Source: a virus | Taxonomy: Duplodnaviria > Heunggongvirae > Uroviricota > Caudoviricetes | Virus record (IMG/VR): IMGVR_UViG_2541047816_000001 | Length of the DNA: 38,662 nt | Direction: 5' to 3' (one strand) | Part shown: one piece after another, positions 1 to 38,662 of the stretch | Layout of the letters: every line of letters begins with the position of its first letter | Position numbering within the stretch: position 1 is the first letter of the stretch | The notes under the pieces: model-generated | Seen by the model: only the letters and a program-made list of their open reading frames with translations | Database searches by the model: none | Told to the model about the DNA's origin: nothing | Translations under genes and position numbers: made by a program

Positions 1-1053
1 TTACGGGGTAATGCCAACCGCTGCCGCCACTTTGTCGCCACTTGGCAGCGTTGCCAGAGGATTGAAACGGAGCGCCGTTTCTAGATGATCCGGTGCCAGA
101 TGTGCGTAACGCATAGTCATTTTTATATCGTGGTGTCCGAGAATTTTTTGTAAGGCCAGAATGTTTCCACCCGACATCATGAAGTGCGCCGCAAACGTAT
201 GGCGCAGAACGTGTGTGAGTTGACCGCGAGGGAGCACGATAGACGTTTTTTCCATCACGGATAAAAATTGAAAATAGCAGTCTGTGAAGAAATTGAACCC
301 ATCAAGCGCCATGATCTCTTCATAAAGCTCTTTACTGATAGGGATGCTTCTGTTTTTCTTCCCCTTCGTTCTTACAAAGGTAATTCGGTATTTAGTCACC
401 TGTGATCGGGTAAGATTTATTGCTTCTCGCCAGCGTGCGCCTGTGCTTAAGCATATCTTGACTACCAGTGCCAGAATTGGGTCCTGACGTTTGCAATCAG
501 CCAGCAGTTCAACAATCTGCTCATGGGTAAGCCATGCCATCTCTTTTTCTGCGATGGTGAATTTTCGCATGTTCTCCAGTGGGTTTGGATACGACCATTC
601 GCCCAGGCGGGATAGTTCGCTAAAAACACTACTTAGATAGCTTTGCTCCAGGTTAATGGTGACCGGGCTGGCTCCTTTCTTCCATTTCTCGCTGAAGTAG
701 ATCTCACCTGTCAGGCGTTTATCTCGATAGTGGGCAAACATTTTAGAGGTGAGATTGGTTGCAAGAGGATTGCCTAGAGCGTCAACCATCAGCAGCAATT
801 TGTCATAGACATGCTGTCCAGCAGTCAGAGATTTACCATGTAATTTGAACCATAGCTCAACCACGTCTTTCAGGGTTCGACGATCCACTGATTCGCCCAG
901 CCAGGGCTTTGATTCGGTTTCTTCCATCGTGTGACGCTCAAAAGCCAGAGCTTCGCCTTTGGTGGCGAATTGTTTACGCACACGACGCCCACTTCGTCCG
1001 GCGGGGTAACATTCGCAAAGCCATTTCCCTGTGGTGAGTTTTCGTACTGCCAT
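1..1053 (-). CDS. int: Tyrosine site-specific integrase (P2 Int-like)
   Basis: 350-aa ORF; C-terminal catalytic region HVLRHTFAAHFMMSGG...LGHHDIKMTMRYAHL with conserved R, H-x-x-R and Tyr; position at prophage edge next to the repressor region. Confidence 0.9.
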   Translation of the reverse strand: MAVRKLTTGKWLCECYPAGRSGRRVRKQFATKGEALAFERHTMEETESKPWLGESVDRRTLKDVVELWFKLHGKSLTAGQHVYDKLLLMVDALGNPLATNLTSKMFAHYRDKRLTGEIYFSEKWKKGASPVTINLEQSYLSSVFSELSRLGEWSYPNPLENMRKFTIAEKEMAWLTHEQIVELLADCKRQDPILALVVKICLSTGARWREAINLTRSQVTKYRITFVRTKGKKNRSIPISKELYEEIMALDGFNFFTDCYFQFLSVMEKTSIVLPRGQLTHVLRHTFAAHFMMSGGNILALQKILGHHDIKMTMRYAHLAPDHLETALRFNPLATLPSGDKVAAAVGITP

Positions 1054-1082
1054 AAAAAATGCCCTCCAGTGGAGAGCATTTA

Positions 1083-1102
1083 TACTGTTTTTTTATACAG
1101 TG
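1083..1102. promoter_or_regulatory. LexA-box-like motif TACTGTTTTTTTATACAGTG (CTGT-N8-ACAG) in the int upstream region
   Basis: Seen directly: matches SOS box consensus TACTGT-(AT-rich N8)-ACAGT; lies 30-50 nt upstream of the int start codon on the minus strand. Confidence 0.4.
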
Positions 1103-1143
1103 TCAATGTATGATGATTGGATAACTATACATATGTTATGTGT

Positions 1144-1824
1144 TTAATGCATTTTAGTTACATCTATGTTTTTATTGATTGTCTCTTTGTTACTGGAAAG
1201 TCTTTGTTCTTTTCTTTTAATGTATAACTCCCAACGAATATTATTCATTATGATAGCGTAGATATTAAAAATAAATGTCTTTACTACTAACACTAAGTAA
1301 ATAAGGCTAGTCCCTATAACACAGTATCCAAATTTAATAATTAATTCTTTTATCGATTTTGAATATGGAAATAAATCAATTATATTGCCAATTATTCCAT
1401 CTTTTTGACAAAAGAGAATTATTATTAGATAAATGAAAGTAAACGTAATAAATGAGATGAAAACTTTCATAAATGCCATAAAGTTATATTTTAACGTGGG
1501 CATCTGTGTTTTTTTATGTTGTATTGACATCATCTGAAGAAACATCTCGGGTTTGGATAGTGTTGCAAATATTGTGAAACCAGCAATGAGAAAACCTAAG
1601 GTTGTCACTGCAAAGTTAAAACCAATCAAAGCCCAGTTTCTAATGTCAGATACTAAATGAGACATATCCTTCTCAATAAAAAAAGAGTTTGTTAATAAAA
1701 AAATAGATGCTGTGAGCAAAATGCAAATATGGAATGTACTAATAGTAATCCGTTTGCAGAGCAAGTAAACATCCCAAAGGTTTTTCTCTTTGGTTATTTC
1801 TTTAGCATCTATTTTATTTATCAT
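1144..1824 (-). CDS. Hypothetical integral membrane protein, about 4 predicted TM helices, part of AT-rich moron cassette
   Basis: 226-aa ORF; four long hydrophobic stretches; very low GC (about 30%) versus prophage backbone; start overlaps upstream gene stop by 4 nt. Confidence 0.6.
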   Translation of the reverse strand: MINKIDAKEITKEKNLWDVYLLCKRITISTFHICILLTASIFLLTNSFFIEKDMSHLVSDIRNWALIGFNFAVTTLGFLIAGFTIFATLSKPEMFLQMMSIQHKKTQMPTLKYNFMAFMKVFISFITFTFIYLIIILFCQKDGIIGNIIDLFPYSKSIKELIIKFGYCVIGTSLIYLVLVVKTFIFNIYAIIMNNIRWELYIKRKEQRLSSNKETINKNIDVTKMH

Positions 1825-2849
1825 CGACCAAACCTTTCATATATATTGCTAATAATTCTAATCGTCTTTTGTGAAAGAGAACGGGGTAGAGATATCTTAC
1901 CTTCTTCTACAAGATTTTCATACCGCTCATAACTTTCATTTGCAGCTACTACCGTATCCTTTGATAATTCATTCATCTCACTTAACAAAACAAAGTCATC
2001 ATTGCTACCTTTGATTATATCACCATTGTCATCATATCCTTTAATATTTATTCCTGAATTAGCCAATCTGGTTGCTGATGTGAGTTGTTCTAAAACAGCA
2101 CCATGATTCAAGCCTGAATCGGTGTTTGAAAAGCGAATAGATGTAGAAATACTTCCCATTTCGTCTCCGGCACTTTCAAGTGACTCCCAAAATTCGTCGT
2201 TATCAATTTCTTCTTGATTTGTAGGGAGAAGTTTTACTGAGACATTTTGGATTTTATTAAAATTATCAATAAATTGCTCTAGGCTTTGTTTGTCAGTTAA
2301 CGGCGTTATTCTTAGCTTCGGGCGTTTGATTTCGTTCCGTAAGCTTTTTTTAGTGACTCGAGGTAAGTCAGGGTTTTCTTTGCGTTCTTCTTGTGCGGTT
2401 TCGTATAAATGAGATATGTATTTTTCATATTCTATGTTTAAGAAACACTGACTTGTTGACTGAAAGTTTTGAATTGTGGGAGCACCACTAACTTCCTTGC
2501 AAAGAATTAATCTGTGAGTGTTTAATATTAGAAGAAAGAAAGAGCTCGGGGCTGTTTCAAGCTCTTGATGATCTTCAACCAAATCAGCACCATCAAATAC
2601 TTGTTCTCTGGTTAATAATGTATTCTTAATAATCCGACCTTTAATTCCGAGTACTGGGGGTGTTGCTTCTTCGTCAAGTATGACGCATTCAGTATCAATG
2701 AAAAAGAACTCTGATTTGTCAGATATTCTGCGGATGTTTGCCATCTCCAAAAAAGAGGGGAAAACAATTTCATCATAATAGTCTAGCAAAACATCATCAC
2801 CAAAACGGAGAGTATAATTTCCAAATTCGAGTTTTTTTATAAAATCCAT
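1821..2849 (-). CDS. Hypothetical soluble protein, 342 aa, first gene of AT-rich cassette downstream of the repressor
   Basis: Long ORF with acidic stretches and no motif I recognise; 15 nt downstream of the repressor stop, co-oriented, translationally coupled to the membrane protein gene. Confidence 0.6.
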   Translation of the reverse strand: MDFIKKLEFGNYTLRFGDDVLLDYYDEIVFPSFLEMANIRRISDKSEFFFIDTECVILDEEATPPVLGIKGRIIKNTLLTREQVFDGADLVEDHQELETAPSSFFLLILNTHRLILCKEVSGAPTIQNFQSTSQCFLNIEYEKYISHLYETAQEERKENPDLPRVTKKSLRNEIKRPKLRITPLTDKQSLEQFIDNFNKIQNVSVKLLPTNQEEIDNDEFWESLESAGDEMGSISTSIRFSNTDSGLNHGAVLEQLTSATRLANSGINIKGYDDNGDIIKGSNDDFVLLSEMNELSKDTVVAANESYERYENLVEEGKISLPRSLSQKTIRIISNIYERFGR

Positions 2850-2864
2850 TACTATGCCTCAAGA

Positions 2865-3743
2865 TTAAATAGTACGGTACTGTGAGAAAATTTTGGCAAC
2901 TAATTTTATATCTTCTTTTTCACAATCAAATGTTAAATCATCGTCTGTTACTCGAAGATTGCCTCCAGGTAATAGAAAAATTTGTTTTAACTTGAAATTA
3001 TTTTGGTATTGAACAATCCATCTTCCGTCTTCAACATTAGCTTTATTCATGTGTGCAATATTTATGCAATGTTCGTCTTCAATTGCGAGTAAATCATTAA
3101 AATGAGGAAGCAGGGACTTATCTATCAATAAATGACCAGCATCGAAAATTTGATTGTCAATAAGTTTTACTTTAGGAATTTCTAAAGCTTCACTTTCTTC
3201 GCTTCCAAGTTTTTGCCCGCGCCCAGTTGCTAACCATAAAAGAGAAGTTCTTGTTTCCAACGAGCATCTTATGATCCAGTCAGCTGGGAATGTGTCTCGC
3301 AAGTATCTATTCGCCATTGTGCTTTTAGACACATTCAAATGGTCGGCAAGTTCTTGTCTTGTTTTAAAGCCATACGCTTCCATTAGCCTGTTTATCGCAT
3401 TACGTCCACCTGAATCCAGATTTGGATGGTTCACAATTGGGTTCTCGTTGGTGGTGGCTTTGGGAACATATTGAACCAATGATGCTGGTTCCTCTAATTT
3501 AGCGGGAACTTCGGTATTCTTAGGAAATGGCACGCCTTTTCCGAATGAGAGCCACTCTATAGATGCTCCTGTTTCAATTGCACACTGAATTACCCAGTCA
3601 GCAGGAAATGCGTCACGCATCCAGCGCGTTCCCATAGTACTTGCAGATACATTGAACTGTTCACATAGGGCTTGCCGCGTCTTGAATCCATACGCTTCAA
3701 GCATGCGCGTTATGACTGCCTGTCCTCCGTTTTTGAAATTCAT
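2865..3743 (-). CDS. Immunity repressor, phage 186 CI-like, with tandemly duplicated N-terminal HTH domain
   Basis: Two homologous segments (..RMLEAYGFKTRQALCEQFNVSASTMGTRWMRDAFPADWVIQCAIETGASIEWL.. and ..RLMEAYGFKTRQELADHLNVSKSTMANRYLRDTFPADWIIRCSLETRTSLLWL..) resembling the 186 CI N-terminal domain as I recall it, plus a C-terminal domain; position between int and the Apl/Cox-like gene, transcribed divergently from it. Confidence 0.7.
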   Translation of the reverse strand: MNFKNGGQAVITRMLEAYGFKTRQALCEQFNVSASTMGTRWMRDAFPADWVIQCAIETGASIEWLSFGKGVPFPKNTEVPAKLEEPASLVQYVPKATTNENPIVNHPNLDSGGRNAINRLMEAYGFKTRQELADHLNVSKSTMANRYLRDTFPADWIIRCSLETRTSLLWLATGRGQKLGSEESEALEIPKVKLIDNQIFDAGHLLIDKSLLPHFNDLLAIEDEHCINIAHMNKANVEDGRWIVQYQNNFKLKQIFLLPGGNLRVTDDDLTFDCEKEDIKLVAKIFSQYRTI

Positions 3744-3868
3744 CTAGTACGCCTTTGAGTAATATTGAGTTGACACTTCTCAAATGAAGAATTAATGTGT
3801 GCAAAAGTGAACTTGACGGTGTTAATCACCAGTTACCACGCATCATGTTAATCGAGGAATCTTGCATC
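3744..3868. promoter_or_regulatory. Lysis-lysogeny switch intergenic region (divergent repressor and early promoters/operators)
   Basis: 125-nt gap between divergently transcribed repressor and Apl/Cox-like genes; inferred from 186/P2 architecture; individual promoter elements not mapped. Confidence 0.4.
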
Positions 3869-4090
3869 ATGACTCCACATATTTCAATCACCTTAGCTGT
3901 TCCATCTGTTTCTATTGAGAAATACAGCGAACTGACTGGCTTATCTATCGACACCATCAATGACATGCTGGCTGATGGACGTCTTATTCGCCATCGTCTC
4001 CGTAAGGATAAAAAGCGAGAAAAGGTGATGATCAATATCGCAGCAATGACTGTTGATGCACTCGCTGAATGCAATTTGAGCATTAACTAG
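3869..4090 (+). CDS. Apl/Cox-like small DNA-binding regulator/excisionase
   Basis: 73-aa ORF from ATG 3869 with GAGGA RBS 10 nt upstream; first early gene divergent from the repressor; basic C-terminus; assignment by position. Confidence 0.5.
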   Translation: MTPHISITLAVPSVSIEKYSELTGLSIDTINDMLADGRLIRHRLRKDKKREKVMINIAAMTVDALAECNLSIN

Positions 4091-4104
4091 TTCCATTTTG
4101 GGTT

Positions 4105-4632
4105 ATGTCAGAGATGTCGAATATGTTTGATTACCAAGTTTCCAAACATCCACATTTTGATGAAGCCTGTCGTGCATTCGCATTGCGCCACAACCTGGTG
4201 CAACTGGCAGAACGTGCTGGCATGAATGTGCAGATTCTGCGGAACAAGCTGAACCCAGCTCAACCTCATTTATTAACCGCACCAGAAATCTGGCTGCTTA
4301 CCGATCTGACTGAAGATTCAACGCTGGTAGATGGTTTTCTGGCACAGATTCATTGTCTGCCATGTGTACCGATTAATGAGGTGGCAAAAGAGAAACTGCC
4401 ACATTACGTCATGAGTGCAACCGCAGAGATCGGGCGTGTTGCTGCAGGTGCGGTATCTGGCGATGTAAAAACCAGTGCCGGTCGTCGTGATGCCATCAGC
4501 AGCATTAATTCTGTAACACGACTGATGGCGCTGGCGGCTGTTTCATTGCAGGCCCGTTTACAGGCTAATCCTGCGATGGCGAGTGCAGTTGATACCGTGA
4601 CTGGCCTCGGTGCTTCATTCGGTTTGCTGTGA
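4105..4632 (+). CDS. CII-like regulatory protein (186 CII/CP76 family)
   Basis: 175-aa ORF; N-terminal [23 protein letters not shown]... resembles 186 CII as I recall it; position after apl/cox. Confidence 0.55.
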
Positions 4633-4806
4633 GGTGCTTATGCTGACGAAAGAACCATCATTTGCATCGCTGCTGGTAAAACAAAGCCCGGCAATGCACT
4701 ACGGTCACGGCTGGATCATGGGTGAGGATGGTAAACGCTGGCATCCGTGCCGTTCACAAGATGAATTGCTGTCTGAATTGACCACGGGGAAACGGAGAAA
4801 GTCAAA

Positions 4807-5031
4807 ATGTATGCAGCGGAAAGTGAAGTGGTTTATCAGTTTCGTTACAGAGGGGAGAGTTATTCAGTACCTGAAGATGATTTGCTCTGTTGTTATCCGT
4901 CGTTGTCGGGCGATGGCAGTTACTTTTTCACGCTAAAGGATGGGACGTTTTTACGGGGAGAGCAGGTTAAAGAGACGATACGAAAAAATGTATCTCCTCT
5001 TGAACGTTACCGTAAGAACAAAGAACGATAG
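4807..5031 (+). CDS. Hypothetical early protein
   Basis: 74-aa ORF with GGAGAAA RBS before ATG 4807; overlaps a competing 4640-4936 ORF in another frame. Confidence 0.45.
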   Translation: MYAAESEVVYQFRYRGESYSVPEDDLLCCYPSLSGDGSYFFTLKDGTFLRGEQVKETIRKNVSPLERYRKNKER

Positions 5032-5053
5032 TTGCGTTTTGGGGATATGAATT

Positions 5054-5395
5054 ATGGCAATTAATGGCGCTGCGGCGACTGTTCCATTAAGCCCCGGTGA
5101 ACGCCTGAATGGACTTAATCACATTGCGGAGTTAAGGGCGAAAGTTTTTGGCCTGAATATTGAGTCAGAGCTTGAGCGGTTTATTAAAGATATGCGTGAT
5201 CCACGGGATATCAATAGCGAACAAAATAAACGGGCACTGGCTGCCATATTCTTTATGGCAAAAATTCCAGCTGAACGTCATAGCATCAGCATTAATGAGC
5301 TGACCACTGACGAAAAGCGGGAGTTGATTAAAGCAATGAATCATTTTCGTGCAGTGGTGAGCTTATTTCCCAGACGGCTAACCATGCCGAATTAA
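5054..5395 (+). CDS. Hypothetical early protein
   Basis: 113-aa ORF, ATG preceded by GGGGA; within early operon. Confidence 0.5.
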   Translation: MAINGAAATVPLSPGERLNGLNHIAELRAKVFGLNIESELERFIKDMRDPRDINSEQNKRALAAIFFMAKIPAERHSISINELTTDEKRELIKAMNHFRAVVSLFPRRLTMPN

Positions 5396-5462
5396 CCAGC
5401 TAATGAAATTAATGGCGTAAACCCGCCGGGCATCCCTTTATCTAAATTCAGGAGAATTGATT

Positions 5463-5696
5463 ATGCGTAATATTGAAACCCTCACGACTAAAACCGGACC
5501 GGATGACGCAGGGCTTAATATTTTACTGACAGAGGCTCGTCTGGAAGAACGCCGGGCAAGGGCTGAAGCAATGGCTGCCAGCCTTGATAGTCTTGCGTGT
5601 CATATCACATCCCGCCAGCTAAACCACGTCGAAGCGGCAGAACTGCTGCGTGTGACCGCTGAAGCAATCCAGAACGAAGCGCAGGAGATCCACTAA
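5463..5696 (+). CDS. Hypothetical early protein
   Basis: ATG 5463 preceded by AGGAGAA RBS; 77 aa; stop overlaps next gene start. Confidence 0.5.
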   Translation: MRNIETLTTKTGPDDAGLNILLTEARLEERRARAEAMAASLDSLACHITSRQLNHVEAAELLRVTAEAIQNEAQEIH

Positions 5697-5923
5697 TGGC
5701 TGATGCAATGGATCTCGTACAGCAGCGCGTTGAAGAAGAACGCCAGCGCCATATCCGTGCTGCCCGTGCCAAAACACCGGGCGTGTCTCGCGTGCTTTGC
5801 ATTGAATGTGAAGCGCCAATTCCGCCAGCACGCCGCCGCGCCATTCCAGGAGCGCAGCTTTGCATTACCTGTCAGGAAATCGCAGAGCTGAAAGGCAAAC
5901 ATTACAACGGAGGTGCTGTATGA
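5696..5923 (+). CDS. TraR/DksA-family C4 zinc-finger protein
   Basis: 75 aa with C-x2-C ... C-x2-C pattern (CIECEAP...CITCQE); ATG overlaps previous stop (TAATG). Confidence 0.6.
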
Positions 5924-6222
5924 CAGGGGCTGTGCGTATCCATCAATTAAAAATTGCACCTAAGTATTTCAACGCTGTGGTTGCAGGTCAAAAGACGGCT
6001 GAACTTCGTAAAGACGATCGTGGCTATAAAGTTGGTGATGTTCTTTCTCTTTGCGAATGGAAGCATGGCGTATTTACGGGTAGGGAATGGGCCGCGGTTA
6101 TCTCTCATGTGCTTCCGGTTAATGACGTCATGGCAGTTTCAGAACAATGGGTGATGCTATCAATTCGCTCATTAACCCCATTAGAAGCTTTAGGATATGT
6201 TATTGCAGGAGGTGCTGTATGA
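5920..6222 (+). CDS. Small PUA/ASCH-like domain protein
   Basis: 100-aa ORF from ATG 5920 (ATGA overlap with previous stop, GGAGGTG RBS); sequence pattern ..[28 protein letters not shown].. resembles ASCH/DUF-type domains common in P2-like early regions (family assignment tentative). Confidence 0.45.
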
Positions 6223-7085
6223 GCACCATCCTGAAATGGGCGGGAAATAAAACCGCAATTATGTCCGAACTGAAAAAACACCTTCCTGCTGGCCCGCGAC
6301 TGGTTGAACCTTTCGCGGGTTCCTGTGCTGTGATGATGGAGACGGATTATCCAAGCTATCTGGTTGCGGATATTAATCCTGATTTAATCAACCTCTATAA
6401 AAAGGTTGCCGCTGATTGTGAATCGTTTATATCTCGCGCCAGAGTTTTATTTAAGGAAGCAAACAGGGAGGTGGCTTATTACAACATAAGGCAGGAGTTT
6501 AATTACTCAAATGAAATTACTGATTTCATGAAAGCGGTATATTTCCTGTATCTCAATCGTCACGGTTACCGTGGTTTATGTCGCTATAACAAGAGCGGGC
6601 ATTTCAACATTCCCTACGGTAATTATAAAAATCCGTATTTCCCAGAAAAAGAAATTCGCGCATTTGCAGAAAAAGCCCAGCGGGCAACGTTTATCTGCGC
6701 CAGCTTTGATGAAACGCTGGCGATGTTGAAGGCGGGGGATGTGGTGTATTGCGATCCGCCGTATGACGGCACGTTTTCCGGTTATCACACTGACGGCTTC
6801 ACTGAAGATGACCAGTATCACCTGGCATCCGTTCTTGAACATCGGTCATCAGAAGGACATCCGGTCATTGTTTCTAACAGTGACACATCCCTGATCCGTT
6901 CGCTGTATCGCAATTTTACTCACCACTACATCAAGGCAAAACGCAGCATCGGCGTAGCAGCTGGTGAGAGTAAATCTGCAACAGAAATCATCGCTGTTTC
7001 TGGGCGCGCTGCTGGGTGGGATTTGAGCCTTCGCGTGGCGTGGATAGTTCTGCCGTGTACGGAGTGCGTGCATGAGCCATGCTGA
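6219..7085 (+). CDS. DNA N6-adenine methyltransferase, Dam family
   Basis: N-terminal LKWAGNK, FAGSCAV SAM-binding region and catalytic DPPY motif (CDPPYDGTF); ATG 6219 overlaps previous stop. Confidence 0.8.
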
Positions 7086-9486
7086 TATGAACAACTGCAG
7101 CGGCTTTAACGAGGCCGCCGCAGCATTCTCATGGAACAGCCCGAAAAAGGCTATTAACCCTTATCTGGACCCGGCGGAAGTTGCGCCGGTTTCTGCGCTT
7201 TCAAACCTGATCACTCTGTACGCTGCCGATAACGAGCAGGAACAACTGCGCCGCGAGGCACTGAGTGATCAGGTCTGGGAGCGTTATTTCTTTAATGAAT
7301 CCCGTGATCCTGTCCAACGCGAAATGGAGCAGGATAAGCTCATTAGCCGGGCAAAGCTGGCGCATGAGCAGCAGCGTTTTAATCCAGATATGGTCATTCT
7401 GGCGGACGTCAATGCCCAGCCTTCCCATATCAGCAAGCCGCTGTTGCAACGTATTGAATACTTCAGCAGCCTAGGCAGGCCAAAGGCTTATTCCCGCTAT
7501 TTGCGTGAGACGATTAAGCCATGTCTGGAACGACTGGAGCATGTACGCGACAGTCAGCTATCCACTTCTTTTCGCTTTATGGCAAGCCATGAAGGGCTGG
7601 ACGGCCTGCTGATCCTGCCTGAAATGAGTCAGGATCAGGTGAAACGCTTGTCTACCCTTGTCGCTGCGCATATGAGCATGTGCCTTGATGCAGCTTGTGG
7701 CGATTTGTATGTCACCGATGACGTTAAGCCAGAAGAAATCCGCAAGACATGGGAAAAGGTGGCAGCGGAAACCCTGCGTCTGGATGTCATCCCGCCTGCG
7801 TTTGATCAACTCCGCCGGAAAAGAAACCGCCGTAAACCCGTGCCCTATGAACTCATTCCGGGTTCGCTGGCGCGTATGTTGTGCGCCGACTGGTGGTACC
7901 GGAAATTATGGAAGATGCGTTGCGAATGGCGGGAAGAGCAGTTGCGTGCTGTTTGCCTGGTCAGCAAAAAAGCATCTCCCTATGTCAGCTATGAAGCCGT
8001 GATGCATAAACGTGAGCAGCGCCGTAAGTCGCTGGAGTTTTTTCGTTCTCATGAACTGGTGAACGAAGACGGCGACACGCTGGACATGGAGGATGTGGTA
8101 AACGCCAGCAGCAGCAACCCTGCGCATCGCCGCAATGAGATGATGGCCTGTGTTAAAGGCCTGGAGCTTATCGCGGAAATGCGCGGTGACTGCGCCGTTT
8201 TCTACACCATCACCTGTCCGTCACGTTTCCATTCCACGCTAAATAACGGCAGGCCCAACCCAACCTGGACAAATGCGACGGTAAGACAAAGTAGTGATTA
8301 TCTGGTCGGCATGTTTGCTGCATTTCGTAAGGCGATGCACAAAGCCGGATTGCGCTGGTATGGCGTGCGGGTGGCTGAGCCGCATCATGACGGTACAGTT
8401 CACTGGCACCTGTTGTGTTTTATGCGCAAAAAAGACCGCCGCGCCATCACTGCATTACTGCGTAAGTTTGCCATCCGTGAAGACCGCGAGGAGCTGGGCA
8501 ATAACACTGGGCCGCGCTTTAAGTCTGAGTTGATTAACCCGCGCAAAGGTACGCCAACAAGCTACATCGCGAAATACATCAGTAAGAACATGGACGGGCG
8601 TGGTCTGGCTGGCGAGATCAGCAAGGAAACGGGGAAATCCCTGCGTGATAATGCTGAATACGTTAATGCTTGGGCGTCTCTGCATCGTGTTCAGCAATTC
8701 CGCTTCTTTGGCATTCCGGGGCGTCAGGCTTACCGTGAACTGCGATTGCTGGCTGGTCAGGCGGCAAGGCAACAGGGGGACAAAAAAGCAGGTGCGCCGG
8801 TACTGGATAACCCGCGCCTTGATGCAATCCTGGCTGCTGCTGATGCTGGTTGTTTTGCCACCTACATTATGAAGCAGGGCGGCGTACTGGTTCCCCGCAA
8901 ATATCACCTTATCAGAACAGCTTATGAAATTAACGAAGAGCCGACCGCCTATGGCGATCACGGTATTCGTATTTATGGCATCTGGTCACCCATTGCAGAG
9001 GGCAAGATTTGTACTCATGCAGTGAAGTGGAAAATGGTTCGTAAGGCCGTTGACGTTCAGGAGGCGGCAGCCGACCAGGGCGCTTGCGCCCCTTGGACTC
9101 GTGGCAATAACTGTCCCCTTGCTGAAAATTTGAACCAACAGGAGAAAGATAAATCAACAGATGGGGATACCAGAACTGACATTACCTGTATGGATGACAA
9201 GGAGTTGCACGATTACCTGCATAGTATGAGCAAAAAAGAGCGCCAGGAACTGGCAGCAAGATTACGCCTGGTGAAACCGAAACGGCGTAAAGACTACAAA
9301 CAGCGAATTACAGAGTATCAGCGTCAGCAGCTCGTCTATGAACTGAAGTCAAGAGGATTTGATGGCAGCGAGAAAGAGGTCGATTTACTCCTTCGCGGTG
9401 GCAGTATTCCGTCAGGAGCAGGCCTGCGTATCTTCTATCGGAACCAGCGTTTGCAGGAAGATGATAAGTGGCGGAACCTGTATTAA
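7072..9486 (+). CDS. A: Rolling-circle replication initiation endonuclease (P2 gpA-like)
   Basis: 804-aa ORF; HUH-type motif (GTVHWHLL) followed by paired-tyrosine motif (YIAKYISK); position after early genes. Confidence 0.85.
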
Positions 9487-9577
9487 TCACGTGGGTTAAC
9501 AATTCGTGCTCTTAATAATACCAGGCATATCAGGCTGATGAACGTAAAAAACGTTTTACATCAGTAAGATTATTATA

Positions 9578-9597
9578 TACTGTAAATATAAACAGTG
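9578..9597. promoter_or_regulatory. LexA-box-like motif TACTGTAAATATAAACAGTG
   Basis: Seen directly: CTGT-N8-ACAG with TACTGT/ACAGT flanks and AT-rich spacer, in AT-rich intergenic region about 40 nt upstream of a small ORF with strong RBS. Confidence 0.5.
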
Positions 9598-9638
9598 GTT
9601 GTGCATACAGTATTGCTTGTGGTGTCATAGGAGGAAAG

Positions 9639-9809
9639 ATGCAGGACTATTTTTTGGAGTCTTTGAAGCTCCAGCGCATTGATTTTTTTCTTAAGCTTGT
9701 AGCGGCTAGTGAGTGTAGTGATGAAGAGAAGGGGCTGGCTCTGCAGTGGGTTTCTGAGTTGACTGATGAGCTGATGGCGAGAATTCGCGCTCATGAATAC
9801 AACCACTAG
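9639..9809 (+). CDS. Small hypothetical protein (56 aa), possible SOS-controlled antirepressor-type gene
   Basis: ATG preceded by TAGGAGGAAAG RBS; below the 60-aa threshold of the ORF track; function inferred only from position downstream of the LexA-like box. Confidence 0.35.
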   Translation: MQDYFLESLKLQRIDFFLKLVAASECSDEEKGLALQWVSELTDELMARIRAHEYNH

Positions 9810-9973
9810 ATGGATCTTCCCAGTAGTTTTTCGAAACTGAAAACAACCGAGTGAAAGTTACGACACTTGAGCTTTTCACTTGGGTTATAATCAGAATACT
9901 TGTTTTCGTCCACAAATGTACATGCCATGCATTAATGTGGTGATAGCTTTCAATTTTTACTAAATGGTTTCAA

Positions 9974-10528
9974 TTGCTTCTTATGAATCATGTAATGTTA
10001 GATATAGAAACATTGGATGTTGAAAAAACAGCTTATATCCTTTCAGTTGGTGCGGCTTTTTTCGTGCCGGAGACTGGCGAGATTGGTCCGGGTTTCTATC
10101 AAGTTATTTCGCTTGATCATGAACAAGCAGGCAGAACCATTGCCCCCTCTACTGTAAAGTGGTGGATGAATCAAAGTACTGAAGCTAAAAACGAAAATTT
10201 TGATGGCACTAAGGACCTTTTAGAGGTTCTGAATGAATTTGTGGCATTTATTCTTCATAATCGTACTGGCCGAGTAAAAGTGTGGGGAAACGGGAAAGAG
10301 TTTGACTGCACGATCATGCATCATGCCCTGTTACAGGCGGGTCTGGATTGCCCATGGTCATTCAGAGATACTCTTGACGTTAGAACCATCTTAGCACTTG
10401 GTGAAAGCAAAGGAATTTTTTCTCATGCTGATAAAAATTTCACTGGCATTAGGCACACAGCATTCGATGATGTTTTATTTCAGATCGCACAGGTTTCTCA
10501 CATCTATATGAATTTAAATAAAAAATAA
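9974..10528 (+). CDS. DEDDh-family (DnaQ-like) 3'-5' exonuclease domain protein
   Basis: Motifs in order: DIETLD (Exo I), VWGNGKEFD (Exo II region), HTAFDD (Exo III His/Asp). True start probably ATG 9983 or 9995 rather than TTG 9974. Confidence 0.6.
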   Translation: MLLMNHVMLDIETLDVEKTAYILSVGAAFFVPETGEIGPGFYQVISLDHEQAGRTIAPSTVKWWMNQSTEAKNENFDGTKDLLEVLNEFVAFILHNRTGRVKVWGNGKEFDCTIMHHALLQAGLDCPWSFRDTLDVRTILALGESKGIFSHADKNFTGIRHTAFDDVLFQIAQVSHIYMNLNKK

Positions 10529-10543
10529 ATATAGGACTTAGCT

Positions 10544-11455
10544 ATGGATTGCTTAGATGTAACCTATTGGACTGAGCTAGATGTTTTCGCACAGTATCCT
10601 GTTGGTGCTCGCTCTAAGGCATTGGTTATTTCCCCTGATGTTGCCCCCCATGGTATCAAAGCATCGTGGCCGTATCTTTTTAAGAGAAGTATTAAAAAAT
10701 ACCCAGATCAATTTTGGTGTGAGATCGTTGCCTACAGGATTGGATTGCAGCTTGGTTTTAATGTCCCCAAAGCAGTTCCTTCGTTAAAGACTAATGATTT
10801 GGGGCATACGTTTTGCGGGGCCCTCATTGAGTGGTTTCATCATAAAGATTATGAGAAATTTGCTCCCGCTGGTGATTACTTTGTTCGAAGAGATCCAAAT
10901 TTTGATCGTGAGAAAGGAGCTAAGCATTCCATTGAAGGGCTGAGGATTATCGCGAAAGCTCTTAAAGTTGACTATGTTGAGTGGTTGGAGAATATGGCTC
11001 TCTTTGACGCAGTAATAGGTAATACAGATAGACATCAAGAAAACTGGGGGTTTATCTTCTCCCCTTTAACCAGCGAGTGTCAGCTTGCACCATTTTTCGA
11101 TAATGGTACGAGCTTATGCTACGAACGCTTTCCGGAACATGTTGCTGATTGGACCGATCATAGACTCAGGGAGCATGTTAGCCGGGGAAAGCATCATTTG
11201 CGTAAAACTCTGGGCAAAGATGAGTATCAGAGATTAGGTCATTTAGAGTTAATCAAAGAACTTTGTGATAAAAAAGAAGAATTAAAACAGCGGGTAGCTG
11301 AAAGACTGGCTCGTTTGAACCATGACTTTTGGGACTCAACTTTTGCGGAGTTGACGGAAATAAACTGCCCTGTTCCGCTGACTAGAGAACGTGCTGCATG
11401 GATTGTTCGTGTAACAAACATGCGTATTGAACTGATTAAAGGTGTTACTTCATGA
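10544..11455 (+). CDS. HipA-family Ser/Thr kinase core lacking the HipA N-subdomain (HipT-like)
   Basis: Three HipA kinase motifs in correct order and spacing: G21-ARSK (cf. HipA GAQEK), IGNTDRHQEN at 158-167 (catalytic loop, cf. HipA GATDGHAKN), FFDNGTS at 184-190 (Mg-binding, cf. HipA FYDI); 303 aa. Confidence 0.6.
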   Translation: MDCLDVTYWTELDVFAQYPVGARSKALVISPDVAPHGIKASWPYLFKRSIKKYPDQFWCEIVAYRIGLQLGFNVPKAVPSLKTNDLGHTFCGALIEWFHHKDYEKFAPAGDYFVRRDPNFDREKGAKHSIEGLRIIAKALKVDYVEWLENMALFDAVIGNTDRHQENWGFIFSPLTSECQLAPFFDNGTSLCYERFPEHVADWTDHRLREHVSRGKHHLRKTLGKDEYQRLGHLELIKELCDKKEELKQRVAERLARLNHDFWDSTFAELTEINCPVPLTRERAAWIVRVTNMRIELIKGVTS

Positions 11456-12156
11456 CTATCTTAATAGAAAAAATTCCCATGCCAAGTAGGCTCTTACTGA
11501 CATGGCAACCGACCGACGGCGGCTCTCGCTATGTCGTTGGTGAACTTCTTCAAGATGAGTCTGAAGGCTACGAGTTTAATTATCTTACGGATAGCAAAGA
11601 TTTTGCTAAAGCTGGGGATAAAGGCTTTCACGGTTTTCCTGCTTTTGACATAAAAGTTACGACTCATCGCAAAGACGTTATGCAAACCTTTTCAAGAAGG
11701 TTACCCTCCAGGAAAAGAGAAGATTTTGCCGATTACTTGCTGACGTTTCGTCTTCCTGCTGATTTTAGAGAGAATGACTTCGTTTTGCTCGCTTGTACTG
11801 GCGGAAAAGTGGCTAGTGATGGTTTTTATTTTGTCCCAGACTTGTCTTCTATTCGGCCACCTTTTGATTATGTCATGGAGGTCGCCGGAACGAGACACAT
11901 GATTAAGGAAGGGCGTCTAGCTCTTGACGAGATATCAATTGGTGATGAAGTCATATTGCGCAATGAAGATACCAATACTGTTGATCCGCTGGCCATATTA
12001 GTAACGAAAAACGACAATCATCTAGGGTATGTCAACAAGGCATTGTGCGCCGCATTACGAGATCTTAGTAAAAACCATGATATCAGTGGAGTGGTCGTAC
12101 GTAAAAATGGCTCTTCGGATAGGCCTTTGATTTATGCAAAAGTATCTGTTAGATGA
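11452..12156 (+). CDS. HipS-like N-domain fused to C-terminal HIRAN domain
   Basis: N-terminus LLTW...VGEL...F.Y pattern parallels the HipA N-subdomain (LVTW..VGEL..FKY); C-terminus GDEVILRNEDTNTVDPLAILVTKNDNHLGYVNKALCAALRDL fits the HIRAN signature; start overlaps kinase stop by 4 nt (ATGA). Confidence 0.5.
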   Translation: MTILIEKIPMPSRLLLTWQPTDGGSRYVVGELLQDESEGYEFNYLTDSKDFAKAGDKGFHGFPAFDIKVTTHRKDVMQTFSRRLPSRKREDFADYLLTFRLPADFRENDFVLLACTGGKVASDGFYFVPDLSSIRPPFDYVMEVAGTRHMIKEGRLALDEISIGDEVILRNEDTNTVDPLAILVTKNDNHLGYVNKALCAALRDLSKNHDISGVVVRKNGSSDRPLIYAKVSVR

Positions 12157-12466
12157 TGCATGTTTATTCATGCTTGCTAGTGATGCTGCATTCATAGAGT
12201 CTGTCAACTATGGAGATTTTTTCGTCTCATGCAACTACATTAAATTACCATTAAGTGGGTTGACGTTGCGGGGGAAGCATTACACGTCAGTATTGGTGCG
12301 TCTGAAGTGTCATGCCGAAAAGGTATGAAAAAGCCGCTTGGTAACATAACTATTCGCAATGATGTTGTAGGAAGCGAACTGGAAATGATAGCAATGGATG
12401 CTGTTGATGTAGTGTATGTATATGCTGCATGAGTTTGCATGAACGTTTGAGGCTCGTTTTTGTTAA

Positions 12467-12492
12467 GGCCCGCCAGAACTGGCGGGCTTTTG
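12467..12492 (+). terminator. Rho-independent terminator candidate downstream of the accessory operon
   Basis: GC stem GCCCGCC-loop-GGCGGGC followed by TTTTG. Confidence 0.45.
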
Positions 12493-12536
12493 CTCATGTC
12501 ATGCAGGTGCATGAAAACCACTACATAAAGCGGGCA

Positions 12537-12560
12537 GGCGTGGCGGGGATACGAGCGCAC
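12537..12560. other. Candidate cos site region (cohesive end)
   Basis: GGCGTGGCGGGGA... resembles the start of the P2/186 19-nt cohesive-end sequence as I recall it; expected location between the accessory region and Q. Confidence 0.3.
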
Positions 12561-12827
12561 GCCGCGGGTTGAAATAGTAAAATTCACTTAGCCTCAGGCC
12601 CGCTGATGGTTTTCTTCTGAAAGGGAGGGCGCGTTTTTGTGCAATCTTGTTTGAAGGGATTTAAATAAATGTTGAATGTGTTCCGGAGTTGGCTGTAGAT
12701 TTAGTGTTCTGTCACAAGTTGCAGTGATAGGTAGCAAACCTTTAAAAGGTTCTGCTATTGTTTCATTAAAGATTTATAGTCTTTGTCCGAAAATGACATT
12801 AAAGTAGTCGCCTTTAATGTCGTAAGC

Positions 12828-13382
12828 ATGAAGGACAGAGAATTGAACTTAGAGCAGATTGCCAGTCAAAGTATAAGTAACCTTCAGTTTCTCCTCGATA
12901 CTTTGAAGATGCCGTTGGCTGTTGGTCCAATCAGTGATGAAGACTATGTGATCCTGACCACAGGATACGCTCAGCTAGAATGGGATTATGGTTTTTCTCG
13001 GTTTGGCAATCGAAGTGATAAGTTTGAATTTTGTTTGAAGCTCCTTGCGGGGCCACTTAGGCATATCCCTTCTGGCGCAGCTATGTGCACCTTTGACGAG
13101 GACGCTGGAGTCATAGAGATCCATTTTGTGGAATCTTTTGTGAAAGATGATGACGTAGAGCACCCTCTTTACGGCAACATGTTCATGGTTACATTGTGGG
13201 CGGTATATCTTTTTGGTAGCGCGGTTGGGTGTCAAGAGATTCGGATCCCTGAAGCCCTGAATCAAAAAGTTGCTGACCACTATAAAAAATTTGGTTTTAA
13301 AGGTGATATAAGCTTGCTTTCGGCACCTTTTGCTACAATAACTGATGTAGTAAGACGCTACATTACTTCTAAGAAACAGTAG
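12828..13382 (+). CDS. Hypothetical cargo protein, weak GNAT-like C-terminal pattern
   Basis: ORF open from 12783 (TTG) with first ATG at 12828; C-terminal ..NQKVADHYKKFGFKG.. weakly resembles GNAT motif B; assignment tentative. Confidence 0.4.
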   Translation: MKDRELNLEQIASQSISNLQFLLDTLKMPLAVGPISDEDYVILTTGYAQLEWDYGFSRFGNRSDKFEFCLKLLAGPLRHIPSGAAMCTFDEDAGVIEIHFVESFVKDDDVEHPLYGNMFMVTLWAVYLFGSAVGCQEIRIPEALNQKVADHYKKFGFKGDISLLSAPFATITDVVRRYITSKKQ

Positions 13383-13461
13383 ATAAATTTTTGCGCAGTG
13401 CTACAATGCTGCGCCAAACATCCACTACCGGATGATGAGGCTTGACCTCTAAGAGGAAATC

Positions 13462-13641
13462 ATGACTATGACGCATAGTGACAAGAAAGCTCAGAAGCAT
13501 TACTCAGTATCTGATGTTTTCAGCCGTATGGGCGTCGCGATGGAAGAACTACTTCAAGCGGCCCCACATATGATGCAGGACTGCAAATTTGAAGGAAATG
13601 AGCTGCATGGTAAGCTCAAAGAAAAGCAGAAAGCTGCTTAA
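13462..13641 (+). CDS. Small hypothetical protein (59 aa)
   Basis: ATG preceded by AAGAGGAAAT RBS; followed by a strong terminator; below the ORF-track threshold. Confidence 0.35.
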   Translation: MTMTHSDKKAQKHYSVSDVFSRMGVAMEELLQAAPHMMQDCKFEGNELHGKLKEKQKAA

Positions 13642-13665
13642 TTCCATGAAATGCGTTTTGCATGA

Positions 13666-13690
13666 AGCCCGGTAATACCGGGCTTTTTTA
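13666..13690 (+). terminator. Rho-independent terminator
   Basis: AGCCCGGTA/TACCGGGCT hairpin followed by TTTTTT; sits between convergent small ORF and Q. Confidence 0.6.
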
Positions 13691-13696
13691 TGCTTG

Positions 13697-14734
13697 CTAG
13701 TCAGTATTAAGCTCATATGGATTGAATCGGACTACCTCTTCACCAAGCCATTCATTTAGCTCCAGCAATCGCTTTTGTAACGGTACTATTTCGTTTCTTG
13801 TGAAGACGCGACTGGCCTTTTCCACATCCCCAAAACCGCCGGTATTGTTGGGAATGATACCCATCATTTGCGGCGGCACACGATGCGCCGCCATCATGTC
13901 GTCCCGGCTCACGTTCTTGATATTCAGGAACTCATCCTTCGCCGCCACTTCTGACAACGGGATAATCTGAAGCCCATCCTTTTTGCCGTTAGGCGAGTAC
14001 ATAAACAGGTTACGGAAGTTACCAGGACCTTTGGCACTTTTCATTGCGTTGCGGAGGTTGTTCACATCCTCCTGGTTCTGCGCGGCGTCGGTCATGTACA
14101 TGATGAAGCCCGCATGGCTGCCGTTAATGTAATACTTCCGGCGGAACAGCGTGGCGGACTCGTTGAGCAGGGCTGACGGAATGGCAGAAAGATAACCGGG
14201 CAGGCCGTAGATCTCCTGGTTGATGTCCGGCTCCATCAGATGAAAAATGCTGCCTTTCGTGAACTGATACGGCTGGGTTGTCATACCGTATTGCACAAAC
14301 CAGTAGGTATCCAGGTCTAACCCGCGTCGGGTGTATTTTGCCAGAGCAGGCTCAAGGGCTATAACTTCACCGAAGCGGTTCGTGCGTTTCTCCAGGTAGG
14401 CGTTACCAAAAACCAGAAAGTCCTGTACAAAACGCGAAAAAGCCTGCTGGCTGAGCAGCGGGTGAGGGATGTAGGTGCTGGTCAGAATGTTGCACTTCAC
14501 TGCAATCGGTGAGCTATGATGTATGGCGGCGCGGAAGGTTCGCGCCAGTCCGTCGAAACTCACTGGTGGCTCATACCAGCGATCCATCTGTACGCATTCC
14601 ACATAGTCCAGCAGTTCGCGGCGGTCCAGAACAGGAACGGGATCACCGAAGCTGAATGCTTCGGCTGAAGTCTGGCTTTTATGCTGGATCTGTTTCGTCG
14701 ACGCAGCGCGGTTCTTCTTACTCTTTCCCATCAA
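13697..14734 (-). CDS. Q: Portal protein (P2 gpQ-like)
   Basis: 345 aa; size and position upstream of terminase ATPase; P2 late-gene synteny. Confidence 0.8.
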   Translation of the reverse strand: MMGKSKKNRAASTKQIQHKSQTSAEAFSFGDPVPVLDRRELLDYVECVQMDRWYEPPVSFDGLARTFRAAIHHSSPIAVKCNILTSTYIPHPLLSQQAFSRFVQDFLVFGNAYLEKRTNRFGEVIALEPALAKYTRRGLDLDTYWFVQYGMTTQPYQFTKGSIFHLMEPDINQEIYGLPGYLSAIPSALLNESATLFRRKYYINGSHAGFIMYMTDAAQNQEDVNNLRNAMKSAKGPGNFRNLFMYSPNGKKDGLQIIPLSEVAAKDEFLNIKNVSRDDMMAAHRVPPQMMGIIPNNTGGFGDVEKASRVFTRNEIVPLQKRLLELNEWLGEEVVRFNPYELNTD

Positions 14735-16497
14735 AAAATCTCCACAATATTGCTGGTATTGGCGGACTCGCCCTGCAGCGGTTCGTTAAACAGTGCGTGC
14801 ATTGTTGCCCAGGCCAGATCGGCATGGCTGGCTTCTTCGCTGCGGCTGGCTTCATAGGTCGGGCGGTTGCCACTGGCAGTGGTAGCGCGACGGATTGCCA
14901 TAAATGACTGCGCAATGTCGGTGTGCCCGGCGTCAAACTCCAGGCGGCGGTGGCTGATAATGTCGTAGGCCTTGAGTACCAGGGCGTTTTTAACGTTGGG
15001 GTTGTAGACAAACTCCCGGACGGCAGGAAAAAACGCTTTCACGTTCTCGTAAACCCCGTGACCGACGCCGGTCGAGTCGATGCCGATATAGGTCACGTTA
15101 TACTGTTCGGTCAGTTTTTTGATGGCGTCAGCCTGGGCGCGAAAGTCCATTCCGCGCCACTGGTGACGCTCAAGAATGCGGAACTTGCCGCCCGGCACGG
15201 CTGGCGGAGCCACCACCACGCATCCGGCGCTGTCGCCGTTTTGCGTACCTTTTGCCGGGTCATAACCGATCCACACTTCGCGCCAGCCAAACGGGCGCAG
15301 CGCCAGTGCATGAAAGTCGGTCCAGACTTCCCAGCTGTCCACCATGCACGCCTGCAGCTCGCTGAGCGGGAACACGGACGCGAGATCGTCCACGAACTCA
15401 CACATCAGCAGGTTCTGGTATTCGTCCGGGCTGTACTCCATGCGCAACTGGTCGAGGTCGAACAGGTTACAGCCGCCGCGCACCGCATCTTCCACAGTGA
15501 CTATCTGGCGGTACTGCCCGTCTGCGCACAGCAGGCCGGGGGCCAGATTGCTGTGGGACAGGTCGATGTCCACCTTATCGGCTTTGTTGCGCCCTCGGTT
15601 GAACAGCGCACCGGACCAGAACGGATAAGCACTGTGTGTCAGGCTGGATGGCGTGGAAAAATAGGTTTGTCGCCATTTTTTGTGAATAGCCATACCGGAA
15701 GCCACTTTGCGCAGCTCCTGGAATTTCGGTATCCAGAAATATTCATCCAGATACAGGTTGCCGTGGTAACTCTGGGCCGTGCGGGCATTGGTGCCGAGGA
15801 AGTACAGCGTGGCCCCGTTAGGAAGCACCATCGGATCGCCTTTCAGCTCCACCTCCACTTCTTTGGCGAAGTCGATGATGTACTGCTTGAAGACGTGGGC
15901 CTGAGCCTTGCTGGCGGAAAGGAAAATCTGGTTACGCCCGGTTAGCAGGGCGTCAATCAGGGCTTCACGGGCAAAATAGAAGGTCGCGCCGATCTGGCGT
16001 GACTTCAGCAGGTTGCGGATGCGGTTGGTTTTTCCGGCTTCCCACCAGTGGCGCTGGTAGTTGAACATGGAGGAATGGAAGATTTCTTCCAGCTTCTCAA
16101 TCTGTTCATCGGTGAAAACGTTCTTTTCCGGCTGACGGCGCGGGCCTTTGTTGCGGTTGGCGACGTTAGGGTTTAAGTCGGCTTCGTTGCCGCCATTGTT
16201 AAACTTGCCGATCCGCGCATGGCGCTCCGACTGGCGCGCCAGCAGGTCAATCTCTTTGAAATCTTTCCCTTCTTTGTGCTCCTTCATAATGAGCTGGCAG
16301 TAGCGTGCGGCGGTGGTGAGCTGCATCTGATCCAGCGGCCCATAGTCACCCCACTTGTCGCGTTTTTTCCAGCTGTGAACGGTTGCAACTTTCTCGCCCA
16401 GCATTTCAGCAATGCGGGCTACACGGTATCCCTGAAAGTACAGCAGCATGGCCTGCCGACGGGGATCGAGATCTGCGGGTGTCAGTGTGGTGTTCAT
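14731..16497 (-). CDS. P: Terminase large subunit, ATPase (P2 gpP-like)
   Basis: 588 aa; overlaps Q start; divergent from the O-N-M-L operon as in P2. Confidence 0.8.
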   Translation of the reverse strand: MNTTLTPADLDPRRQAMLLYFQGYRVARIAEMLGEKVATVHSWKKRDKWGDYGPLDQMQLTTAARYCQLIMKEHKEGKDFKEIDLLARQSERHARIGKFNNGGNEADLNPNVANRNKGPRRQPEKNVFTDEQIEKLEEIFHSSMFNYQRHWWEAGKTNRIRNLLKSRQIGATFYFAREALIDALLTGRNQIFLSASKAQAHVFKQYIIDFAKEVEVELKGDPMVLPNGATLYFLGTNARTAQSYHGNLYLDEYFWIPKFQELRKVASGMAIHKKWRQTYFSTPSSLTHSAYPFWSGALFNRGRNKADKVDIDLSHSNLAPGLLCADGQYRQIVTVEDAVRGGCNLFDLDQLRMEYSPDEYQNLLMCEFVDDLASVFPLSELQACMVDSWEVWTDFHALALRPFGWREVWIGYDPAKGTQNGDSAGCVVVAPPAVPGGKFRILERHQWRGMDFRAQADAIKKLTEQYNVTYIGIDSTGVGHGVYENVKAFFPAVREFVYNPNVKNALVLKAYDIISHRRLEFDAGHTDIAQSFMAIRRATTASGNRPTYEASRSEEASHADLAWATMHALFNEPLQGESANTSNIVEIF

Positions 16498-16543
16498 GGC
16501 ACAAACCTACAGCCTTGAATGAAGGCTTTCCCCGCCTGCGGTT

Positions 16544-16561
16544 TGTGTGGTTGTCGGTACA
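16544..16561. promoter_or_regulatory. Ogr-type late activator box TGT-N12-ACA in divergent P/O late promoter region
   Basis: TGTgtggttgtcggtACA seen between divergently transcribed P and O genes. Confidence 0.45.
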
Positions 16562-16639
16562 AATACCGCGCATTGTTTCACTGCCCCCATCACCGCAACC
16601 ATAAGGCTCCAGTAAGTTTTTTCTAACGGAGCACGGCTC

Positions 16640-17473
16640 ATGACAGTGAAAGCAAAGCGTTTTCGCATCGGGGTGGAAGGTGCCACCACCGACGGACGCG
16701 AAATCCAGCGTGAATGGCTGGAACAGATGGCAGCCAGCTACAACCCGGCGGTGTATACCGCTCTGATTAACCTTGAGCACATCAAGTCTTATCTGCCGGA
16801 CAGCACCTTTAACCGCTACGGCAAGGTGACGGCGCTGTTTGCTGAAGAAATCACGGAAGGTCCGCTGGCGGGCAAGATGGCGCTGTATGCCGACGTTGAG
16901 CCAACGGAATCCCTGGTGGAGCTGGTGAAAAAAGGCCAGAAATTATTCACCTCTATGGAAGTCAGCCCGAAGTTTGCTGATACGGGCAAAGCCTACCTGG
17001 TCGGCCTGGCTGCCACTGATGACCCTGCCAGTCTGGGCACTGAAATGCTGACATTCAGCGCCAGTGCGGCCCATAACCCGCTGGCAAACCGCAAGCAGAA
17101 TCCTGCCAATCTCTTTACCGCTGCAGAGGAAACGGTGATCGAACTGGAAGAAATCCAGGATGACAAACCGTCCCTGTTTGCCCGTGTCACGGCGCTGTTC
17201 ACCAAAAAAGAGCAGTCCGATGACGCCCGATTCTCTGATGTGCATAAGGCCGTGGAGCTGGTCGCCACTGAGCAGCAGAACCTGAGCGCACGCACCGAAA
17301 AATCCCTGTCTGAGCAGGAAGAACGCCTGTCTGAGCTGGAGATTGCTCTGCAGGCACAGCAGACCGCCTTTAACGAACTGGTGGACAAGCTGAGCCATGA
17401 AGACAGCCGCCAGGACTACCGCCAGCGTGCAACAGGCGGTAACGCCCCCGCTGACACTCTGACCAATTGCTGA
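16640..17473 (+). CDS. O: Capsid scaffolding protein (P2 gpO-like)
   Basis: 277 aa, acidic and coiled-coil-rich, precedes major capsid gene. Confidence 0.75.
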   Translation: MTVKAKRFRIGVEGATTDGREIQREWLEQMAASYNPAVYTALINLEHIKSYLPDSTFNRYGKVTALFAEEITEGPLAGKMALYADVEPTESLVELVKKGQKLFTSMEVSPKFADTGKAYLVGLAATDDPASLGTEMLTFSASAAHNPLANRKQNPANLFTAAEETVIELEEIQDDKPSLFARVTALFTKKEQSDDARFSDVHKAVELVATEQQNLSARTEKSLSEQEERLSELEIALQAQQTAFNELVDKLSHEDSRQDYRQRATGGNAPADTLTNC

Positions 17474-17489
17474 TGGAGCACAAAACCTG

Positions 17490-18545
17490 ATGAAGAAGAA
17501 TACCCGCTTTGCTTTTAACGCTTACCTGCAGCAGCTGGCGCGTCTGAACGGTGTGGCAGTTGAAGAACTGTCCAGCAAGTTTACTGTAGAGCCGTCTGTG
17601 CAGCAGACGCTGGAAGACCAGATCCAGCAGTCCGCCGCATTCCTGACGCTGATTAACGTCACGCCAGTGACTGAGCAGTCTGGTCAGTTGCTGGGGCTGG
17701 GTGTTGGCAGCACCATTGCCGGAACCACTGATACCACCGCAAAAGAGCGTGAGCCTGTCGATCCGACGCTGATGGTCGATGTGGAATATAAATGCGAGCA
17801 GACCAACTTTGACACGGTGCTGACCTACGCGAAGCTGGACCTGTGGGCGAAGTTTCAGGATTTCCAGGTGCGTATCCGTGACGCCATCGTGAAACGTCAG
17901 GCACTGGACCGCATCATGATCGGCTTTAACGGCGTGAAGCGTGCGAAAACCTCCAACCGCAGCGAAAACCCGCTGCTGCAGGATGTGAATAAAGGCTGGC
18001 TACAGAAAATCCGTGAGGATGCACCGGATCACGTCATGGGCAGCACCACCACGGGCGGTGAAACCACACCGGGCGCGGTGAAAGTCGGTAAAGGTGGCGA
18101 ATATGCCAACCTGGACGCCGTGGTGATGGATGCGGTCAATGAGCTTATCGACGTGGTCTACCAGGACGATGACGATCTGGTGGTGATTTGCGGTCGTGAA
18201 CTGTTGTCTGATAAGTATTTCCCGCTGGTCAACAAAGAGCAGGAAAACAGTGAAAAACTGGCTGCCGATATGATCATCAGCCAGAAACGCATGGGTGGCC
18301 TGCAGGCCGTGCGTGCGCCGTTCTTCCCGCCGAATGCGCTGCTGATCACCCGTCTGGATAACCTGTCCATCTACTGGCAGGAAGACACCCGCCGCCGTTC
18401 AGTTATCGACAACCCGAAACGTGACCGGATTGAAAACTTTGAATCCGTTAACGAAGCCTATGTGGTTGAGGACTACCGCTGCGCAGCACTGGTGGAAAAC
18501 ATCCAGATTGGCGACTTCAGCGTCGCCGTAGAAGCCGGAGCATAA
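17490..18545 (+). CDS. N: Major capsid protein (P2 gpN-like)
   Basis: 351 aa, position and size as P2 N. Confidence 0.8.
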   Translation: MKKNTRFAFNAYLQQLARLNGVAVEELSSKFTVEPSVQQTLEDQIQQSAAFLTLINVTPVTEQSGQLLGLGVGSTIAGTTDTTAKEREPVDPTLMVDVEYKCEQTNFDTVLTYAKLDLWAKFQDFQVRIRDAIVKRQALDRIMIGFNGVKRAKTSNRSENPLLQDVNKGWLQKIREDAPDHVMGSTTTGGETTPGAVKVGKGGEYANLDAVVMDAVNELIDVVYQDDDDLVVICGRELLSDKYFPLVNKEQENSEKLAADMIISQKRMGGLQAVRAPFFPPNALLITRLDNLSIYWQEDTRRRSVIDNPKRDRIENFESVNEAYVVEDYRCAALVENIQIGDFSVAVEAGA

Positions 18546-18548
18546 ACC

Positions 18549-19199
18549 ATGAGCCTGAGTCCCGCACGGCAGCATCGCCTGCGCGTTCAGGCTGAACAGG
18601 CCGCCCGTGAGGGCGGCAGTGTTCGCCACGCGTCGGGCTATGACCTGATGCTGCTGCAACTGGCGGAAGACCGCCGCCGTCTCAAGGGCGTTCAGTCCAC
18701 GGTGAAAAAAGCGGAAATCAAGGTGGAGCTGCTGCCGAAATATGCCGCCTGGGCGGAGGGCGTCCTGGCTGCCGGAGGCGCTCAACAGGATGACGTGCTG
18801 ATGTACGTGATGCTGTGGCGCATTGATGCCGGAGATTATGCCGGGGCGCTGGAGATTGGGCGTCATGCCCTGCGTCATGGCTGGGTGATGCCGCTGGGTA
18901 ACCGCAACGTGCAGACCGTGCTGGCAGAGGAAATGGCAGATGCAGCGCAGAGCGCAATGCTTGCCGCCACCGGCTTTGATGCCGATCTGTTGCTGCAGAC
19001 GCTGGAGCTGACAGACGGTCTGGATATGCCGGACCAGTCACGGGCGCGTCTGCATAAAGCGATTGGCGCTGTCCTGAGTGAAAGCAATCCGGCTTCCGCC
19101 CTTAATCATCTCAACCATGCGTTACAGCTCGATCCCCGCTGTGGCGTGAAAAAAGACAAACAGCAGCTGGAGCGCAGACTGCGCAATGACAGCCGCTGA
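18549..19199 (+). CDS. M: Terminase small subunit (P2 gpM-like)
   Basis: 216 aa following the capsid gene, P2 order O-N-M. Confidence 0.75.
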   Translation: MSLSPARQHRLRVQAEQAAREGGSVRHASGYDLMLLQLAEDRRRLKGVQSTVKKAEIKVELLPKYAAWAEGVLAAGGAQQDDVLMYVMLWRIDAGDYAGALEIGRHALRHGWVMPLGNRNVQTVLAEEMADAAQSAMLAATGFDADLLLQTLELTDGLDMPDQSRARLHKAIGAVLSESNPASALNHLNHALQLDPRCGVKKDKQQLERRLRNDSR

Positions 19200-19294
19200 C
19201 AGAACGTGCCCCCGCGCACGGGCGGCACGGGGTGGCGAAAGGCACAGCCACATCAAAACCCCGTCCACCGCCCTTTATTTCAGGAGAAAGCAGC

Positions 19295-19759
19295 ATGAAG
19301 TTTGTTGCGCCAGAACAGGCATCGGAACAGGCGGAAATCATCAGAAATACGCCGTTCTGGCCTGATGTGGACTTGTCGGAGTTTCGCAGTGTCATGCGCA
19401 CTGACGGCACGGTGACGCAGCCGCGTTTAAAGCAGGTTGCGCTGTCGGCAATTTCGGAGGTCAACGCAGAGCTGTATGAGTTTCGCAGACGTCAGCAGAT
19501 GCTGGGGTATGCGTCGCTGGCTGAGGTTCCGGCGGAACAGCTGGACGGCAAAAGTGAGCGCATTCATCACTATTTCAACGCGGTTTACTGCTGGGCACGC
19601 GCCATGCTCAATGAGCGTTATCAGGACTATGACGCCACGGCGTCCGGTGTGAAGCGGGGCGAGGAACAGGCGGAAGCAAGCGGTGATTTGTGGCGTGACG
19701 CCCGCTGGGCCATCAGCCGGGTACAGGATGCGCCGCACTGCACAGTGGAGCTTATCTGA
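19295..19759 (+). CDS. L: Head completion/stabilisation protein (P2 gpL-like)
   Basis: ATG 19295 preceded by CAGGAGAAAG; 154 aa; P2 order. Confidence 0.7.
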   Translation: MKFVAPEQASEQAEIIRNTPFWPDVDLSEFRSVMRTDGTVTQPRLKQVALSAISEVNAELYEFRRRQQMLGYASLAEVPAEQLDGKSERIHHYFNAVYCWARAMLNERYQDYDATASGVKRGEEQAEASGDLWRDARWAISRVQDAPHCTVELI

Positions 19760-19962
19760 TGAAAGTGCGTGCGCATCAGTATGACACGGTGGACGCGCTT
19801 TGCTGGCGTCATTACGGGCGCACGCAGGGTGTCACGGAGCAGGTACTGAAGGCAAATCCGGGGCTTGCCGAATACGGCCCCTTTTTACCTCACGGGCTGC
19901 AGGTGGAGCTGCCGGACATTCCGACAACCACCACCGTGCAGACCGTCCAGCTATGGGACTGA
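19759..19962 (+). CDS. X: Tail protein X-like
   Basis: 67 aa; position between L and the lysis genes as in P2. Confidence 0.6.
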   Translation: MKVRAHQYDTVDALCWRHYGRTQGVTEQVLKANPGLAEYGPFLPHGLQVELPDIPTTTTVQTVQLWD

Positions 19963-19965
19963 ATT

Positions 19966-20181
19966 ATGACGCTTGAGCGAATCAGCGCCTTTATCACGTA
20001 TTGCATCGCCGTCGTGCTGGCCTGGCTGGGCGATTTGTCCATCAAGGATGCCTCAACGCTGGGCGGCCTGATGATTGGTGTGCTGATGCTGGCTATCAAC
20101 TGGTACTACAAACACAAAGCCTACCAGCTTCTGCGCGACGGGCAGATCTCGCGGGAGGACTATGAATCCATCAGTCGTTAA
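19966..20181 (+). CDS. Holin (small, with hydrophobic helices)
   Basis: 71 aa with hydrophobic segments and charged C-terminus, immediately upstream of the endolysin. Confidence 0.6.
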   Translation: MTLERISAFITYCIAVVLAWLGDLSIKDASTLGGLMIGVLMLAINWYYKHKAYQLLRDGQISREDYESISR

Positions 20182-20674
20182 ACGCTGCCTTGTCGGGGTC
20201 GTGCTGGCTATTGCTGCCACGCTGCCGGGTTTTCAGCAGCTTCACACCTCCGTGGAGGGACTGAAACTGATTGCCGATTACGAAGGCTGTCGTCTGCAGC
20301 CGTATCAGTGCAGCGCGGGTGTCTGGACCGACGGCATTGGTAATACATCGGGCGTCATTCCCGGCAAAACAATCACGGAACGACAGGCAGCAGAAGGGCT
20401 GATCTCCAACGTGCTGCGTGTGGAGCGGGCACTGGAAAGGTGTGTGAAGCAACAGCCACCACAGAAGGTGTATGACGCTACGGTGTCGTTTGCCTTCAAC
20501 GTGGGGACGGGCAATGCCTGTAGTTCCACGCTGGTGAAATTGCTCAATCAGCGGCGCTGGGCGGATGGGTGCCGACAGTTGCCGCGCTGGGTTTATGTAA
20601 AAGGTGTGTTTAATCAGGGGCTGGATAACCGCCGTGCGCGGGAGATGGCCTGGTGTTTACAGGGAGCAAACTGA
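20162..20674 (+). CDS. Endolysin, T4-lysozyme-like muramidase with N-terminal signal-anchor-release (SAR) type hydrophobic segment
   Basis: Catalytic E-x8-D-x5-T pattern (EGLKLIADYEGCRLQPYQCSAGVWTDGIGNT); N-terminal CLVGVVLAIAATLPGF hydrophobic stretch. Confidence 0.8.
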   Translation: MNPSVVKRCLVGVVLAIAATLPGFQQLHTSVEGLKLIADYEGCRLQPYQCSAGVWTDGIGNTSGVIPGKTITERQAAEGLISNVLRVERALERCVKQQPPQKVYDATVSFAFNVGTGNACSSTLVKLLNQRRWADGCRQLPRWVYVKGVFNQGLDNRRAREMAWCLQGAN

Positions 20675-20675
20675 A

Positions 20676-21053
20676 ATGAAAAAGAAATTAATCAGCGGAC
20701 TGTTTCTGATGTTATGGATGGCGCTGTTAATCGCAGCAATGGTGTATCCGCAGGGGATCTTTCCGGTACTGGCAGCGTCCGGCGTTTGGGTAGCCTGTTT
20801 GCTGACATGGGCGGTAATTCCGGTAGCACTGGCTGCGTTAATTCAGAATGGCCCGCTCTGGCAGGAGTTAAGGGCATCTTTGCTGAAGACAATTACCCGA
20901 AAAGAAAACGTATTTATCAGTTGGGTGATGCGATTGCTGATTGTTGTAAGTCTCGCATGGACGGGGTGGGCTATTACCCTGGTCTTTTATCTACTGACCG
21001 TTATTGCCTTCTGGATCACCCGTAATCAGATGGCGCAACAGGTAGCAGCATGA
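20676..21053 (+). CDS. LysA-like membrane protein of lysis cassette
   Basis: 125 aa from ATG 20676 (GGGAG RBS), multiple hydrophobic helices; position as P2 lysA. Confidence 0.5.
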   Translation: MKKKLISGLFLMLWMALLIAAMVYPQGIFPVLAASGVWVACLLTWAVIPVALAALIQNGPLWQELRASLLKTITRKENVFISWVMRLLIVVSLAWTGWAITLVFYLLTVIAFWITRNQMAQQVAA

Positions 21054-21478
21054 ACCGGTTGCTGCTGGTTGTGCTGGCGTTATTACTGGCGGCGCTGGGC
21101 TGGCAGACGTGGCGGCTGGCTGATGCCAGCCAGACCATCAGCACGCAGGCAAACGAGCTGCAGAGCAAAAGCCAGGCACTGGCAAAGAGCAACAGCCAGC
21201 TTATCAGCCTGTCCATTCTGAATGAAACCAATAACCGGGAGCAGGCGCGGCTCTATGCCGAAGCAGAACAGACCAGCGCACAGCTGAGACAACGACAACG
21301 CCGGATCGAGGAACTGAAACGTGAGAACGAGGATTTACGCCACTGGGCTGATACTCCTTTGCCTGCTGACATTATCCGGCTGCGGGAACGTCCGGTACTC
21401 ACCGGAGGTGCAGCTTACCGTCAGTGGTTGTCCGAGAGTGACGCCGTGTCGGCTGGAGCAGGCAGCACCGCGCACTAA
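21050..21478 (+). CDS. LysB-like i-spanin (Rz-like)
   Basis: N-terminal TM segment followed by Gln/Ala-rich coiled coil; position as P2 lysB. Confidence 0.6.
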   Translation: MNRLLLVVLALLLAALGWQTWRLADASQTISTQANELQSKSQALAKSNSQLISLSILNETNNREQARLYAEAEQTSAQLRQRQRRIEELKRENEDLRHWADTPLPADIIRLRERPVLTGGAAYRQWLSESDAVSAGAGSTAH

Positions 21479-21611
21479 CGGTGATCTGAATGCGTTGCTG
21501 GATGAAACGGAGGCCGCCTGGGCGATCTGTGCAGACAAAGTGGACATGATTATTGCGTGTCAGGAGCGAAACAGTGAACAAACCACAATCCCTGCGCTAC
21601 GCCCTCAATAA
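21321..21611 (+). CDS. LysC-like o-spanin lipoprotein (Rz1-like), starting inside lysB in another frame
   Basis: GTG start; signal peptide with lipobox LTLSGC; overlaps the lysB 3' end as in P2. Confidence 0.5.
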   Translation: MRTRIYATGLILLCLLTLSGCGNVRYSPEVQLTVSGCPRVTPCRLEQAAPRTNGDLNALLDETEAAWAICADKVDMIIACQERNSEQTTIPALRPQ

Positions 21612-22005
21612 AGCGGTGCCTTATGTCCGAAATAACCCGGACAAACTGCATCTGTTTGTGGATAACGGTTCGCTGGTTGCCACGGGGGCCAGCTCCATGT
21701 CATGGGAGTACCGCTACACCCTGAACGTGGTGATTGAGGATTTCAGCGGCGACCAGAATCTGCTGATGGCCCCGGTTTTGCTGTGGCTGCGTGATAACCA
21801 GCCCGATGCCATCAATAACCCGGCGTTACGGGAAAAGCTATTCACCTTTGAGGTGGATATTCTGCGCAACGATGTCTGTGATATCAGCCTCAACCTGCAA
21901 CTGACGGAGCGTGTGCTGGTCAGCACTGACGGCAGTGTGTCGAGCGTTGAAGCTATAGCGGAACCTGATGAACCTGAAGAAATGTGGACGGTGAAACGTG
22001 GCTGA
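21574..22005 (+). CDS. R: Tail completion protein (P2 gpR-like)
   Basis: GTG 21574 with AGGAG RBS 7 nt upstream; about 143 aa; P2 order. Confidence 0.65.
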   Translation: MNKPQSLRYALNKAVPYVRNNPDKLHLFVDNGSLVATGASSMSWEYRYTLNVVIEDFSGDQNLLMAPVLLWLRDNQPDAINNPALREKLFTFEVDILRNDVCDISLNLQLTERVLVSTDGSVSSVEAIAEPDEPEEMWTVKRG

Positions 22006-22444
22006 ACTGCAGAAAGTGGACGACTGGCTGAGTGCCTTGCTGGCGAATCTGGAGCCAGCCGCAAGAAGCCGCATGATGCGCCAGCTGGCGCAGGAACTAC
22101 GCCGGACACAGCAGCAAAATATCAGAATGCAGCGCAATCCAGATGGCAGCAGTTATGAACCGCGACGGGTAACAGCACGCAGTAAAAAAGGCCGTATCAA
22201 ACGTCAGATGTTTGCAAAGCTGCGCACCACAAAATACCTGAAAACTTCCGCCAGCGCCGACTCTGCCAGCGTGCAGTTTGAAGGCAAGGTACAGCGCATT
22301 GCCCGTGTTCATCACTACGGCTTACGTGATCGCGTCAGCCGCAAAGGACCGGAGGTCCGTTACGCAGAGCGTCGCCTTCTGGGTGTAAATGATGATGTTG
22401 AGGCAATGACCCGCGACATGATTCTGCAATGGCTGGCGGGGTGA
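21998..22444 (+). CDS. S: Tail completion protein (P2 gpS-like)
   Basis: 148 aa; GTG start overlapping R stop; P2 order. Confidence 0.65.
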   Translation: MAELQKVDDWLSALLANLEPAARSRMMRQLAQELRRTQQQNIRMQRNPDGSSYEPRRVTARSKKGRIKRQMFAKLRTTKYLKTSASADSASVQFEGKVQRIARVHHYGLRDRVSRKGPEVRYAERRLLGVNDDVEAMTRDMILQWLAG

Positions 22445-22448
22445 TTTT

Positions 22449-22466
22449 TGTATCAGCACTGATACA
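22449..22466 (+). promoter_or_regulatory. Ogr-type late activator box TGT-N12-ACA upstream of V
   Basis: TGTatcagcactgatACA about 45 nt upstream of the V start. Confidence 0.45.
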
Positions 22467-22512
22467 AGTTGCAGCACTGCCGCCTTTCTTCCCCTGATGG
22501 CAACCTTTCCCT

Positions 22513-23091
22513 ATGAACGCACAATTAACCGAAATCATGCGCCTTATCACCAACCTGATCCGCACTGGGGTAGTCACCGAAGTGGACAGGACAAACTGGC
22601 TTTGCCGGGTGAAAACGGGCGACCTTGAAACCAACTGGATCAGCTGGCTGACGCTGCGTGCCGGGAATGCCCGGACATGGTGGCGACCATCGGAAGGTGA
22701 GCAGGTGGTGCTGCTGAGTATGGGCGGTAATCTGGAAACAGCTTTTGCGCTGCCCGCCATCTATTCGAATCAGTTCGCACCACCGTCGACGTCGGCGGAC
22801 GCCTGCGTGACAGAACATCCTGACGGTGGCTGGTTTGAATACGAACCTGCCACCGGGCGCTGGTATGTCAGGGGCATCAAATCCATGGTCATTGAGGCTG
22901 CCGATAACATCACCCTGAAAACCAGTGAGTTTGTGCTGGAGGCTGAGTGCACGCGTATTAACAGCGAAGTGGTGATCAATGGTGGCGTTACTCAGGGCGG
23001 CGGAGCGATGAGTTCTAACGGGATCGTGGTTGATGCGCATCAGCATACTGGCGTCCTGAAAGGCGGCGATACAACCGGAGGCCCGGTATGA
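22513..23091 (+). CDS. V: Baseplate spike/assembly protein (P2 gpV-like)
   Basis: 192 aa; first gene of V-W-J-I-H cluster. Confidence 0.75.
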   Translation: MNAQLTEIMRLITNLIRTGVVTEVDRTNWLCRVKTGDLETNWISWLTLRAGNARTWWRPSEGEQVVLLSMGGNLETAFALPAIYSNQFAPPSTSADACVTEHPDGGWFEYEPATGRWYVRGIKSMVIEAADNITLKTSEFVLEAECTRINSEVVINGGVTQGGGAMSSNGIVVDAHQHTGVLKGGDTTGGPV

Positions 23092-23447
23092 CGCTTTATA
23101 GCGGGATGAACAATACCAGCGGTAAAGCCATTACTGATATTGACCATCTGCGCCAGTCGGTGCGGGACATTTTGCTGACGCCGCAGGGTAGCCGCATTGC
23201 CCGTCGGGAATATGGTTCCCTGCTGTCGGCACTGATAGACCAGCCACAAAATCCGGCATTACGCCTGCAGGTCATGTCGGCAGTGTATGTGGCGCTGAGT
23301 CGCTGGGAGCCACGGCTGACGCTGGATTCCATCACCATTAACAGCAATTTTGACGGTTCAATGGTGGTGGAGCTGACCGGGCGGCGTAATAACGGTGTGC
23401 CTGTTTCCCTTTCCGTATCAACAGGAGCAGAGAATGGCAGTGATTGA
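23088..23447 (+). CDS. W: Baseplate wedge protein (P2 gpW-like, gp25-like)
   Basis: 119 aa; P2 order. Confidence 0.7.
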   Translation: MTLYSGMNNTSGKAITDIDHLRQSVRDILLTPQGSRIARREYGSLLSALIDQPQNPALRLQVMSAVYVALSRWEPRLTLDSITINSNFDGSMVVELTGRRNNGVPVSLSVSTGAENGSD

Positions 23448-24342
23448 CCTTTCGCAGTTGCCTGCGCCGCAGATTGTGGATGTGCCGGACTTTGAGACGC
23501 TGATTGCCGAACGCAAGGCCGAATTTGTTGCGCTTCATCCGAAAGATGAGCAGGAAGCAGTGATCCGCACGCTGGAACTGGAATCTGAACCCGTCACCAA
23601 ATTGCTTCAGGAGAACGCTTACCGTGAGTTGCTTCTGCGCCAGCGCATTAACGAAGCCGCGCATGCTGTGATGGTGGCTTACGCGATGGGCGGCGATCTT
23701 GACCAGCTCGCTGCCAACTACAACGTGAAACGCCTGACGGTGACGCCTGCTGATAATGACGCTGTGCCACCCGTTGCGGCTGTGATGGAAAGCGATGAAG
23801 CGTTACGCCTGCGTGTGCCTGCAGCCTTTGAAGGGCTTTCTGTTGCGGGGCCAACTGCAGCTTATGAATTTCATGCCCGAAGCGCCGACGGTCGGGTGGC
23901 GGATGCCAGTGCAACCAGCCCGGCGCCTGCAGAGGTGGTGCTGACTGTCCTTAGCCGCGAAGGCGATGGAACTGCAGAAAAAGACCTGCTGGACGTGGTG
24001 GAAAAAGCTCTGAACAGTGAGAACGTCCGCCCGGTGGCTGACCGTCTGACGGTTCGCAGCGCAGAAATCATCCCGTATCGCGTGGAAGCCACCATTTTTC
24101 TCTATCCGGGACCGGAAGCAGAGCCGGTAATGGCAGCGGCAAAAGCCAGCCTGCAGAAGTACATCGCCAGTCAGACGCGTCTTGGTCGGGATATTCGCCG
24201 TAGCGCCATCTTTGCCGCCCTGCATGTTGAGGGTGTGCAGCGTGTGGAGCTGGCTTCTCCTCTGGCGGATGTGGTCCTGAACAAAACACAGGCGGCATCA
24301 TGTACGCAGTGGAGCGTAACCAACGGAGGAACGGATGAATAG
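23434..24342 (+). CDS. J: Baseplate protein (P2 gpJ-like)
   Basis: ATG 23434 preceded by CAGGAGCAGAGA; about 302 aa as P2 J. Confidence 0.75.
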   Translation: MAVIDLSQLPAPQIVDVPDFETLIAERKAEFVALHPKDEQEAVIRTLELESEPVTKLLQENAYRELLLRQRINEAAHAVMVAYAMGGDLDQLAANYNVKRLTVTPADNDAVPPVAAVMESDEALRLRVPAAFEGLSVAGPTAAYEFHARSADGRVADASATSPAPAEVVLTVLSREGDGTAEKDLLDVVEKALNSENVRPVADRLTVRSAEIIPYRVEATIFLYPGPEAEPVMAAAKASLQKYIASQTRLGRDIRRSAIFAALHVEGVQRVELASPLADVVLNKTQAASCTQWSVTNGGTDE

Positions 24343-24940
24343 TCTGCTGCCACCGGGTTCAACACCACTGGAGCGCCGACTGGCGCAAACCTGCAGCGGG
24401 ATTTCTGATCTGCAGGTGCCGCTTCGTGACTTGTGGAATCCGGCAACCTGTCCGGTCAGTTTCCTGCCTTATCTCGCCTGGGCGTTCTCTGTGGATCGCT
24501 GGGACGAGGGCTGGACAGAAAGCGTCAAGCGCCAGGTGGTGAAGGATGCTTTTTATATTCATCAGCATAAAGGGACCACCAGTGCCGTGCGGCGGGTGGT
24601 GGAGCCGTTCGGCTTTCTGATCCGCATTATTGAGTGGTGGCAAACCGGAGAGGCACCGGGCACGTTTCGCCTGGATATCGGCGTGCAGGACCAGGGCATC
24701 ACTGAAGATACCTATCTGGAACTTGAGCGACTGATAAGCGATGCCAAACCATGTAGCCGCCACATGATCGGCATGTCCATCAATCTGCAGACCAGCGGCC
24801 CGCATTGGGTGGGAGCCGCCAGCTATCTTGGCGAAGAAATCACGATCTATCCGTATATCAACGAAACGATTATTTCCGGTGGCACCGCGCATGAAGGCGG
24901 GGCGGTCCATGTTATTGACACAATGAGAGTGAATCCATGA
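24335..24940 (+). CDS. I: Baseplate protein (P2 gpI-like)
   Basis: 201 aa; GGAGGAACGG RBS; P2 order. Confidence 0.7.
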   Translation: MNSLLPPGSTPLERRLAQTCSGISDLQVPLRDLWNPATCPVSFLPYLAWAFSVDRWDEGWTESVKRQVVKDAFYIHQHKGTTSAVRRVVEPFGFLIRIIEWWQTGEAPGTFRLDIGVQDQGITEDTYLELERLISDAKPCSRHMIGMSINLQTSGPHWVGAASYLGEEITIYPYINETIISGGTAHEGGAVHVIDTMRVNP

Positions 24941-26361
24941 GCACAAAATTTTATACCCTGCTGACGGATATTGGCGCGGCGAAACTTGCCAGCGCCGCCG
25001 CGCTCGGTGTGCCGCTAAAAATTACCCATATGGCGGTGGGCGATGGCGGCGGAGCATTGCCGACGCCGGACGCAAAGCAGACGGCACTGGTAAATGAGAA
25101 ACGCCGGGCTGCGCTGAATATGCTCTATATCGACCCGCAGAACAGCAGCCAGATTATTGCTGAACAGGTGATCCCTGAAAACGAGGGCGGTTGGTGGATA
25201 CGTGAAGTGGGCCTGTTTGATGAGTCAGGGGCATTGATTGCCGTGGGGAACTGCCCGGAAAGCTATAAACCGCAACTGGCTGAAGGCAGCGGGCGTACCC
25301 AGACCGTGCGCATGGTGCTGATTACCAGCAGCACGGACAATATCACCCTGAAAATCGACCCTGCCGTAGTGCTGGCAACCCGCAAGTATGTGGATGACAA
25401 GGTACTGGAGCTGAAGGTGTACGTGGATGATCAGATGGCAAAACATCTTGCCGCACCGGACCCGCATTCACAGTATGCACCCAAAGAAAGTCCGACGTTT
25501 ACCGGGACACCAAAAGCGCCAACGCCAGCGGCAGGGAATAACACCACGCAGGTTGCGACCACCGCGTTTGTTCAGGCGGCACTGACGGCCCTGATTAATG
25601 GTGCGCCAGCCACGCTGGACACGCTGAAAGAATTAGCCGCAGCCATTAACAATGATCCGAAATTCAGTACCACCATTAACAATGCGCTGGCACTGAAAGC
25701 GCCGCTGTCAAGTCCGGAACTCACCGGAACGCCAACAGCCCCCACTGCCGCACAGTCGGTTAACAATACACAGATTGCCACCACGGCTTTTGTGAAATCG
25801 GCGATTGCGGCAATGGTGGGTTCTGCACCTGCGGCACTGGATACACTGAACGAACTGGCGGCGGCGCTGGGGAATGACCCGAACTTTGCCACGACAATGC
25901 TTAATGCGCTGGCAGGTAAACAACCGCTGGACAATACGCTGACTAATTTGAGTGGAAAGGATGTCGCTGGTCTTCTCACATACCTTGGTTTAGGAGAAGC
26001 GGCGAAAACGATTGGCGTTCCGTTAGTTTGTCCGTCCGCTGCAATGGGAGCTTTCGTTACCGATACGGGATGGGGTATGGTGTCAGTGGGGTACAATGTC
26101 CAGTTTGTCACTGCCTCTGATAACCCGGTCCGCTCGATCGTGTTACCGGTGCTTATATTACCCCCCAATCAGCCGGTTGTTTTACGTATTTGGAAGTATG
26201 AGCCCGTGAAGTCTGTCGGATGGAACCCACTCACGCGGGTATTACCCATAAATTTTGATCATACAAACAATATAGCGTGGTGTGCGGGAGCCGGGGATAC
26301 CTCACAAAGTGCCAGGGACAGTTTTATCCCAGGAGGACGGTATACATACAGTGATGGGTGA
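24937..26361 (+). CDS. H: Tail fibre protein (P2 gpH-like) with invertible C-terminal segment
   Basis: 474 aa; internal repeats (TQVATTAFV / TQIATTAFV; LDTLKELAAAINNDPKF / LDTLNELAAALGNDPNF); C-terminal part after a hix-like site is paralogous to the inverted ORF at 27429-27923. Confidence 0.8.
   Translation: MSTKFYTLLTDIGAAKLASAAALGVPLKITHMAVGDGGGALPTPDAKQTALVNEKRRAALNMLYIDPQNSSQIIAEQVIPENEGGWWIREVGLFDESGALIAVGNCPESYKPQLAEGSGRTQTVRMVLITSSTDNITLKIDPAVVLATRKYVDDKVLELKVYVDDQMAKHLAAPDPHSQYAPKESPTFTGTPKAPTPAAGNNTTQVATTAFVQAALTALINGAPATLDTLKELAAAINNDPKFSTTINNALALKAPLSSPELTGTPTAPTAAQSVNNTQIATTAFVKSAIAAMVGSAPAALDTLNELAAALGNDPNFATTMLNALAGKQPLDNTLTNLSGKDVAGLLTYLGLGEAAKTIGVPLVCPSAAMGAFVTDTGWGMVSVGYNVQFVTASDNPVRSIVLPVLILPPNQPVVLRIWKYEPVKSVGWNPLTRVLPINFDHTNNIAWCAGAGDTSQSARDSFIPGGRYTYSDG
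25973..25998. repeat. 26-bp hix/gix-like recombination site (left inverted repeat of invertible segment), inside H
   Basis: TTCTCACATACCTTGGTTTAGGAGAA; pseudo-palindromic, related to the right-hand site; encodes the ..GLGE.. junction. Confidence 0.55.
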
Positions 26362-27428
26362 TCAGTGCCGATAAAAGTGCGTTTTCCTATGGTGCGCTTA
26401 TAATTGCGTATTATTAACTCGGCTAGTGTCCAACGGATTGAAGAAATTTGTGCGACAGTATTGCCGGAGAACTGATGACGGAATCTCGAGTAGGACTATA
26501 CGGAGATGGCATCGACGTGAAGCCTGCTTGGAATGAAATTGGACCGCCAACAGAGGCGGGAGAAATTCCCTCAGCCTATCATAAAGCGGTACCGTATGTT
26601 AATCAGGTCTACTCATATATATACATTAATCAATGGCCTGGTATACCCGCCTGTGCTCGCCGTATTGATGCGGGACAAGAGATACCTAGAATATGGGCAG
26701 TTTTTCCGGGTGCGCTATAGCTGGTCGATACAGCCGATCCCCCTGAGATCGTTTGGCCTACGCAAACTGGCGTACCGGTCAGAGTGCATTAGACCCGTTC
26801 CTCGAATGACTTTCCGTTCCCGCTTTCATCTATAACGCCACACGATTAAGTGGAGTGTTTTAAAGCGGTGACAGCTTCCGAGCCGCAGGATATTGCAGCT
26901 GTATAAGACGGATAAGCGCCGTGCCAGCCTCTGTTTGCTACTGCAGTGGCGTTCATCCCTCTGCTACAGCGGCGATTTGAGGCCCGTCGGAAGCCGTCGC
27001 CCACATCTAACCCCCGAATTTACCCTATGCCGTTTAATATGGAAGCGTTGCCGACACGTGATAGGAGGCCCGGGCATAATGTCATGTAGCATGTGCGCCA
27101 GGTTGCGTTGGGCATACAGTATCTTTGCGATCGTCAGTTTCAACGCGCTACCCTTTATCCAGATAAACTGCCCCTTATTTCTAAATCGTTTGGTCCGGGT
27201 CATTCAGACTGGCAAACGCGGCCATACTAGCTCATGTCTTAATGTATTCGTATTCGTTGCCCGGATATTCAAACTTTTGTTCATCCTGTTAGGCTGCACC
27301 CATTTGTCCCGGAAGAGTAGCCGGCGCAATTTCATTACAAGCAGGTATCCTTTCTAAGCCATCACCATATATTCCTTTGCGATATTTCTTCATAAGTTTT
27401 GCGTCACTACTGTTCCCCTATTCGCTCC

Positions 27429-27923
27429 CTAACGCTTGCCATTCGCAGGGCTCATGACACGCGATGTGAAAGGCACCAGGAGACCGCGTATGTTTATCTG
27501 AACTATACCCATGTTACTGCATGTAGCCCGTCTTCCTGAAATTACTCTGAACCGGTCTCTTCGTGAGGCATCACTGGTTCCCACACGCCACTCTGAATTG
27601 TTGGCATGATCAATAATTATGGACGATTCCCCTGTGAGTGGATTACACCCGTCTGCCATCACGGCCCCGGCCTTCCCGCTGACTGAGAAAACACGCCGTG
27701 CGTGGGGTGATGCCAGGACGGGACCACTTATCGCGCGCATAGTGTTACCTGAAACAGTGCATTTCTGAACAATATATTTCAATGATAGCCTGCAGCACCA
27801 GGTATCAAAAGCGAATGCTCCCATATCCGCTGTCTGACTAACTAATGGACCGCCAACAGTTGGAGCTCCTTCTCCCAAACCAACGTTTAAGAAAATGCAG
27901 CGATTACGACTAACTGGCATCAT
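27429..27923 (-). CDS. Alternative tail-fibre C-terminal segment in inverted orientation (promoterless until inversion)
   Basis: Minus-strand ORF paralogous to the H C-terminus (..GAPTVGGPLVSQTADMGAFAFDT.. vs ..AKTIGVPLVCPSAAMGAFVTDT..; ..IIIDHANNSEWRVGTSDASRRDRF.. vs ..INFDHTNNIAWCAGAGDTSQSARDSF..). Confidence 0.6.
   Translation of the reverse strand: MMPVSRNRCIFLNVGLGEGAPTVGGPLVSQTADMGAFAFDTWCCRLSLKYIVQKCTVSGNTMRAISGPVLASPHARRVFSVSGKAGAVMADGCNPLTGESSIIIDHANNSEWRVGTSDASRRDRFRVISGRRATCSNMGIVQINIRGLLVPFTSRVMSPANGKR
27870..27895. repeat. 26-bp hix/gix-like recombination site (right inverted repeat of invertible segment)
   Basis: TTCTCCCAAACCAACGTTTAAGAAAA; resembles hixL as I recall it; right half matches the reverse complement of the 25973-25998 site. 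Confidence 0.55.
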
Positions 27924-27950
27924 CCCCGGTTTTTATTCAGGGGATTGATC

Positions 27951-28517
27951 ATGCTTATTGGCTATGTACGCGTGTCAACAAATGACCAGAACACAGATTT
28001 GCAACGTAATGCACTGAACTGCGCGGGATGTGAGCGGATTTTTGAGGACAAAATCAGTGGCACTAAGCCCGACAGACCGGGGCTTAAAAAACTGCTCAGG
28101 ACACTATCGGTTGGAGACACTCTGGTTGTCTGGAAGCTGGACAGGTTGGGGCGCAGTATGCGGCATCTTGTTACGCTGATAGAAGAGTTGCGTCAGCGTG
28201 GCGTGAATTTCCGAAGCCTGACTGACAGTATTGATACCAGCACCCCAATGGGCCGTTTCTTTTTTCATGTCATGGGGGCCCTGGCTGAAATGGAACGCGA
28301 ACTGATAGTTGAACGTACCAGGGCGGGGCTGGCTGCAGCTCGTGATAAAGGCAGAGTAGGTGGACGCCGTCCTAAGTTGACCACCGAACAGTGGGCACAG
28401 ATTGGACGCTTACTCGAGGCCGGAGAATCAAGACAGCGTATTGCACTGATTTTTGATGTGGGTGTTTCCACAATTTATAGAAAATTTCCGGCAAATAAGA
28501 GTAATGAATCCCCCTGA
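27951..28517 (+). CDS. Serine DNA invertase (Hin/Gin/Pin/Cin family)
   Basis: N-terminal MLIGYVRVSTNDQ with catalytic Ser, resolvase domain, C-terminal HTH; adjacent to the invertible tail-fibre segment. Confidence 0.85.
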   Translation: MLIGYVRVSTNDQNTDLQRNALNCAGCERIFEDKISGTKPDRPGLKKLLRTLSVGDTLVVWKLDRLGRSMRHLVTLIEELRQRGVNFRSLTDSIDTSTPMGRFFFHVMGALAEMERELIVERTRAGLAAARDKGRVGGRRPKLTTEQWAQIGRLLEAGESRQRIALIFDVGVSTIYRKFPANKSNESP

Positions 28518-28565
28518 ATCAGCATTATTTTGATTATCCCTGCAAGCAGACAAATACCGTCATTT

Positions 28566-28583
28566 TGTGTGAATAACGGTACA
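28566..28583 (+). promoter_or_regulatory. Ogr-type late activator box TGT-N12-ACA upstream of FI
   Basis: TGTgtgaataacggtACA about 80 nt upstream of the FI start. Confidence 0.45.
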
Positions 28584-28659
28584 ACTGCGCTTAGCTGTTT
28601 GTCAGGCACAATCACTTCAACATAGGGCGAAGCCTAATCCAATCAGGAGGTTCGCCACT

Positions 28660-29832
28660 ATGGCTCAGGATTACCACCACGGGGTGCGCGTTGTTGAAGT
28701 CAACGAAGGTACCCGATCCATTACCACGGTGAGCACCGCCATCGTGGGCATGGTCTGCACGGGCGATGATGCCGATGCAAAAATGTTTCCTCTTAATAAA
28801 CCCGTGCTGATCACTGATGTGCTGACTGCCAGCGGTAAAGCGGGTGAGTCCGGCACGCTGGCCCGTTCGCTGGATGCCATCGCTGACCAGGCAAAACCCG
28901 TGACCGTTGTTGTGCGTGTGCCGCAGGGTGAAACGGAAGAAGAAACCACGACCAATATCATCGGCGCAGTGACTGCTGAAGGTAAAAAAACAGGCATGAA
29001 AGCCCTGTTATCTGCCCAGACACAGCTCGGCGTTAAACCGCGCATTCTCGGCGTGCCAGGTCACGATAACAAAGCCGTTGCGACTGAGTTGCTGAGTGTG
29101 GCGCAAAGCCTGCGTGGGTTTGCCTACCTGTCAGCGTATGGCTGCAAGACGGTACAGGAGGCGATCACTTACCGTGAAAACTTCAGCCAGCGCGAAGGAA
29201 TGCTGATCTGGCCCGACTTTACTGGCTGGGACACGGTGCTGAATGCCGAAGCAACGGCATATGCCACCGCCCGTGCGCTTGGTCTGCGTGCCAAAATTGA
29301 TGAGCAGACTGGGTGGCACAAAAGCCTGTCCAACGTGGGCGTGAACGGTGTCACCGGAATTTCTGCAGATGTGTTCTGGGATCTGCAGGACCCGGCAACC
29401 GATGCAGGTCTGCTGAACCAGAACGACGTCACCACGCTTGTGCGTAAAGACGGTTTACGCTTTTGGGGTTCCCGCTGCCTGAGTGATGACCCGCTCTTTG
29501 CTTTCGAAAACTACACCCGCACGGCGCAGGTGCTGACGGACACAATGGCAGAAGCGCACATGTGGGCAGTGGACAAACCGCTGAACCCGTCGCTGGCGCG
29601 CGACATTATCGAGGGCATCCGCGCCAAAATGCGCAGCCTGGTCAGTCAGGGGTATCTCATTGGTGGTGATTGCTGGCTGGACGAGTCGGTGAACGACAAA
29701 GACACTCTGAAAGCCGGAAAACTCACCATCGACTACGACTACACGCCAGTGCCGCCACTTGAAAATCTGATGTTGCGTCAGCGCATCACCGATCAGTACC
29801 TGGTGAATTTCGCCAGCCAGGTCAGCGCGTAA
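28660..29832 (+). CDS. FI: Tail sheath protein (P2 gpFI-like)
   Basis: 390 aa; position before tube and tape-measure genes. Confidence 0.85.
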
Positions 29833-29841
29833 GGGGACAAC

Positions 29842-30357
29842 ATGGCTTTACCACGCAAATTAAAACACCTGAACCTGTTTAACGACGGGAACAACTGGCA
29901 GGGGAGCGTTGAGTCGCTGACGCTGCCGAAATTCACCCGCAAATATGAGAAGTATCGCGGCGGCGGAATGCCGGGTGCAGTGGATGTGGATCTGGGGCTT
30001 GATGACAGTGCTCTGGACACAGAATTTTCCATTGGTGGTACTGAACTGCTGCTGTTTAAACAGATGGGCAAAGCCACGGTGGATGGCATCCAGTTGCGCT
30101 TTACCGGCTCTATCCAGCGTGATGATACCGGGGAAGTGCAGGCCGTGGAGCTTGTGGTGCGTGGACGTCACAAAGAAGTGGATTCCGGCGAGTGGAAGAC
30201 GGGCGAAAGCAACACCACCAAAGTGACCAGTACCAACAGCTACGCGAAGCTGACCATCAATGGTGAGGTGCTCTATGAAGTGGACCTTATCAACATGGTG
30301 GAAATTGTGAACGGTGTGGACCTGATGGAAGCGCACCGCAACGCCCTCGGCCTCTGA
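29842..30357 (+). CDS. FII: Tail tube protein (P2 gpFII-like)
   Basis: 171 aa; follows sheath gene. Confidence 0.8.
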   Translation: MALPRKLKHLNLFNDGNNWQGSVESLTLPKFTRKYEKYRGGGMPGAVDVDLGLDDSALDTEFSIGGTELLLFKQMGKATVDGIQLRFTGSIQRDDTGEVQAVELVVRGRHKEVDSGEWKTGESNTTKVTSTNSYAKLTINGEVLYEVDLINMVEIVNGVDLMEAHRNALGL

Positions 30358-30411
30358 TGTATCTGAACGGCGCGGGATTCCGCGCCAGAACCCAATTTAC
30401 AGGACAACAAA

Positions 30412-30714
30412 ATGAGCGATAAGCAGACTGAAAAGACCATTCAACTGGATACCCCCATCAAGCGCGGTAAAACAGAAATCACCGAAATTGTGCTGCGTAA
30501 ACCGCAGTCCGGTGCGCTGCGCGGTACACGCCTGCAGGCCATTATGGATATGGATGTAAACGCGATGATGACCGTGATCCCCCGCATCTCCAGTCCGGCA
30601 CTGACTGCACAGGAAATTGCAGAGATGGACCCGGCAGATCTCACTGCCATGTCGGTTGAGGTTGTCACTTTTTTGTTGAGGAAGTCGGTGCTTGCCGGTT
30701 TACCGACAGCCTGA
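30412..30714 (+). CDS. E: Tail assembly chaperone (P2 gpE-like)
   Basis: 100 aa; slippery TTTTTTG near its 3' end; precedes tape measure. Confidence 0.7.
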   Translation: MSDKQTEKTIQLDTPIKRGKTEITEIVLRKPQSGALRGTRLQAIMDMDVNAMMTVIPRISSPALTAQEIAEMDPADLTAMSVEVVTFLLRKSVLAGLPTA

Positions 30715-30848
30715 CGGTTGACGATCTGGTGGCAGATATCGCCACCATTTTTCACTGGCCGCCATCCGTTACTGACGTTATGCCGCTGACCGAAGTGCTG
30801 GAATGGCGGTATAAAGCGATTCAGAGAAGCGGGGCCAACGATGAGTGA
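30412..30848 (+). CDS. E+E' extended product via programmed -1 ribosomal frameshift
   Basis: Slippery heptamer TTTTTTG at 30669-30675; the -1 frame is open from there to a TGA at 30846-30848 overlapping the T start. Confidence 0.55.
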
Positions 30849-33800
30849 TAACAACCTGCGTCTGCAGGTCATTCTTAATGCGGTTGACAAGCTCACCCGC
30901 CCATTTCGATCTGCGCAGGCCAGTTCAAGAGAACTGGCTGCTGCTGTCAAAAAATCCCGCGATGCAATAAAGCAGCTTGATCAGGCCGGGAGCAGTCTGG
31001 ACAGCTTCCGAAAGCTGCAGGCAGAAAATCAGAAATTAGGCGACAGGCTGAACTATGCCCGCCAGCGTGCAAATTTGCTCAGTCAGGAACTGGGAGCGAT
31101 GGGGCCGCCTTCGCAACGTCAGGTTGTTGCTCTGGGCCGTCAACGGCTGGCTGTTCAGCGCCTGGAAGAACGCCAGAAAAAGCTGCAGCAGCAGACGGCG
31201 CTTGTGCGCGCTGAACTGTACCGGGCGGGAATTTCTGCGAAAGACGATGCGGGAGCAACTGCCCGTTTAGCCCGTGAAACATCACGTTATAACCAGGAAC
31301 TTTCGAAACAGGAGGCGCGGCTGAAGCGACTGGGGGAAGCTCAGCGCAGGATGAATGCAGCGCGTGCCAGTTATGCCCGTTCGCTGGAGGTGCGTGATCG
31401 TATTGCAGGTGCCGGAGCCACCACCACGGCTGCAGGGCTGGCAATGGGTGCGCCAGTGATGGCGGCAGTAAAAAGCTATACCAGCATGGAAGATGCCATG
31501 AAAGGTGTGGCAAAGCAGGTCAATGGTCTGCGTGACGATAATGGCAACCGCACTGCACGTTTTTATGAAATGCAGGATGCCATCAAGGCTGCCAGCGAAC
31601 AGTTGCCGATGGAAAACGGTGCGGTGGACTTCGCTGCACTGGTTGAAGGTGGTGCGCGCATGAACGTCGCAAACCCTGACGACAGCTGGGAAGATCAGAA
31701 ACGTGACCTGCTGGCCTTCGCCAGTACGGCAGCAAAGGCGGCAACAGCCTTTGAGCTGCCAGCGGATGAACTGTCAGAAAGTCTGGGGAAAATCGCCCAG
31801 CTCTACAAAATCCCCACCCGCAATATTGAACAGCTCGGTGATGCGCTGAACTATCTGGATGATAACGCCATGTCGAAAGGGGCAGACATCATTGATGTGA
31901 TGCAACGTCTGGGCGGTGTGGCTGACCGTCTGGATTATCGTAAAGCGGCGGCGCTGGGTTCCACCTTCCTGACACTGGGCGCTGCGCCAGAGGTTGCAGC
32001 CAGTGCAGCAAACGCGATGGTGCGTGAATTGTCCATTGCCACCATGCAAAGCAAGAGTTTCTTTGAAGGGATGAATCTGCTGAAACTCAATCCTGAAGTG
32101 ATTGAAAAGCAGATGACGAAGGATGCGATGGGAACCATCCAGCGCGTGCTGGAGAAGGTAAACGCGCTGCCGCAGGACAAGCGCCTGTCTGCCATGACTA
32201 TGTTGTTTGGTAAAGAGTTTGGCGATGACGCGGCGAAACTGGCAAACAACCTGCCGGAACTGCAGCGTCAGTTAAAACTGACAGCGGGCAATGATGCGCT
32301 CGGCTCCATGCAGAAAGAATCCGACATTAACAAGGATTCACTTTCTGCGCAGTGGTTGCTGGTCAAAACCGGAGCGCAGAACACCTTCAGCAGCCTGGGC
32401 GAAACGCTGCGCCAGCCGCTGATGGATATTCTGTACACGGTGAAAAGCGTCACGGGGGCGTTGCGTCGCTGGGTGGAAGCTAACCCGGAACTGACAGGCA
32501 CACTGATGAAAGCATCGGCTGTTGTGGCTGCGGTTACCGTCGGCCTCGGCACCTTAGCGGTGGCGCTGGCTGCAGTGCTGGGGCCGCTGGCAGTGATCCG
32601 TCTGGGATTCTCTGTGTTGGGTATCAAAACGTTATCTTCCGTTACGGCAGCAGTAACTCGAACCAGCAGCGCGTTGTCCTGGCTGGCTGGCGCACCACTG
32701 GCACTGCTGCGACGCGGGCTTGCTTCATCGGGCAACGCCGCAGGTTTACTTACTGCGCCGTTGTCGTCTTTGCGCCGCACGGCATCACTGACGGGAAATG
32801 TCCTGAAAACTGTAGCAGGTGCGCCGGTTGCACTTTTGCTGTCTGGATTATCCGGTTTACGTGCTGTTGCTGTGATGTTTATGAATCCTCTGGCGGTACT
32901 GCGCGGTGGACTGGCCGCCGCAGGCACGGTGCTGCGAGTACTGGCATCTGGTCCACTGGCGATGCTGCGCGTTGCCCTGTATGCCATATCTGGTCTGTTA
33001 GGTGCTCTGCTCAGTCCGATAGGTCTTGTGGTTACTGCACTGGCGGGCGTGGCGCTGGTTGTCTGGAAATACTGGCAACCCATCACCGCATTTCTCGGTG
33101 GCGTGGTGGAAGGATTCAAAGCGGCGGCAGGTCCCATCAGTGCAGCGTTCGAACCGCTTAAGCCCGTGTTCCAGTGGATTGGCGACAAAGTGCAGGCGCT
33201 GTGGGGCTGGTTTACTGATCTGCTGACGCCCGTTAAGTCGACCTCTGCCGAACTGCAGAGCGCAGCGGCAATGGGGCGGCGATTCGGGGAGGCACTGGCG
33301 GAAGGGCTGAATATGGTCATGCATCCGCTGGACTCCCTGAAATCCGGCGTTTCCTGGTTGCTGGAGAAGCTCGGCATTGTCAGTAAAGAGGCCGCAAAGG
33401 CAAAACTGCCGGAAAGCGTGACGCGTCAGCAACCTGCGACGGTGAATGCAGACGGTAAAGTGATGATGCCATCGGGTGGTTTTCCATCATGGGGATATGG
33501 CTTTGCGGGGATGTATGACAGCGGCGGGTATATCCCGCGCGGGCAGTTTGGCATCGTCGGTGAAAACGGGCCGGAAATTGTTAACGGCCCGGCAAATGTG
33601 ACCAGCCGGAGAAATACAGCTGCACTGGCTGCCGTTGTTGCCGGAATGATGGGCGTTGCTGCCGCGCCAGCAGAGCTTCCACCGTTGCACCCTTTGGCAC
33701 TTCCCGCGAAAGGTGGAGAAGCAATTGTGAGTCGCGCAGCCACTGTGCCGCTCGTTCAACGGATTGAGGCACCGACGCAGATCATCATTCAGACGCAGCC

Positions 33801-33918
33801 AGGACAAAGTGCGCAGGATATTGCGCGGGAGGTGGCACGCCAGCTTGATGAACGTGAACGCAGGCTGAAGGCAAAAGCCAGGAGTAACTACAGCGATCAG
33901 GGGGGATACGACGCATGA
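30841..33918 (+). CDS. T: Tail tape measure protein (P2 gpT-like)
   Basis: 1025 aa; Ala/Leu-rich coiled-coil N-terminus; position after E/E'. Confidence 0.85.
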   Translation: MSDNNLRLQVILNAVDKLTRPFRSAQASSRELAAAVKKSRDAIKQLDQAGSSLDSFRKLQAENQKLGDRLNYARQRANLLSQELGAMGPPSQRQVVALGRQRLAVQRLEERQKKLQQQTALVRAELYRAGISAKDDAGATARLARETSRYNQELSKQEARLKRLGEAQRRMNAARASYARSLEVRDRIAGAGATTTAAGLAMGAPVMAAVKSYTSMEDAMKGVAKQVNGLRDDNGNRTARFYEMQDAIKAASEQLPMENGAVDFAALVEGGARMNVANPDDSWEDQKRDLLAFASTAAKAATAFELPADELSESLGKIAQLYKIPTRNIEQLGDALNYLDDNAMSKGADIIDVMQRLGGVADRLDYRKAAALGSTFLTLGAAPEVAASAANAMVRELSIATMQSKSFFEGMNLLKLNPEVIEKQMTKDAMGTIQRVLEKVNALPQDKRLSAMTMLFGKEFGDDAAKLANNLPELQRQLKLTAGNDALGSMQKESDINKDSLSAQWLLVKTGAQNTFSSLGETLRQPLMDILYTVKSVTGALRRWVEANPELTGTLMKASAVVAAVTVGLGTLAVALAAVLGPLAVIRLGFSVLGIKTLSSVTAAVTRTSSALSWLAGAPLALLRRGLASSGNAAGLLTAPLSSLRRTASLTGNVLKTVAGAPVALLLSGLSGLRAVAVMFMNPLAVLRGGLAAAGTVLRVLASGPLAMLRVALYAISGLLGALLSPIGLVVTALAGVALVVWKYWQPITAFLGGVVEGFKAAAGPISAAFEPLKPVFQWIGDKVQALWGWFTDLLTPVKSTSAELQSAAAMGRRFGEALAEGLNMVMHPLDSLKSGVSWLLEKLGIVSKEAAKAKLPESVTRQQPATVNADGKVMMPSGGFPSWGYGFAGMYDSGGYIPRGQFGIVGENGPEIVNGPANVTSRRNTAALAAVVAGMMGVAAAPAELPPLHPLALPAKGGEAIVSRAATVPLVQRIEAPTQIIIQTQPGQSAQDIAREVARQLDERERRLKAKARSNYSDQGGYDA

Positions 33919-34400
33919 TGATGGTGCTGGGATTGTACGTGTTTATGCTGCGCACCGTTCCGTATCAGGAACTGCAGTATCAACGCAGCTGGCGACATGC
34001 GGCAAACAGTCGGGTAAACCGACGTCCGTCCACGCAGTTTCTGGGACCGGAAAACGACATGCTGACGCTTTCCGGTGTTCTTATGCCGGAAATAACAGGC
34101 GGCAGGCTGTCGTTGCTGGCACTGGAGCAGATGGCAGAACAGGGGAAAGCATGGCCCCTGATTGAAGGCAGCGGCACGATTTACGGCATGTATGTGATTG
34201 AGGGACTGAATCAGACTAAAACGGAGTTTTTCCGCGACGGTATGCCGCGCCGGATTGAGTTCACCCTGTCGCTCAAACGAGTGGATGAATCCCTGTCCGA
34301 TATGTTCGGTGATCTCAGTGCGCAACTGAATAATCTGCAGGACACGGCAACGTCTGCCTTAAGCGATATCAGTAAAACGGTGGGAGGGCTGCTGTCGTGA
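33915..34400 (+). CDS. U: Tail protein (P2 gpU-like)
   Basis: 161 aa; overlaps T stop; P2 order. Confidence 0.7.
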   Translation: MMMVLGLYVFMLRTVPYQELQYQRSWRHAANSRVNRRPSTQFLGPENDMLTLSGVLMPEITGGRLSLLALEQMAEQGKAWPLIEGSGTIYGMYVIEGLNQTKTEFFRDGMPRRIEFTLSLKRVDESLSDMFGDLSAQLNNLQDTATSALSDISKTVGGLLS

Positions 34401-35497
34401 ATTTCAGCTCTGAACTGCTTAACAAAGGCAACAAAACTCCCGCATTCAGCATCAGTATTGAGGGCAGGGATATCACCACTGTGCTGGATAACCGCCTGAT
34501 GAGTTTGACGCTGACGGATAACCGGGGCTTTGAAGCGGACCAGCTTGATCTGGAGCTGGATGACGCTGACGGAAAAATCGTGCTGCCGCGCCGTGGTGCG
34601 GTTATTACGCTGGCGCTGGGCTGGAAGGGGCAGCCGCTTTTCCCGAAAGGGGCATTCACAGTGGACGAGATTGAACACACTGGCGCACCGGACCGCCTGA
34701 CTATCCGGGCGCGAAGTGCTGATTTTCGGGAAACGCTGAATACCCGCCGTGAAAAATCGTGGCATAAGACCACCGTTGGGGAAGTGGTGAAGGAAATAGC
34801 CGCGCGGCACAAGCTGAAGATGGCACTGGGTAAAGACCTGTCGGATAAGCCCGTGGAGCATATAGACCAGACTAATGAGAGTGACGGCAGTTTTCTGATG
34901 CGGCTGGCGCGACAGTACGGTGCCATCGCGTCGGTGAAAAATGGCAATCTGTTATTCATCCGGCAGGGGCAGGGCAAAAGCGCCACTGGTAAACCTCTGC
35001 CAGTGATCACTATCACACGCAAGGACGGCGACAGTCACCGATTTACCCTGGCAGATCGCGGAGCCTACACGGGCGTAATTGCCAGCTGGTTGCATACCCG
35101 CGAACCTGCGAAGAAAGAAAGCACCACGGTGAAGCGTAAGCGCAGAACTAAGAAGCAGAAGAAAGAGCCAGAAGCGAAGCAGGGCGATTACCTGGTGGGT
35201 ACGGATGAAAACGTGCTGGTACTTAATCGCACTTATGCCAACCGGAGCAACGCCGAACGAGCGGCGAAAATGCAGTGGGAACGCCTGCAACGCGGCGTTG
35301 CGTCATTTTCGCTACAACTGGCAGAAGGGCGGGCAGATCTCTACACGGAAATGCCTGTGAAGGTCAGTGGTTTTAAACAGCCGATAGATGATGCGGAATG
35401 GACCATTACGACTCTGACGCATACCGTCAGCCCGGATAACGGTTTTACGACCAGTTTGGAGCTTGAAGTGAGGATTGATGATTTCGAAATGGAATGA
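34397..35497 (+). CDS. D: Tail protein / late control protein (P2 gpD-like)
   Basis: 366 aa; last late structural gene before ogr. Confidence 0.75.
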   Translation: MNFSSELLNKGNKTPAFSISIEGRDITTVLDNRLMSLTLTDNRGFEADQLDLELDDADGKIVLPRRGAVITLALGWKGQPLFPKGAFTVDEIEHTGAPDRLTIRARSADFRETLNTRREKSWHKTTVGEVVKEIAARHKLKMALGKDLSDKPVEHIDQTNESDGSFLMRLARQYGAIASVKNGNLLFIRQGQGKSATGKPLPVITITRKDGDSHRFTLADRGAYTGVIASWLHTREPAKKESTTVKRKRRTKKQKKEPEAKQGDYLVGTDENVLVLNRTYANRSNAERAAKMQWERLQRGVASFSLQLAEGRADLYTEMPVKVSGFKQPIDDAEWTITTLTHTVSPDNGFTTSLELEVRIDDFEME

Positions 35498-35587
35498 TTC
35501 TTCGCAATGGAGAACTTTTAAGTTTGCAAAATGGAATAATGCGGTATCATTATTGTGAATTTAGCAAAAATGGGGAGAACTCGAAAA

Positions 35588-35806
35588 ATGATGATTTGCC
35601 CACTGTGTGGAAGTGCCGCCCATACTCGCAGCAGTTTTCAGGTATCTTCATTGACCAAAGAGCGTTACAACCAGTGCCAGAATATTAACTGCAGCCATAC
35701 TTTTGTAACCCATGAAACTTTTGTTCGTTCGATTGCAACGCCAAAAGAGTCAAATCCGGTTCAGCCGCATCCAATGAAATCAGGACAGGTGGCGCTCTCT
35801 CTTTGA
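35588..35806 (+). CDS. ogr: Late gene transcriptional activator, Ogr-type zinc finger
   Basis: 72 aa MMICPLCGSAAHTRSS...CQNINCSHTF with Cys4 pattern, similar to P2 Ogr as I recall it; ATG 35588 with GGGGAGA RBS. Confidence 0.8.
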   Translation: MMICPLCGSAAHTRSSFQVSSLTKERYNQCQNINCSHTFVTHETFVRSIATPKESNPVQPHPMKSGQVALSL

Positions 35807-35882
35807 CGCTGCCGCCATTTTGTCGCCATCGTTAAAAAACAGTGCTTCTAACGTCATGATTTTAATCGGCATAAATTTCAGA

Positions 35883-35929
35883 CAACAAAAAACCCATCAA
35901 CCTTGAACCGAAATGGTGGGGTTGATGGG
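35883..35929 (-). terminator. Rho-independent terminator of ybjL (minus strand)
   Basis: CCCATCAACC/GGTTGATGGG hairpin followed on the minus strand by a T-run (TTTTTTGTTG). Confidence 0.55.
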
Positions 35930-36042
35930 CTCCACAAAATGGGGACATCAAAGAAAAGCAGTGGCACTAATTAAGACTGATGCCCTGCGGAAAAGTTCTG
36001 CGGTTGTGCAAAAAAAATTTCATTTTCAGGGCAACTTCAGTT

Positions 36043-37728
36043 TTATCCTAATCCTGGCCATACCATGACGATGATTGTCCCTGCCAGCGTCAGCAGGACG
36101 TTGGCGATTGCATAGGTGCCCGCATAGCCCAGCGCCGGGATGTTACTGCGAGCTGTATCACTGATGATCTCCATTGCCGGCGCGCAGGTGCGTGCGCCCA
36201 TCATTGCGCCGAATAACAGTGCGCGGTTCATTCGCAATACATAAGCACCGAACAAGAAACAGATAACCACTGGCACAAGACTGACAATCAATCCGGCAAT
36301 CAACATCTGACCGCCAATCGCGCCCAGGCCGTTATTAATACCGCTACCGGCGCTCAGACCAACGCCTGCCATAAACACCATTAAGCCGAACTCTTTCACC
36401 ATGCTTAATGCACCCTGCGGAATGTAACCGAAGGTCGGGTGGTTAGCGCGCATAAAGCCCAGCATAATTCCGGCGAATAACAACCCGGCAGCGTTCCCCA
36501 TGCCGAAACTGAATGTGCTGAACTGGAAGGTGATCATCCCGATCATCAGCCCAATAACAAAGAAGGCGCAGAATGCCAGCAAGTCAGTGACCTGGCTGTG
36601 AATCGAGATAAAGCCGATGCGATCGGCGATGGTTTTTACGCGACGGGCATCGCCGCTGACTTGTAAAACGTCACCTTTGTTAAGCACGACGTTGTCATCT
36701 ATCGGCATCTCAATCTGGCTACGAATGACGCGGTTAAGGAAGCAACCGTGATCGGTCAACTTCAGTTGTGCGAGACGTTTGCCCACGGCGTTATGGTTTT
36801 TAACGACCACTTCTTCAGTGACGATACGCATGTCGAGAAGGTCACGATCGAAAACTTCTTTGCCGTTACGGAAGCTGGGATCGAGTCGTGCGTGGGCGTC
36901 GGGATAGCCTACCAACGCTATTTCATCGCCCATTTGTAGCACAGCATCACCGTCTGGATTCGCCAGAATCCCGTTACGTCGAATACGTTCAATGTAGCAG
37001 CCAGTTTGTCGATAAATACCCAGTTCACGCAGATTTTTGCCGTCGGTCCAGGCCACCAGCTCCGGGCCGACGCGGTAGGCGCGGATCACCGGTAAATAAA
37101 CCTTACGGTTGGCATCAGTGTCCAGGCCACGTTCGCGGGCGATTTGCTGGGCGCTGGTCTGTAAGTCCTGATGCTGCAATTTCGGCAAGTAACGCGCACC
37201 AACAATCAAACTCACCAGACCGATTAAATAGGTTAAGGCATACCCGAGGCTCAGATTATCCAGTGCCAGTGAGAGTTGCCTGCTTTCCATGCCGGAATGA
37301 CGCAGTGTATCGCCAGCACCGACCAGAACCGGTGTCGACGTCATAGAGCCAGCTAACATACCGGCCGTCAGGCCAATATCCCAGCCAAACAGCTTACCTA
37401 ACCCTAAGGCGATCACCAGCGCACTGCCAACCATCACCAGTGCTAACATTAGGTAATTTTTCCCATCGCGAAAAAAAATGGAAAAAAAGTTCGGTCCGGC
37501 TTCGACCCCGACGCAGAAAATAAACAGCATAAAGCCAAGATTAAGCGCGTCGGTGTTAATGCTGAAATGTTGTTGGCCTAATAACAGCGATACGACTAAA
37601 ACGCCAATGGAATTACCCAGTTGGATCGAACCAAGTCGTAATTTCCCGAGACATAGCCCAAGCGCGAGGACCACAAATAATAACAGAATGTAATTCCCAT
37701 TTAACAATTCGGCGACGTTTATATTCAC
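36043..37728 (-). CDS. ybjL: Putative transport protein YbjL (two membrane domains flanking cytoplasmic regulatory domains)
   Basis: 561-aa ORF recognised as E. coli YbjL from sequence ([33 protein letters not shown]...); GC and codon usage typical of chromosome. Confidence 0.85.
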
Positions 37729-37997
37729 GGAGGCTAACTTCTTGTTTACTAGTAAGCTGTTGAAAGAAATGGTAATTTACGATAATGTTTTTTACCAGAA
37801 TTCAGGGCGCAGATTCATTCAGCGCACCTAAACGATAGTAAAGTAACAATATATTTTACTAGTGTAATCACATTAGGTATCAACGGCTATATGAATTGCG
37901 TTGGCCTATATTAGCATGGAATGCGAAGCGGCTTTATCTTACTGAACGCCACACTGGCGAAAAATGTGTTCGATAGACGCAGTGTCAGGAGGAACGA

Positions 37998-38375
37998 GTG
38001 AAACATAAACAACGTTGGGCGGGGGCAATCTGCTGTTTTGTCCTCTTCATTGTGGTGTGTCTTTTTCTGGCGACGCACATGAAAGGCGCTTTTCGGGCTG
38101 CCGGGCATCCTGAAATCGGTTTGCTATTTTTCATTCTTCCTGGTGCAGTTGCCAGCTTCTTTTCACATCGTAGAGAAGTCCTGAAACCTCTGTTTGGCGC
38201 AATGCTGGCGGCACCCTGTTCGATGCTCATTATGCGGCTGTTTTTTTCACCGACGCGCTCATTCTGGCAAGAGCTGGCATGGTTATTAAGTGCGGTGTTC
38301 TGGTGTGCGCTGGGGGCATTGTGTTTCTTATTTATCAGTAGTTTGTTTAAACCACAGCACAGAAAAAATCAATAA
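37998..38375 (+). CDS. ybjM: Inner membrane protein YbjM
   Basis: 125-aa hydrophobic protein; conserved neighbour between ybjL and grxA in E. coli. Confidence 0.75.
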   Translation: MKHKQRWAGAICCFVLFIVVCLFLATHMKGAFRAAGHPEIGLLFFILPGAVASFFSHRREVLKPLFGAMLAAPCSMLIMRLFFSPTRSFWQELAWLLSAVFWCALGALCFLFISSLFKPQHRKNQ

Positions 38376-38394
38376 AGCCCTCAACGCGAGGGCT
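38376..38394. terminator. Hairpin between convergent ybjM and grxA (possible bidirectional terminator)
   Basis: AGCCCTC-AACGC-GAGGGCT stem-loop right after the ybjM stop; flanking T-runs weak. Confidence 0.35.
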
Positions 38395-38404
38395 TGTCAG
38401 ACGG

Positions 38405-38662
38405 TCAGGCGTCCAGATTCTCTTTCGCCCATGCAGCAAAATCGGTATAGCCGCCGATATGTTGCTGATCGACAAAAATCTGCGGCACGGTTTCTACGGG
38501 TTTACCTGCCTTTTGTTGTAGATCTTCTTTAGTGATCCCTTCCGCACGAATATCTACATACTGATACTGGAAATCATCGCGTTCATTGCTCAATTTCTCA
38601 GCCAGATCTTTTGCACGCACACAGTAAGGGCAACCCGGACGACCAAAAATAACGGTTTGCAT
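38405..38662 (-). CDS. grxA: Glutaredoxin 1
   Basis: 85 aa with CPYC active site (MQTVIFGRPGCPYCVRAKDL...); start codon at the window edge. Confidence 0.9.
   Translation of the reverse strand: MQTVIFGRPGCPYCVRAKDLAEKLSNERDDFQYQYVDIRAEGITKEDLQQKAGKPVETVPQIFVDQQHIGGYTDFAAWAKENLDA

Follow-up and report, generated by a model that had tools for sequence, protein, structure and literature searches.

The interval between the gpA and gpQ genes of P2-like prophages is a validated anti-phage reservoir and defence hotspot (Rousset et al. 2022, PMC9122126). GNAT-fold toxins of ~175 aa are encoded by two-gene modules on mobile DNA (AtaRT, TacAT, KacAT and ItaRT), in which the partner antitoxin carries a DUF1778 (RHH) domain or, in clade C, DUF4065 (PMC9177977). 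In AtaT, a positively charged dimer surface binds the tRNA acceptor stem (PMC7595197). The 38,662-nt stretch of DNA analysed here (the window) contains a P2/186-like E. coli prophage with a pair of genes that resembles the P2 gpA-gpQ (old/tin) cargo in its place between the gpA and portal genes and in the variable occupancy of that place, but lies on the portal side of cos and has no PADLOC model, neither protein matching any entry of PADLOC-DB v2. This exact pair is tabulated as 'hypothetical + hypothetical' in supplementary file 6 of PMC9122126, and a search of the text and supplement of that paper found no record of the pair having been cloned or tested. Literature searches, whether by protein accession and PHROG id or by terms for GNAT, defence and prophage, turned up no paper on the family.

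The toxin-first toxin-antitoxin modules higBA, hicAB and mqsRA have an extra promoter for the antitoxin. Like them, the pair has its presumed effector first and its presumed antidote second, a promoter of its own (predicted) for the latter and, for the former, a weak start codon; those modules combine a DNA-binding antitoxin with an RNase toxin, however, whereas no such domain is found here and the effector would be a GNAT-fold protein. Morons, in the concept of Juhala and Hendrix, are autonomous promoter-gene-terminator insertions in phages. The pair shares with them predicted promoters and a terminator, a position between conserved genes, and occurrence in unrelated backbones at different sites; it comprises two obligatorily linked genes, which is less common than a single-gene moron, and the label describes architecture, not function. 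AcrVA5, an anti-CRISPR acetyltransferase acting on an immune effector, is encoded by a single gene with no obligatory small partner. The likeness to phage and mobile-element GNAT effectors of this type is one of kind: a small GNAT on a mobile element that could acetylate a protein of a competing system.

The cargo slot and its occupants

The left boundary of the slot is the cos region (12405-12585). Over this stretch and no further, it shares 88-92% DNA identity with that of 58 P2-like phage records. The cos core, GGCGTGGCGGGGATACGAG, lies at 12537-12555 and starts (12537-12549) with the same 13 nt as phage 186 cosL, so that the cos-like site of the original prediction proves to be real. On the right the slot ends at the gene for the portal protein, a gpQ homologue, on the minus strand (13697-14734; Pfam Phage_portal, E = 8.5e-17). 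The gene for the replication endonuclease, a gpA homologue, is found at 7072-9486, and the cargo sits between these two genes on the portal side of cos. From cosL to the portal stop codon the distance is 187 nt in P2 and 196 nt in 186, against 1160 nt here, which means ~1 kb of extra DNA and bears out the earlier proposal of cargo inserted between cos and Q. Other P2-like phages fill the slot differently: phage 500465-1 carries a TIR protein there, and SopEPhi carries orf14/15. The cos motif lies 5' of the cassette in every P2-like carrier examined, and the genes upstream of the same pair differ between carriers (HipA-HIRAN, DinI, HNH, IS) and are unrelated to the DUF1778 and DUF4065 antitoxins. 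An Rfam scan of 12150-13750 returned no family.

Both open reading frames are real genes, since purifying selection acts on each, with dN/dS at 0.03-0.06 in the large gene and at 0.15-0.21 in its small neighbour, and they are paired in every locus examined, some 20 orthologous loci having been collected. Synonymous divergence is low between the 3' end of the large gene (about 13330) and 13650, a pattern that may stem from recombination or from a constraint at the RNA level. The large gene precedes the small one on the same strand in all of the first 10 loci and in L016-L021, and the same order is kept by L023-L025, remote members of ~20% identity. This is the reverse of the order in GNAT/DUF1778 systems in every locus, as had been remarked from the single sequence. 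The identical small protein was found paired with the large gene, again in this order, in 9 of 9 distinct neighbourhoods, and no orphan small gene was seen among the loci examined. An apparent orphan, L028, was rejected: its large gene is intact and had been truncated by the gene caller, because only a TTG start exists there.

The cassette is a mobile two-gene moron and not a virion part, since it is also found in lambdoid prophages at other sites. Its sites are the cos-portal slot of P2-like prophages, a position beside int, one after the S24 repressor gene (beside cI) and one between Q and the lysis genes, where the copy in lambdoid prophages is antiparallel; a portal-fragment scar is seen in L005. 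Complete E. coli genomes carry the cassette in 11 of 5426 cases. Among plasmids, the matches number 5 in 72,556 records and are mostly replicons of phage size, so the cassette is not a plasmid addiction module.

A divergent GNAT-fold protein

The large open reading frame (12783-13382, plus strand) gives 199 aa from TTG 12783, as predicted, and 184 aa, rather than the 185 first reported, from ATG 12828. The start is indeed ambiguous, but neither of these two codons is the best candidate. Comparative evidence makes TTG 12843 the most likely conserved start, giving a protein of 179 aa (12843-13382, plus strand; PHROG 4350): this TTG is kept in five of five aligned upstream regions, a Shine-Dalgarno sequence (AAGGA, 12831-12835) lies 7 nt upstream of it, and in several orthologous loci the matching TTG is the sole possible in-frame start. 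The gene is preceded by a conserved leader (12765-12842, plus strand), defined by an alignment of five loci, in which sliding identity climbs from 12765 in all carriers and a nearly invariant stretch, CGAAAATGACATT, begins at 12788. TATAGT at 12775-12780 is a weak candidate for the -10 element of the large gene; we can only infer it, because scanning for consensus promoters gave no sigma-70 site 5' of this gene.

The suspected GNAT fold emerged from structure prediction and fold search, but not from Pfam, NCBIfam or PDB profile searches. The AlphaFold model of the large protein (pLDDT 81, pTM 0.79) has GNAT topology, with the mixed α/β order β1-α1-α2-β2-4-α3-β5-α4-β6-7, and on this model the protein is a GNAT-fold protein. 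In the fold search the nominal top matches were the GNAT toxins TacT3, AtaT and KacT, with ordinary GNATs within 0.3 Z units of TacT3, and by TM-score the best neighbours include SpeG, PA3270 and both streptothricin and aminoglycoside acetyltransferases. Scans of both proteins against Pfam, PADLOC and NCBIfam gave no meaningful match. Pfam acetyltransferase models matched none of 26 close members and only one of 57 wider members, weakly (Acetyltransf_1, E = 0.006), while nearly all of the AtaT/KacT relatives listed match PF13508/PF00583. A PDB profile search with the close family returned nothing at E ≤ 10, and one with the wide family returned only sub-threshold matches to GNAT motif B (E ~0.3 or worse). 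Phmmer and hmmsearch recovered no PDB toxin, and when a profile of 57 family members was aligned by hhalign with one of 28 AtaT/KacT members, the probability was 24.5% over 85 columns. One homologue is named 'N-acetyltransferase domain' in UniRef. At 50% identity the family forms 75 clusters in a set of 1.84 billion representatives, and the members identified are prophage-carried and from Enterobacterales.

The conserved residues of the large protein (TTG numbering) are W47, E97, H107-P-L-x-G111-x-M113, N140, Y147 and G151-F152; among 57 distant members W47 is invariant and Y147 is kept in at least 90%. Motif B (N..A..[FY]Y.K.GF, with the Tyr at the end of α4) is present, and its sequence here, EALNQKVADHYKKFGF, aligns with EALNEKAHTFYKSLGF of AtaT (N137/Y144) and SNESAIDFYRKFGF of Naa50 (Y124). 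The GNAT-like C-terminal pattern picked out in the original prediction (..NQKVADHYKKFGF..) is thus matched to motif B of both proteins. The motif-B Asn and Tyr and the β4 Glu are retained down to ~20% identity.

The canonical motif A loop, Q/R-x-x-G-x-G/A between β4 and α3, is absent, and in its place the invariant H-P-L-x-G-x-M (residues 107-113, TTG numbering) follows a longer loop. In a low-confidence hhalign alignment only the first Gly of this motif aligns with AtaT Q103-G-Q-G-W-G108, and AtaT G106 and G108 stand opposite Met residues; in AtaT, G108D abolishes CoA binding (PMC7595197). With the CoA loop replaced by HPLxGxM, the large protein could be catalytically dead. The contacts that GNATs make to CoA through this loop are mostly by the backbone, however, so acyl-CoA binding may be retained. 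Across the family the large protein is acidic, with a pI of 4.3-5.4 and a net charge of -7 to -15 (AtaT: pI 6.5, -1.1), and its best-conserved part is the N-terminal, acceptor-side half, which suggests one fixed substrate. The model and motifs point to a highly divergent, acidic GNAT-fold acyl-CoA N-acyltransferase.

The small gene and its expression signals

The small gene (13462-13641, plus strand; PHROG 2741), defined by its open reading frame and a family alignment, encodes 59 aa, and its partners across the family have 52-61 aa. The protein is predicted to form a single amphipathic helix (residues 16-39) with both ends disordered and a Lys/Arg-rich tail, and has the conserved core F..MG.A.E.L..A.P. 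KAA forms the C-terminal end in 11 of 11 aligned partners, the remote partner L023 ends in PKAA, and two remote partners lack KAA; we take this ending to be a ClpX-type degron. Pfam gave no match at E ≤ 1 and no DUF1778/RHH domain, and an NCBIfam match to PcsB was rejected as noise (17 bits, where the cutoff is 450). In the peptide we detected no features of membrane activity or nucleic-acid binding, and since it has no DNA-binding domain, autoregulation would need some other mechanism. With 34% against 39% identity to the mEp460 counterparts, the small protein has not diverged faster than the large one, which is atypical for an antitoxin.

The two genes are separated by 79-196 nt across loci, and the gap contains an apparent control element at 13393-13414 (plus strand), recognised from a promoter scan match with TG and from its fold. 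Here an inverted repeat (GCGCAG, 13393-13398; CTGCGC, 13409-13414) flanks an extended -10 found by the scan (TG at 13399-13400, TACAAT at 13402-13407), of which the pattern TGnTAnAAT is kept in L003-L006 and the hexamer reads TAGAAT or TATAAT in L007 and L025. The extended -10 is a probable separate promoter for the small gene, and the repeat around it is possibly an operator. The 5' leader that follows (13419-13457, plus strand; RNA fold z = -2.1, a modest value) contains a hairpin, CATCC..GGATG, at 13419-13434 and ends in the strong Shine-Dalgarno sequence AAGAGGA (13451-13457), which a GAGG..CCTC..GAGG arrangement in the leader could occlude. An intrinsic terminator (13664-13692, plus strand) closes the cassette with a GC-rich 10-bp stem, six of its pairs being GC, and a T-run, and ends 5 nt before the convergent portal stop codon; a hairpin with a T-run also lies 3' of the small gene in L002-L007. 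The strong ribosome-binding site and clear terminator that had been ascribed to the 59-aa open reading frame were therefore both correctly identified.

A working model and its alternatives

On the most likely working model, to which we give somewhat less than an even chance, the pair is a toxin-antitoxin-like module of the abortive-infection type, expressed from the lysogen. The GNAT would be weakly translated from its TTG start, and the small partner would be made abundantly from its own extended -10 promoter and strong ribosome-binding site. Being labile, the small protein would bind the GNAT and keep it inactive until infection or stress halted its synthesis, releasing the stable GNAT. The freed enzyme may then acetylate a target that is both basic and essential (a lysine or the N-terminus of a protein, or the amine of an aminoacyl-tRNA), and this would arrest the cell or the incoming phage. 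The scheme supposes that the GNAT is enzymatically active and toxic, that it interacts with the small protein, that KAA acts as a degron and that the pair works against phages. It is supported by the gpA-gpQ interval being an anti-phage reservoir, by the strict pairing, by the uneven expression signals, by the lone helix and KAA ending of the small protein, by the cassette's own terminator, by mobility and by the GNAT fold. The atypical CoA loop, the lack of a PADLOC match, the absence of orphan antitoxins from the loci examined, the slow evolution of the small protein, its want of a DNA-binding domain and the two remote partners without KAA count against it. More specifically, the pair might represent a new class of abortive-infection or toxin-antitoxin system, in which a sequence-orphan GNAT acts on a basic target other than tRNA, is held by a ~59-aa helical antidote with no DNA-binding domain, a KAA degron and its own promoter, and hops between hotspots of P2-like and lambdoid prophages; we consider this narrower reading unlikely.

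The pair could instead encode a non-toxic enzyme of lysogenic conversion or counter-defence, a reading somewhat less likely than the working model. The GNAT would then acetylate a specific host or phage protein, for instance an immune effector as AcrVA5 does, or a specific small molecule, such as a polyamine or a cation of the aminoglycoside or streptothricin kind, with the small protein as specificity subunit, regulator or substrate. The strong acidity of the large protein is what one typically sees in GNATs with cationic substrates, and SpeG, PA3270 and the streptothricin and aminoglycoside acetyltransferases are among its structural neighbours. The Lys/Arg-rich tail of the partner is also consistent with such an enzyme, and moron positions hold conversion genes that are not defence genes. 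Enzyme subunits are, however, usually translationally coupled, whereas these genes are 79-196 nt apart with a separate predicted promoter, and an enzyme started at TTG, combined with a partner behind a strong ribosome-binding site, looks more like restraint than like partnership.

The missing canonical CoA pyrophosphate loop (HPLxGxM in its stead) and the failure of acetyltransferase models to match at the sequence level would also suit a catalytically dead GNAT-fold scaffold that acts by binding, for example in a superinfection-exclusion or regulatory complex. We regard this as improbable, given that the motif-B Asn and Tyr and the β4 Glu, whose roles are mainly catalytic, are kept to about 20% identity and that GNATs contact CoA at this loop largely through the backbone.

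Membership of the established family of GNAT toxins with small antitoxins, which the original prediction had raised with caution, is not borne out. An AtaT/TacT/KacT/ItaT toxin proper, acetylating aminoacyl-tRNA and checked by an unconventional downstream antitoxin, would share with the large protein the motif-B Asn and the catalytic-type Tyr; these toxins are its nominal best structural matches, both kinds of protein have ~175 aa and belong to two-gene modules on mobile DNA, and the small partner may likewise block the active site. That partner is nevertheless a single helix of 59 aa without RHH/DUF1778 or DUF4065, encoded downstream behind its own predicted promoter, in reversed order. The large protein shows no detectable membership of the sequence family (no consistent Pfam acetyltransferase match in 26 + 57 members, an hhalign probability of 24%), its CoA loop is atypical, and ordinary GNATs score within 0.3 Z units of TacT3. 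It also has a net charge of -7 to -15 and no evident basic patch like the one that AtaT uses for tRNA, although the argument from acidity has only moderate force because AtaT itself is near-neutral overall. An AtaT-type toxin is thus very unlikely.

We give equally little credence, or slightly less, to a type VII-like arrangement with the roles reversed, in which the harm or activity would come from the small basic helical peptide, with the GNAT neutralising or tuning it by lysine acetylation. The order of enzyme then small protein is the usual one of antitoxin then toxin, and an acidic GNAT would complement a basic peptide with a Lys-rich tail and an amphipathic helix. But the small gene has the stronger expression signals and the enzyme a TTG start, an excess of toxin over antidote being unlikely, and the peptide has no detected membrane-active or nucleic-acid-binding features. 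Finally, with cos and the genes for portal and terminase as neighbours, the pair might be taken for a conserved part of the P2-like virion or packaging machinery, but distribution effectively refutes this, as the pair is missing from P2, 186 and 5415 of 5426 E. coli genomes, other P2-like phages have different genes in the slot, and the cassette also occurs in lambdoid prophages.

An undescribed cargo in a known hotspot is unsurprising, and the interest lies in the protein family and not in the insertion. Should the large protein prove to be a non-toxic modifying enzyme, its substrate would reveal what the lysogen gains. If the toxin-antitoxin-like model is true, the pair would be an anti-phage or addiction module with an acetyltransferase effector and a minimal, degron-tagged helical antidote, a kind that would extend the known defences of the P2 hotspot to effectors based on acetylation, and this would give a function to PHROG 4350 and 2741 and to a protein family that has no Pfam model.

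The cassette between cos and the portal gene

The window represents a P2/186-like prophage of E. coli. Both predicted open reading frames are present on the plus strand, the larger at 12783–13382 in its longest frame and the smaller at 13462–13641, followed by the convergent portal gene (13697–14734) and the terminase gene (14731–16497). The adjacent cos-like sequence is sound: 12537–12549 reproduces exactly the 13 nt with which the 186 cohesive end begins, and within 11300–13750 the DNA-level match to other phages is limited to 12405–12585, where 58 P2-like records (Klebsiella, Escherichia, Salmonella, Erwinia and Yersinia) show 88–92% identity. From cosL to the portal stop the distance is 1160 nt in the window, compared with 187 nt in P2 and 196 nt in 186, where the gap contains a terminator and nothing else. 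About 1 kb of extra DNA therefore separates cos from the portal gene, which bears out the original prediction of inserted cargo. The chromosomes of SF-173, FDAARGOS_1283 and GmF052 are 100% identical to the window over 12590–13700, and eight further E. coli strains reach at least 99.8%; the cassette region is carried by 11 of 5426 complete E. coli genomes, and the cassette by 5 of 72,556 plasmid records.

At every locus examined the large gene precedes the small one on the same strand, across a non-coding gap of ~70–200 nt. This arrangement is kept in the first ten loci, in Serratia symbiotica, a metagenomic lambdoid prophage and Edwardsiella, in three remote family members (~20% identity; one with an uncalled ORF) and in 9/9 distinct neighbourhoods of the identical small protein. 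Relative to the orthologous Mixta and Pectobacterium cassettes, dN/dS is 0.03–0.06 for the large gene and 0.15–0.21 for the small gene; both genes are real, and together they form an obligatory, self-contained and mobile cassette. The gap contains a conserved extended -10 element, TGcTACAAT at 13399–13407 in the window and TGaTAGAAT, TGaTAAAAT, TGgTACAAT and TGgTATAAT in Mixta, P. brasiliense, Pectobacterium sp. B2J-2 and an Erwinia MAG (L003–L006), with TAGAAT and TATAAT as the hexamers of two other loci (L007 and L025). An inverted repeat encloses this element in close relatives, a small hairpin and then a strong Shine–Dalgarno sequence lie 3' of it, and a good intrinsic terminator closes the cassette in the window and in the orthologues. 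The terminator between the convergent small and portal genes (13664–13692) has its T-run confined to the plus strand, the portal strand reading CATGCAAAAC after the stem; in contrast to tQ and tW of P2 and 186, it therefore seems made to serve the cassette and not the portal operon.

The cos–portal slot is occupied by the cassette in P2-like prophages of Escherichia, Mixta, Pectobacterium and Edwardsiella. Elsewhere the cassette is integrase-adjacent (lambdoid phage mEp460, L023), directly 3' of an S24 repressor gene, antiparallel between the Q antiterminator and lysis genes, or placed after RusA/Q-like genes. In Pectobacterium sp. B2J-2 a 77-codon 3' (C-terminal) portal fragment (L005 5554–5784) lies 175 nt from cos, the ancestral distance, and is followed by the cassette and then the complete portal gene; the fragment is a scar of acquisition through two crossovers, one illegitimate, the other homologous. 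The same slot holds a TIR-domain protein and a hypothetical protein in phage 500465-1 (L014 2727–4029), and orf14 and orf15 in SopEPhi (L015 2778–4326). Within the gpA–gpQ hotspot, the stretch from cos to the portal gene is thus variable in its own right.

Several further observations concern the history of these loci. Between the window (13330–13650) and its Mixta (L003 6503–6820) and P. brasiliense (L004) counterparts, synonymous divergence (pS) is saturated in the large gene, at 0.67–0.74, and just 0.21–0.22 in the small one; identity is 87–90% across the intergenic region and 94–96% at 13445–13503. This uneven divergence reflects either a recent recombination tract spanning the cassette's 3' third or selection at the nucleotide or RNA level. 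In E. coli 504239 (L011 8108–11849) and one other locus (L027), the IS66-family element ISCro1 lies inside the portal gene beside the cassette, the prophage being inactivated and the cassette intact. Within 6 kb of the cassette, the P. brasiliense and Erwinia MAG loci showed neither a portal nor a gpA homologue, and the Erwinia cassette is flanked by what seem to be ordinary chromosomal genes for transporters and regulators; some copies may lie outside recognisable prophages, or in degraded ones.

The two proteins

The start codons first considered for the large gene, TTG 12783 and ATG 12828, are both probably wrong. TTG 12843, with AAGGA 7 nt before it, is the invariant start in a five-locus alignment and the sole in-frame start codon in the Mixta, P. 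brasiliense and Erwinia loci. In L028, a different E. coli prophage, the gene is just 85% identical as DNA and its product 98% identical; a gene caller cut it back there to an ATG within the frame, an indication that no other ATG exists 5' of that point. Homologues in the databases start with MNLEQIA or MNYEQIA. The protein is therefore taken as 179 residues (12843–13382), numbered from this TTG.

The large protein matched nothing in Pfam, PADLOC, NCBIfam or a PDB sequence search, and its only family is PHROG 4350, of 'unknown function'. Its relatives are few. Among 5.8 billion proteins a word-indexed search returned 29, all organism-named ones from Enterobacterales, and among 1.84 billion cluster representatives an exhaustive profile search gave 75 at E<=1e-3. 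Acetyltransferase models were matched by none of 26 close members and, weakly, by 1/57 wider members. The predicted fold is that of a GNAT, as originally proposed: a confident AlphaFold2 model from a 26-sequence alignment (pLDDT 81, pTM 0.79) has GNAT topology, and Foldseek gave 121 PDB matches at E<=1e-3, headed by AtaT, KacT and TacT3. The seeming preference for toxin GNATs is within noise, and BFVD returned generic viral GNATs and nothing else.

The small protein belongs to PHROG 2741, also of 'unknown function', and a Pfam search gave no match. Its predicted structure is a single helix (residues 16–39) with disordered ends (pLDDT 67), and it therefore contains neither a ribbon-helix-helix nor a helix-turn-helix. 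Eleven orthologues (30–92% identical) conserve the core F..MG.A.E.L..A.P and a 'G.E..G' element, and in 11/11 the basic tail ends in (K/R/Q)KAA; the remote L023 protein terminates in PKAA, and two remote partners have other endings. ClpX recognition signals include the ssrA '...LAA' and MuA '...RRKKAI' classes, and by analogy the KAA tail is a probable degron.

Possible modes of action

Our tentative preference is for a TA-like or abortive-infection module with the toxin gene first, whose stable enzyme would be kept in check by a labile small protein. It draws on how strictly the two genes are paired and on their moron architecture without translational coupling; on the weak TTG of the enzyme as against the predicted separate promoter and strong Shine–Dalgarno sequence of its partner, whose tail resembles a degron; and on a distribution confined to prophages, at sites typically holding lysogen-expressed exclusion genes, and on residence in a validated defence hotspot. 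The enzyme is acidic (pI 4.3–5.4 and net charge -7 to -15 throughout the family) and its acceptor-side half strongly conserved, which suggests a cationic substrate, protein or small molecule, rather than tRNA. The main rival, somewhat unlikely, is a non-toxic modifying enzyme that works in counter-defence or lysogenic conversion; the small protein would then regulate it, set its specificity or be its substrate.

A catalytically dead scaffold is improbable. The C-terminal pattern originally read as GNAT-like is an intact motif B, in which EALNQKVADHYKKFGF aligns with AtaT EALNEKAHTFYKSLGF, Y147 facing the catalytic Y144 and N140 facing N137; it also aligns with Naa50 '...DFYRKFGF'. Among 57 members with identities of just 17–49%, at least 90% keep Y147 and all keep W47; in the close family the glutamate terminating beta4, E97, never varies. 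In place of the canonical acetyl-CoA loop Q/RxxGxG/A, which is absent, the family has an invariant HPLxGxM after a longer loop; in a low-confidence hhalign alignment, AtaT G106 and G108 face methionines, and G108D abolishes CoA binding in AtaT (PMC7595197). Given the intact motif B and E97 and the missing loop, catalytic competence is likely, not assured.

A canonical tRNA-acetylating toxin is quite improbable. GNAT toxins form one clade defined by a DUF1778 (or DUF4065) partner (PMC9177977) and rely on a positively charged dimer surface, G108 and Y144 (PMC7595197), whereas the partner here lacks both domains and is encoded downstream. The hhalign probability between the large-protein family and the toxin clade is 24%, and nearly all listed AtaT relatives match Pfam models that this family does not match consistently. 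Membership of AtaRT/TacAT was therefore rejected: of the proposed GNAT toxin and small antitoxin, the fold stands and the family assignment does not. The family's whole-protein charge, set against AtaT (pI 6.5, net charge -1), is moderately unfavourable to a positively charged surface. Reversed roles of the two proteins are very improbable. Virion function is hardly credible, as the cassette occurs in varied contexts, its slot is filled otherwise elsewhere, and its homologues are not conserved virion or packaging proteins.

Setting in the defence hotspot

Upstream of cos lies a three-gene block (9974–12156, plus strand) encoding a DUF5051/Rv2179c-like 3'-5' exonuclease (9974–10528), a HipA_C-like kinase (10544–11455) and a HIRAN-domain protein (11452–12156) that overlaps the kinase stop. 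The last two match parts A and B of the PADLOC candidate system PDC-M03 (E = 4e-36 each), and the prophage therefore has another, independent defence candidate in this hotspot; pFR108, an 'Exonuclease + HipA' P2 construct, is among the systems cloned by Rousset et al. (PMC9122126). In the identical prophage of FDAARGOS_1283, RefSeq flags the DNA adenine methylase gene (window ~6219–7075) as frameshifted and a Fil-family gene (~4640–4795) as a partial pseudogene, hinting that the prophage may be decaying.

The gpA–gpQ interval of P2-like phages, adjoining cos, was described as an anti-phage hotspot by Rousset et al. in 2022, with 1,650 arrangements among 18,150 loci (PMC9122126), and confirmed in 2026 (PMC13586616). 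The last two entries of an arrangement tabulated in the former, WP_001485637 and WP_021523861, are this pair, which is tabulated with DinI-type neighbours too (PMC9122126). Searches of the text and supplement of PMC9122126 gave no sign of the pair being cloned or tested, and a literature search found no paper mentioning it. The cassette is a sequence-orphan form of GNAT-fold effectors, of two-gene TA-like morons and of P2 hotspot cargo; insertion in gpA–gpQ as such is expected, and it is the protein family that constitutes the undescribed part.

What the first reader, a model, noticed from the sequence alone, without database searches (positions are those of the whole stretch)
19966..21611. 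Lysis cassette with SAR-type endolysin and embedded spanin pair
Seen: the endolysin has a T4-lysozyme-like catalytic triad pattern plus an N-terminal hydrophobic signal-anchor-like segment; it is preceded by a small holin (consistent with pinholin logic) and followed by a membrane protein, an Rz-like coiled-coil protein, and an Rz1-like lipoprotein (lipobox LTLSGC) that starts inside the Rz-like gene in another frame.
Basis: partly seen in the sequence, partly recalled or inferred. Interest (0 to 1): 0.2.

Follow-up and report, generated by a model that had tools for sequence, protein, structure and literature searches.

The report
Ordinary P2-type prophage lysis cassette
This is the standard five-gene cell-bursting module of a P2-like prophage in the E. 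coli chromosome; it is already annotated in public genomes and present in about one in five complete E. coli genomes, so it is real but ordinary.

Summary
Window 19966-21611 holds five tightly packed + strand genes between tail genes X and R:
- a 71-aa two-TMD holin (HP1 family);
- a 170-aa GH24 lysozyme;
- a 125-aa four-TMD LysA homologue;
- the i-spanin LysB;
- the lipoprotein o-spanin LysC (lipobox LSGC).

The lysozyme has an N-terminal hydrophobic segment. Its residues C9, E41, C43, C50 and T56 align with the regulatory and catalytic residues of the phage P1 SAR endolysin Lyz.

The stretch is 100% identical to E. coli FDAARGOS_1283, where RefSeq already names all five genes. It is 97-98% identical to phages 500465-1, vB_EcoM-813R9 and the KP12_3 clone. 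A 2023 paper already describes that copy as a P2-type cassette with a P1-Lyz-like SAR endolysin and overlapped spanins.

The spanin pair is "overlapped" (P2 type), not "embedded": lysC runs 133 nt past the lysB stop and 38 nt into R. The "pinholin" label is unproven: the holin falls below the phage-21 S family cut-off and its TMD1 is fairly hydrophobic.

Non-cleavage and release of the SAR segment are inferred from homology and a conserved N-terminal cysteine. They are not shown.

Verdict: already known, low interest.

The parts
19966..20181 (+). Class II (two-TMD) holin of the HP1 holin family, 71 aa. TMD1 is about residues 6-22 and TMD2 about residues 31-48, followed by a charged C-terminal tail. 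There is no dual start: an in-frame TGA lies 6 nt upstream.
   Evidence: Pfam PF16080 scores 36.7 bits (cut-off 28.8); PF04971 (P21 S) scores 23.2, below its cut-off of 26. phrog_20 holin E 6e-26. Hydropathy. RefSeq name 'HP1 family phage holin' on identical DNA.
20162..20674 (+). GH24 muramidase of the P1 Lyz type, a putative SAR endolysin of 170 aa. It overlaps the holin gene by 20 nt.
   Evidence: PF00959 E 3e-39. The best solved relative is P1 Lyz 1XJT, E 6e-26. 36% identity to P1 Lyz over 172 aa, E 1e-32.
20186..20233 (+). N-terminal hydrophobic (SAR-like) segment C9-F24, CLVGVVLAIAATLPGF, preceded by K7 R8. Cys9 aligns with P1 Lyz Cys13.
   Evidence: Hydropathy and composition. Alignment to P1 Lyz. 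The segment and C9 are invariant in 22 relatives. An N-terminal Cys is kept in 26 of 31 divergent homologues that have the caging pair.
20282..20329 (+). Catalytic and regulatory block E41-G-C43-x6-C50-x5-T56. It corresponds to P1 Lyz E42, C44, C51 and T57.
   Evidence: Read from the sequence. Alignments.
20676..21053 (+). LysA homologue, 125 aa with about four TMDs. It is the putative lysis-timing regulator (antiholin). Its stop overlaps the lysB start (ATGA).
   Evidence: phrog_162 E 1e-43, the same family as P2 LysA (E 2e-67). NCBIfam NF038378 scores 122.9 bits. Hydropathy.
21050..21478 (+). LysB, an Rz-like i-spanin of 142 aa with an N-terminal TMD (about residues 4-18) and a periplasmic domain.
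   Evidence: TIGR03495 equivalog scores 170.7 bits (cut-off 92.75). phrog_89 E 1e-45. Alignment with P2 LysB.
21321..21611 (+). LysC, an Rz1-like o-spanin lipoprotein of 96 aa with a GTG start. It lies in the +1 frame of lysB, shares 158 nt with it, extends 133 nt beyond it, and overlaps gene R by 38 nt. This is the overlapped architecture.
   Evidence: NF038368 equivalog scores 122.9 bits (cut-off 27). PF23793 E 2e-15. 41% identity to P2 LysC over its full length. The frame is conserved in 9 relatives.
21372..21383 (+). Lipobox L18-S19-G20-C21 of LysC. Gly at +2 predicts outer-membrane sorting.
   Evidence: Read from the sequence. Conserved as L-[SC]-[SA]-G-C in all relatives including P2.

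Best explanation
This is the late-operon lysis module of an intact P2-like (Peduoviridae) prophage in the E. coli chromosome. It has the P2 gene order X | holin - endolysin - lysA - lysB - lysC | R.

Compared with P2, the first two genes are swapped. P2's class I holin Y and its lambda-R-like endolysin K are replaced by a two-TMD HP1-family holin and a GH24 lysozyme of the phage P1 Lyz type.

Proposed mechanism (inferred from homologues, not shown here):
1. The lysozyme is exported by Sec and stays tethered to the inner membrane by its short, weakly hydrophobic N-terminal segment (C9-F24). While tethered, its catalytic Cys50 is locked in a disulfide with Cys43.
2. The holin accumulates in the inner membrane. 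At a programmed time it triggers and collapses the membrane potential.
3. The SAR segment then leaves the bilayer. Cys9 attacks the Cys43-Cys50 disulfide, freeing Cys50 and activating the E41/C50/T56 muramidase, which degrades the murein.
4. The LysB (inner membrane) - LysC (outer-membrane lipoprotein) spanin complex then disrupts the outer membrane.
5. The four-TMD LysA homologue tunes lysis timing, as reported for P2 lysA.
For: Shown by tools:
- Family assignments for all five proteins are well above curated cut-offs.
- The gene order and the lysB/lysC/R overlaps match the annotated P2 record.
- P2 Y and K have no detectable similarity to the holin and endolysin here and fall in different PHROGs. 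LysA, LysB, LysC, X and R are homologous to their P2 counterparts.
- The closest solved relative of the endolysin is P1 Lyz (1XJT/1XJU, E 6e-26). All five key residues align: C9/E41/C43/C50/T56 with P1 C13/E42/C44/C51/T57.
- The N-terminal segment and C9 are invariant in 22 relatives of 79-97% identity.
- Among representatives of <=50%-identity clusters that carry E-x-C-x6-C-x5-T, 26 of 31 keep a Cys at the N-terminal edge of a hydrophobic segment. Four of the five exceptions (P0145, P0157, P0160, P0170) start inside the hydrophobic segment, which looks like a truncated start call (my reading). Binomial p < 1e-5 against a generous 45% background that I assumed. This argues that the segment is kept in the working enzyme.
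- All ORFs are intact, and the DNA is 97-98% identical to that of sequenced phages.

From the literature:
- The 97%-identical KP12.peg.316-320 copy is described as a P2 cassette with a Lyz-like SAR endolysin and overlapped spanins. Its purified lysozyme gave clearing in spot tests on K. pneumoniae (PMC9902359).
- P2 lysis gene roles (PMC3091744).
- Spanin and SAR paradigms (PMC6139136; PMC9025707).
Against: - No experiment on this sequence shows export, non-cleavage, membrane release or disulfide isomerisation.
- The hydrophobic segment is short: 13 residues up to P22, 16 up to F24. It contains A-I-A|A, so a simple -3/-1 rule cannot exclude signal-peptidase cleavage.
- My AlphaFold model was poor (mean pLDDT 64, N-terminus <50), so it gives no geometry for the cysteines.
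- The KP12 paper contradicts itself on whether lytic activity was verified.
- The antiholin role of LysA is an old assignment from P2 genetics. Here LysA sits beside an unrelated holin, it is missing in phage Cartapus, and in Fels-2 it is replaced by a different family.
Confidence: 0.85

Rival explanations
1. The N-terminal segment of the lysozyme is a cleavable Sec signal peptide. The enzyme would then be secreted as a soluble periplasmic protein and controlled in some other way, not by signal-arrest-release.
For: The hydrophobic core is short (C9-L21, 13 residues), follows a K-R n-region, and contains A16-I17-A18|A19. The simple -3/-1 rule allows cleavage after A16, A18, A19 or T20.
Against: The hydrophobicity continues past the putative site (ATLPGF). 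[quoted passage not shown] Cleavage would discard Cys9. That residue aligns with P1 Cys13, is invariant in close relatives, and is kept in 26 of 31 distant homologues that carry the caging pair.
Confidence: 0.1
2. The holin is a canonical large-hole class II holin rather than a pinholin. It would trigger the SAR lysozyme simply by depolarising the membrane.
For: It belongs to the HP1 holin family. It is below the cut-off for the phage 21 S family, 23.2 against 26 bits. P1 Lyz works with the canonical holins LydA and LydC as well as with the pinholin LydD (PMC9025707).
Against: Genes for SAR endolysins typically adjoin pinholin genes (PMC9025707). The holin has a weak but real match to the P21 S family, E 7e-5. 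The SEN8 record annotates the 79%-identical homologue as 'pin holin'. No experiment is cited in either direction.
Confidence: 0.4
3. The cassette is a decaying remnant of a cryptic prophage and no longer causes lysis.
For: Public gene catalogues hold many frameshifted versions, including 276-296-aa endolysin-LysA read-throughs and a 235-aa holin-endolysin read-through.
Against: In this window all five ORFs are intact, with Shine-Dalgarno sequences and coupled starts. The whole prophage, from integrase to D/ogr, appears complete. The cassette is 97-98% identical to records deposited as phages. The frameshifted allele has no exact match in 5426 complete RefSeq E. coli genomes.
Confidence: 0.05

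Closest known systems
Identical or near-identical annotated copies: the E. coli FDAARGOS_1283 prophage (NZ_CP070162.1), Escherichia phage 500465-1 (NC_049342, Wadgaonvirus), vB_EcoM-813R9, Klebsiella 'KP12' clone KP12_3 (peg.316-320) and Klebsiella phage 4LV2017
   Same: 100% identity over 2801 nt to FDAARGOS_1283 and 97-98% to the phage records. The five genes are the same and are already named holin / lysozyme / DNZ54_00345 (LysA) / LysB / LysC. The KP12 copy was published as a P2-type cassette with a Lyz-like SAR endolysin and overlapped spanins (PMC9902359).
   Different: Nothing of substance. Only the annotated LysC start differs between records, giving 39, 56, 57, 82 or 96 aa.
Phage P2 lysis module Y-K-lysA-lysB-lysC
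   Same: Same position between X and R. Same order, same overlapped lysB/lysC/R arrangement, and a 96-aa LysC in both. LysC is 41% identical, LysB about 32-33%, and LysA falls in the same PHROG.
   Different: P2 Y is a class I three-TMD holin (phrog_175). P2 K is a lambda-R-like soluble endolysin (PMC6139136). Neither has significant similarity to the holin or lysozyme here.
Phage P1 SAR endolysin Lyz (PDB 1XJT/1XJU)
   Same: GH24 fold family. The E-x8-C-x5-T triad has Cys in place of Asp. The caging Cys sits two residues after the Glu, and there is a Cys in the N-terminal hydrophobic segment. 36% identity, E 1e-32.
   Different: The hydrophobic segment here is shorter, about 16 residues against about 20, and it ends in P-G-F. 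The Cys sits at the segment's N-terminal edge, directly after K-R, rather than inside it. An 11-residue insertion present in P1 Lyz is absent. The genomic context is different.
Phage 21 pinholin S21 / SAR endolysin R21
   Same: A small two-TMD holin lies immediately upstream of a GH24 lysozyme that has an N-terminal hydrophobic segment. R21 (3HDE/3HDF) is a detectable homologue, E 4e-17.
   Different: R21 matches only from residue 40 onward. From prior knowledge, R21 is regulated by refolding of its SAR domain rather than by disulfide caging. The holin here is below the S21 family cut-off, has no dual-start motif, and has a more hydrophobic TMD1. The phage 21 Rz/Rz1 spanins are embedded, not overlapped (PMC6139136).
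Fels-2 and SEN8 (Felsduovirus) lysis cassettes
   Same: The holin is 79% identical, the lysozyme 90%, LysB 75-77% and LysC 77-78%. The Fels-2 record notes similarity to P1 Lyz, and the SEN8 record notes 'pin holin' and spanins.
   Different: The lysA slot differs. It is only 40% identical in SEN8. In Fels-2 it holds a different family (phrog_7356), split into two ORFs.

Membership tests
GH24 phage lysozyme (Pfam PF00959) | Profile match above the gathering cut-off | tested here: met
   134.6 bits against a cut-off of 22.3, residues 39-161.
GH24 phage lysozyme (Pfam PF00959) | Catalytic triad Glu-x8-Asp/Cys-x5-Thr | tested here: met
   E41-x8-C50-x5-T56 reads from the sequence and aligns with P1 Lyz E42/C51/T57.
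SAR endolysin, P1 Lyz (disulfide-caged) type | N-terminal weakly hydrophobic segment after a basic n-region, continuous with the catalytic domain | tested here: met
   K7 R8 are followed by C9-F24. The best 19-residue window has mean KD 1.75. My approximate (from-memory) Hessa-scale sum for it is +5.9, against -3.2 to -0.5 for the LysA TMDs.
SAR endolysin, P1 Lyz (disulfide-caged) type | Three regulatory or catalytic cysteines: one in the SAR segment, one caging Cys at Glu+2, and the catalytic Cys | tested here: met
   C9, C43 and C50 align with P1 C13, C44 and C51. C9 and C50 are invariant and C43 is conserved in at least 90% of 22 relatives. The N-terminal Cys co-occurs with the caging pair in 26 of 31 distant homologues.
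SAR endolysin, P1 Lyz (disulfide-caged) type | The segment is not cleaved by signal peptidase | tested here: inconclusive
   The -3/-1 rule permits sites at A16, A18, A19 and T20. Conservation of C9 argues against cleavage. SignalP and Phobius were not available.
SAR endolysin, P1 Lyz (disulfide-caged) type | Sec-dependent export, membrane tethering, and release with activation on depolarisation | not testable with these tools
   Requires fractionation and energy-poison experiments.
Pinholin (phage 21 S21-68 type) | Small holin with two TMDs and a basic cytoplasmic C-terminus | tested here: met
   Hydrophobic windows at 8-26 and 26-44, then KHK...R...R.
Pinholin (phage 21 S21-68 type) | Membership of the P21 holin S family (PF04971) | tested here: not met
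   23.2 bits, below the gathering cut-off of 26.
Pinholin (phage 21 S21-68 type) | TMD1 is a weakly hydrophobic, SAR-like helix that can leave the membrane | tested here: inconclusive
Pinholin (phage 21 S21-68 type) | Forms nanometre-scale holes that cannot release a soluble endolysin | not testable with these tools
   Needs a lambda R complementation test.
HP1 holin family (PF16080) | Profile match above the gathering cut-off | tested here: met
   36.7 bits against 28.8. RefSeq names the identical protein 'HP1 family phage holin'.
P2 LysA family | Profile-level homology to P2 LysA, and the same slot between the endolysin gene and lysB | tested here: met
   phrog_162 gives E 1e-43 for the window protein and 2e-67 for P2 LysA. 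Pairwise BLAST is only marginal, E 0.014. Hydropathy gives four hydrophobic windows here (two of them overlapping by one residue), read as about four TMDs, and four in P2 LysA.
P2 LysA family | Antiholin or lysis-timing function | not testable with these tools
   The role is assigned from P2 genetics (PMC3091744). It needs a knockout and lysis curves.
Two-component spanin LysB/LysC (P2 type) | i-spanin: N-terminal TMD plus a periplasmic domain, and an equivalog HMM match | tested here: met
   TIGR03495 scores 170.7 bits against 92.75. The TMD is LLLVVLALLLAALGW.
Two-component spanin LysB/LysC (P2 type) | o-spanin: lipoprotein signal with a lipobox, a residue other than Asp at +2, and an equivalog HMM match | tested here: met
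   MRTRIYATGLILLCLLTL-SGC, then G at +2. NF038368 scores 122.9 bits against 27. LipoP was not available.
Spanin gene architecture: embedded (lambda Rz/Rz1) | The o-spanin gene lies entirely within the i-spanin gene | tested here: not met
   lysC ends at 21611, 133 nt beyond the lysB stop at 21478.
Spanin gene architecture: overlapped (P2 lysB/lysC) | The o-spanin gene starts inside the i-spanin gene in the +1 frame and ends beyond it | tested here: met
   158 nt are shared and 133 nt lie beyond. The same geometry holds in 8 relatives; in P2 the figures are 146 and 145 nt. The definition is in PMC6139136.

The most novel reading that the evidence does not exclude
The most novel reading left open concerns LysA. 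A homologue of the supposed P2 antiholin is kept next to a holin and an endolysin unrelated to P2's Y and K. The same slot is empty in phage Cartapus and holds a different family in Fels-2. LysA may therefore not be a holin-specific antiholin at all. It could be a generic, exchangeable membrane modulator of lysis timing, or of SAR-endolysin release. A lesser point is that the short (about 16-residue) SAR segment, with its Cys fixed at the cytoplasmic edge, may define a distinct sub-type of disulfide-caged SAR endolysin.
Probability: 0.2. Interest if true: 0.3.

Novelty: already known. Interest (0 to 1): 0.06.

Why it matters
It matters little for discovery. The cassette is a textbook example of phage mosaicism: a P2 spanin/LysA backbone carrying a swapped-in holin and a P1-type SAR lysozyme. 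It is already annotated and published.

It has some practical value:
- It shows that o-spanin starts are still annotated inconsistently in public records. The RefSeq copy starts at a CTG that removes most of the signal peptide.
- PHROG-derived labels call LysA an 'endolysin'.
- This very common E. coli prophage lysozyme would be a convenient natural system for testing disulfide-caged SAR activation and the unresolved role of LysA.

Tried and rejected
1. AlphaFold2 on the lysozyme, using a 22-sequence but shallow (79-97% identity) alignment. Mean pLDDT was 64 and the N-terminus was below 50. That is too poor to judge cysteine geometry, so no fold search was run.

2. Direct BLASTP against P2 Y and K. 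There is no meaningful similarity, so 'divergent P2 Y/K' was rejected in favour of module replacement.

3. P1 LydD and LydE against the window proteins. No similarity.

4. Promoter and terminator scan of 16400-22800. No + strand sigma-70-like promoter was found and promoter-like sites were at shuffle level (3 against 2.9). There is only a weak terminator-like hairpin at the end of gene S. This fits a position inside the Ogr-dependent late operon and shows nothing special.

5. Endolysin-LysA 'fusion' proteins in the gene catalogues. I traced the main junction to loss of one G in the GGG run near window 20640-20642. I then searched that allele in 5426 complete RefSeq E. coli genomes. The best hits are all the intact allele (99.2%, one gap) and none is exact. 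I treat the fusions as frameshifted or low-quality copies, not as a programmed fusion.

6. A simple -3/-1 signal-peptidase rule. It cannot discriminate a SAR segment from a signal peptide.

The P1 Lyz sequence was later confirmed from the P1 record.
Full report
**What is there**

The mechanical ORF list and the sequence show five + strand genes packed between the tail genes X and R. X is at 19759-19962 (Pfam Phage_tail_X) and R at 21574-22005 (Pfam P2_Phage_GpR).

- Holin, 19966-20181, 71 aa. It starts 3 nt after the X stop, and an in-frame TGA 6 nt upstream excludes a longer, dual-start form.
- Endolysin, 20162-20674, 170 aa. Its ATG lies 20 nt inside the holin gene, behind GGGAGGA.
- Membrane protein, 20676-21053, 125 aa. 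Its ATG is 1 nt after the endolysin stop, behind GGGAG.
- LysB, 21050-21478, 142 aa, joined to the previous gene by an ATGA stop/start overlap.
- LysC, 21321-21611, 96 aa. It has a GTG start behind GAGGA and lies in the +1 frame of lysB.

The junction sequences are printed.

**Family assignments**

All assignments are far above chance.

- The holin matches the HP1 holin family: PF16080 at 36.7 bits against a gathering cut-off of 28.8, and phrog_20 at E 6e-26. It matches the phage 21 S family only below cut-off, 23.2 against 26.
- The endolysin matches PF00959 at E 3e-39.
- The membrane protein has no hit in the local Pfam copy. It matches phrog_162 (E 1e-43) and NCBIfam NF038378, 'DNZ54_00345 family', at 122.9 bits against 40.
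- LysB matches the equivalog TIGR03495 at 170.7 bits against 92.75.
- LysC matches the equivalog NF038368 'P2_Rz1' at 122.9 bits against 27, and Pfam LysC at E 2e-15.

**Where it comes from**

The right end of the window carries ybjL, ybjM and grxA. It is 100% identical to E. coli FDAARGOS_1283. The 2801 nt around the cassette are identical to that chromosome with no mismatch.

RefSeq already annotates the five genes there as 'HP1 family phage holin', 'lysozyme', 'DNZ54_00345 family protein', 'Rz-like lysis system protein LysB' and 'Rz1-like lysis system protein LysC'. The LysC note reads 'substantially overlapping although not fully embedded'.

The rest of the window is a whole P2-like prophage. 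It runs from the integrase at 1-1053, through a 186-type CI repressor, portal, terminase and capsid genes, to the tail genes and D/ogr.

The cassette is 97-98% identical to Escherichia phage 500465-1 (Peduoviridae, Wadgaonvirus), vB_EcoM-813R9, Klebsiella phage 4LV2017 and the clone 'KP12_3'. It is 77-83% identical to SEN8 and Fels-2. The endolysin/lysA junction is found in about 1000 of 5426 complete E. coli genomes.

**Relation to P2**

The annotated P2 record has the same layout: X, Y, K, lysA, lysB, lysC, R. Its lysC also encodes 96 aa, starts inside lysB and ends inside R.

Protein comparisons:

| Protein | Identity to P2 counterpart |
|---|---|
| X | 61% |
| R | 52-54% |
| LysC | 41% over full length (E 2e-24) |
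| LysB | about 32-33% |

LysA is only marginal by BLAST, but both proteins fall in phrog_162: P2 LysA at E 2e-67 and the window protein at E 1e-43. P2 Y (phrog_175, three TMDs) and P2 K have no significant similarity to the holin and lysozyme here.

So the cassette is a P2 backbone in which the holin/endolysin pair has been replaced.

**The spanins**

In nine relatives, including P2, the lysC frame stays open for 95-96 codons. The following features are also conserved:
- the start (GTG in this clade, ATG in P2);
- the upstream GAGGA in eight of the nine enterobacterial copies, including the window (GAAGA in vB_EcoM-813R9; P2 differs);
- the lipobox, L-[SC]-[SA]-G-C;
- four periplasmic cysteines (C37, C43, C70, C80);
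- a TNGDL motif.

lysC shares 158 nt with lysB, runs 133 nt beyond its stop, and overlaps R by 38 nt. In the spanin nomenclature this is the 'overlapped' class typified by P2. It is not the 'embedded' class of lambda (PMC6139136; PMC3091744). The title of the finding is wrong on that one word, although its text ('starts inside the Rz-like gene in another frame') is right.

Public records disagree on the LysC start. They give products of 39, 56, 57, 82 or 96 aa. The RefSeq start is a CTG at window 21363, which leaves only six residues before the lipid-modified Cys. The GTG at 21321 is the start supported by the P2 alignment.

**The endolysin**

Its closest solved relative is the phage P1 SAR endolysin Lyz: 1XJT at E 6e-26 and 1XJU at E 1e-24. 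The phage 21 enzyme R21 (3HDE/3HDF) follows at E 4e-17.

I aligned it to the P1 Lyz sequence taken from the P1 genome record. Identity is 36% over 172 residues (E 1e-32). C9, E41, C43, C50 and T56 fall on P1 C13, E42, C44, C51 and T57.

From established knowledge (Xu et al. 2005 Science, cited in PMC9025707), these are the residues of the P1 mechanism. The catalytic Cys51 is caged in a disulfide with Cys44 while the enzyme is tethered. It is freed by Cys13 once the SAR domain leaves the membrane.

The hydrophobic segment here is C9-F24 (CLVGVVLAIAATLPGF), after K7 R8. It is shorter and much less favourable for membrane insertion than the TMDs of LysA (the Hessa values were from memory and are indicative only).

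**SAR segment or cleavable signal peptide?**

A bare -3/-1 rule cannot exclude cleavage, for example at AIA|A 18/19.

An evolutionary argument points the other way. In 22 relatives of 79-97% identity, the segment and C9 are invariant. I also examined the best 150 hits of a search of 1.84 billion cluster representatives. Among them, 31 have a readable N-terminus and the P1-type E-x-C-x6-C-x5-T block. Of these 31, 26 keep a Cys at the N-terminal edge of the hydrophobic segment. Four of the five exceptions (P0145, P0157, P0160, P0170) start inside the hydrophobic segment, which looks like a truncated start call; that is my reading. The binomial p is below 1e-5 even against a 45% background that I assumed.

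A cysteine in a peptide that is cut off and discarded would not be conserved together with the caging pair. So the segment is most likely retained, as in P1 Lyz.

This is inference, not proof. My own AlphaFold model was too poor to add anything (pLDDT 64). The KP12 paper reports a high-confidence model of the 97%-identical protein that superposes on 1XJT with TM-score 0.83. It also reports spot-test clearing by the purified protein, although its discussion contradicts itself on that verification (PMC9902359).

**The holin**

It has two hydrophobic segments and a basic C-terminal tail, so it is a class II holin of the HP1 family.

'Pinholin' is plausible. Genes for SAR endolysins usually adjoin pinholin genes, and the SEN8 record says 'pin holin'. 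But it is not established:
- the protein is below the cut-off of the S21 family;
- it has no dual start;
- its TMD1 is considerably more hydrophobic than the S21 TMD1;
- P1 Lyz is known to work with canonical holins as well as with a pinholin (PMC9025707).

I put the pinholin reading at roughly even odds.

**LysA**

The 125-aa protein has about four TMDs, like P2 LysA (PMC3091744).

It is the variable slot of the cassette. It is 98% identical in close relatives but only about 40% in SEN8 and the Klebsiella phi13.x phages, whose neighbouring lysis proteins (holin, lysozyme, LysB, LysC) are 68-90% identical. It is absent from phage Cartapus. In Fels-2 it is replaced by a different family (phrog_7356), split into two ORFs.

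Its retention beside a holin unrelated to P2 Y is the only mildly open question here.

**Verdict**

The object is already annotated in RefSeq, described in the literature, and extremely common. Novelty: already known. Interest: low.

Noticed in passing
window 20604-21053 (junction near 20640-20642): Among the 120 closest database homologues of the lysozyme, about 33 entries are 276-296-aa read-throughs of endolysin into LysA (precomputed Pfam PF00959+PF28015). The recurrent junction is ...NRRARRWPGVYREQTEMKKK. It corresponds to loss of one G from the GGG run, which moves reading into the lysA frame. Other junctions arise from other 1-nt deletions. A 235-aa holin-endolysin read-through also exists. 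None of the 5426 complete RefSeq E. coli genomes has the main fused allele exactly, so these are probably frameshifted or low-quality copies.
   Followed up: partly
window 21321 vs 21363: RefSeq starts LysC at a CTG (21363), leaving only 'LLTLSG' before the lipobox Cys. Other GenBank records annotate fragments of 39, 56 and 57 aa. The GTG at 21321, with GAGGA upstream, gives MRTRIYATGLILLCLLTLSGC, which matches P2 LysC (MRTKIFAAG...).
   Followed up: yes
window 20676-21053, and L003 2010-2435: PHROG-derived annotation labels the LysA family (phrog_162) as 'endolysin', and this label has propagated into RefSeq phage records, including P2 itself. The protein is a small four-TMD membrane protein with no enzymatic domain.
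   Followed up: partly
window 9974-12156: There is cargo downstream of the replication gene. It consists of an Rv2179c-like 3'-5' exoribonuclease (9974-10528), then a HipA_C-like kinase (10544-11455) and a HIRAN-domain protein (11452-12156). The last two match the two components of the PADLOC candidate defence system PDC-M03 (A and B, each E 4e-36).
   Followed up: no
window 1144-2849 (- strand): Two ORFs of 226 and 342 aa lie between the integrase and the CI repressor. Neither has a Pfam or PADLOC hit. They may be further prophage cargo of unknown function.
   Followed up: no
window 2865-3743 (- strand): The 186-type CI repressor ORF is 292 aa as listed and gives two matched stretches to the Phage_CI_repr HTH domain. 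That suggests either a duplicated HTH domain or an over-extended mechanical ORF start.
   Followed up: no
window 35400-38662: The window ends in host chromosome: ybjL (aspartate:alanine antiporter, 36043-37728, - strand), ybjM (37998-38375) and grxA. The prophage is therefore integrated next to ybjL. The flank is 100% identical to E. coli FDAARGOS_1283 and GmF052.
   Followed up: partly
L007 (Escherichia phage Cartapus) 1309; L005 (Fels-2) 1311-1686: The lysA slot is dispensable or exchangeable. Cartapus goes straight from the endolysin gene to lysB. Fels-2 carries a different family there (phrog_7356), split into two ORFs.
   Followed up: partly

What the first reader, a model, noticed from the sequence alone, without database searches (positions are those of the whole stretch)
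25973..27895. Invertible tail-fibre host-range segment bounded by 26-bp hix/gix-like sites, with adjacent Hin/Gin-family invertase
Seen: inverted, related 26-bp sites at 25973-25998 (inside H) and 27870-27895 (inside the minus-strand paralogue), both encoding a GLGE junction; the H C-terminus and the inverted ORF are paralogous but divergent; a serine invertase gene starts at 27951. Established knowledge: Mu G, P1 C and e14 P segments switch tail-fibre C-termini by invertase-mediated inversion. Inference: this prophage alternates between two receptor specificities.
Basis: partly seen in the sequence, partly recalled or inferred. Interest (0 to 1): 0.45.

Follow-up and report, generated by a model that had tools for sequence, protein, structure and literature searches.

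The report
Known tail-fibre inversion switch, garbled assembly
This is an ordinary, already-described Pin/Gin-type DNA inversion switch for the tail fibre of a P2-like E. coli prophage. The 1.9 kb between its two crossover sites is not real DNA in this record: it is a base-by-base mix of the segment's two orientations produced during genome assembly.

Summary
The two 26-bp inverted sites (25973-25998, 27870-27895) and the serine invertase (27951-28517) are real. The right site matches e14 pix at 25/26 positions. The invertase is 85% identical to PinE and aligns full length to Mu Gin. The interior is an artefact. Every one of the 1923 bases from 25973 to 27895 equals either the base of the near-identical prophage of E. 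coli GmF052/SF-173 or the base of that segment's reverse complement in the same register. The split is 701:706, with none matching neither, no indels and no autocorrelation. Outside the segment the window differs from GmF052 at 4 positions in about 36.7 kb. The reported paralogy of the H C-terminus and the inverted ORF (41-43% aa) is what such mixing produces (simulated 38.6 +/- 3.9%). The true cassettes are unrelated (8%), and the two tail-fibre assembly genes are destroyed. The window comes from the public draft of E. coli HVH 194 (GCA_000458935.1), where the chimeric ORFs are deposited as singleton proteins. Biology: a known kind of switch, and the mixing hints that both orientations were present in the sequenced culture. 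Interest is low, mainly a data-quality warning.

The parts
24937..25985 (+). Constant part of tail fibre gene H (P2 gpH-like), up to the crossover point.
   Evidence: ORF. The H proteins of the clean copies (GmF052 and SF-173, whose constant parts differ from the window at 0 and 1 nt) match PF12571 Phage_tail_fib at E 4e-65. This part of the window has no mismatch to GmF052.
25973..25998 (.). Left crossover site (pix/gix-like, 26 bp), core TT at 25985-25986. The inner half encodes GLGE.
   Evidence: It matches e14 pixL at 22/26 positions and Mu gix at 18/26.
25986..27882 (.). Invertible segment. In this record it is a per-base roughly 50:50 composite of its two orientations, so it is not a physical sequence.
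   Evidence: 1923/1923 bases equal S or revcomp(S), split 701 S, 706 R, 0 neither; 62.3% self-complementary in register; no autocorrelation; all 706 mismatches to GmF052 lie between 25992 and 27876.
25999..26361 (+). Apparent H C-terminus: a chimeric reading frame that stayed open by chance.
   Evidence: No Pfam hit. P = 0.23 of staying open this long under random mixing. The 474-aa product is a singleton among about 15 billion proteins (EQT98004.1 / WP_021541827.1).
27429..27869 (-). Apparent inverted paralogue: a chimeric reading frame, mirror image of the one above.
   Evidence: No Pfam hit. P = 0.15 of staying open. Singleton protein EQT98006.1.
25999..26517 (+). Where variable C-terminus A of H lies in the clean copy (orientation as in GmF052/SF-173; H is then 526 aa). 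Not readable here.
   Evidence: Weak Collar-domain hit.
26517..27110 (+). Where tail fibre assembly gene tfaA (197 aa) lies in the clean copy. Destroyed in the window.
   Evidence: PF02413 Caudo_TAP E 3e-27. No corresponding ORF in the window.
27082..27522 (-). Where tail fibre assembly gene tfaB (146 aa) lies in the clean copy. Destroyed in the window.
   Evidence: PF02413 E 5e-34.
27525..27882 (-). Where the promoterless variable C-terminus B of H (gp53-like) lies in the clean copy. After inversion H is 468 aa.
   Evidence: PF21882 Gp53-like_C E 1e-9. It is found fused to the H constant part in 38 E. coli genomes.
27870..27895 (.). Right crossover site, core AA at 27882-27883, 55 nt upstream of the invertase ATG.
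   Evidence: It matches e14 pixR at 25/26. Spacing to the invertase ATG is 55 nt, as in e14 (55) and close to Mu (54).
27951..28517 (+). Pin/Gin-family serine DNA invertase, 188 aa, intact, with the Ser9 motif YVRVSTNDQ.
   Evidence: PF00239 E 3e-52 and PF02796 E 1e-15. Mu Gin structures 3UJ3 and 4M6F at E 8e-93, residues 1-184. 85% identical to e14 PinE. The exact sequence occurs on 215 contigs.

Best explanation
The locus is the standard tail-fibre inversion switch of a P2-like E. coli prophage integrated next to grxA-ybjM-ybjL. A Pin/Gin-family serine invertase (27951-28517) recombines two inverted 26-bp sites. One site lies inside gene H and the other 55 nt upstream of the invertase gene. 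Recombination flips about 1.9 kb. This exchanges the C-terminal, receptor-binding part of H together with its cognate assembly chaperone: cassette A + tfaA versus cassette B + tfaB.

Shown here: the sites, the invertase, the gene content in near-identical prophages, and the existence of both fusions in other genomes.

Inferred: inversion actually happens in this strain, and it changes host range.

The sequence given for the segment in this record (E. coli HVH 194, GCA_000458935.1) is not a molecule that exists. At each position the assembler or consensus step wrote, apparently at random, the base of one orientation or of the other. The simplest cause, which is inferred and not verified, is this: the sequenced culture held both orientations, the assembly carried them as two equal-length alternative paths between the same flanks, and these were flattened column by column.
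For: Composite: 1923/1923 positions equal S or revcomp(S) of the GmF052/SF-173 segment. At the 1407 informative positions the split is 701 S, 706 R and 0 neither, with no indel. Outside the segment there are only 4 mismatches to GmF052, against 706 inside, all between 25992 and 27876. All 10 informative positions of the outer half-sites are pure S, so the mixing stops at the crossover points. The choice behaves as an independent fair coin: runs z = -1.7, longest run 12, no autocorrelation at lags 1-100, no mirror correlation.

Consequences: 62.3% in-register self-complementarity, against 26.8% for the clean segment. ORF-to-ORF identity is 41%, against 38.6 +/- 3.9% simulated and 8% for the real cassettes. 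The tfa genes are lost and the chimeric ORFs have no Pfam hit.

Real public record: the chimeric H ORF is found in NCBI GCA_000458935.1 scaffold KE700789.1, and that locus is identical to window 21937-29361. The proteins are singletons, named for E. coli HVH 194.

Switch: sites; invertase; clean gene content; the alternative fusion present in 38 genomes. Inversion of P2-like prophage tail-fibre loci was shown experimentally in EPEC, and of the e14 locus in K-12 (PMC4272514).
Against: I could not see the reads or the assembly method, so the step that produced the mixing is a guess. Ordinary read-majority consensus would give long runs of one orientation rather than per-base alternation, and most aligners would not place inverted reads in register. 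That points to a column-wise flattening of two equal-length paths or random tie-breaking, but this is not verified. A mild deficit of A among the chosen bases (328 of 741, z about -3.1) is unexplained, although the overall 6-class chi-square has p about 0.07. A search for other chimeric versions of this protein found none, so the artefact is not shown to be systematic. Activity of the invertase in this strain is only indirectly indicated.
Confidence: 0.9

Rival explanations
1. The sequence is physical. On this reading it is a genuine quasi-palindromic invertible segment carrying two diverged paralogous H C-termini and no chaperone genes.
For: Two open frames of 128 and 154 codons continue from the two sites and are 43% identical.
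Against: Every base is explained by S or revcomp(S) of a known segment, with no exception and no indel. Chance would explain about 45% (my arithmetic from the 26.8% in-register S/R identity). The frames stay open by chance with P = 0.23 and 0.15. Their similarity equals the simulated value. They have no Pfam domains, and the proteins are singletons among 15 billion. No natural relative of the interior exceeds about 64% identity, while the flanks have 100% matches.
Confidence: 0.01
2. The composite reflects two fixed copies rather than active inversion. These would be either two copies of the prophage in one genome with opposite segment orientation, collapsed by the assembler, or a mixed or contaminated culture of two strains.
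For: Any source of both orientations in the reads would give the same composite. The data here cannot tell sources apart.
Against: The invertase gene and both sites are intact. The flanks show no sign of a second, diverged copy: only 4 differences from GmF052 over about 36.7 kb and no mixed positions outside the segment. Double lysogeny by an identical phage is uncommon (background knowledge). Inversion in P2-like prophages of E. coli cultures is documented (PMC4272514).
Confidence: 0.05
3. The interior was altered in silico when this test window was prepared, so the composite is not a property of any public record.
For: The perfectly unbiased, uncorrelated per-base choice looks computational. 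The exact 40-mer was absent from three contig collections.
Against: The exact chimeric 474-aa and 163-aa proteins are deposited under GenBank/RefSeq accessions for E. coli HVH 194. The NCBI scaffold is identical to the window over 7425 nt spanning the segment.
Confidence: 0.01

Closest known systems
e14 P segment with PinE (E. coli K-12 cryptic prophage)
   Same: The invertase is 85% identical. The right site matches at 25/26 and the left at 22/26. Layout is the same: fibre gene / tfa -> <- tfa / fibre C-terminus / site / 55 nt / invertase. The segment is of similar size: site starts are 1827 nt apart in e14 and 1897 nt apart here.
   Different: e14 is a defective lambdoid element, whereas this is a complete P2-like prophage in which the switch sits in gene H between I and FI. 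The variable cassettes also differ.
Invertible tail-fibre loci of P2-like prophages in E. coli (e.g. EPEC E2348/69; Goldberg et al. 2014, PMC4272514)
   Same: Same phage family, same position and same mechanism. Coexistence of both orientations in cultures was shown by sequencing and PCR. The same prophage with a clean segment is annotated in E. coli GmF052 and SF-173.
   Different: Nothing of substance. One EPEC locus has three sites and four variants, while this one has only two sites.
Phage Mu G segment with Gin (also P1 C segment with Cin)
   Same: Full-length homology of the invertase to Gin (E 8e-93). The crossover sites are 26 bp and the site-to-invertase spacing is 54-55 nt. Both switch S/U versus S'/U'-type fibre C-terminus plus chaperone.
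   Different: The Mu segment is about 3 kb. The gix core is different and only 18/26 positions match. The phage family is different.
Salmonella Hin/hix flagellar switch
   Same: Same recombinase subfamily and 26-bp site type; Fis/enhancer-dependent invertasome (PMC3798978).
   Different: Hin flips a promoter, not a coding C-terminus.

Membership tests
Gin/Hin/Cin/Pin (Din) DNA inversion systems | Small serine recombinase: N-terminal resolvase-type catalytic domain with the active-site serine, and a C-terminal HTH. | tested here: met
   PF00239 E 3e-52 and PF02796 E 1e-15. Aligns to residues 1-184 of Gin in 3UJ3/4M6F, with the YVRVSTNDQ motif present. 85% identical to PinE.
Gin/Hin/Cin/Pin (Din) DNA inversion systems | Two 26-bp imperfectly dyad-symmetric crossover sites in inverted orientation with an identical asymmetric 2-bp core. 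| tested here: met
   Only two matches in the window, 0 expected. Core is TT at one site and AA (complement) at the other. Matches bona fide e14 pix at 25/26 and 22/26, and Mu gix at 18/26.
Gin/Hin/Cin/Pin (Din) DNA inversion systems | Invertase gene immediately outside one site. | tested here: met
   55 nt from the site to the ATG, as in e14 (55) and Mu (54).
Gin/Hin/Cin/Pin (Din) DNA inversion systems | Fis-bound recombinational enhancer in the 5' part of the invertase gene. | not tested
   The 5' coding region is homologous to pinE and gin, but conservation there is confounded with coding constraint. No Fis-site analysis was done.
Gin/Hin/Cin/Pin (Din) DNA inversion systems | The segment really occurs in both orientations. 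| tested here: inconclusive
   Indirect only. The record is an equal mix of both orientations, bounded at the crossover points, and 38 other genomes carry the alternative fusion. No reads or PCR were available.
Phage tail-fibre host-range cassettes (Mu S/U - S'/U' type) | Segment carries two alternative fibre C-termini, each followed by a cognate Caudo_TAP chaperone gene, in opposite orientation. | tested here: met
   Met in the clean copies of the same prophage. In the window itself these genes are unreadable.
P2-like prophage (Peduoviridae) | P2 gene order: int, CI, replication endonuclease, portal/terminase/scaffold/capsid, lysis, V-W-J-I-H, FI-FII-E-T-U-D, ogr. | tested here: met
   Annotation of records that are 100.0% identical over window 1-24900.

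The most novel reading that the evidence does not exclude
The per-base composite may be a readable fossil of population heterogeneity. If it arises whenever an assembler flattens two equal-length alternative paths, then scanning legacy draft assemblies could help. The signature would be kilobase segments that are about 60-65% self-reverse-complementary in perfect register and bounded by short inverted repeats. Such a scan would list DNA inversion switches that were actively flipping in the sequenced cultures. It would also flag the bogus proteins they left in RefSeq and UniRef.
Probability: 0.25. Interest if true: 0.3.

Novelty: already known. Interest (0 to 1): 0.15.

Why it matters
Biologically it adds nothing new. 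Pin/Gin-type tail-fibre switches in P2-like E. coli prophages are described, and this very prophage is cleanly annotated in other genomes.

Its practical value is as a warning. A public assembly contains 1.9 kb of sequence that never existed. It has produced singleton proteins in GenBank, RefSeq and UniRef (EQT98004.1 / WP_021541827.1 and EQT98006.1). Read naively, it suggests two paralogous receptor-binding domains and a switch without chaperones.

The artefact also hints, indirectly, that both orientations were present in the sequenced culture.

Tried and rejected
1. Additional crossover sites (a multi-inversion, shufflon-like system). None were found in the window. None were found in the clean segment even allowing 6 mismatches.

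2. Genuine divergence of the interior. This is rejected by the uniform 63-64% gap-free identity to both orientations of every relative and by the 100% S-or-R test.

3. Read-majority or coverage-driven consensus as the cause. This is disfavoured because the choice shows no autocorrelation and no anticorrelation between mirror positions.

4. Alphabetical tie-breaking. This is rejected because both bases of every pair type are chosen.

5. Locating the source by an exact 40-mer in genome, viral and metagenome contig collections. There were no hits. The source was found instead through the exact chimeric protein.

6. Looking for other chimeric realisations of this fibre in the protein database. None were found among 120 hits. 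The index-based search is not sensitive for this purpose.

7. Establishing the assembler. The literature searches were uninformative for this strain. The ALLPATHS papers only show that such assemblers keep parallel edges that must be linearised. That HVH 194 was assembled this way is my recollection of Broad practice and is not verified.

8. FDAARGOS_1283 as a natural copy in the opposite orientation. It is in the same orientation, with a rearranged second cassette.

Full report
**1. What the sequence shows**

Gene H of a P2-like prophage (24937-26361 as an ORF) contains TTCTCACATACCTTGGTTTAGGAGAA at 25973-25998. A second site, TTCTCCCAAACCAACGTTTAAGAAAA, lies at 27870-27895. These are the only two matches in the 38.6-kb window to a hix/gix-type pattern at up to 3 mismatches. 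None were found in 100 shuffles. The sites are inverted relative to each other and share the core dinucleotide (TT; AA on the plus strand at the right site). Both inner halves encode GLGE in the frames that run into the segment. An ORF starting at the ATG at 27951 encodes a 188-aa serine recombinase.

**2. The invertase and the sites belong to the Pin/Gin group**

- The protein has the resolvase catalytic domain (E 3e-52) and the resolvase HTH (E 1e-15).
- It aligns over residues 1-184 to the Mu Gin crystal-structure sequences (E 8e-93), with the active-site serine motif intact.
- It is 85% identical to PinE of e14.
- I located the bona fide sites in Mu, at the annotated G-segment boundaries, and in e14 of K-12.
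- The right site matches e14 at 25/26 positions and the left at 22/26. Identity to gix is 18/26.
- The distance from the right site to the invertase ATG is 55 nt, against 55 in e14 and 54 in Mu.

**3. The interior is anomalous**

- The flanks are 96-100% identical to many E. coli prophages, but identity drops abruptly at the two sites. Over 25987-26986 it is about 57-72% with no gaps.
- Every relative matches the interior at only 63-64%, in one essentially gap-free piece and in either orientation.
- Relatives carry two tail-fibre assembly genes here. The window has no such ORFs.
- The segment 25973-27895 is 62.3% identical to its own reverse complement in perfect register along its whole length.

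**4. The explanation**

Let S be the segment of E. coli SF-173, which is identical in GmF052 and has the same 1923-nt length. Let R be its reverse complement.

- All 1923 window bases equal S[i] or R[i].
- At the 1407 positions where S and R differ, the window follows S 701 times, R 706 times and neither 0 times, interleaved base by base.
- S and R agree with each other at only 26.8% of positions, which is chance level.
- Outside the segment, the window differs from GmF052 at 4 positions in about 36.7 kb. Inside, it differs at 706 positions, all between 25992 and 27876.
- All 10 informative positions of the outer half-sites are pure S, so the mixing ends at the crossover points.
- The choice behaves as an independent fair coin: runs z = -1.7, longest run 12, no autocorrelation at lags 1-100, no correlation between mirror positions, and local S fraction 0.42-0.56.

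No biological process yields this. It is a column-wise composite of the two orientations.

**5.

- Under simulated random mixing, the plus-strand frame stays open for at least 128 codons with P = 0.23. The minus-strand frame stays open for at least 154 codons with P = 0.15.
- The two frames are expected to be 38.6 +/- 3.9% identical in register. The observed value is 41% in register, or 43% by BLASTP.
- The real cassettes are unrelated: 8% in register, with no significant BLASTP hit.
- Cassette A hits the Collar domain weakly and cassette B is gp53-like. The chimeric frames hit nothing.
- The 'paralogy' is therefore an artefact, and the two real tfa genes (Caudo_TAP, E 3e-27 and 5e-34) are scrambled.

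**6. Provenance**

The chimeric 474-aa H ORF is on record in NCBI assembly GCA_000458935.1, scaffold KE700789.1 (3.23 Mb). That locus is identical to window 21937-29361. The protein is EQT98004.1 / WP_021541827.1 of E. coli HVH 194 (4-2356805). Both it and the 163-aa minus-strand ORF (EQT98006.1) are singleton clusters among about 15 billion proteins, whereas the invertase's exact sequence is on 215 contigs. So the composite is a property of a public draft assembly, not of this exercise.

I could not establish which software step produced it. The statistics argue against read-majority consensus. They favour flattening of two equal-length alternative paths, or random tie-breaking. ALLPATHS-type assemblers keep such parallel edges (PMC2784318). 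That this strain was assembled that way is only my recollection.

**7. The real element and how it works**

In the clean copies, the order is: H constant part / site / C-terminus A / tfaA -> <- tfaB / C-terminus B / site / invertase / tail sheath.

- In the deposited orientation H is 526 aa. After inversion it is 468 aa.
- The 468-aa fusion exists in nature: 38 E. coli genomes have the H constant part joined to cassette B at 96-98% identity, for example UTME-8.

By homology with Pin, Gin and Hin, invertase dimers bound at the two sites synapse, cut at the 2-bp core, rotate 180 degrees and religate. That swaps the receptor-binding end of the fibre together with its chaperone.

Inversion in P2-like prophages was demonstrated experimentally in EPEC cultures, and inversion of the e14 locus in K-12 cultures (PMC4272514). 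Activity in HVH 194 is inferred only from the composite. The composite implies that both orientations reached the assembler. A collapsed second prophage copy or a mixed culture cannot be excluded without the reads.

**8. Verdict**

This is a real, ordinary, already-known inversion switch. The interior sequence and the two 'paralogous' ORFs are not real features. Interest is low and lies in data quality, plus a possible way to detect active inversions in legacy assemblies.

Noticed in passing
window 10544-11455 (+) and 11452-12156 (+), with 9995-10528 (+): Cargo genes in the variable region of the prophage: a HipA-domain protein and a HIRAN-domain protein, preceded by a 3'-5' exonuclease gene. 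The first two match the PADLOC candidate defence pair PDC-M03A and PDC-M03B (both E 4e-36). The exonuclease has no PADLOC hit.
   Followed up: partly
window 1144-2849 (-): Two hypothetical proteins (342 and 226 aa) lie between the CI repressor and the integrase of the prophage. They have no PADLOC hit. Their function is unknown.
   Followed up: partly
window about 6219-7075 (+): The prophage DNA adenine methylase gene is annotated as frameshifted (pseudogene) in the near-identical GmF052 and SF-173 records.
   Followed up: no
window 25973-27895: Among the coin-flip choices, A is picked less often than its alternative (328 of 741, z about -3.1), while T, C and G are not depleted. The overall test over six pair classes gives p about 0.07. 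This may be a trace of how the consensus step worked, or chance.
   Followed up: partly
L006 (E. coli FDAARGOS_1283, NZ_CP070162.1) 2283-3146: In a prophage 99.9% identical over window 1-24900, the second cassette of the invertible segment is rearranged. Both tfa' and the H' C-terminus are annotated as partial pseudogenes, and the region is 25 nt longer.
   Followed up: no
window 3803, 5783, 30510, 35917: These are the only four differences from E. coli GmF052 outside the invertible segment. The HVH 194, GmF052 and SF-173 prophages are therefore practically the same phage in three human isolates.
   Followed up: no

What the first reader, a model, noticed from the sequence alone, without database searches (positions are those of the whole stretch)
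30669..30848. Programmed -1 frameshift site producing the E+E' tail chaperone
Seen: TTTTTTG at 30669-30675 near the end of E; the -1 frame is open for 58 codons to a stop overlapping the tape-measure start. Established knowledge: a conserved frameshift between the two genes upstream of the tape measure gene occurs throughout tailed phages, including P2 E/E'.
Basis: partly seen in the sequence, partly recalled or inferred. Interest (0 to 1): 0.2.

Follow-up and report, generated by a model that had tools for sequence, protein, structure and literature searches.

The report
P2-type tail chaperone frameshift site
This is the well-known programmed -1 ribosomal frameshift that lets a P2-like prophage of E. 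coli make two tail-assembly chaperones (E and the longer E+E') from one start codon; it is real, conserved and ordinary.

Summary
TTTTTTG lies at 30669-30675 in the phase T_TTT_TTG of gene E (30412-30714), 12 codons before the E stop. The -1 frame is open from 30660 to a TGA at 30846-30848, which overlaps the tape-measure ATG at 30841.

E matches Pfam Phage_TAC_7 and the -1-frame segment matches Phage_P2_GpE. The genes sit between tail tube FII and tape measure T. The predicted 145-aa fusion is 49% identical to P2 gpE+E', whose GenBank record marks a -1 frameshift at the same heptamer.

In all 60 complete related loci, E' lies in the -1 frame and an in-phase X_XXY_YYZ heptamer lies in the overlap. 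The T6 run is invariant in 43 distinct close relatives, including at two synonymous sites. Sequence variation shifts from the third codon position of frame 0 to that of frame -1 downstream of the site.

Two rivals are poorly supported: separate initiation of a 39-aa E', as RefSeq annotates it, and transcriptional slippage. A hairpin just downstream of the heptamer was not supported.

Two minor leads remain: a Shine-Dalgarno-like GAGG 7 nt upstream, kept by synonymous codon choice, and a hairpin at 30727-30747.

Verdict: already known, low interest.

The parts
29842..30357 (+). Tail tube gene FII, the upstream neighbour
   Evidence: Pfam Phage_tube 4.3e-60
30412..30714 (+). Gene E: zero-frame tail assembly chaperone, 100 aa, stop TGA at 30712-30714
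   Evidence: ORF and translation. Pfam PF10109 Phage_TAC_7 1e-18. PHROG 103 'tail protein' 7e-44. Variation concentrated at codon position 3 of frame 0: entropy 0.42/0.26/1.02 for positions 1/2/3.
30658..30662 (+). Candidate upstream element: Shine-Dalgarno-like GAGGU, 7 nt 5' of the heptamer (its function is inferred, not shown)
   Evidence: The 8-mer here is in the top 0.4% of anti-SD matches within E in the window, and is the strongest in the gene in most relatives. The Glu codon at 30658 is GAG in 42 of 43 sequences, whereas Glu codons elsewhere in E are 79% GAA. The spacing is shorter than the 9-14 nt reported for -1 stimulation (PMC5009743).
30669..30675 (+). Slippery heptamer T_TTT_TTG, the site of the -1 shift
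   Evidence: Sequence and phase. Same heptamer at the homologous position as the annotated P2 site. T6 invariant in 43 distinct relatives, including the synonymous sites 30669 and 30672. An in-phase heptamer is present in 60 of 60 loci.
30676..30714 (+). Dual-coding overlap: the E C-terminal tail in frame 0 and the start of E' in frame -1
   Evidence: Low variability with little difference between the three codon positions, 0.33-0.48
30675..30848 (+). E' segment read in the -1 frame: 57 codons plus TGA stop, giving a 145-aa E+E'
   Evidence: Translation. Pfam PF06528 Phage_P2_GpE 4e-19. PHROG 1756 and 6416. Variation concentrated at position 3 of the -1 frame, 0.26/0.11/0.65. This also holds for the five codons 30714-30728, which lie upstream of any start codon.
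30727..30747 (+). Candidate hairpin UGGUGGC-N7-GCCACCA followed by UUUUU, inside E' (role unknown)
   Evidence: Terminator-like match. 96.2% of cells paired in 38 distinct sequences, with one G-C to A-U double change. Suggestive only.
30841..33918 (+). Tape measure gene T; its ATG overlaps the E' stop (ATGAGTGA, 30841-30848)
   Evidence: Pfam PhageMin_Tail 2e-18. The overlap is conserved in close relatives and in P2.

Best explanation
Ribosomes that start at the E ATG (30412) normally stop at 30712-30714 and make the 100-aa protein E. When TTT (30670-72) is in the P site and TTG (30673-75) is in the A site, a minority of ribosomes slip back one nucleotide. Both tRNAs can re-pair on TTT TTT. 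Reading continues with GTT at 30675 in the -1 frame and ends at TGA 30846-30848. This gives a 145-aa E+E' with 88 shared N-terminal residues and 57 new ones. By analogy with lambda gpG/gpGT, the shared E part would coat the tape measure protein T. The E' extension would recruit the tail tube protein so that the tube polymerises to the measured length. The low shift frequency would fix the ratio of the two proteins.

Shown here: the sequence anatomy, the homology of both frames, the conservation of the site and purifying selection on the -1 frame. Inferred: the slip itself, its frequency and the chaperone role. The slip was demonstrated experimentally only for P2.
For: - **Phase and position:** in-phase T_TTT_TTG, 12 codons before the E stop.
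- **Family hits:** PF10109 in frame 0 and PF06528 in frame -1.
- **Context:** the genes sit between tube FII and tape measure T.
- **P2 homology:** 49% identity to P2 E+E', matched as two tblastn pieces one frame apart. The P2 record annotates the frameshift at the same heptamer, and PMC3091744 describes it.
- **Conservation across loci:** 60 of 60 loci have E' in the -1 frame and an in-phase X_XXY_YYZ in the overlap. Two homologs carry heteropolymeric heptamers instead of a T run: G_GGA_AAG/A_AAG_GGC and C_CCT_TTC.
- **Nucleotide-level selection:** T6 is invariant in 43 distinct sequences, including at the synonymous sites 30669 and 30672, while other third positions have a mean entropy of 1.02.
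- **Frame switch in variation:** codon-position variation moves from frame 0 to frame -1. It is already in frame -1 in codons 30714-30728, which have no upstream start codon in that frame.
Against: - No protein or reporter data exist for this prophage.
- The heptamer alone occurs at chance frequency in the window.
- No canonical 3' stimulatory structure is supported.
- RefSeq and most phage records annotate E' as a separate 39-aa CDS.
- The codon at that annotated start is ATG or GTG in 12 of 17 lineages, so some independent initiation cannot be excluded.
Confidence: 0.93

Rival explanations
1. E' is a free-standing 39-aa protein initiated at GTG 30729, as RefSeq/PGAP and many phage records annotate it ('GpE family phage tail protein'). 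On this reading no frameshift is needed.
For: Separate CDS annotations exist in E. coli RefSeq and in phages SEN8, Cartapus, Klebsiella phages and YenM_42.18. GTG 30729 is invariant in 43 of 43 relatives, including its third position. The aligned codon is ATG or GTG in 12 of 17 lineages.
Against: - The five codons 30714-30728 just upstream of the GTG vary almost only at position 3 of the -1 frame, so they are translated.
- There is no ATG, GTG or TTG in the -1 frame between the heptamer and 30729.
- The 18-residue linker is conserved with P2, ENT90 and YenM_42.18 at the protein level.
- The anti-SD match upstream of the GTG is the weakest of the operon's starts, -3.0 kcal/mol.
- The aligned codon is ATT, TGG, GCC, GTT or ATC in five lineages.
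- P2 is annotated as making the fusion.
- The invariant GTG can also be explained by its pairing in the 30727-30747 hairpin.
Confidence: 0.04
2. The -1 frame is reached by transcriptional slippage. RNA polymerase adds one extra U on the T6 run, and standard translation of that mRNA subpopulation gives E+E'.
For: The site is a homopolymeric T run, six T here and seven in some relatives. An extra U would give the same frame change.
Against: The review PMC5009743 describes bacterial transcriptional slippage on runs of 9 A or T; here the run is 6. The run keeps the X_XXY_YYZ phase in every T-type locus. Two homologs replace it with heteropolymeric heptamers (G_GGA_AAG, C_CCT_TTC) that cannot support polymerase slippage but are classical ribosomal shift sites.
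Confidence: 0.03

Closest known systems
Bacteriophage P2 gpE / gpE+E' (FETUD operon; Christie et al. 2002, cited in PMC3091744 and PMC5009743)
   Same: Same gene order, FI-FII-E-(E')-T-U-D. Same Pfam families in the two frames. Same TTTTTTG heptamer at the homologous position and in the same phase. In both, the E' stop overlaps the T start. The fusion is 49% identical to P2's.
   Different: Here E is 100 aa and E+E' 145 aa, against 91 and 142 aa in P2. The heptamer is 36 nt before the E stop here and 18 nt in P2. The residue before the run is Thr here and Gly in P2. No experiments exist for this prophage.
Phage lambda gpG / gpGT tail assembly chaperones (Levin 1993; Xu, Hendrix and Duda 2004, 2013, 2014, as summarised in PMC5009743)
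   Same: Two overlapping ORFs between the major tail protein gene and the tape measure gene. A -1 shift near the end of the first ORF. A short and a long protein that share the N-terminus. The review describes a fixed low ratio of the two as crucial for tail assembly.
   Different: No detectable sequence similarity was seen here. Lambda uses G_GGA_AAG and has a non-contractile tail. The review states that P2-type efficiency is 2- to 3-fold higher than lambda's.
E. coli dnaX -1 frameshift (A_AAA_AAG with a 5' Shine-Dalgarno stimulator and a 3' stem-loop)
   Same: A tandem-slippage heptamer with an anti-SD-complementary motif upstream.
   Different: The spacing here is 7 nt, against the 9-14 nt reported for -1 stimulation. 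No 3' stem-loop is supported. The dnaX efficiency of about 50% is not expected here.

Membership tests
P2-type E/E+E' frameshifted tail assembly chaperone | Located between the tail tube gene (FII) and the tape measure gene (T) | tested here: met
   Phage_tube at 29842-30357 and PhageMin_Tail at 30841-33918, followed by GpU and GPD
P2-type E/E+E' frameshifted tail assembly chaperone | Zero-frame ORF homologous to gpE | tested here: met
   PF10109 Phage_TAC_7 at 1e-18, 67.5 bits against a cut-off of 25. 44% identity to P2 E by tblastn.
P2-type E/E+E' frameshifted tail assembly chaperone | -1-frame ORF homologous to the E' extension that overlaps the end of E | tested here: met
   PF06528 Phage_P2_GpE at 4e-19, 68.2 bits against a cut-off of 23. 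The -1 relation holds in 60 of 60 loci.
P2-type E/E+E' frameshifted tail assembly chaperone | In-phase slippery heptamer (TTTTTTG in P2) inside the overlap | tested here: met
   T_TTT_TTG at 30669-30675, aligned with the P2 site
P2-type E/E+E' frameshifted tail assembly chaperone | The -1 frame is under purifying selection as coding sequence, including codons that have no start codon of their own | tested here: met
   Entropy by codon position 0.26/0.11/0.65 in frame -1. Codons 30714-30728 show the same pattern.
P2-type E/E+E' frameshifted tail assembly chaperone | Both E and E+E' are made from one start codon, and both are needed for tail assembly | not testable with these tools
   Needs protein detection and genetics. 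Known only for P2 (GenBank notes; PMC3091744).
Lambda G/GT-type conserved tail chaperone frameshift (Xu et al. 2004) | Two overlapping ORFs before the tape measure gene, joined by a slippery sequence | tested here: met
Lambda G/GT-type conserved tail chaperone frameshift (Xu et al. 2004) | The chaperones bind the tape measure and major tail proteins and are absent from virions | not testable with these tools
   Described for lambda in PMC5009743. No structure of a homolog is in the PDB.
dnaX-type stimulated -1 frameshift | Shine-Dalgarno-like sequence 9-14 nt 5' of the shift site | tested here: not met
   GAGG(U) is present, but only 7 nt upstream. The spacing rule is from PMC5009743.
dnaX-type stimulated -1 frameshift | Stable stem-loop 5-9 nt 3' of the shift site, supported by covariation | tested here: inconclusive
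   GUCGGU/ACCGAC (30684-89/30702-07) can pair in 91.9% of cells, but covariation is no better than in shuffles. The RNAalifold consensus energy is -1.95 kcal/mol. Fold z-scores are -1.6 and -2.0.
Transcriptional slippage site | Homopolymeric A or T run of about 9 or more | tested here: not met
   The run is six T. The run length of 9 is from PMC5009743.

The most novel reading that the evidence does not exclude
The P2-type shift site may not be a bare heptamer. An anti-Shine-Dalgarno-complementary motif lies just upstream: GAGGU here, and GAGGUGGUC, AAGGUGGUC or AGGUGAUC in relatives. It is held in place by an unusual synonymous codon choice. It could be a conserved 5' modulator that acts at a spacing of about 7 nt, shorter than the 9-14 nt described for -1 sites. 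It might work together with the conserved hairpin at 30727-30747, and it might explain why P2-type efficiency exceeds lambda's.
Probability: 0.2. Interest if true: 0.35.

Novelty: already known. Interest (0 to 1): 0.1.

Why it matters
The biology is textbook recoding. The practical value is for annotation. In this prophage lineage the E' segment is annotated as a separate 39-aa 'GpE family phage tail protein' rather than as a ribosomal-slippage join. That is how RefSeq records it, and matching DNA is found in 999 of 5,426 complete E. coli genomes. As a result the real 145-aa product is missing from protein catalogues. The site is also a clean natural example of a U_UUU_UUG shift site with no supported 3' structure. 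It could be used to test whether a close upstream Shine-Dalgarno-like motif tunes -1 frameshifting.

Tried and rejected
- **Heptamer enrichment:** TTTTTTG is not enriched in the window, 15 against 11.7 expected. In-phase heptamers in genes occur at the random rate. The heptamer count alone is therefore not evidence.
- **Downstream hairpin as stimulator:** GUCGGU/ACCGAC lies 8 nt after the heptamer and looked compensatory in Klebsiella phages (GUCGGC/GCCGAC). Covariation on 37 distinct sequences was no better than in shuffles, and RNAalifold found no conserved structure. Rejected as unsupported. This agrees with PMC3091744, which reports no hairpins in P2-like phages.
- **Single-sequence folds:** z-scores of only -1.6 and -2.0.
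- **Library searches:** NCBIfam gave no hit and PDB sequence search gave no hit.
- **Christie et al. 2002 (PMC135442):** not held, so P2 experimental details come second-hand from PMC3091744, PMC5009743 and the GenBank record.
- **Antisense ORF 30441-30950 (169 aa):** no Pfam hit. Its frame cannot account for the change in the variable codon position downstream of 30714. Treated as a shadow ORF.
- **Promoter scan of 30300-30950:** nothing found.

Full report
**What is in the sequence**

The window reads ...GTT GAG GTT GTC ACT TTT TTG TTG AGG... with TTTTTTG at 30669-30675. The ORF 30412-30714 encodes a 100-aa protein. In its frame the heptamer falls as AC[T TTT TTG], which is the canonical X_XXY_YYZ phase, 12 codons before the stop.

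The -1 frame has a stop at 30657-30659 and is then open to TGA 30846-30848. That TGA overlaps the ATG of the 1025-aa ORF at 30841 (ATGAGTGA). The region where both frames are open is only 55 nt.

A shift on the heptamer gives a 145-aa protein with 88 shared residues and 57 new ones. The coordinates and the description are correct.

**Is it more than chance?**

The heptamer alone is not. The window holds 15 TTTTTTG against 11.7 expected. In 35 likely genes of the window, in-phase X_XXY_YYZ heptamers occur 35 times in 10,396 codons, which is the random rate. About 0.06 are expected in an 18-codon overlap.

The E site is nevertheless distinctive. It lies near the 3' end of its gene and opens a long -1 ORF. 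The only other heptamer with both properties is one that doubles as the Shine-Dalgarno sequence of gene U. The real evidence comes from homology and conservation.

**Identity of the two frames and the context**

- The zero-frame protein matches Pfam PF10109 (Phage_TAC_7, 'tail assembly chaperone proteins E, or 41 or 14') at 1e-18.
- The -1-frame segment alone matches PF06528 (Phage_P2_GpE) at 4e-19. PHROGs agree.
- The neighbours are tail sheath (28660-29832), tail tube FII (29842-30357), tape measure (30841-33918), GpU (33915-34400) and GpD (34397-35497).
- The window is a complete P2-like prophage, from integrase (1-1053) to Ogr (35555-35806), next to E. coli chromosomal genes.
- The 30300-30950 stretch (FII end, E/E', T start) is 100% identical to E. 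coli strains SF-173 and FDAARGOS_1283. Similar DNA is found in 999 of 5,426 complete E. coli genomes.
- The closest named phages are Escherichia phage 500465-1 (99.1%), Klebsiella phage KP12 (98.9%) and Cartapus (97%).

**Comparison with P2 and relatives**

tblastn of the reconstructed fusion against 50,697 phage records finds 425 records. Most of the records listed match as two pieces. P2 matches at 48.9% identity over 96% of the query.

The P2 record annotates E, a two-piece E+E' CDS noted as 'shares amino terminus with gpE; -1 frameshift; essential tail protein', and a misc_feature 'site of -1 translational frameshift'. PSP3 and KL3 carry equivalent joins. My reconstruction of P2 by the same rule gives 91 and 142 aa. 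Those are the lengths stated by Lynch et al. 2010, who also name TTTTTTG as the P2 site (PMC3091744).

A further 41 complete prophage loci from other Enterobacterales came from a scan of species-representative genomes. In all 60, the E' homolog is in the -1 frame relative to E, and an in-phase X_XXY_YYZ lies in the overlap.

- Most heptamers are T_TTT_TTG. Eight end in A, two in C and one in T.
- Mannheimia phage 587AP1 has G_GGA_AAG/A_AAG_GGC instead.
- Klebsiella phage ST16-OXA48phi5.4 has C_CCT_TTC instead.

These heteropolymeric replacements are classical ribosomal shift sites. They could not work by polymerase slippage.

**Selection**

I aligned 43 distinct sequences of the close clade. 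Mean column entropy by codon position was:

| Region | Frame used | Position 1 | Position 2 | Position 3 |
|---|---|---|---|---|
| E-only, upstream of heptamer | frame 0 | 0.42 | 0.26 | 1.02 |
| Dual-coding overlap, 30676-30711 | frame 0 | 0.33 | 0.35 | 0.48 |
| E'-only, 30715-30845 | frame -1 | 0.26 | 0.11 | 0.65 |

So the -1 frame downstream of the E stop is a protein-coding frame under purifying selection.

The six T are invariant. This includes 30669 and 30672, which are synonymous third positions in E. That points to selection on the nucleotide sequence itself.

**Rival 1: separate initiation**

RefSeq and many phage records annotate a 39-aa 'GpE family phage tail protein' starting at the equivalent of GTG 30729. 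Several results argue against this as the route.

- The five codons 30714-30728 upstream of that GTG vary almost only at -1-frame position 3.
- No start codon exists in the -1 frame between the heptamer and 30729.
- The 18-residue linker is conserved with P2, ENT90 and YenM_42.18.
- The anti-SD match before the GTG is the weakest in the operon, -3.0 kcal/mol.
- The aligned codon is ATT, TGG, GCC, GTT or ATC in five lineages.

GTG 30729 is nonetheless invariant, and the aligned codon is ATG or GTG in 12 of 17 lineages. A minor independent product therefore cannot be excluded.

**Rival 2: transcriptional slippage**

The run is 6 T. The Atkins et al. review describes bacterial slippage on runs of 9 (PMC5009743). 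The phase is conserved, and heteropolymeric heptamers substitute for the run in two relatives.

**Stimulatory elements**

A 6-bp stem, GUCGGU/ACCGAC, lies 8 nt after the heptamer and looked attractive. Klebsiella phages carry GUCGGC/GCCGAC. On 37 distinct sequences, however, covariation is no better than in shuffles. RNAalifold gives -1.95 kcal/mol, and single-sequence z-scores are -1.6 and -2.0. I treat this stem as unsupported. That agrees with the reported absence of hairpins in P2-like phages.

Two other features deserve a note.

- **Upstream Shine-Dalgarno-like motif.** The best anti-SD-complementary 8-mer of the whole E gene sits just upstream of the heptamer in most lineages: TGAGGTTG here, GGAGGTGG, TAAGGTGG and CAGGTGAT elsewhere. 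The Glu codon that creates it is GAG in 42 of 43 sequences, although Glu is 79% GAA elsewhere in E. The spacing of 7 nt is shorter than the 9-14 nt reported for -1 stimulation, so its role is open.
- **Hairpin inside E'.** A 7-bp hairpin at 30727-30747, followed by UUUUU, is pairable in 96.2% of cells across 38 distinct sequences that include P2. It has one G-C to A-U double change, reached by 1 of 500 shuffles. This is suggestive only. The change is probably a single evolutionary event, and both arms encode a conserved peptide motif.

**Mechanism and function**

The most likely mechanism is tandem -1 slippage of tRNA-Phe and tRNA-Leu on U_UUU_UUG, yielding E and E+E' at a fixed low ratio. Function is inferred from lambda. 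There gpG and the G part of gpGT bind the tape measure protein, the T part recruits the tail tube protein, and neither ends up in the virion. The review states that P2-type efficiency is 2- to 3-fold higher than lambda's (PMC5009743). None of this was measured for this prophage.

**Verdict**

This is a member of the P2 E/E+E' system, which has been known since 2002. The interest is low. The useful by-products are an annotation correction and two small, testable leads about how the shift might be tuned.

Noticed in passing
window 30729-30848: RefSeq/PGAP and many phage records annotate E' as a separate 39-aa 'GpE family phage tail protein' starting at this GTG, not as a ribosomal-slippage join with E. 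As a result the 145-aa product is missing from protein sets. Matching DNA occurs in 999 of 5,426 complete E. coli genomes.
   Followed up: yes
window 30658-30662: A Shine-Dalgarno-like GAGGU lies 7 nt upstream of the heptamer. It is the strongest, or nearly the strongest, anti-SD match in gene E in most lineages. The Glu codon is GAG in 42 of 43 sequences, against 21% GAG elsewhere in E. The spacing is shorter than the 9-14 nt reported for -1 stimulators.
   Followed up: partly
window 30727-30747: A terminator-like hairpin, UGGUGGC-AGAUAUC-GCCACCA followed by UUUUU, lies inside the E' coding region. It is pairable in 96.2% of cells across 38 distinct relatives including P2, with one G-C to A-U double change. 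Its role is unknown. Pairing in this stem could also explain why GTG 30729 is invariant.
   Followed up: partly
window 33900-33906: An in-phase G_GGG_GGA lies three codons before the stop of tape measure gene T. The -1 frame from here runs straight into gene U, so a slip would give a T-U fusion. The run is also the Shine-Dalgarno sequence of U, and the ATGA overlap puts U in the -1 frame anyway. This is probably coincidence. Conservation was not checked.
   Followed up: no
window 30369-30386: A GC-only 7-bp hairpin, GGCGCGG-GATT-CCGCGCC, lies in the FII-E intergenic region, 12 nt after the FII stop, with no T tract after it. A Mannheimia phage record annotates a rho-independent terminator in the same intergenic position. 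It could set the ratio of sheath and tube mRNA to chaperone and tape measure mRNA.
   Followed up: no
window 9974-12156: A cargo cluster lies after replication gene A: an Rv2179c-like 3'-5' exonuclease (9974-10528), a HipA_C-like kinase domain protein (10544-11455) and a HIRAN-domain protein (11452-12156). It may be an accessory or defence module of the prophage.
   Followed up: no
window 24937-28517: A tail fibre gene (Phage_tail_fib N-terminal domain, 24937-26361) is followed by short ORFs on both strands and a serine DNA invertase (Resolvase plus HTH_7, 27945-28517). The layout resembles an invertible host-range segment. No inverted repeats were searched for.
   Followed up: no
window 30441-30950 (- strand): A 169-aa antisense ORF covers the whole E/E' region. 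It has no Pfam hit, and its frame cannot explain the switch of the variable codon position downstream of 30714. I treat it as a shadow ORF.
   Followed up: yes
window 1-1053 and 35555-38662: The prophage runs from the integrase (1-1053, - strand) to Ogr (35555-35806). The flanking host genes are an Asp-Al_Ex/TrkA_C transporter (36043-37728, - strand) and a glutaredoxin-like ORF (38405-38662, - strand). There is no tRNA gene in the window.
   Followed up: partly
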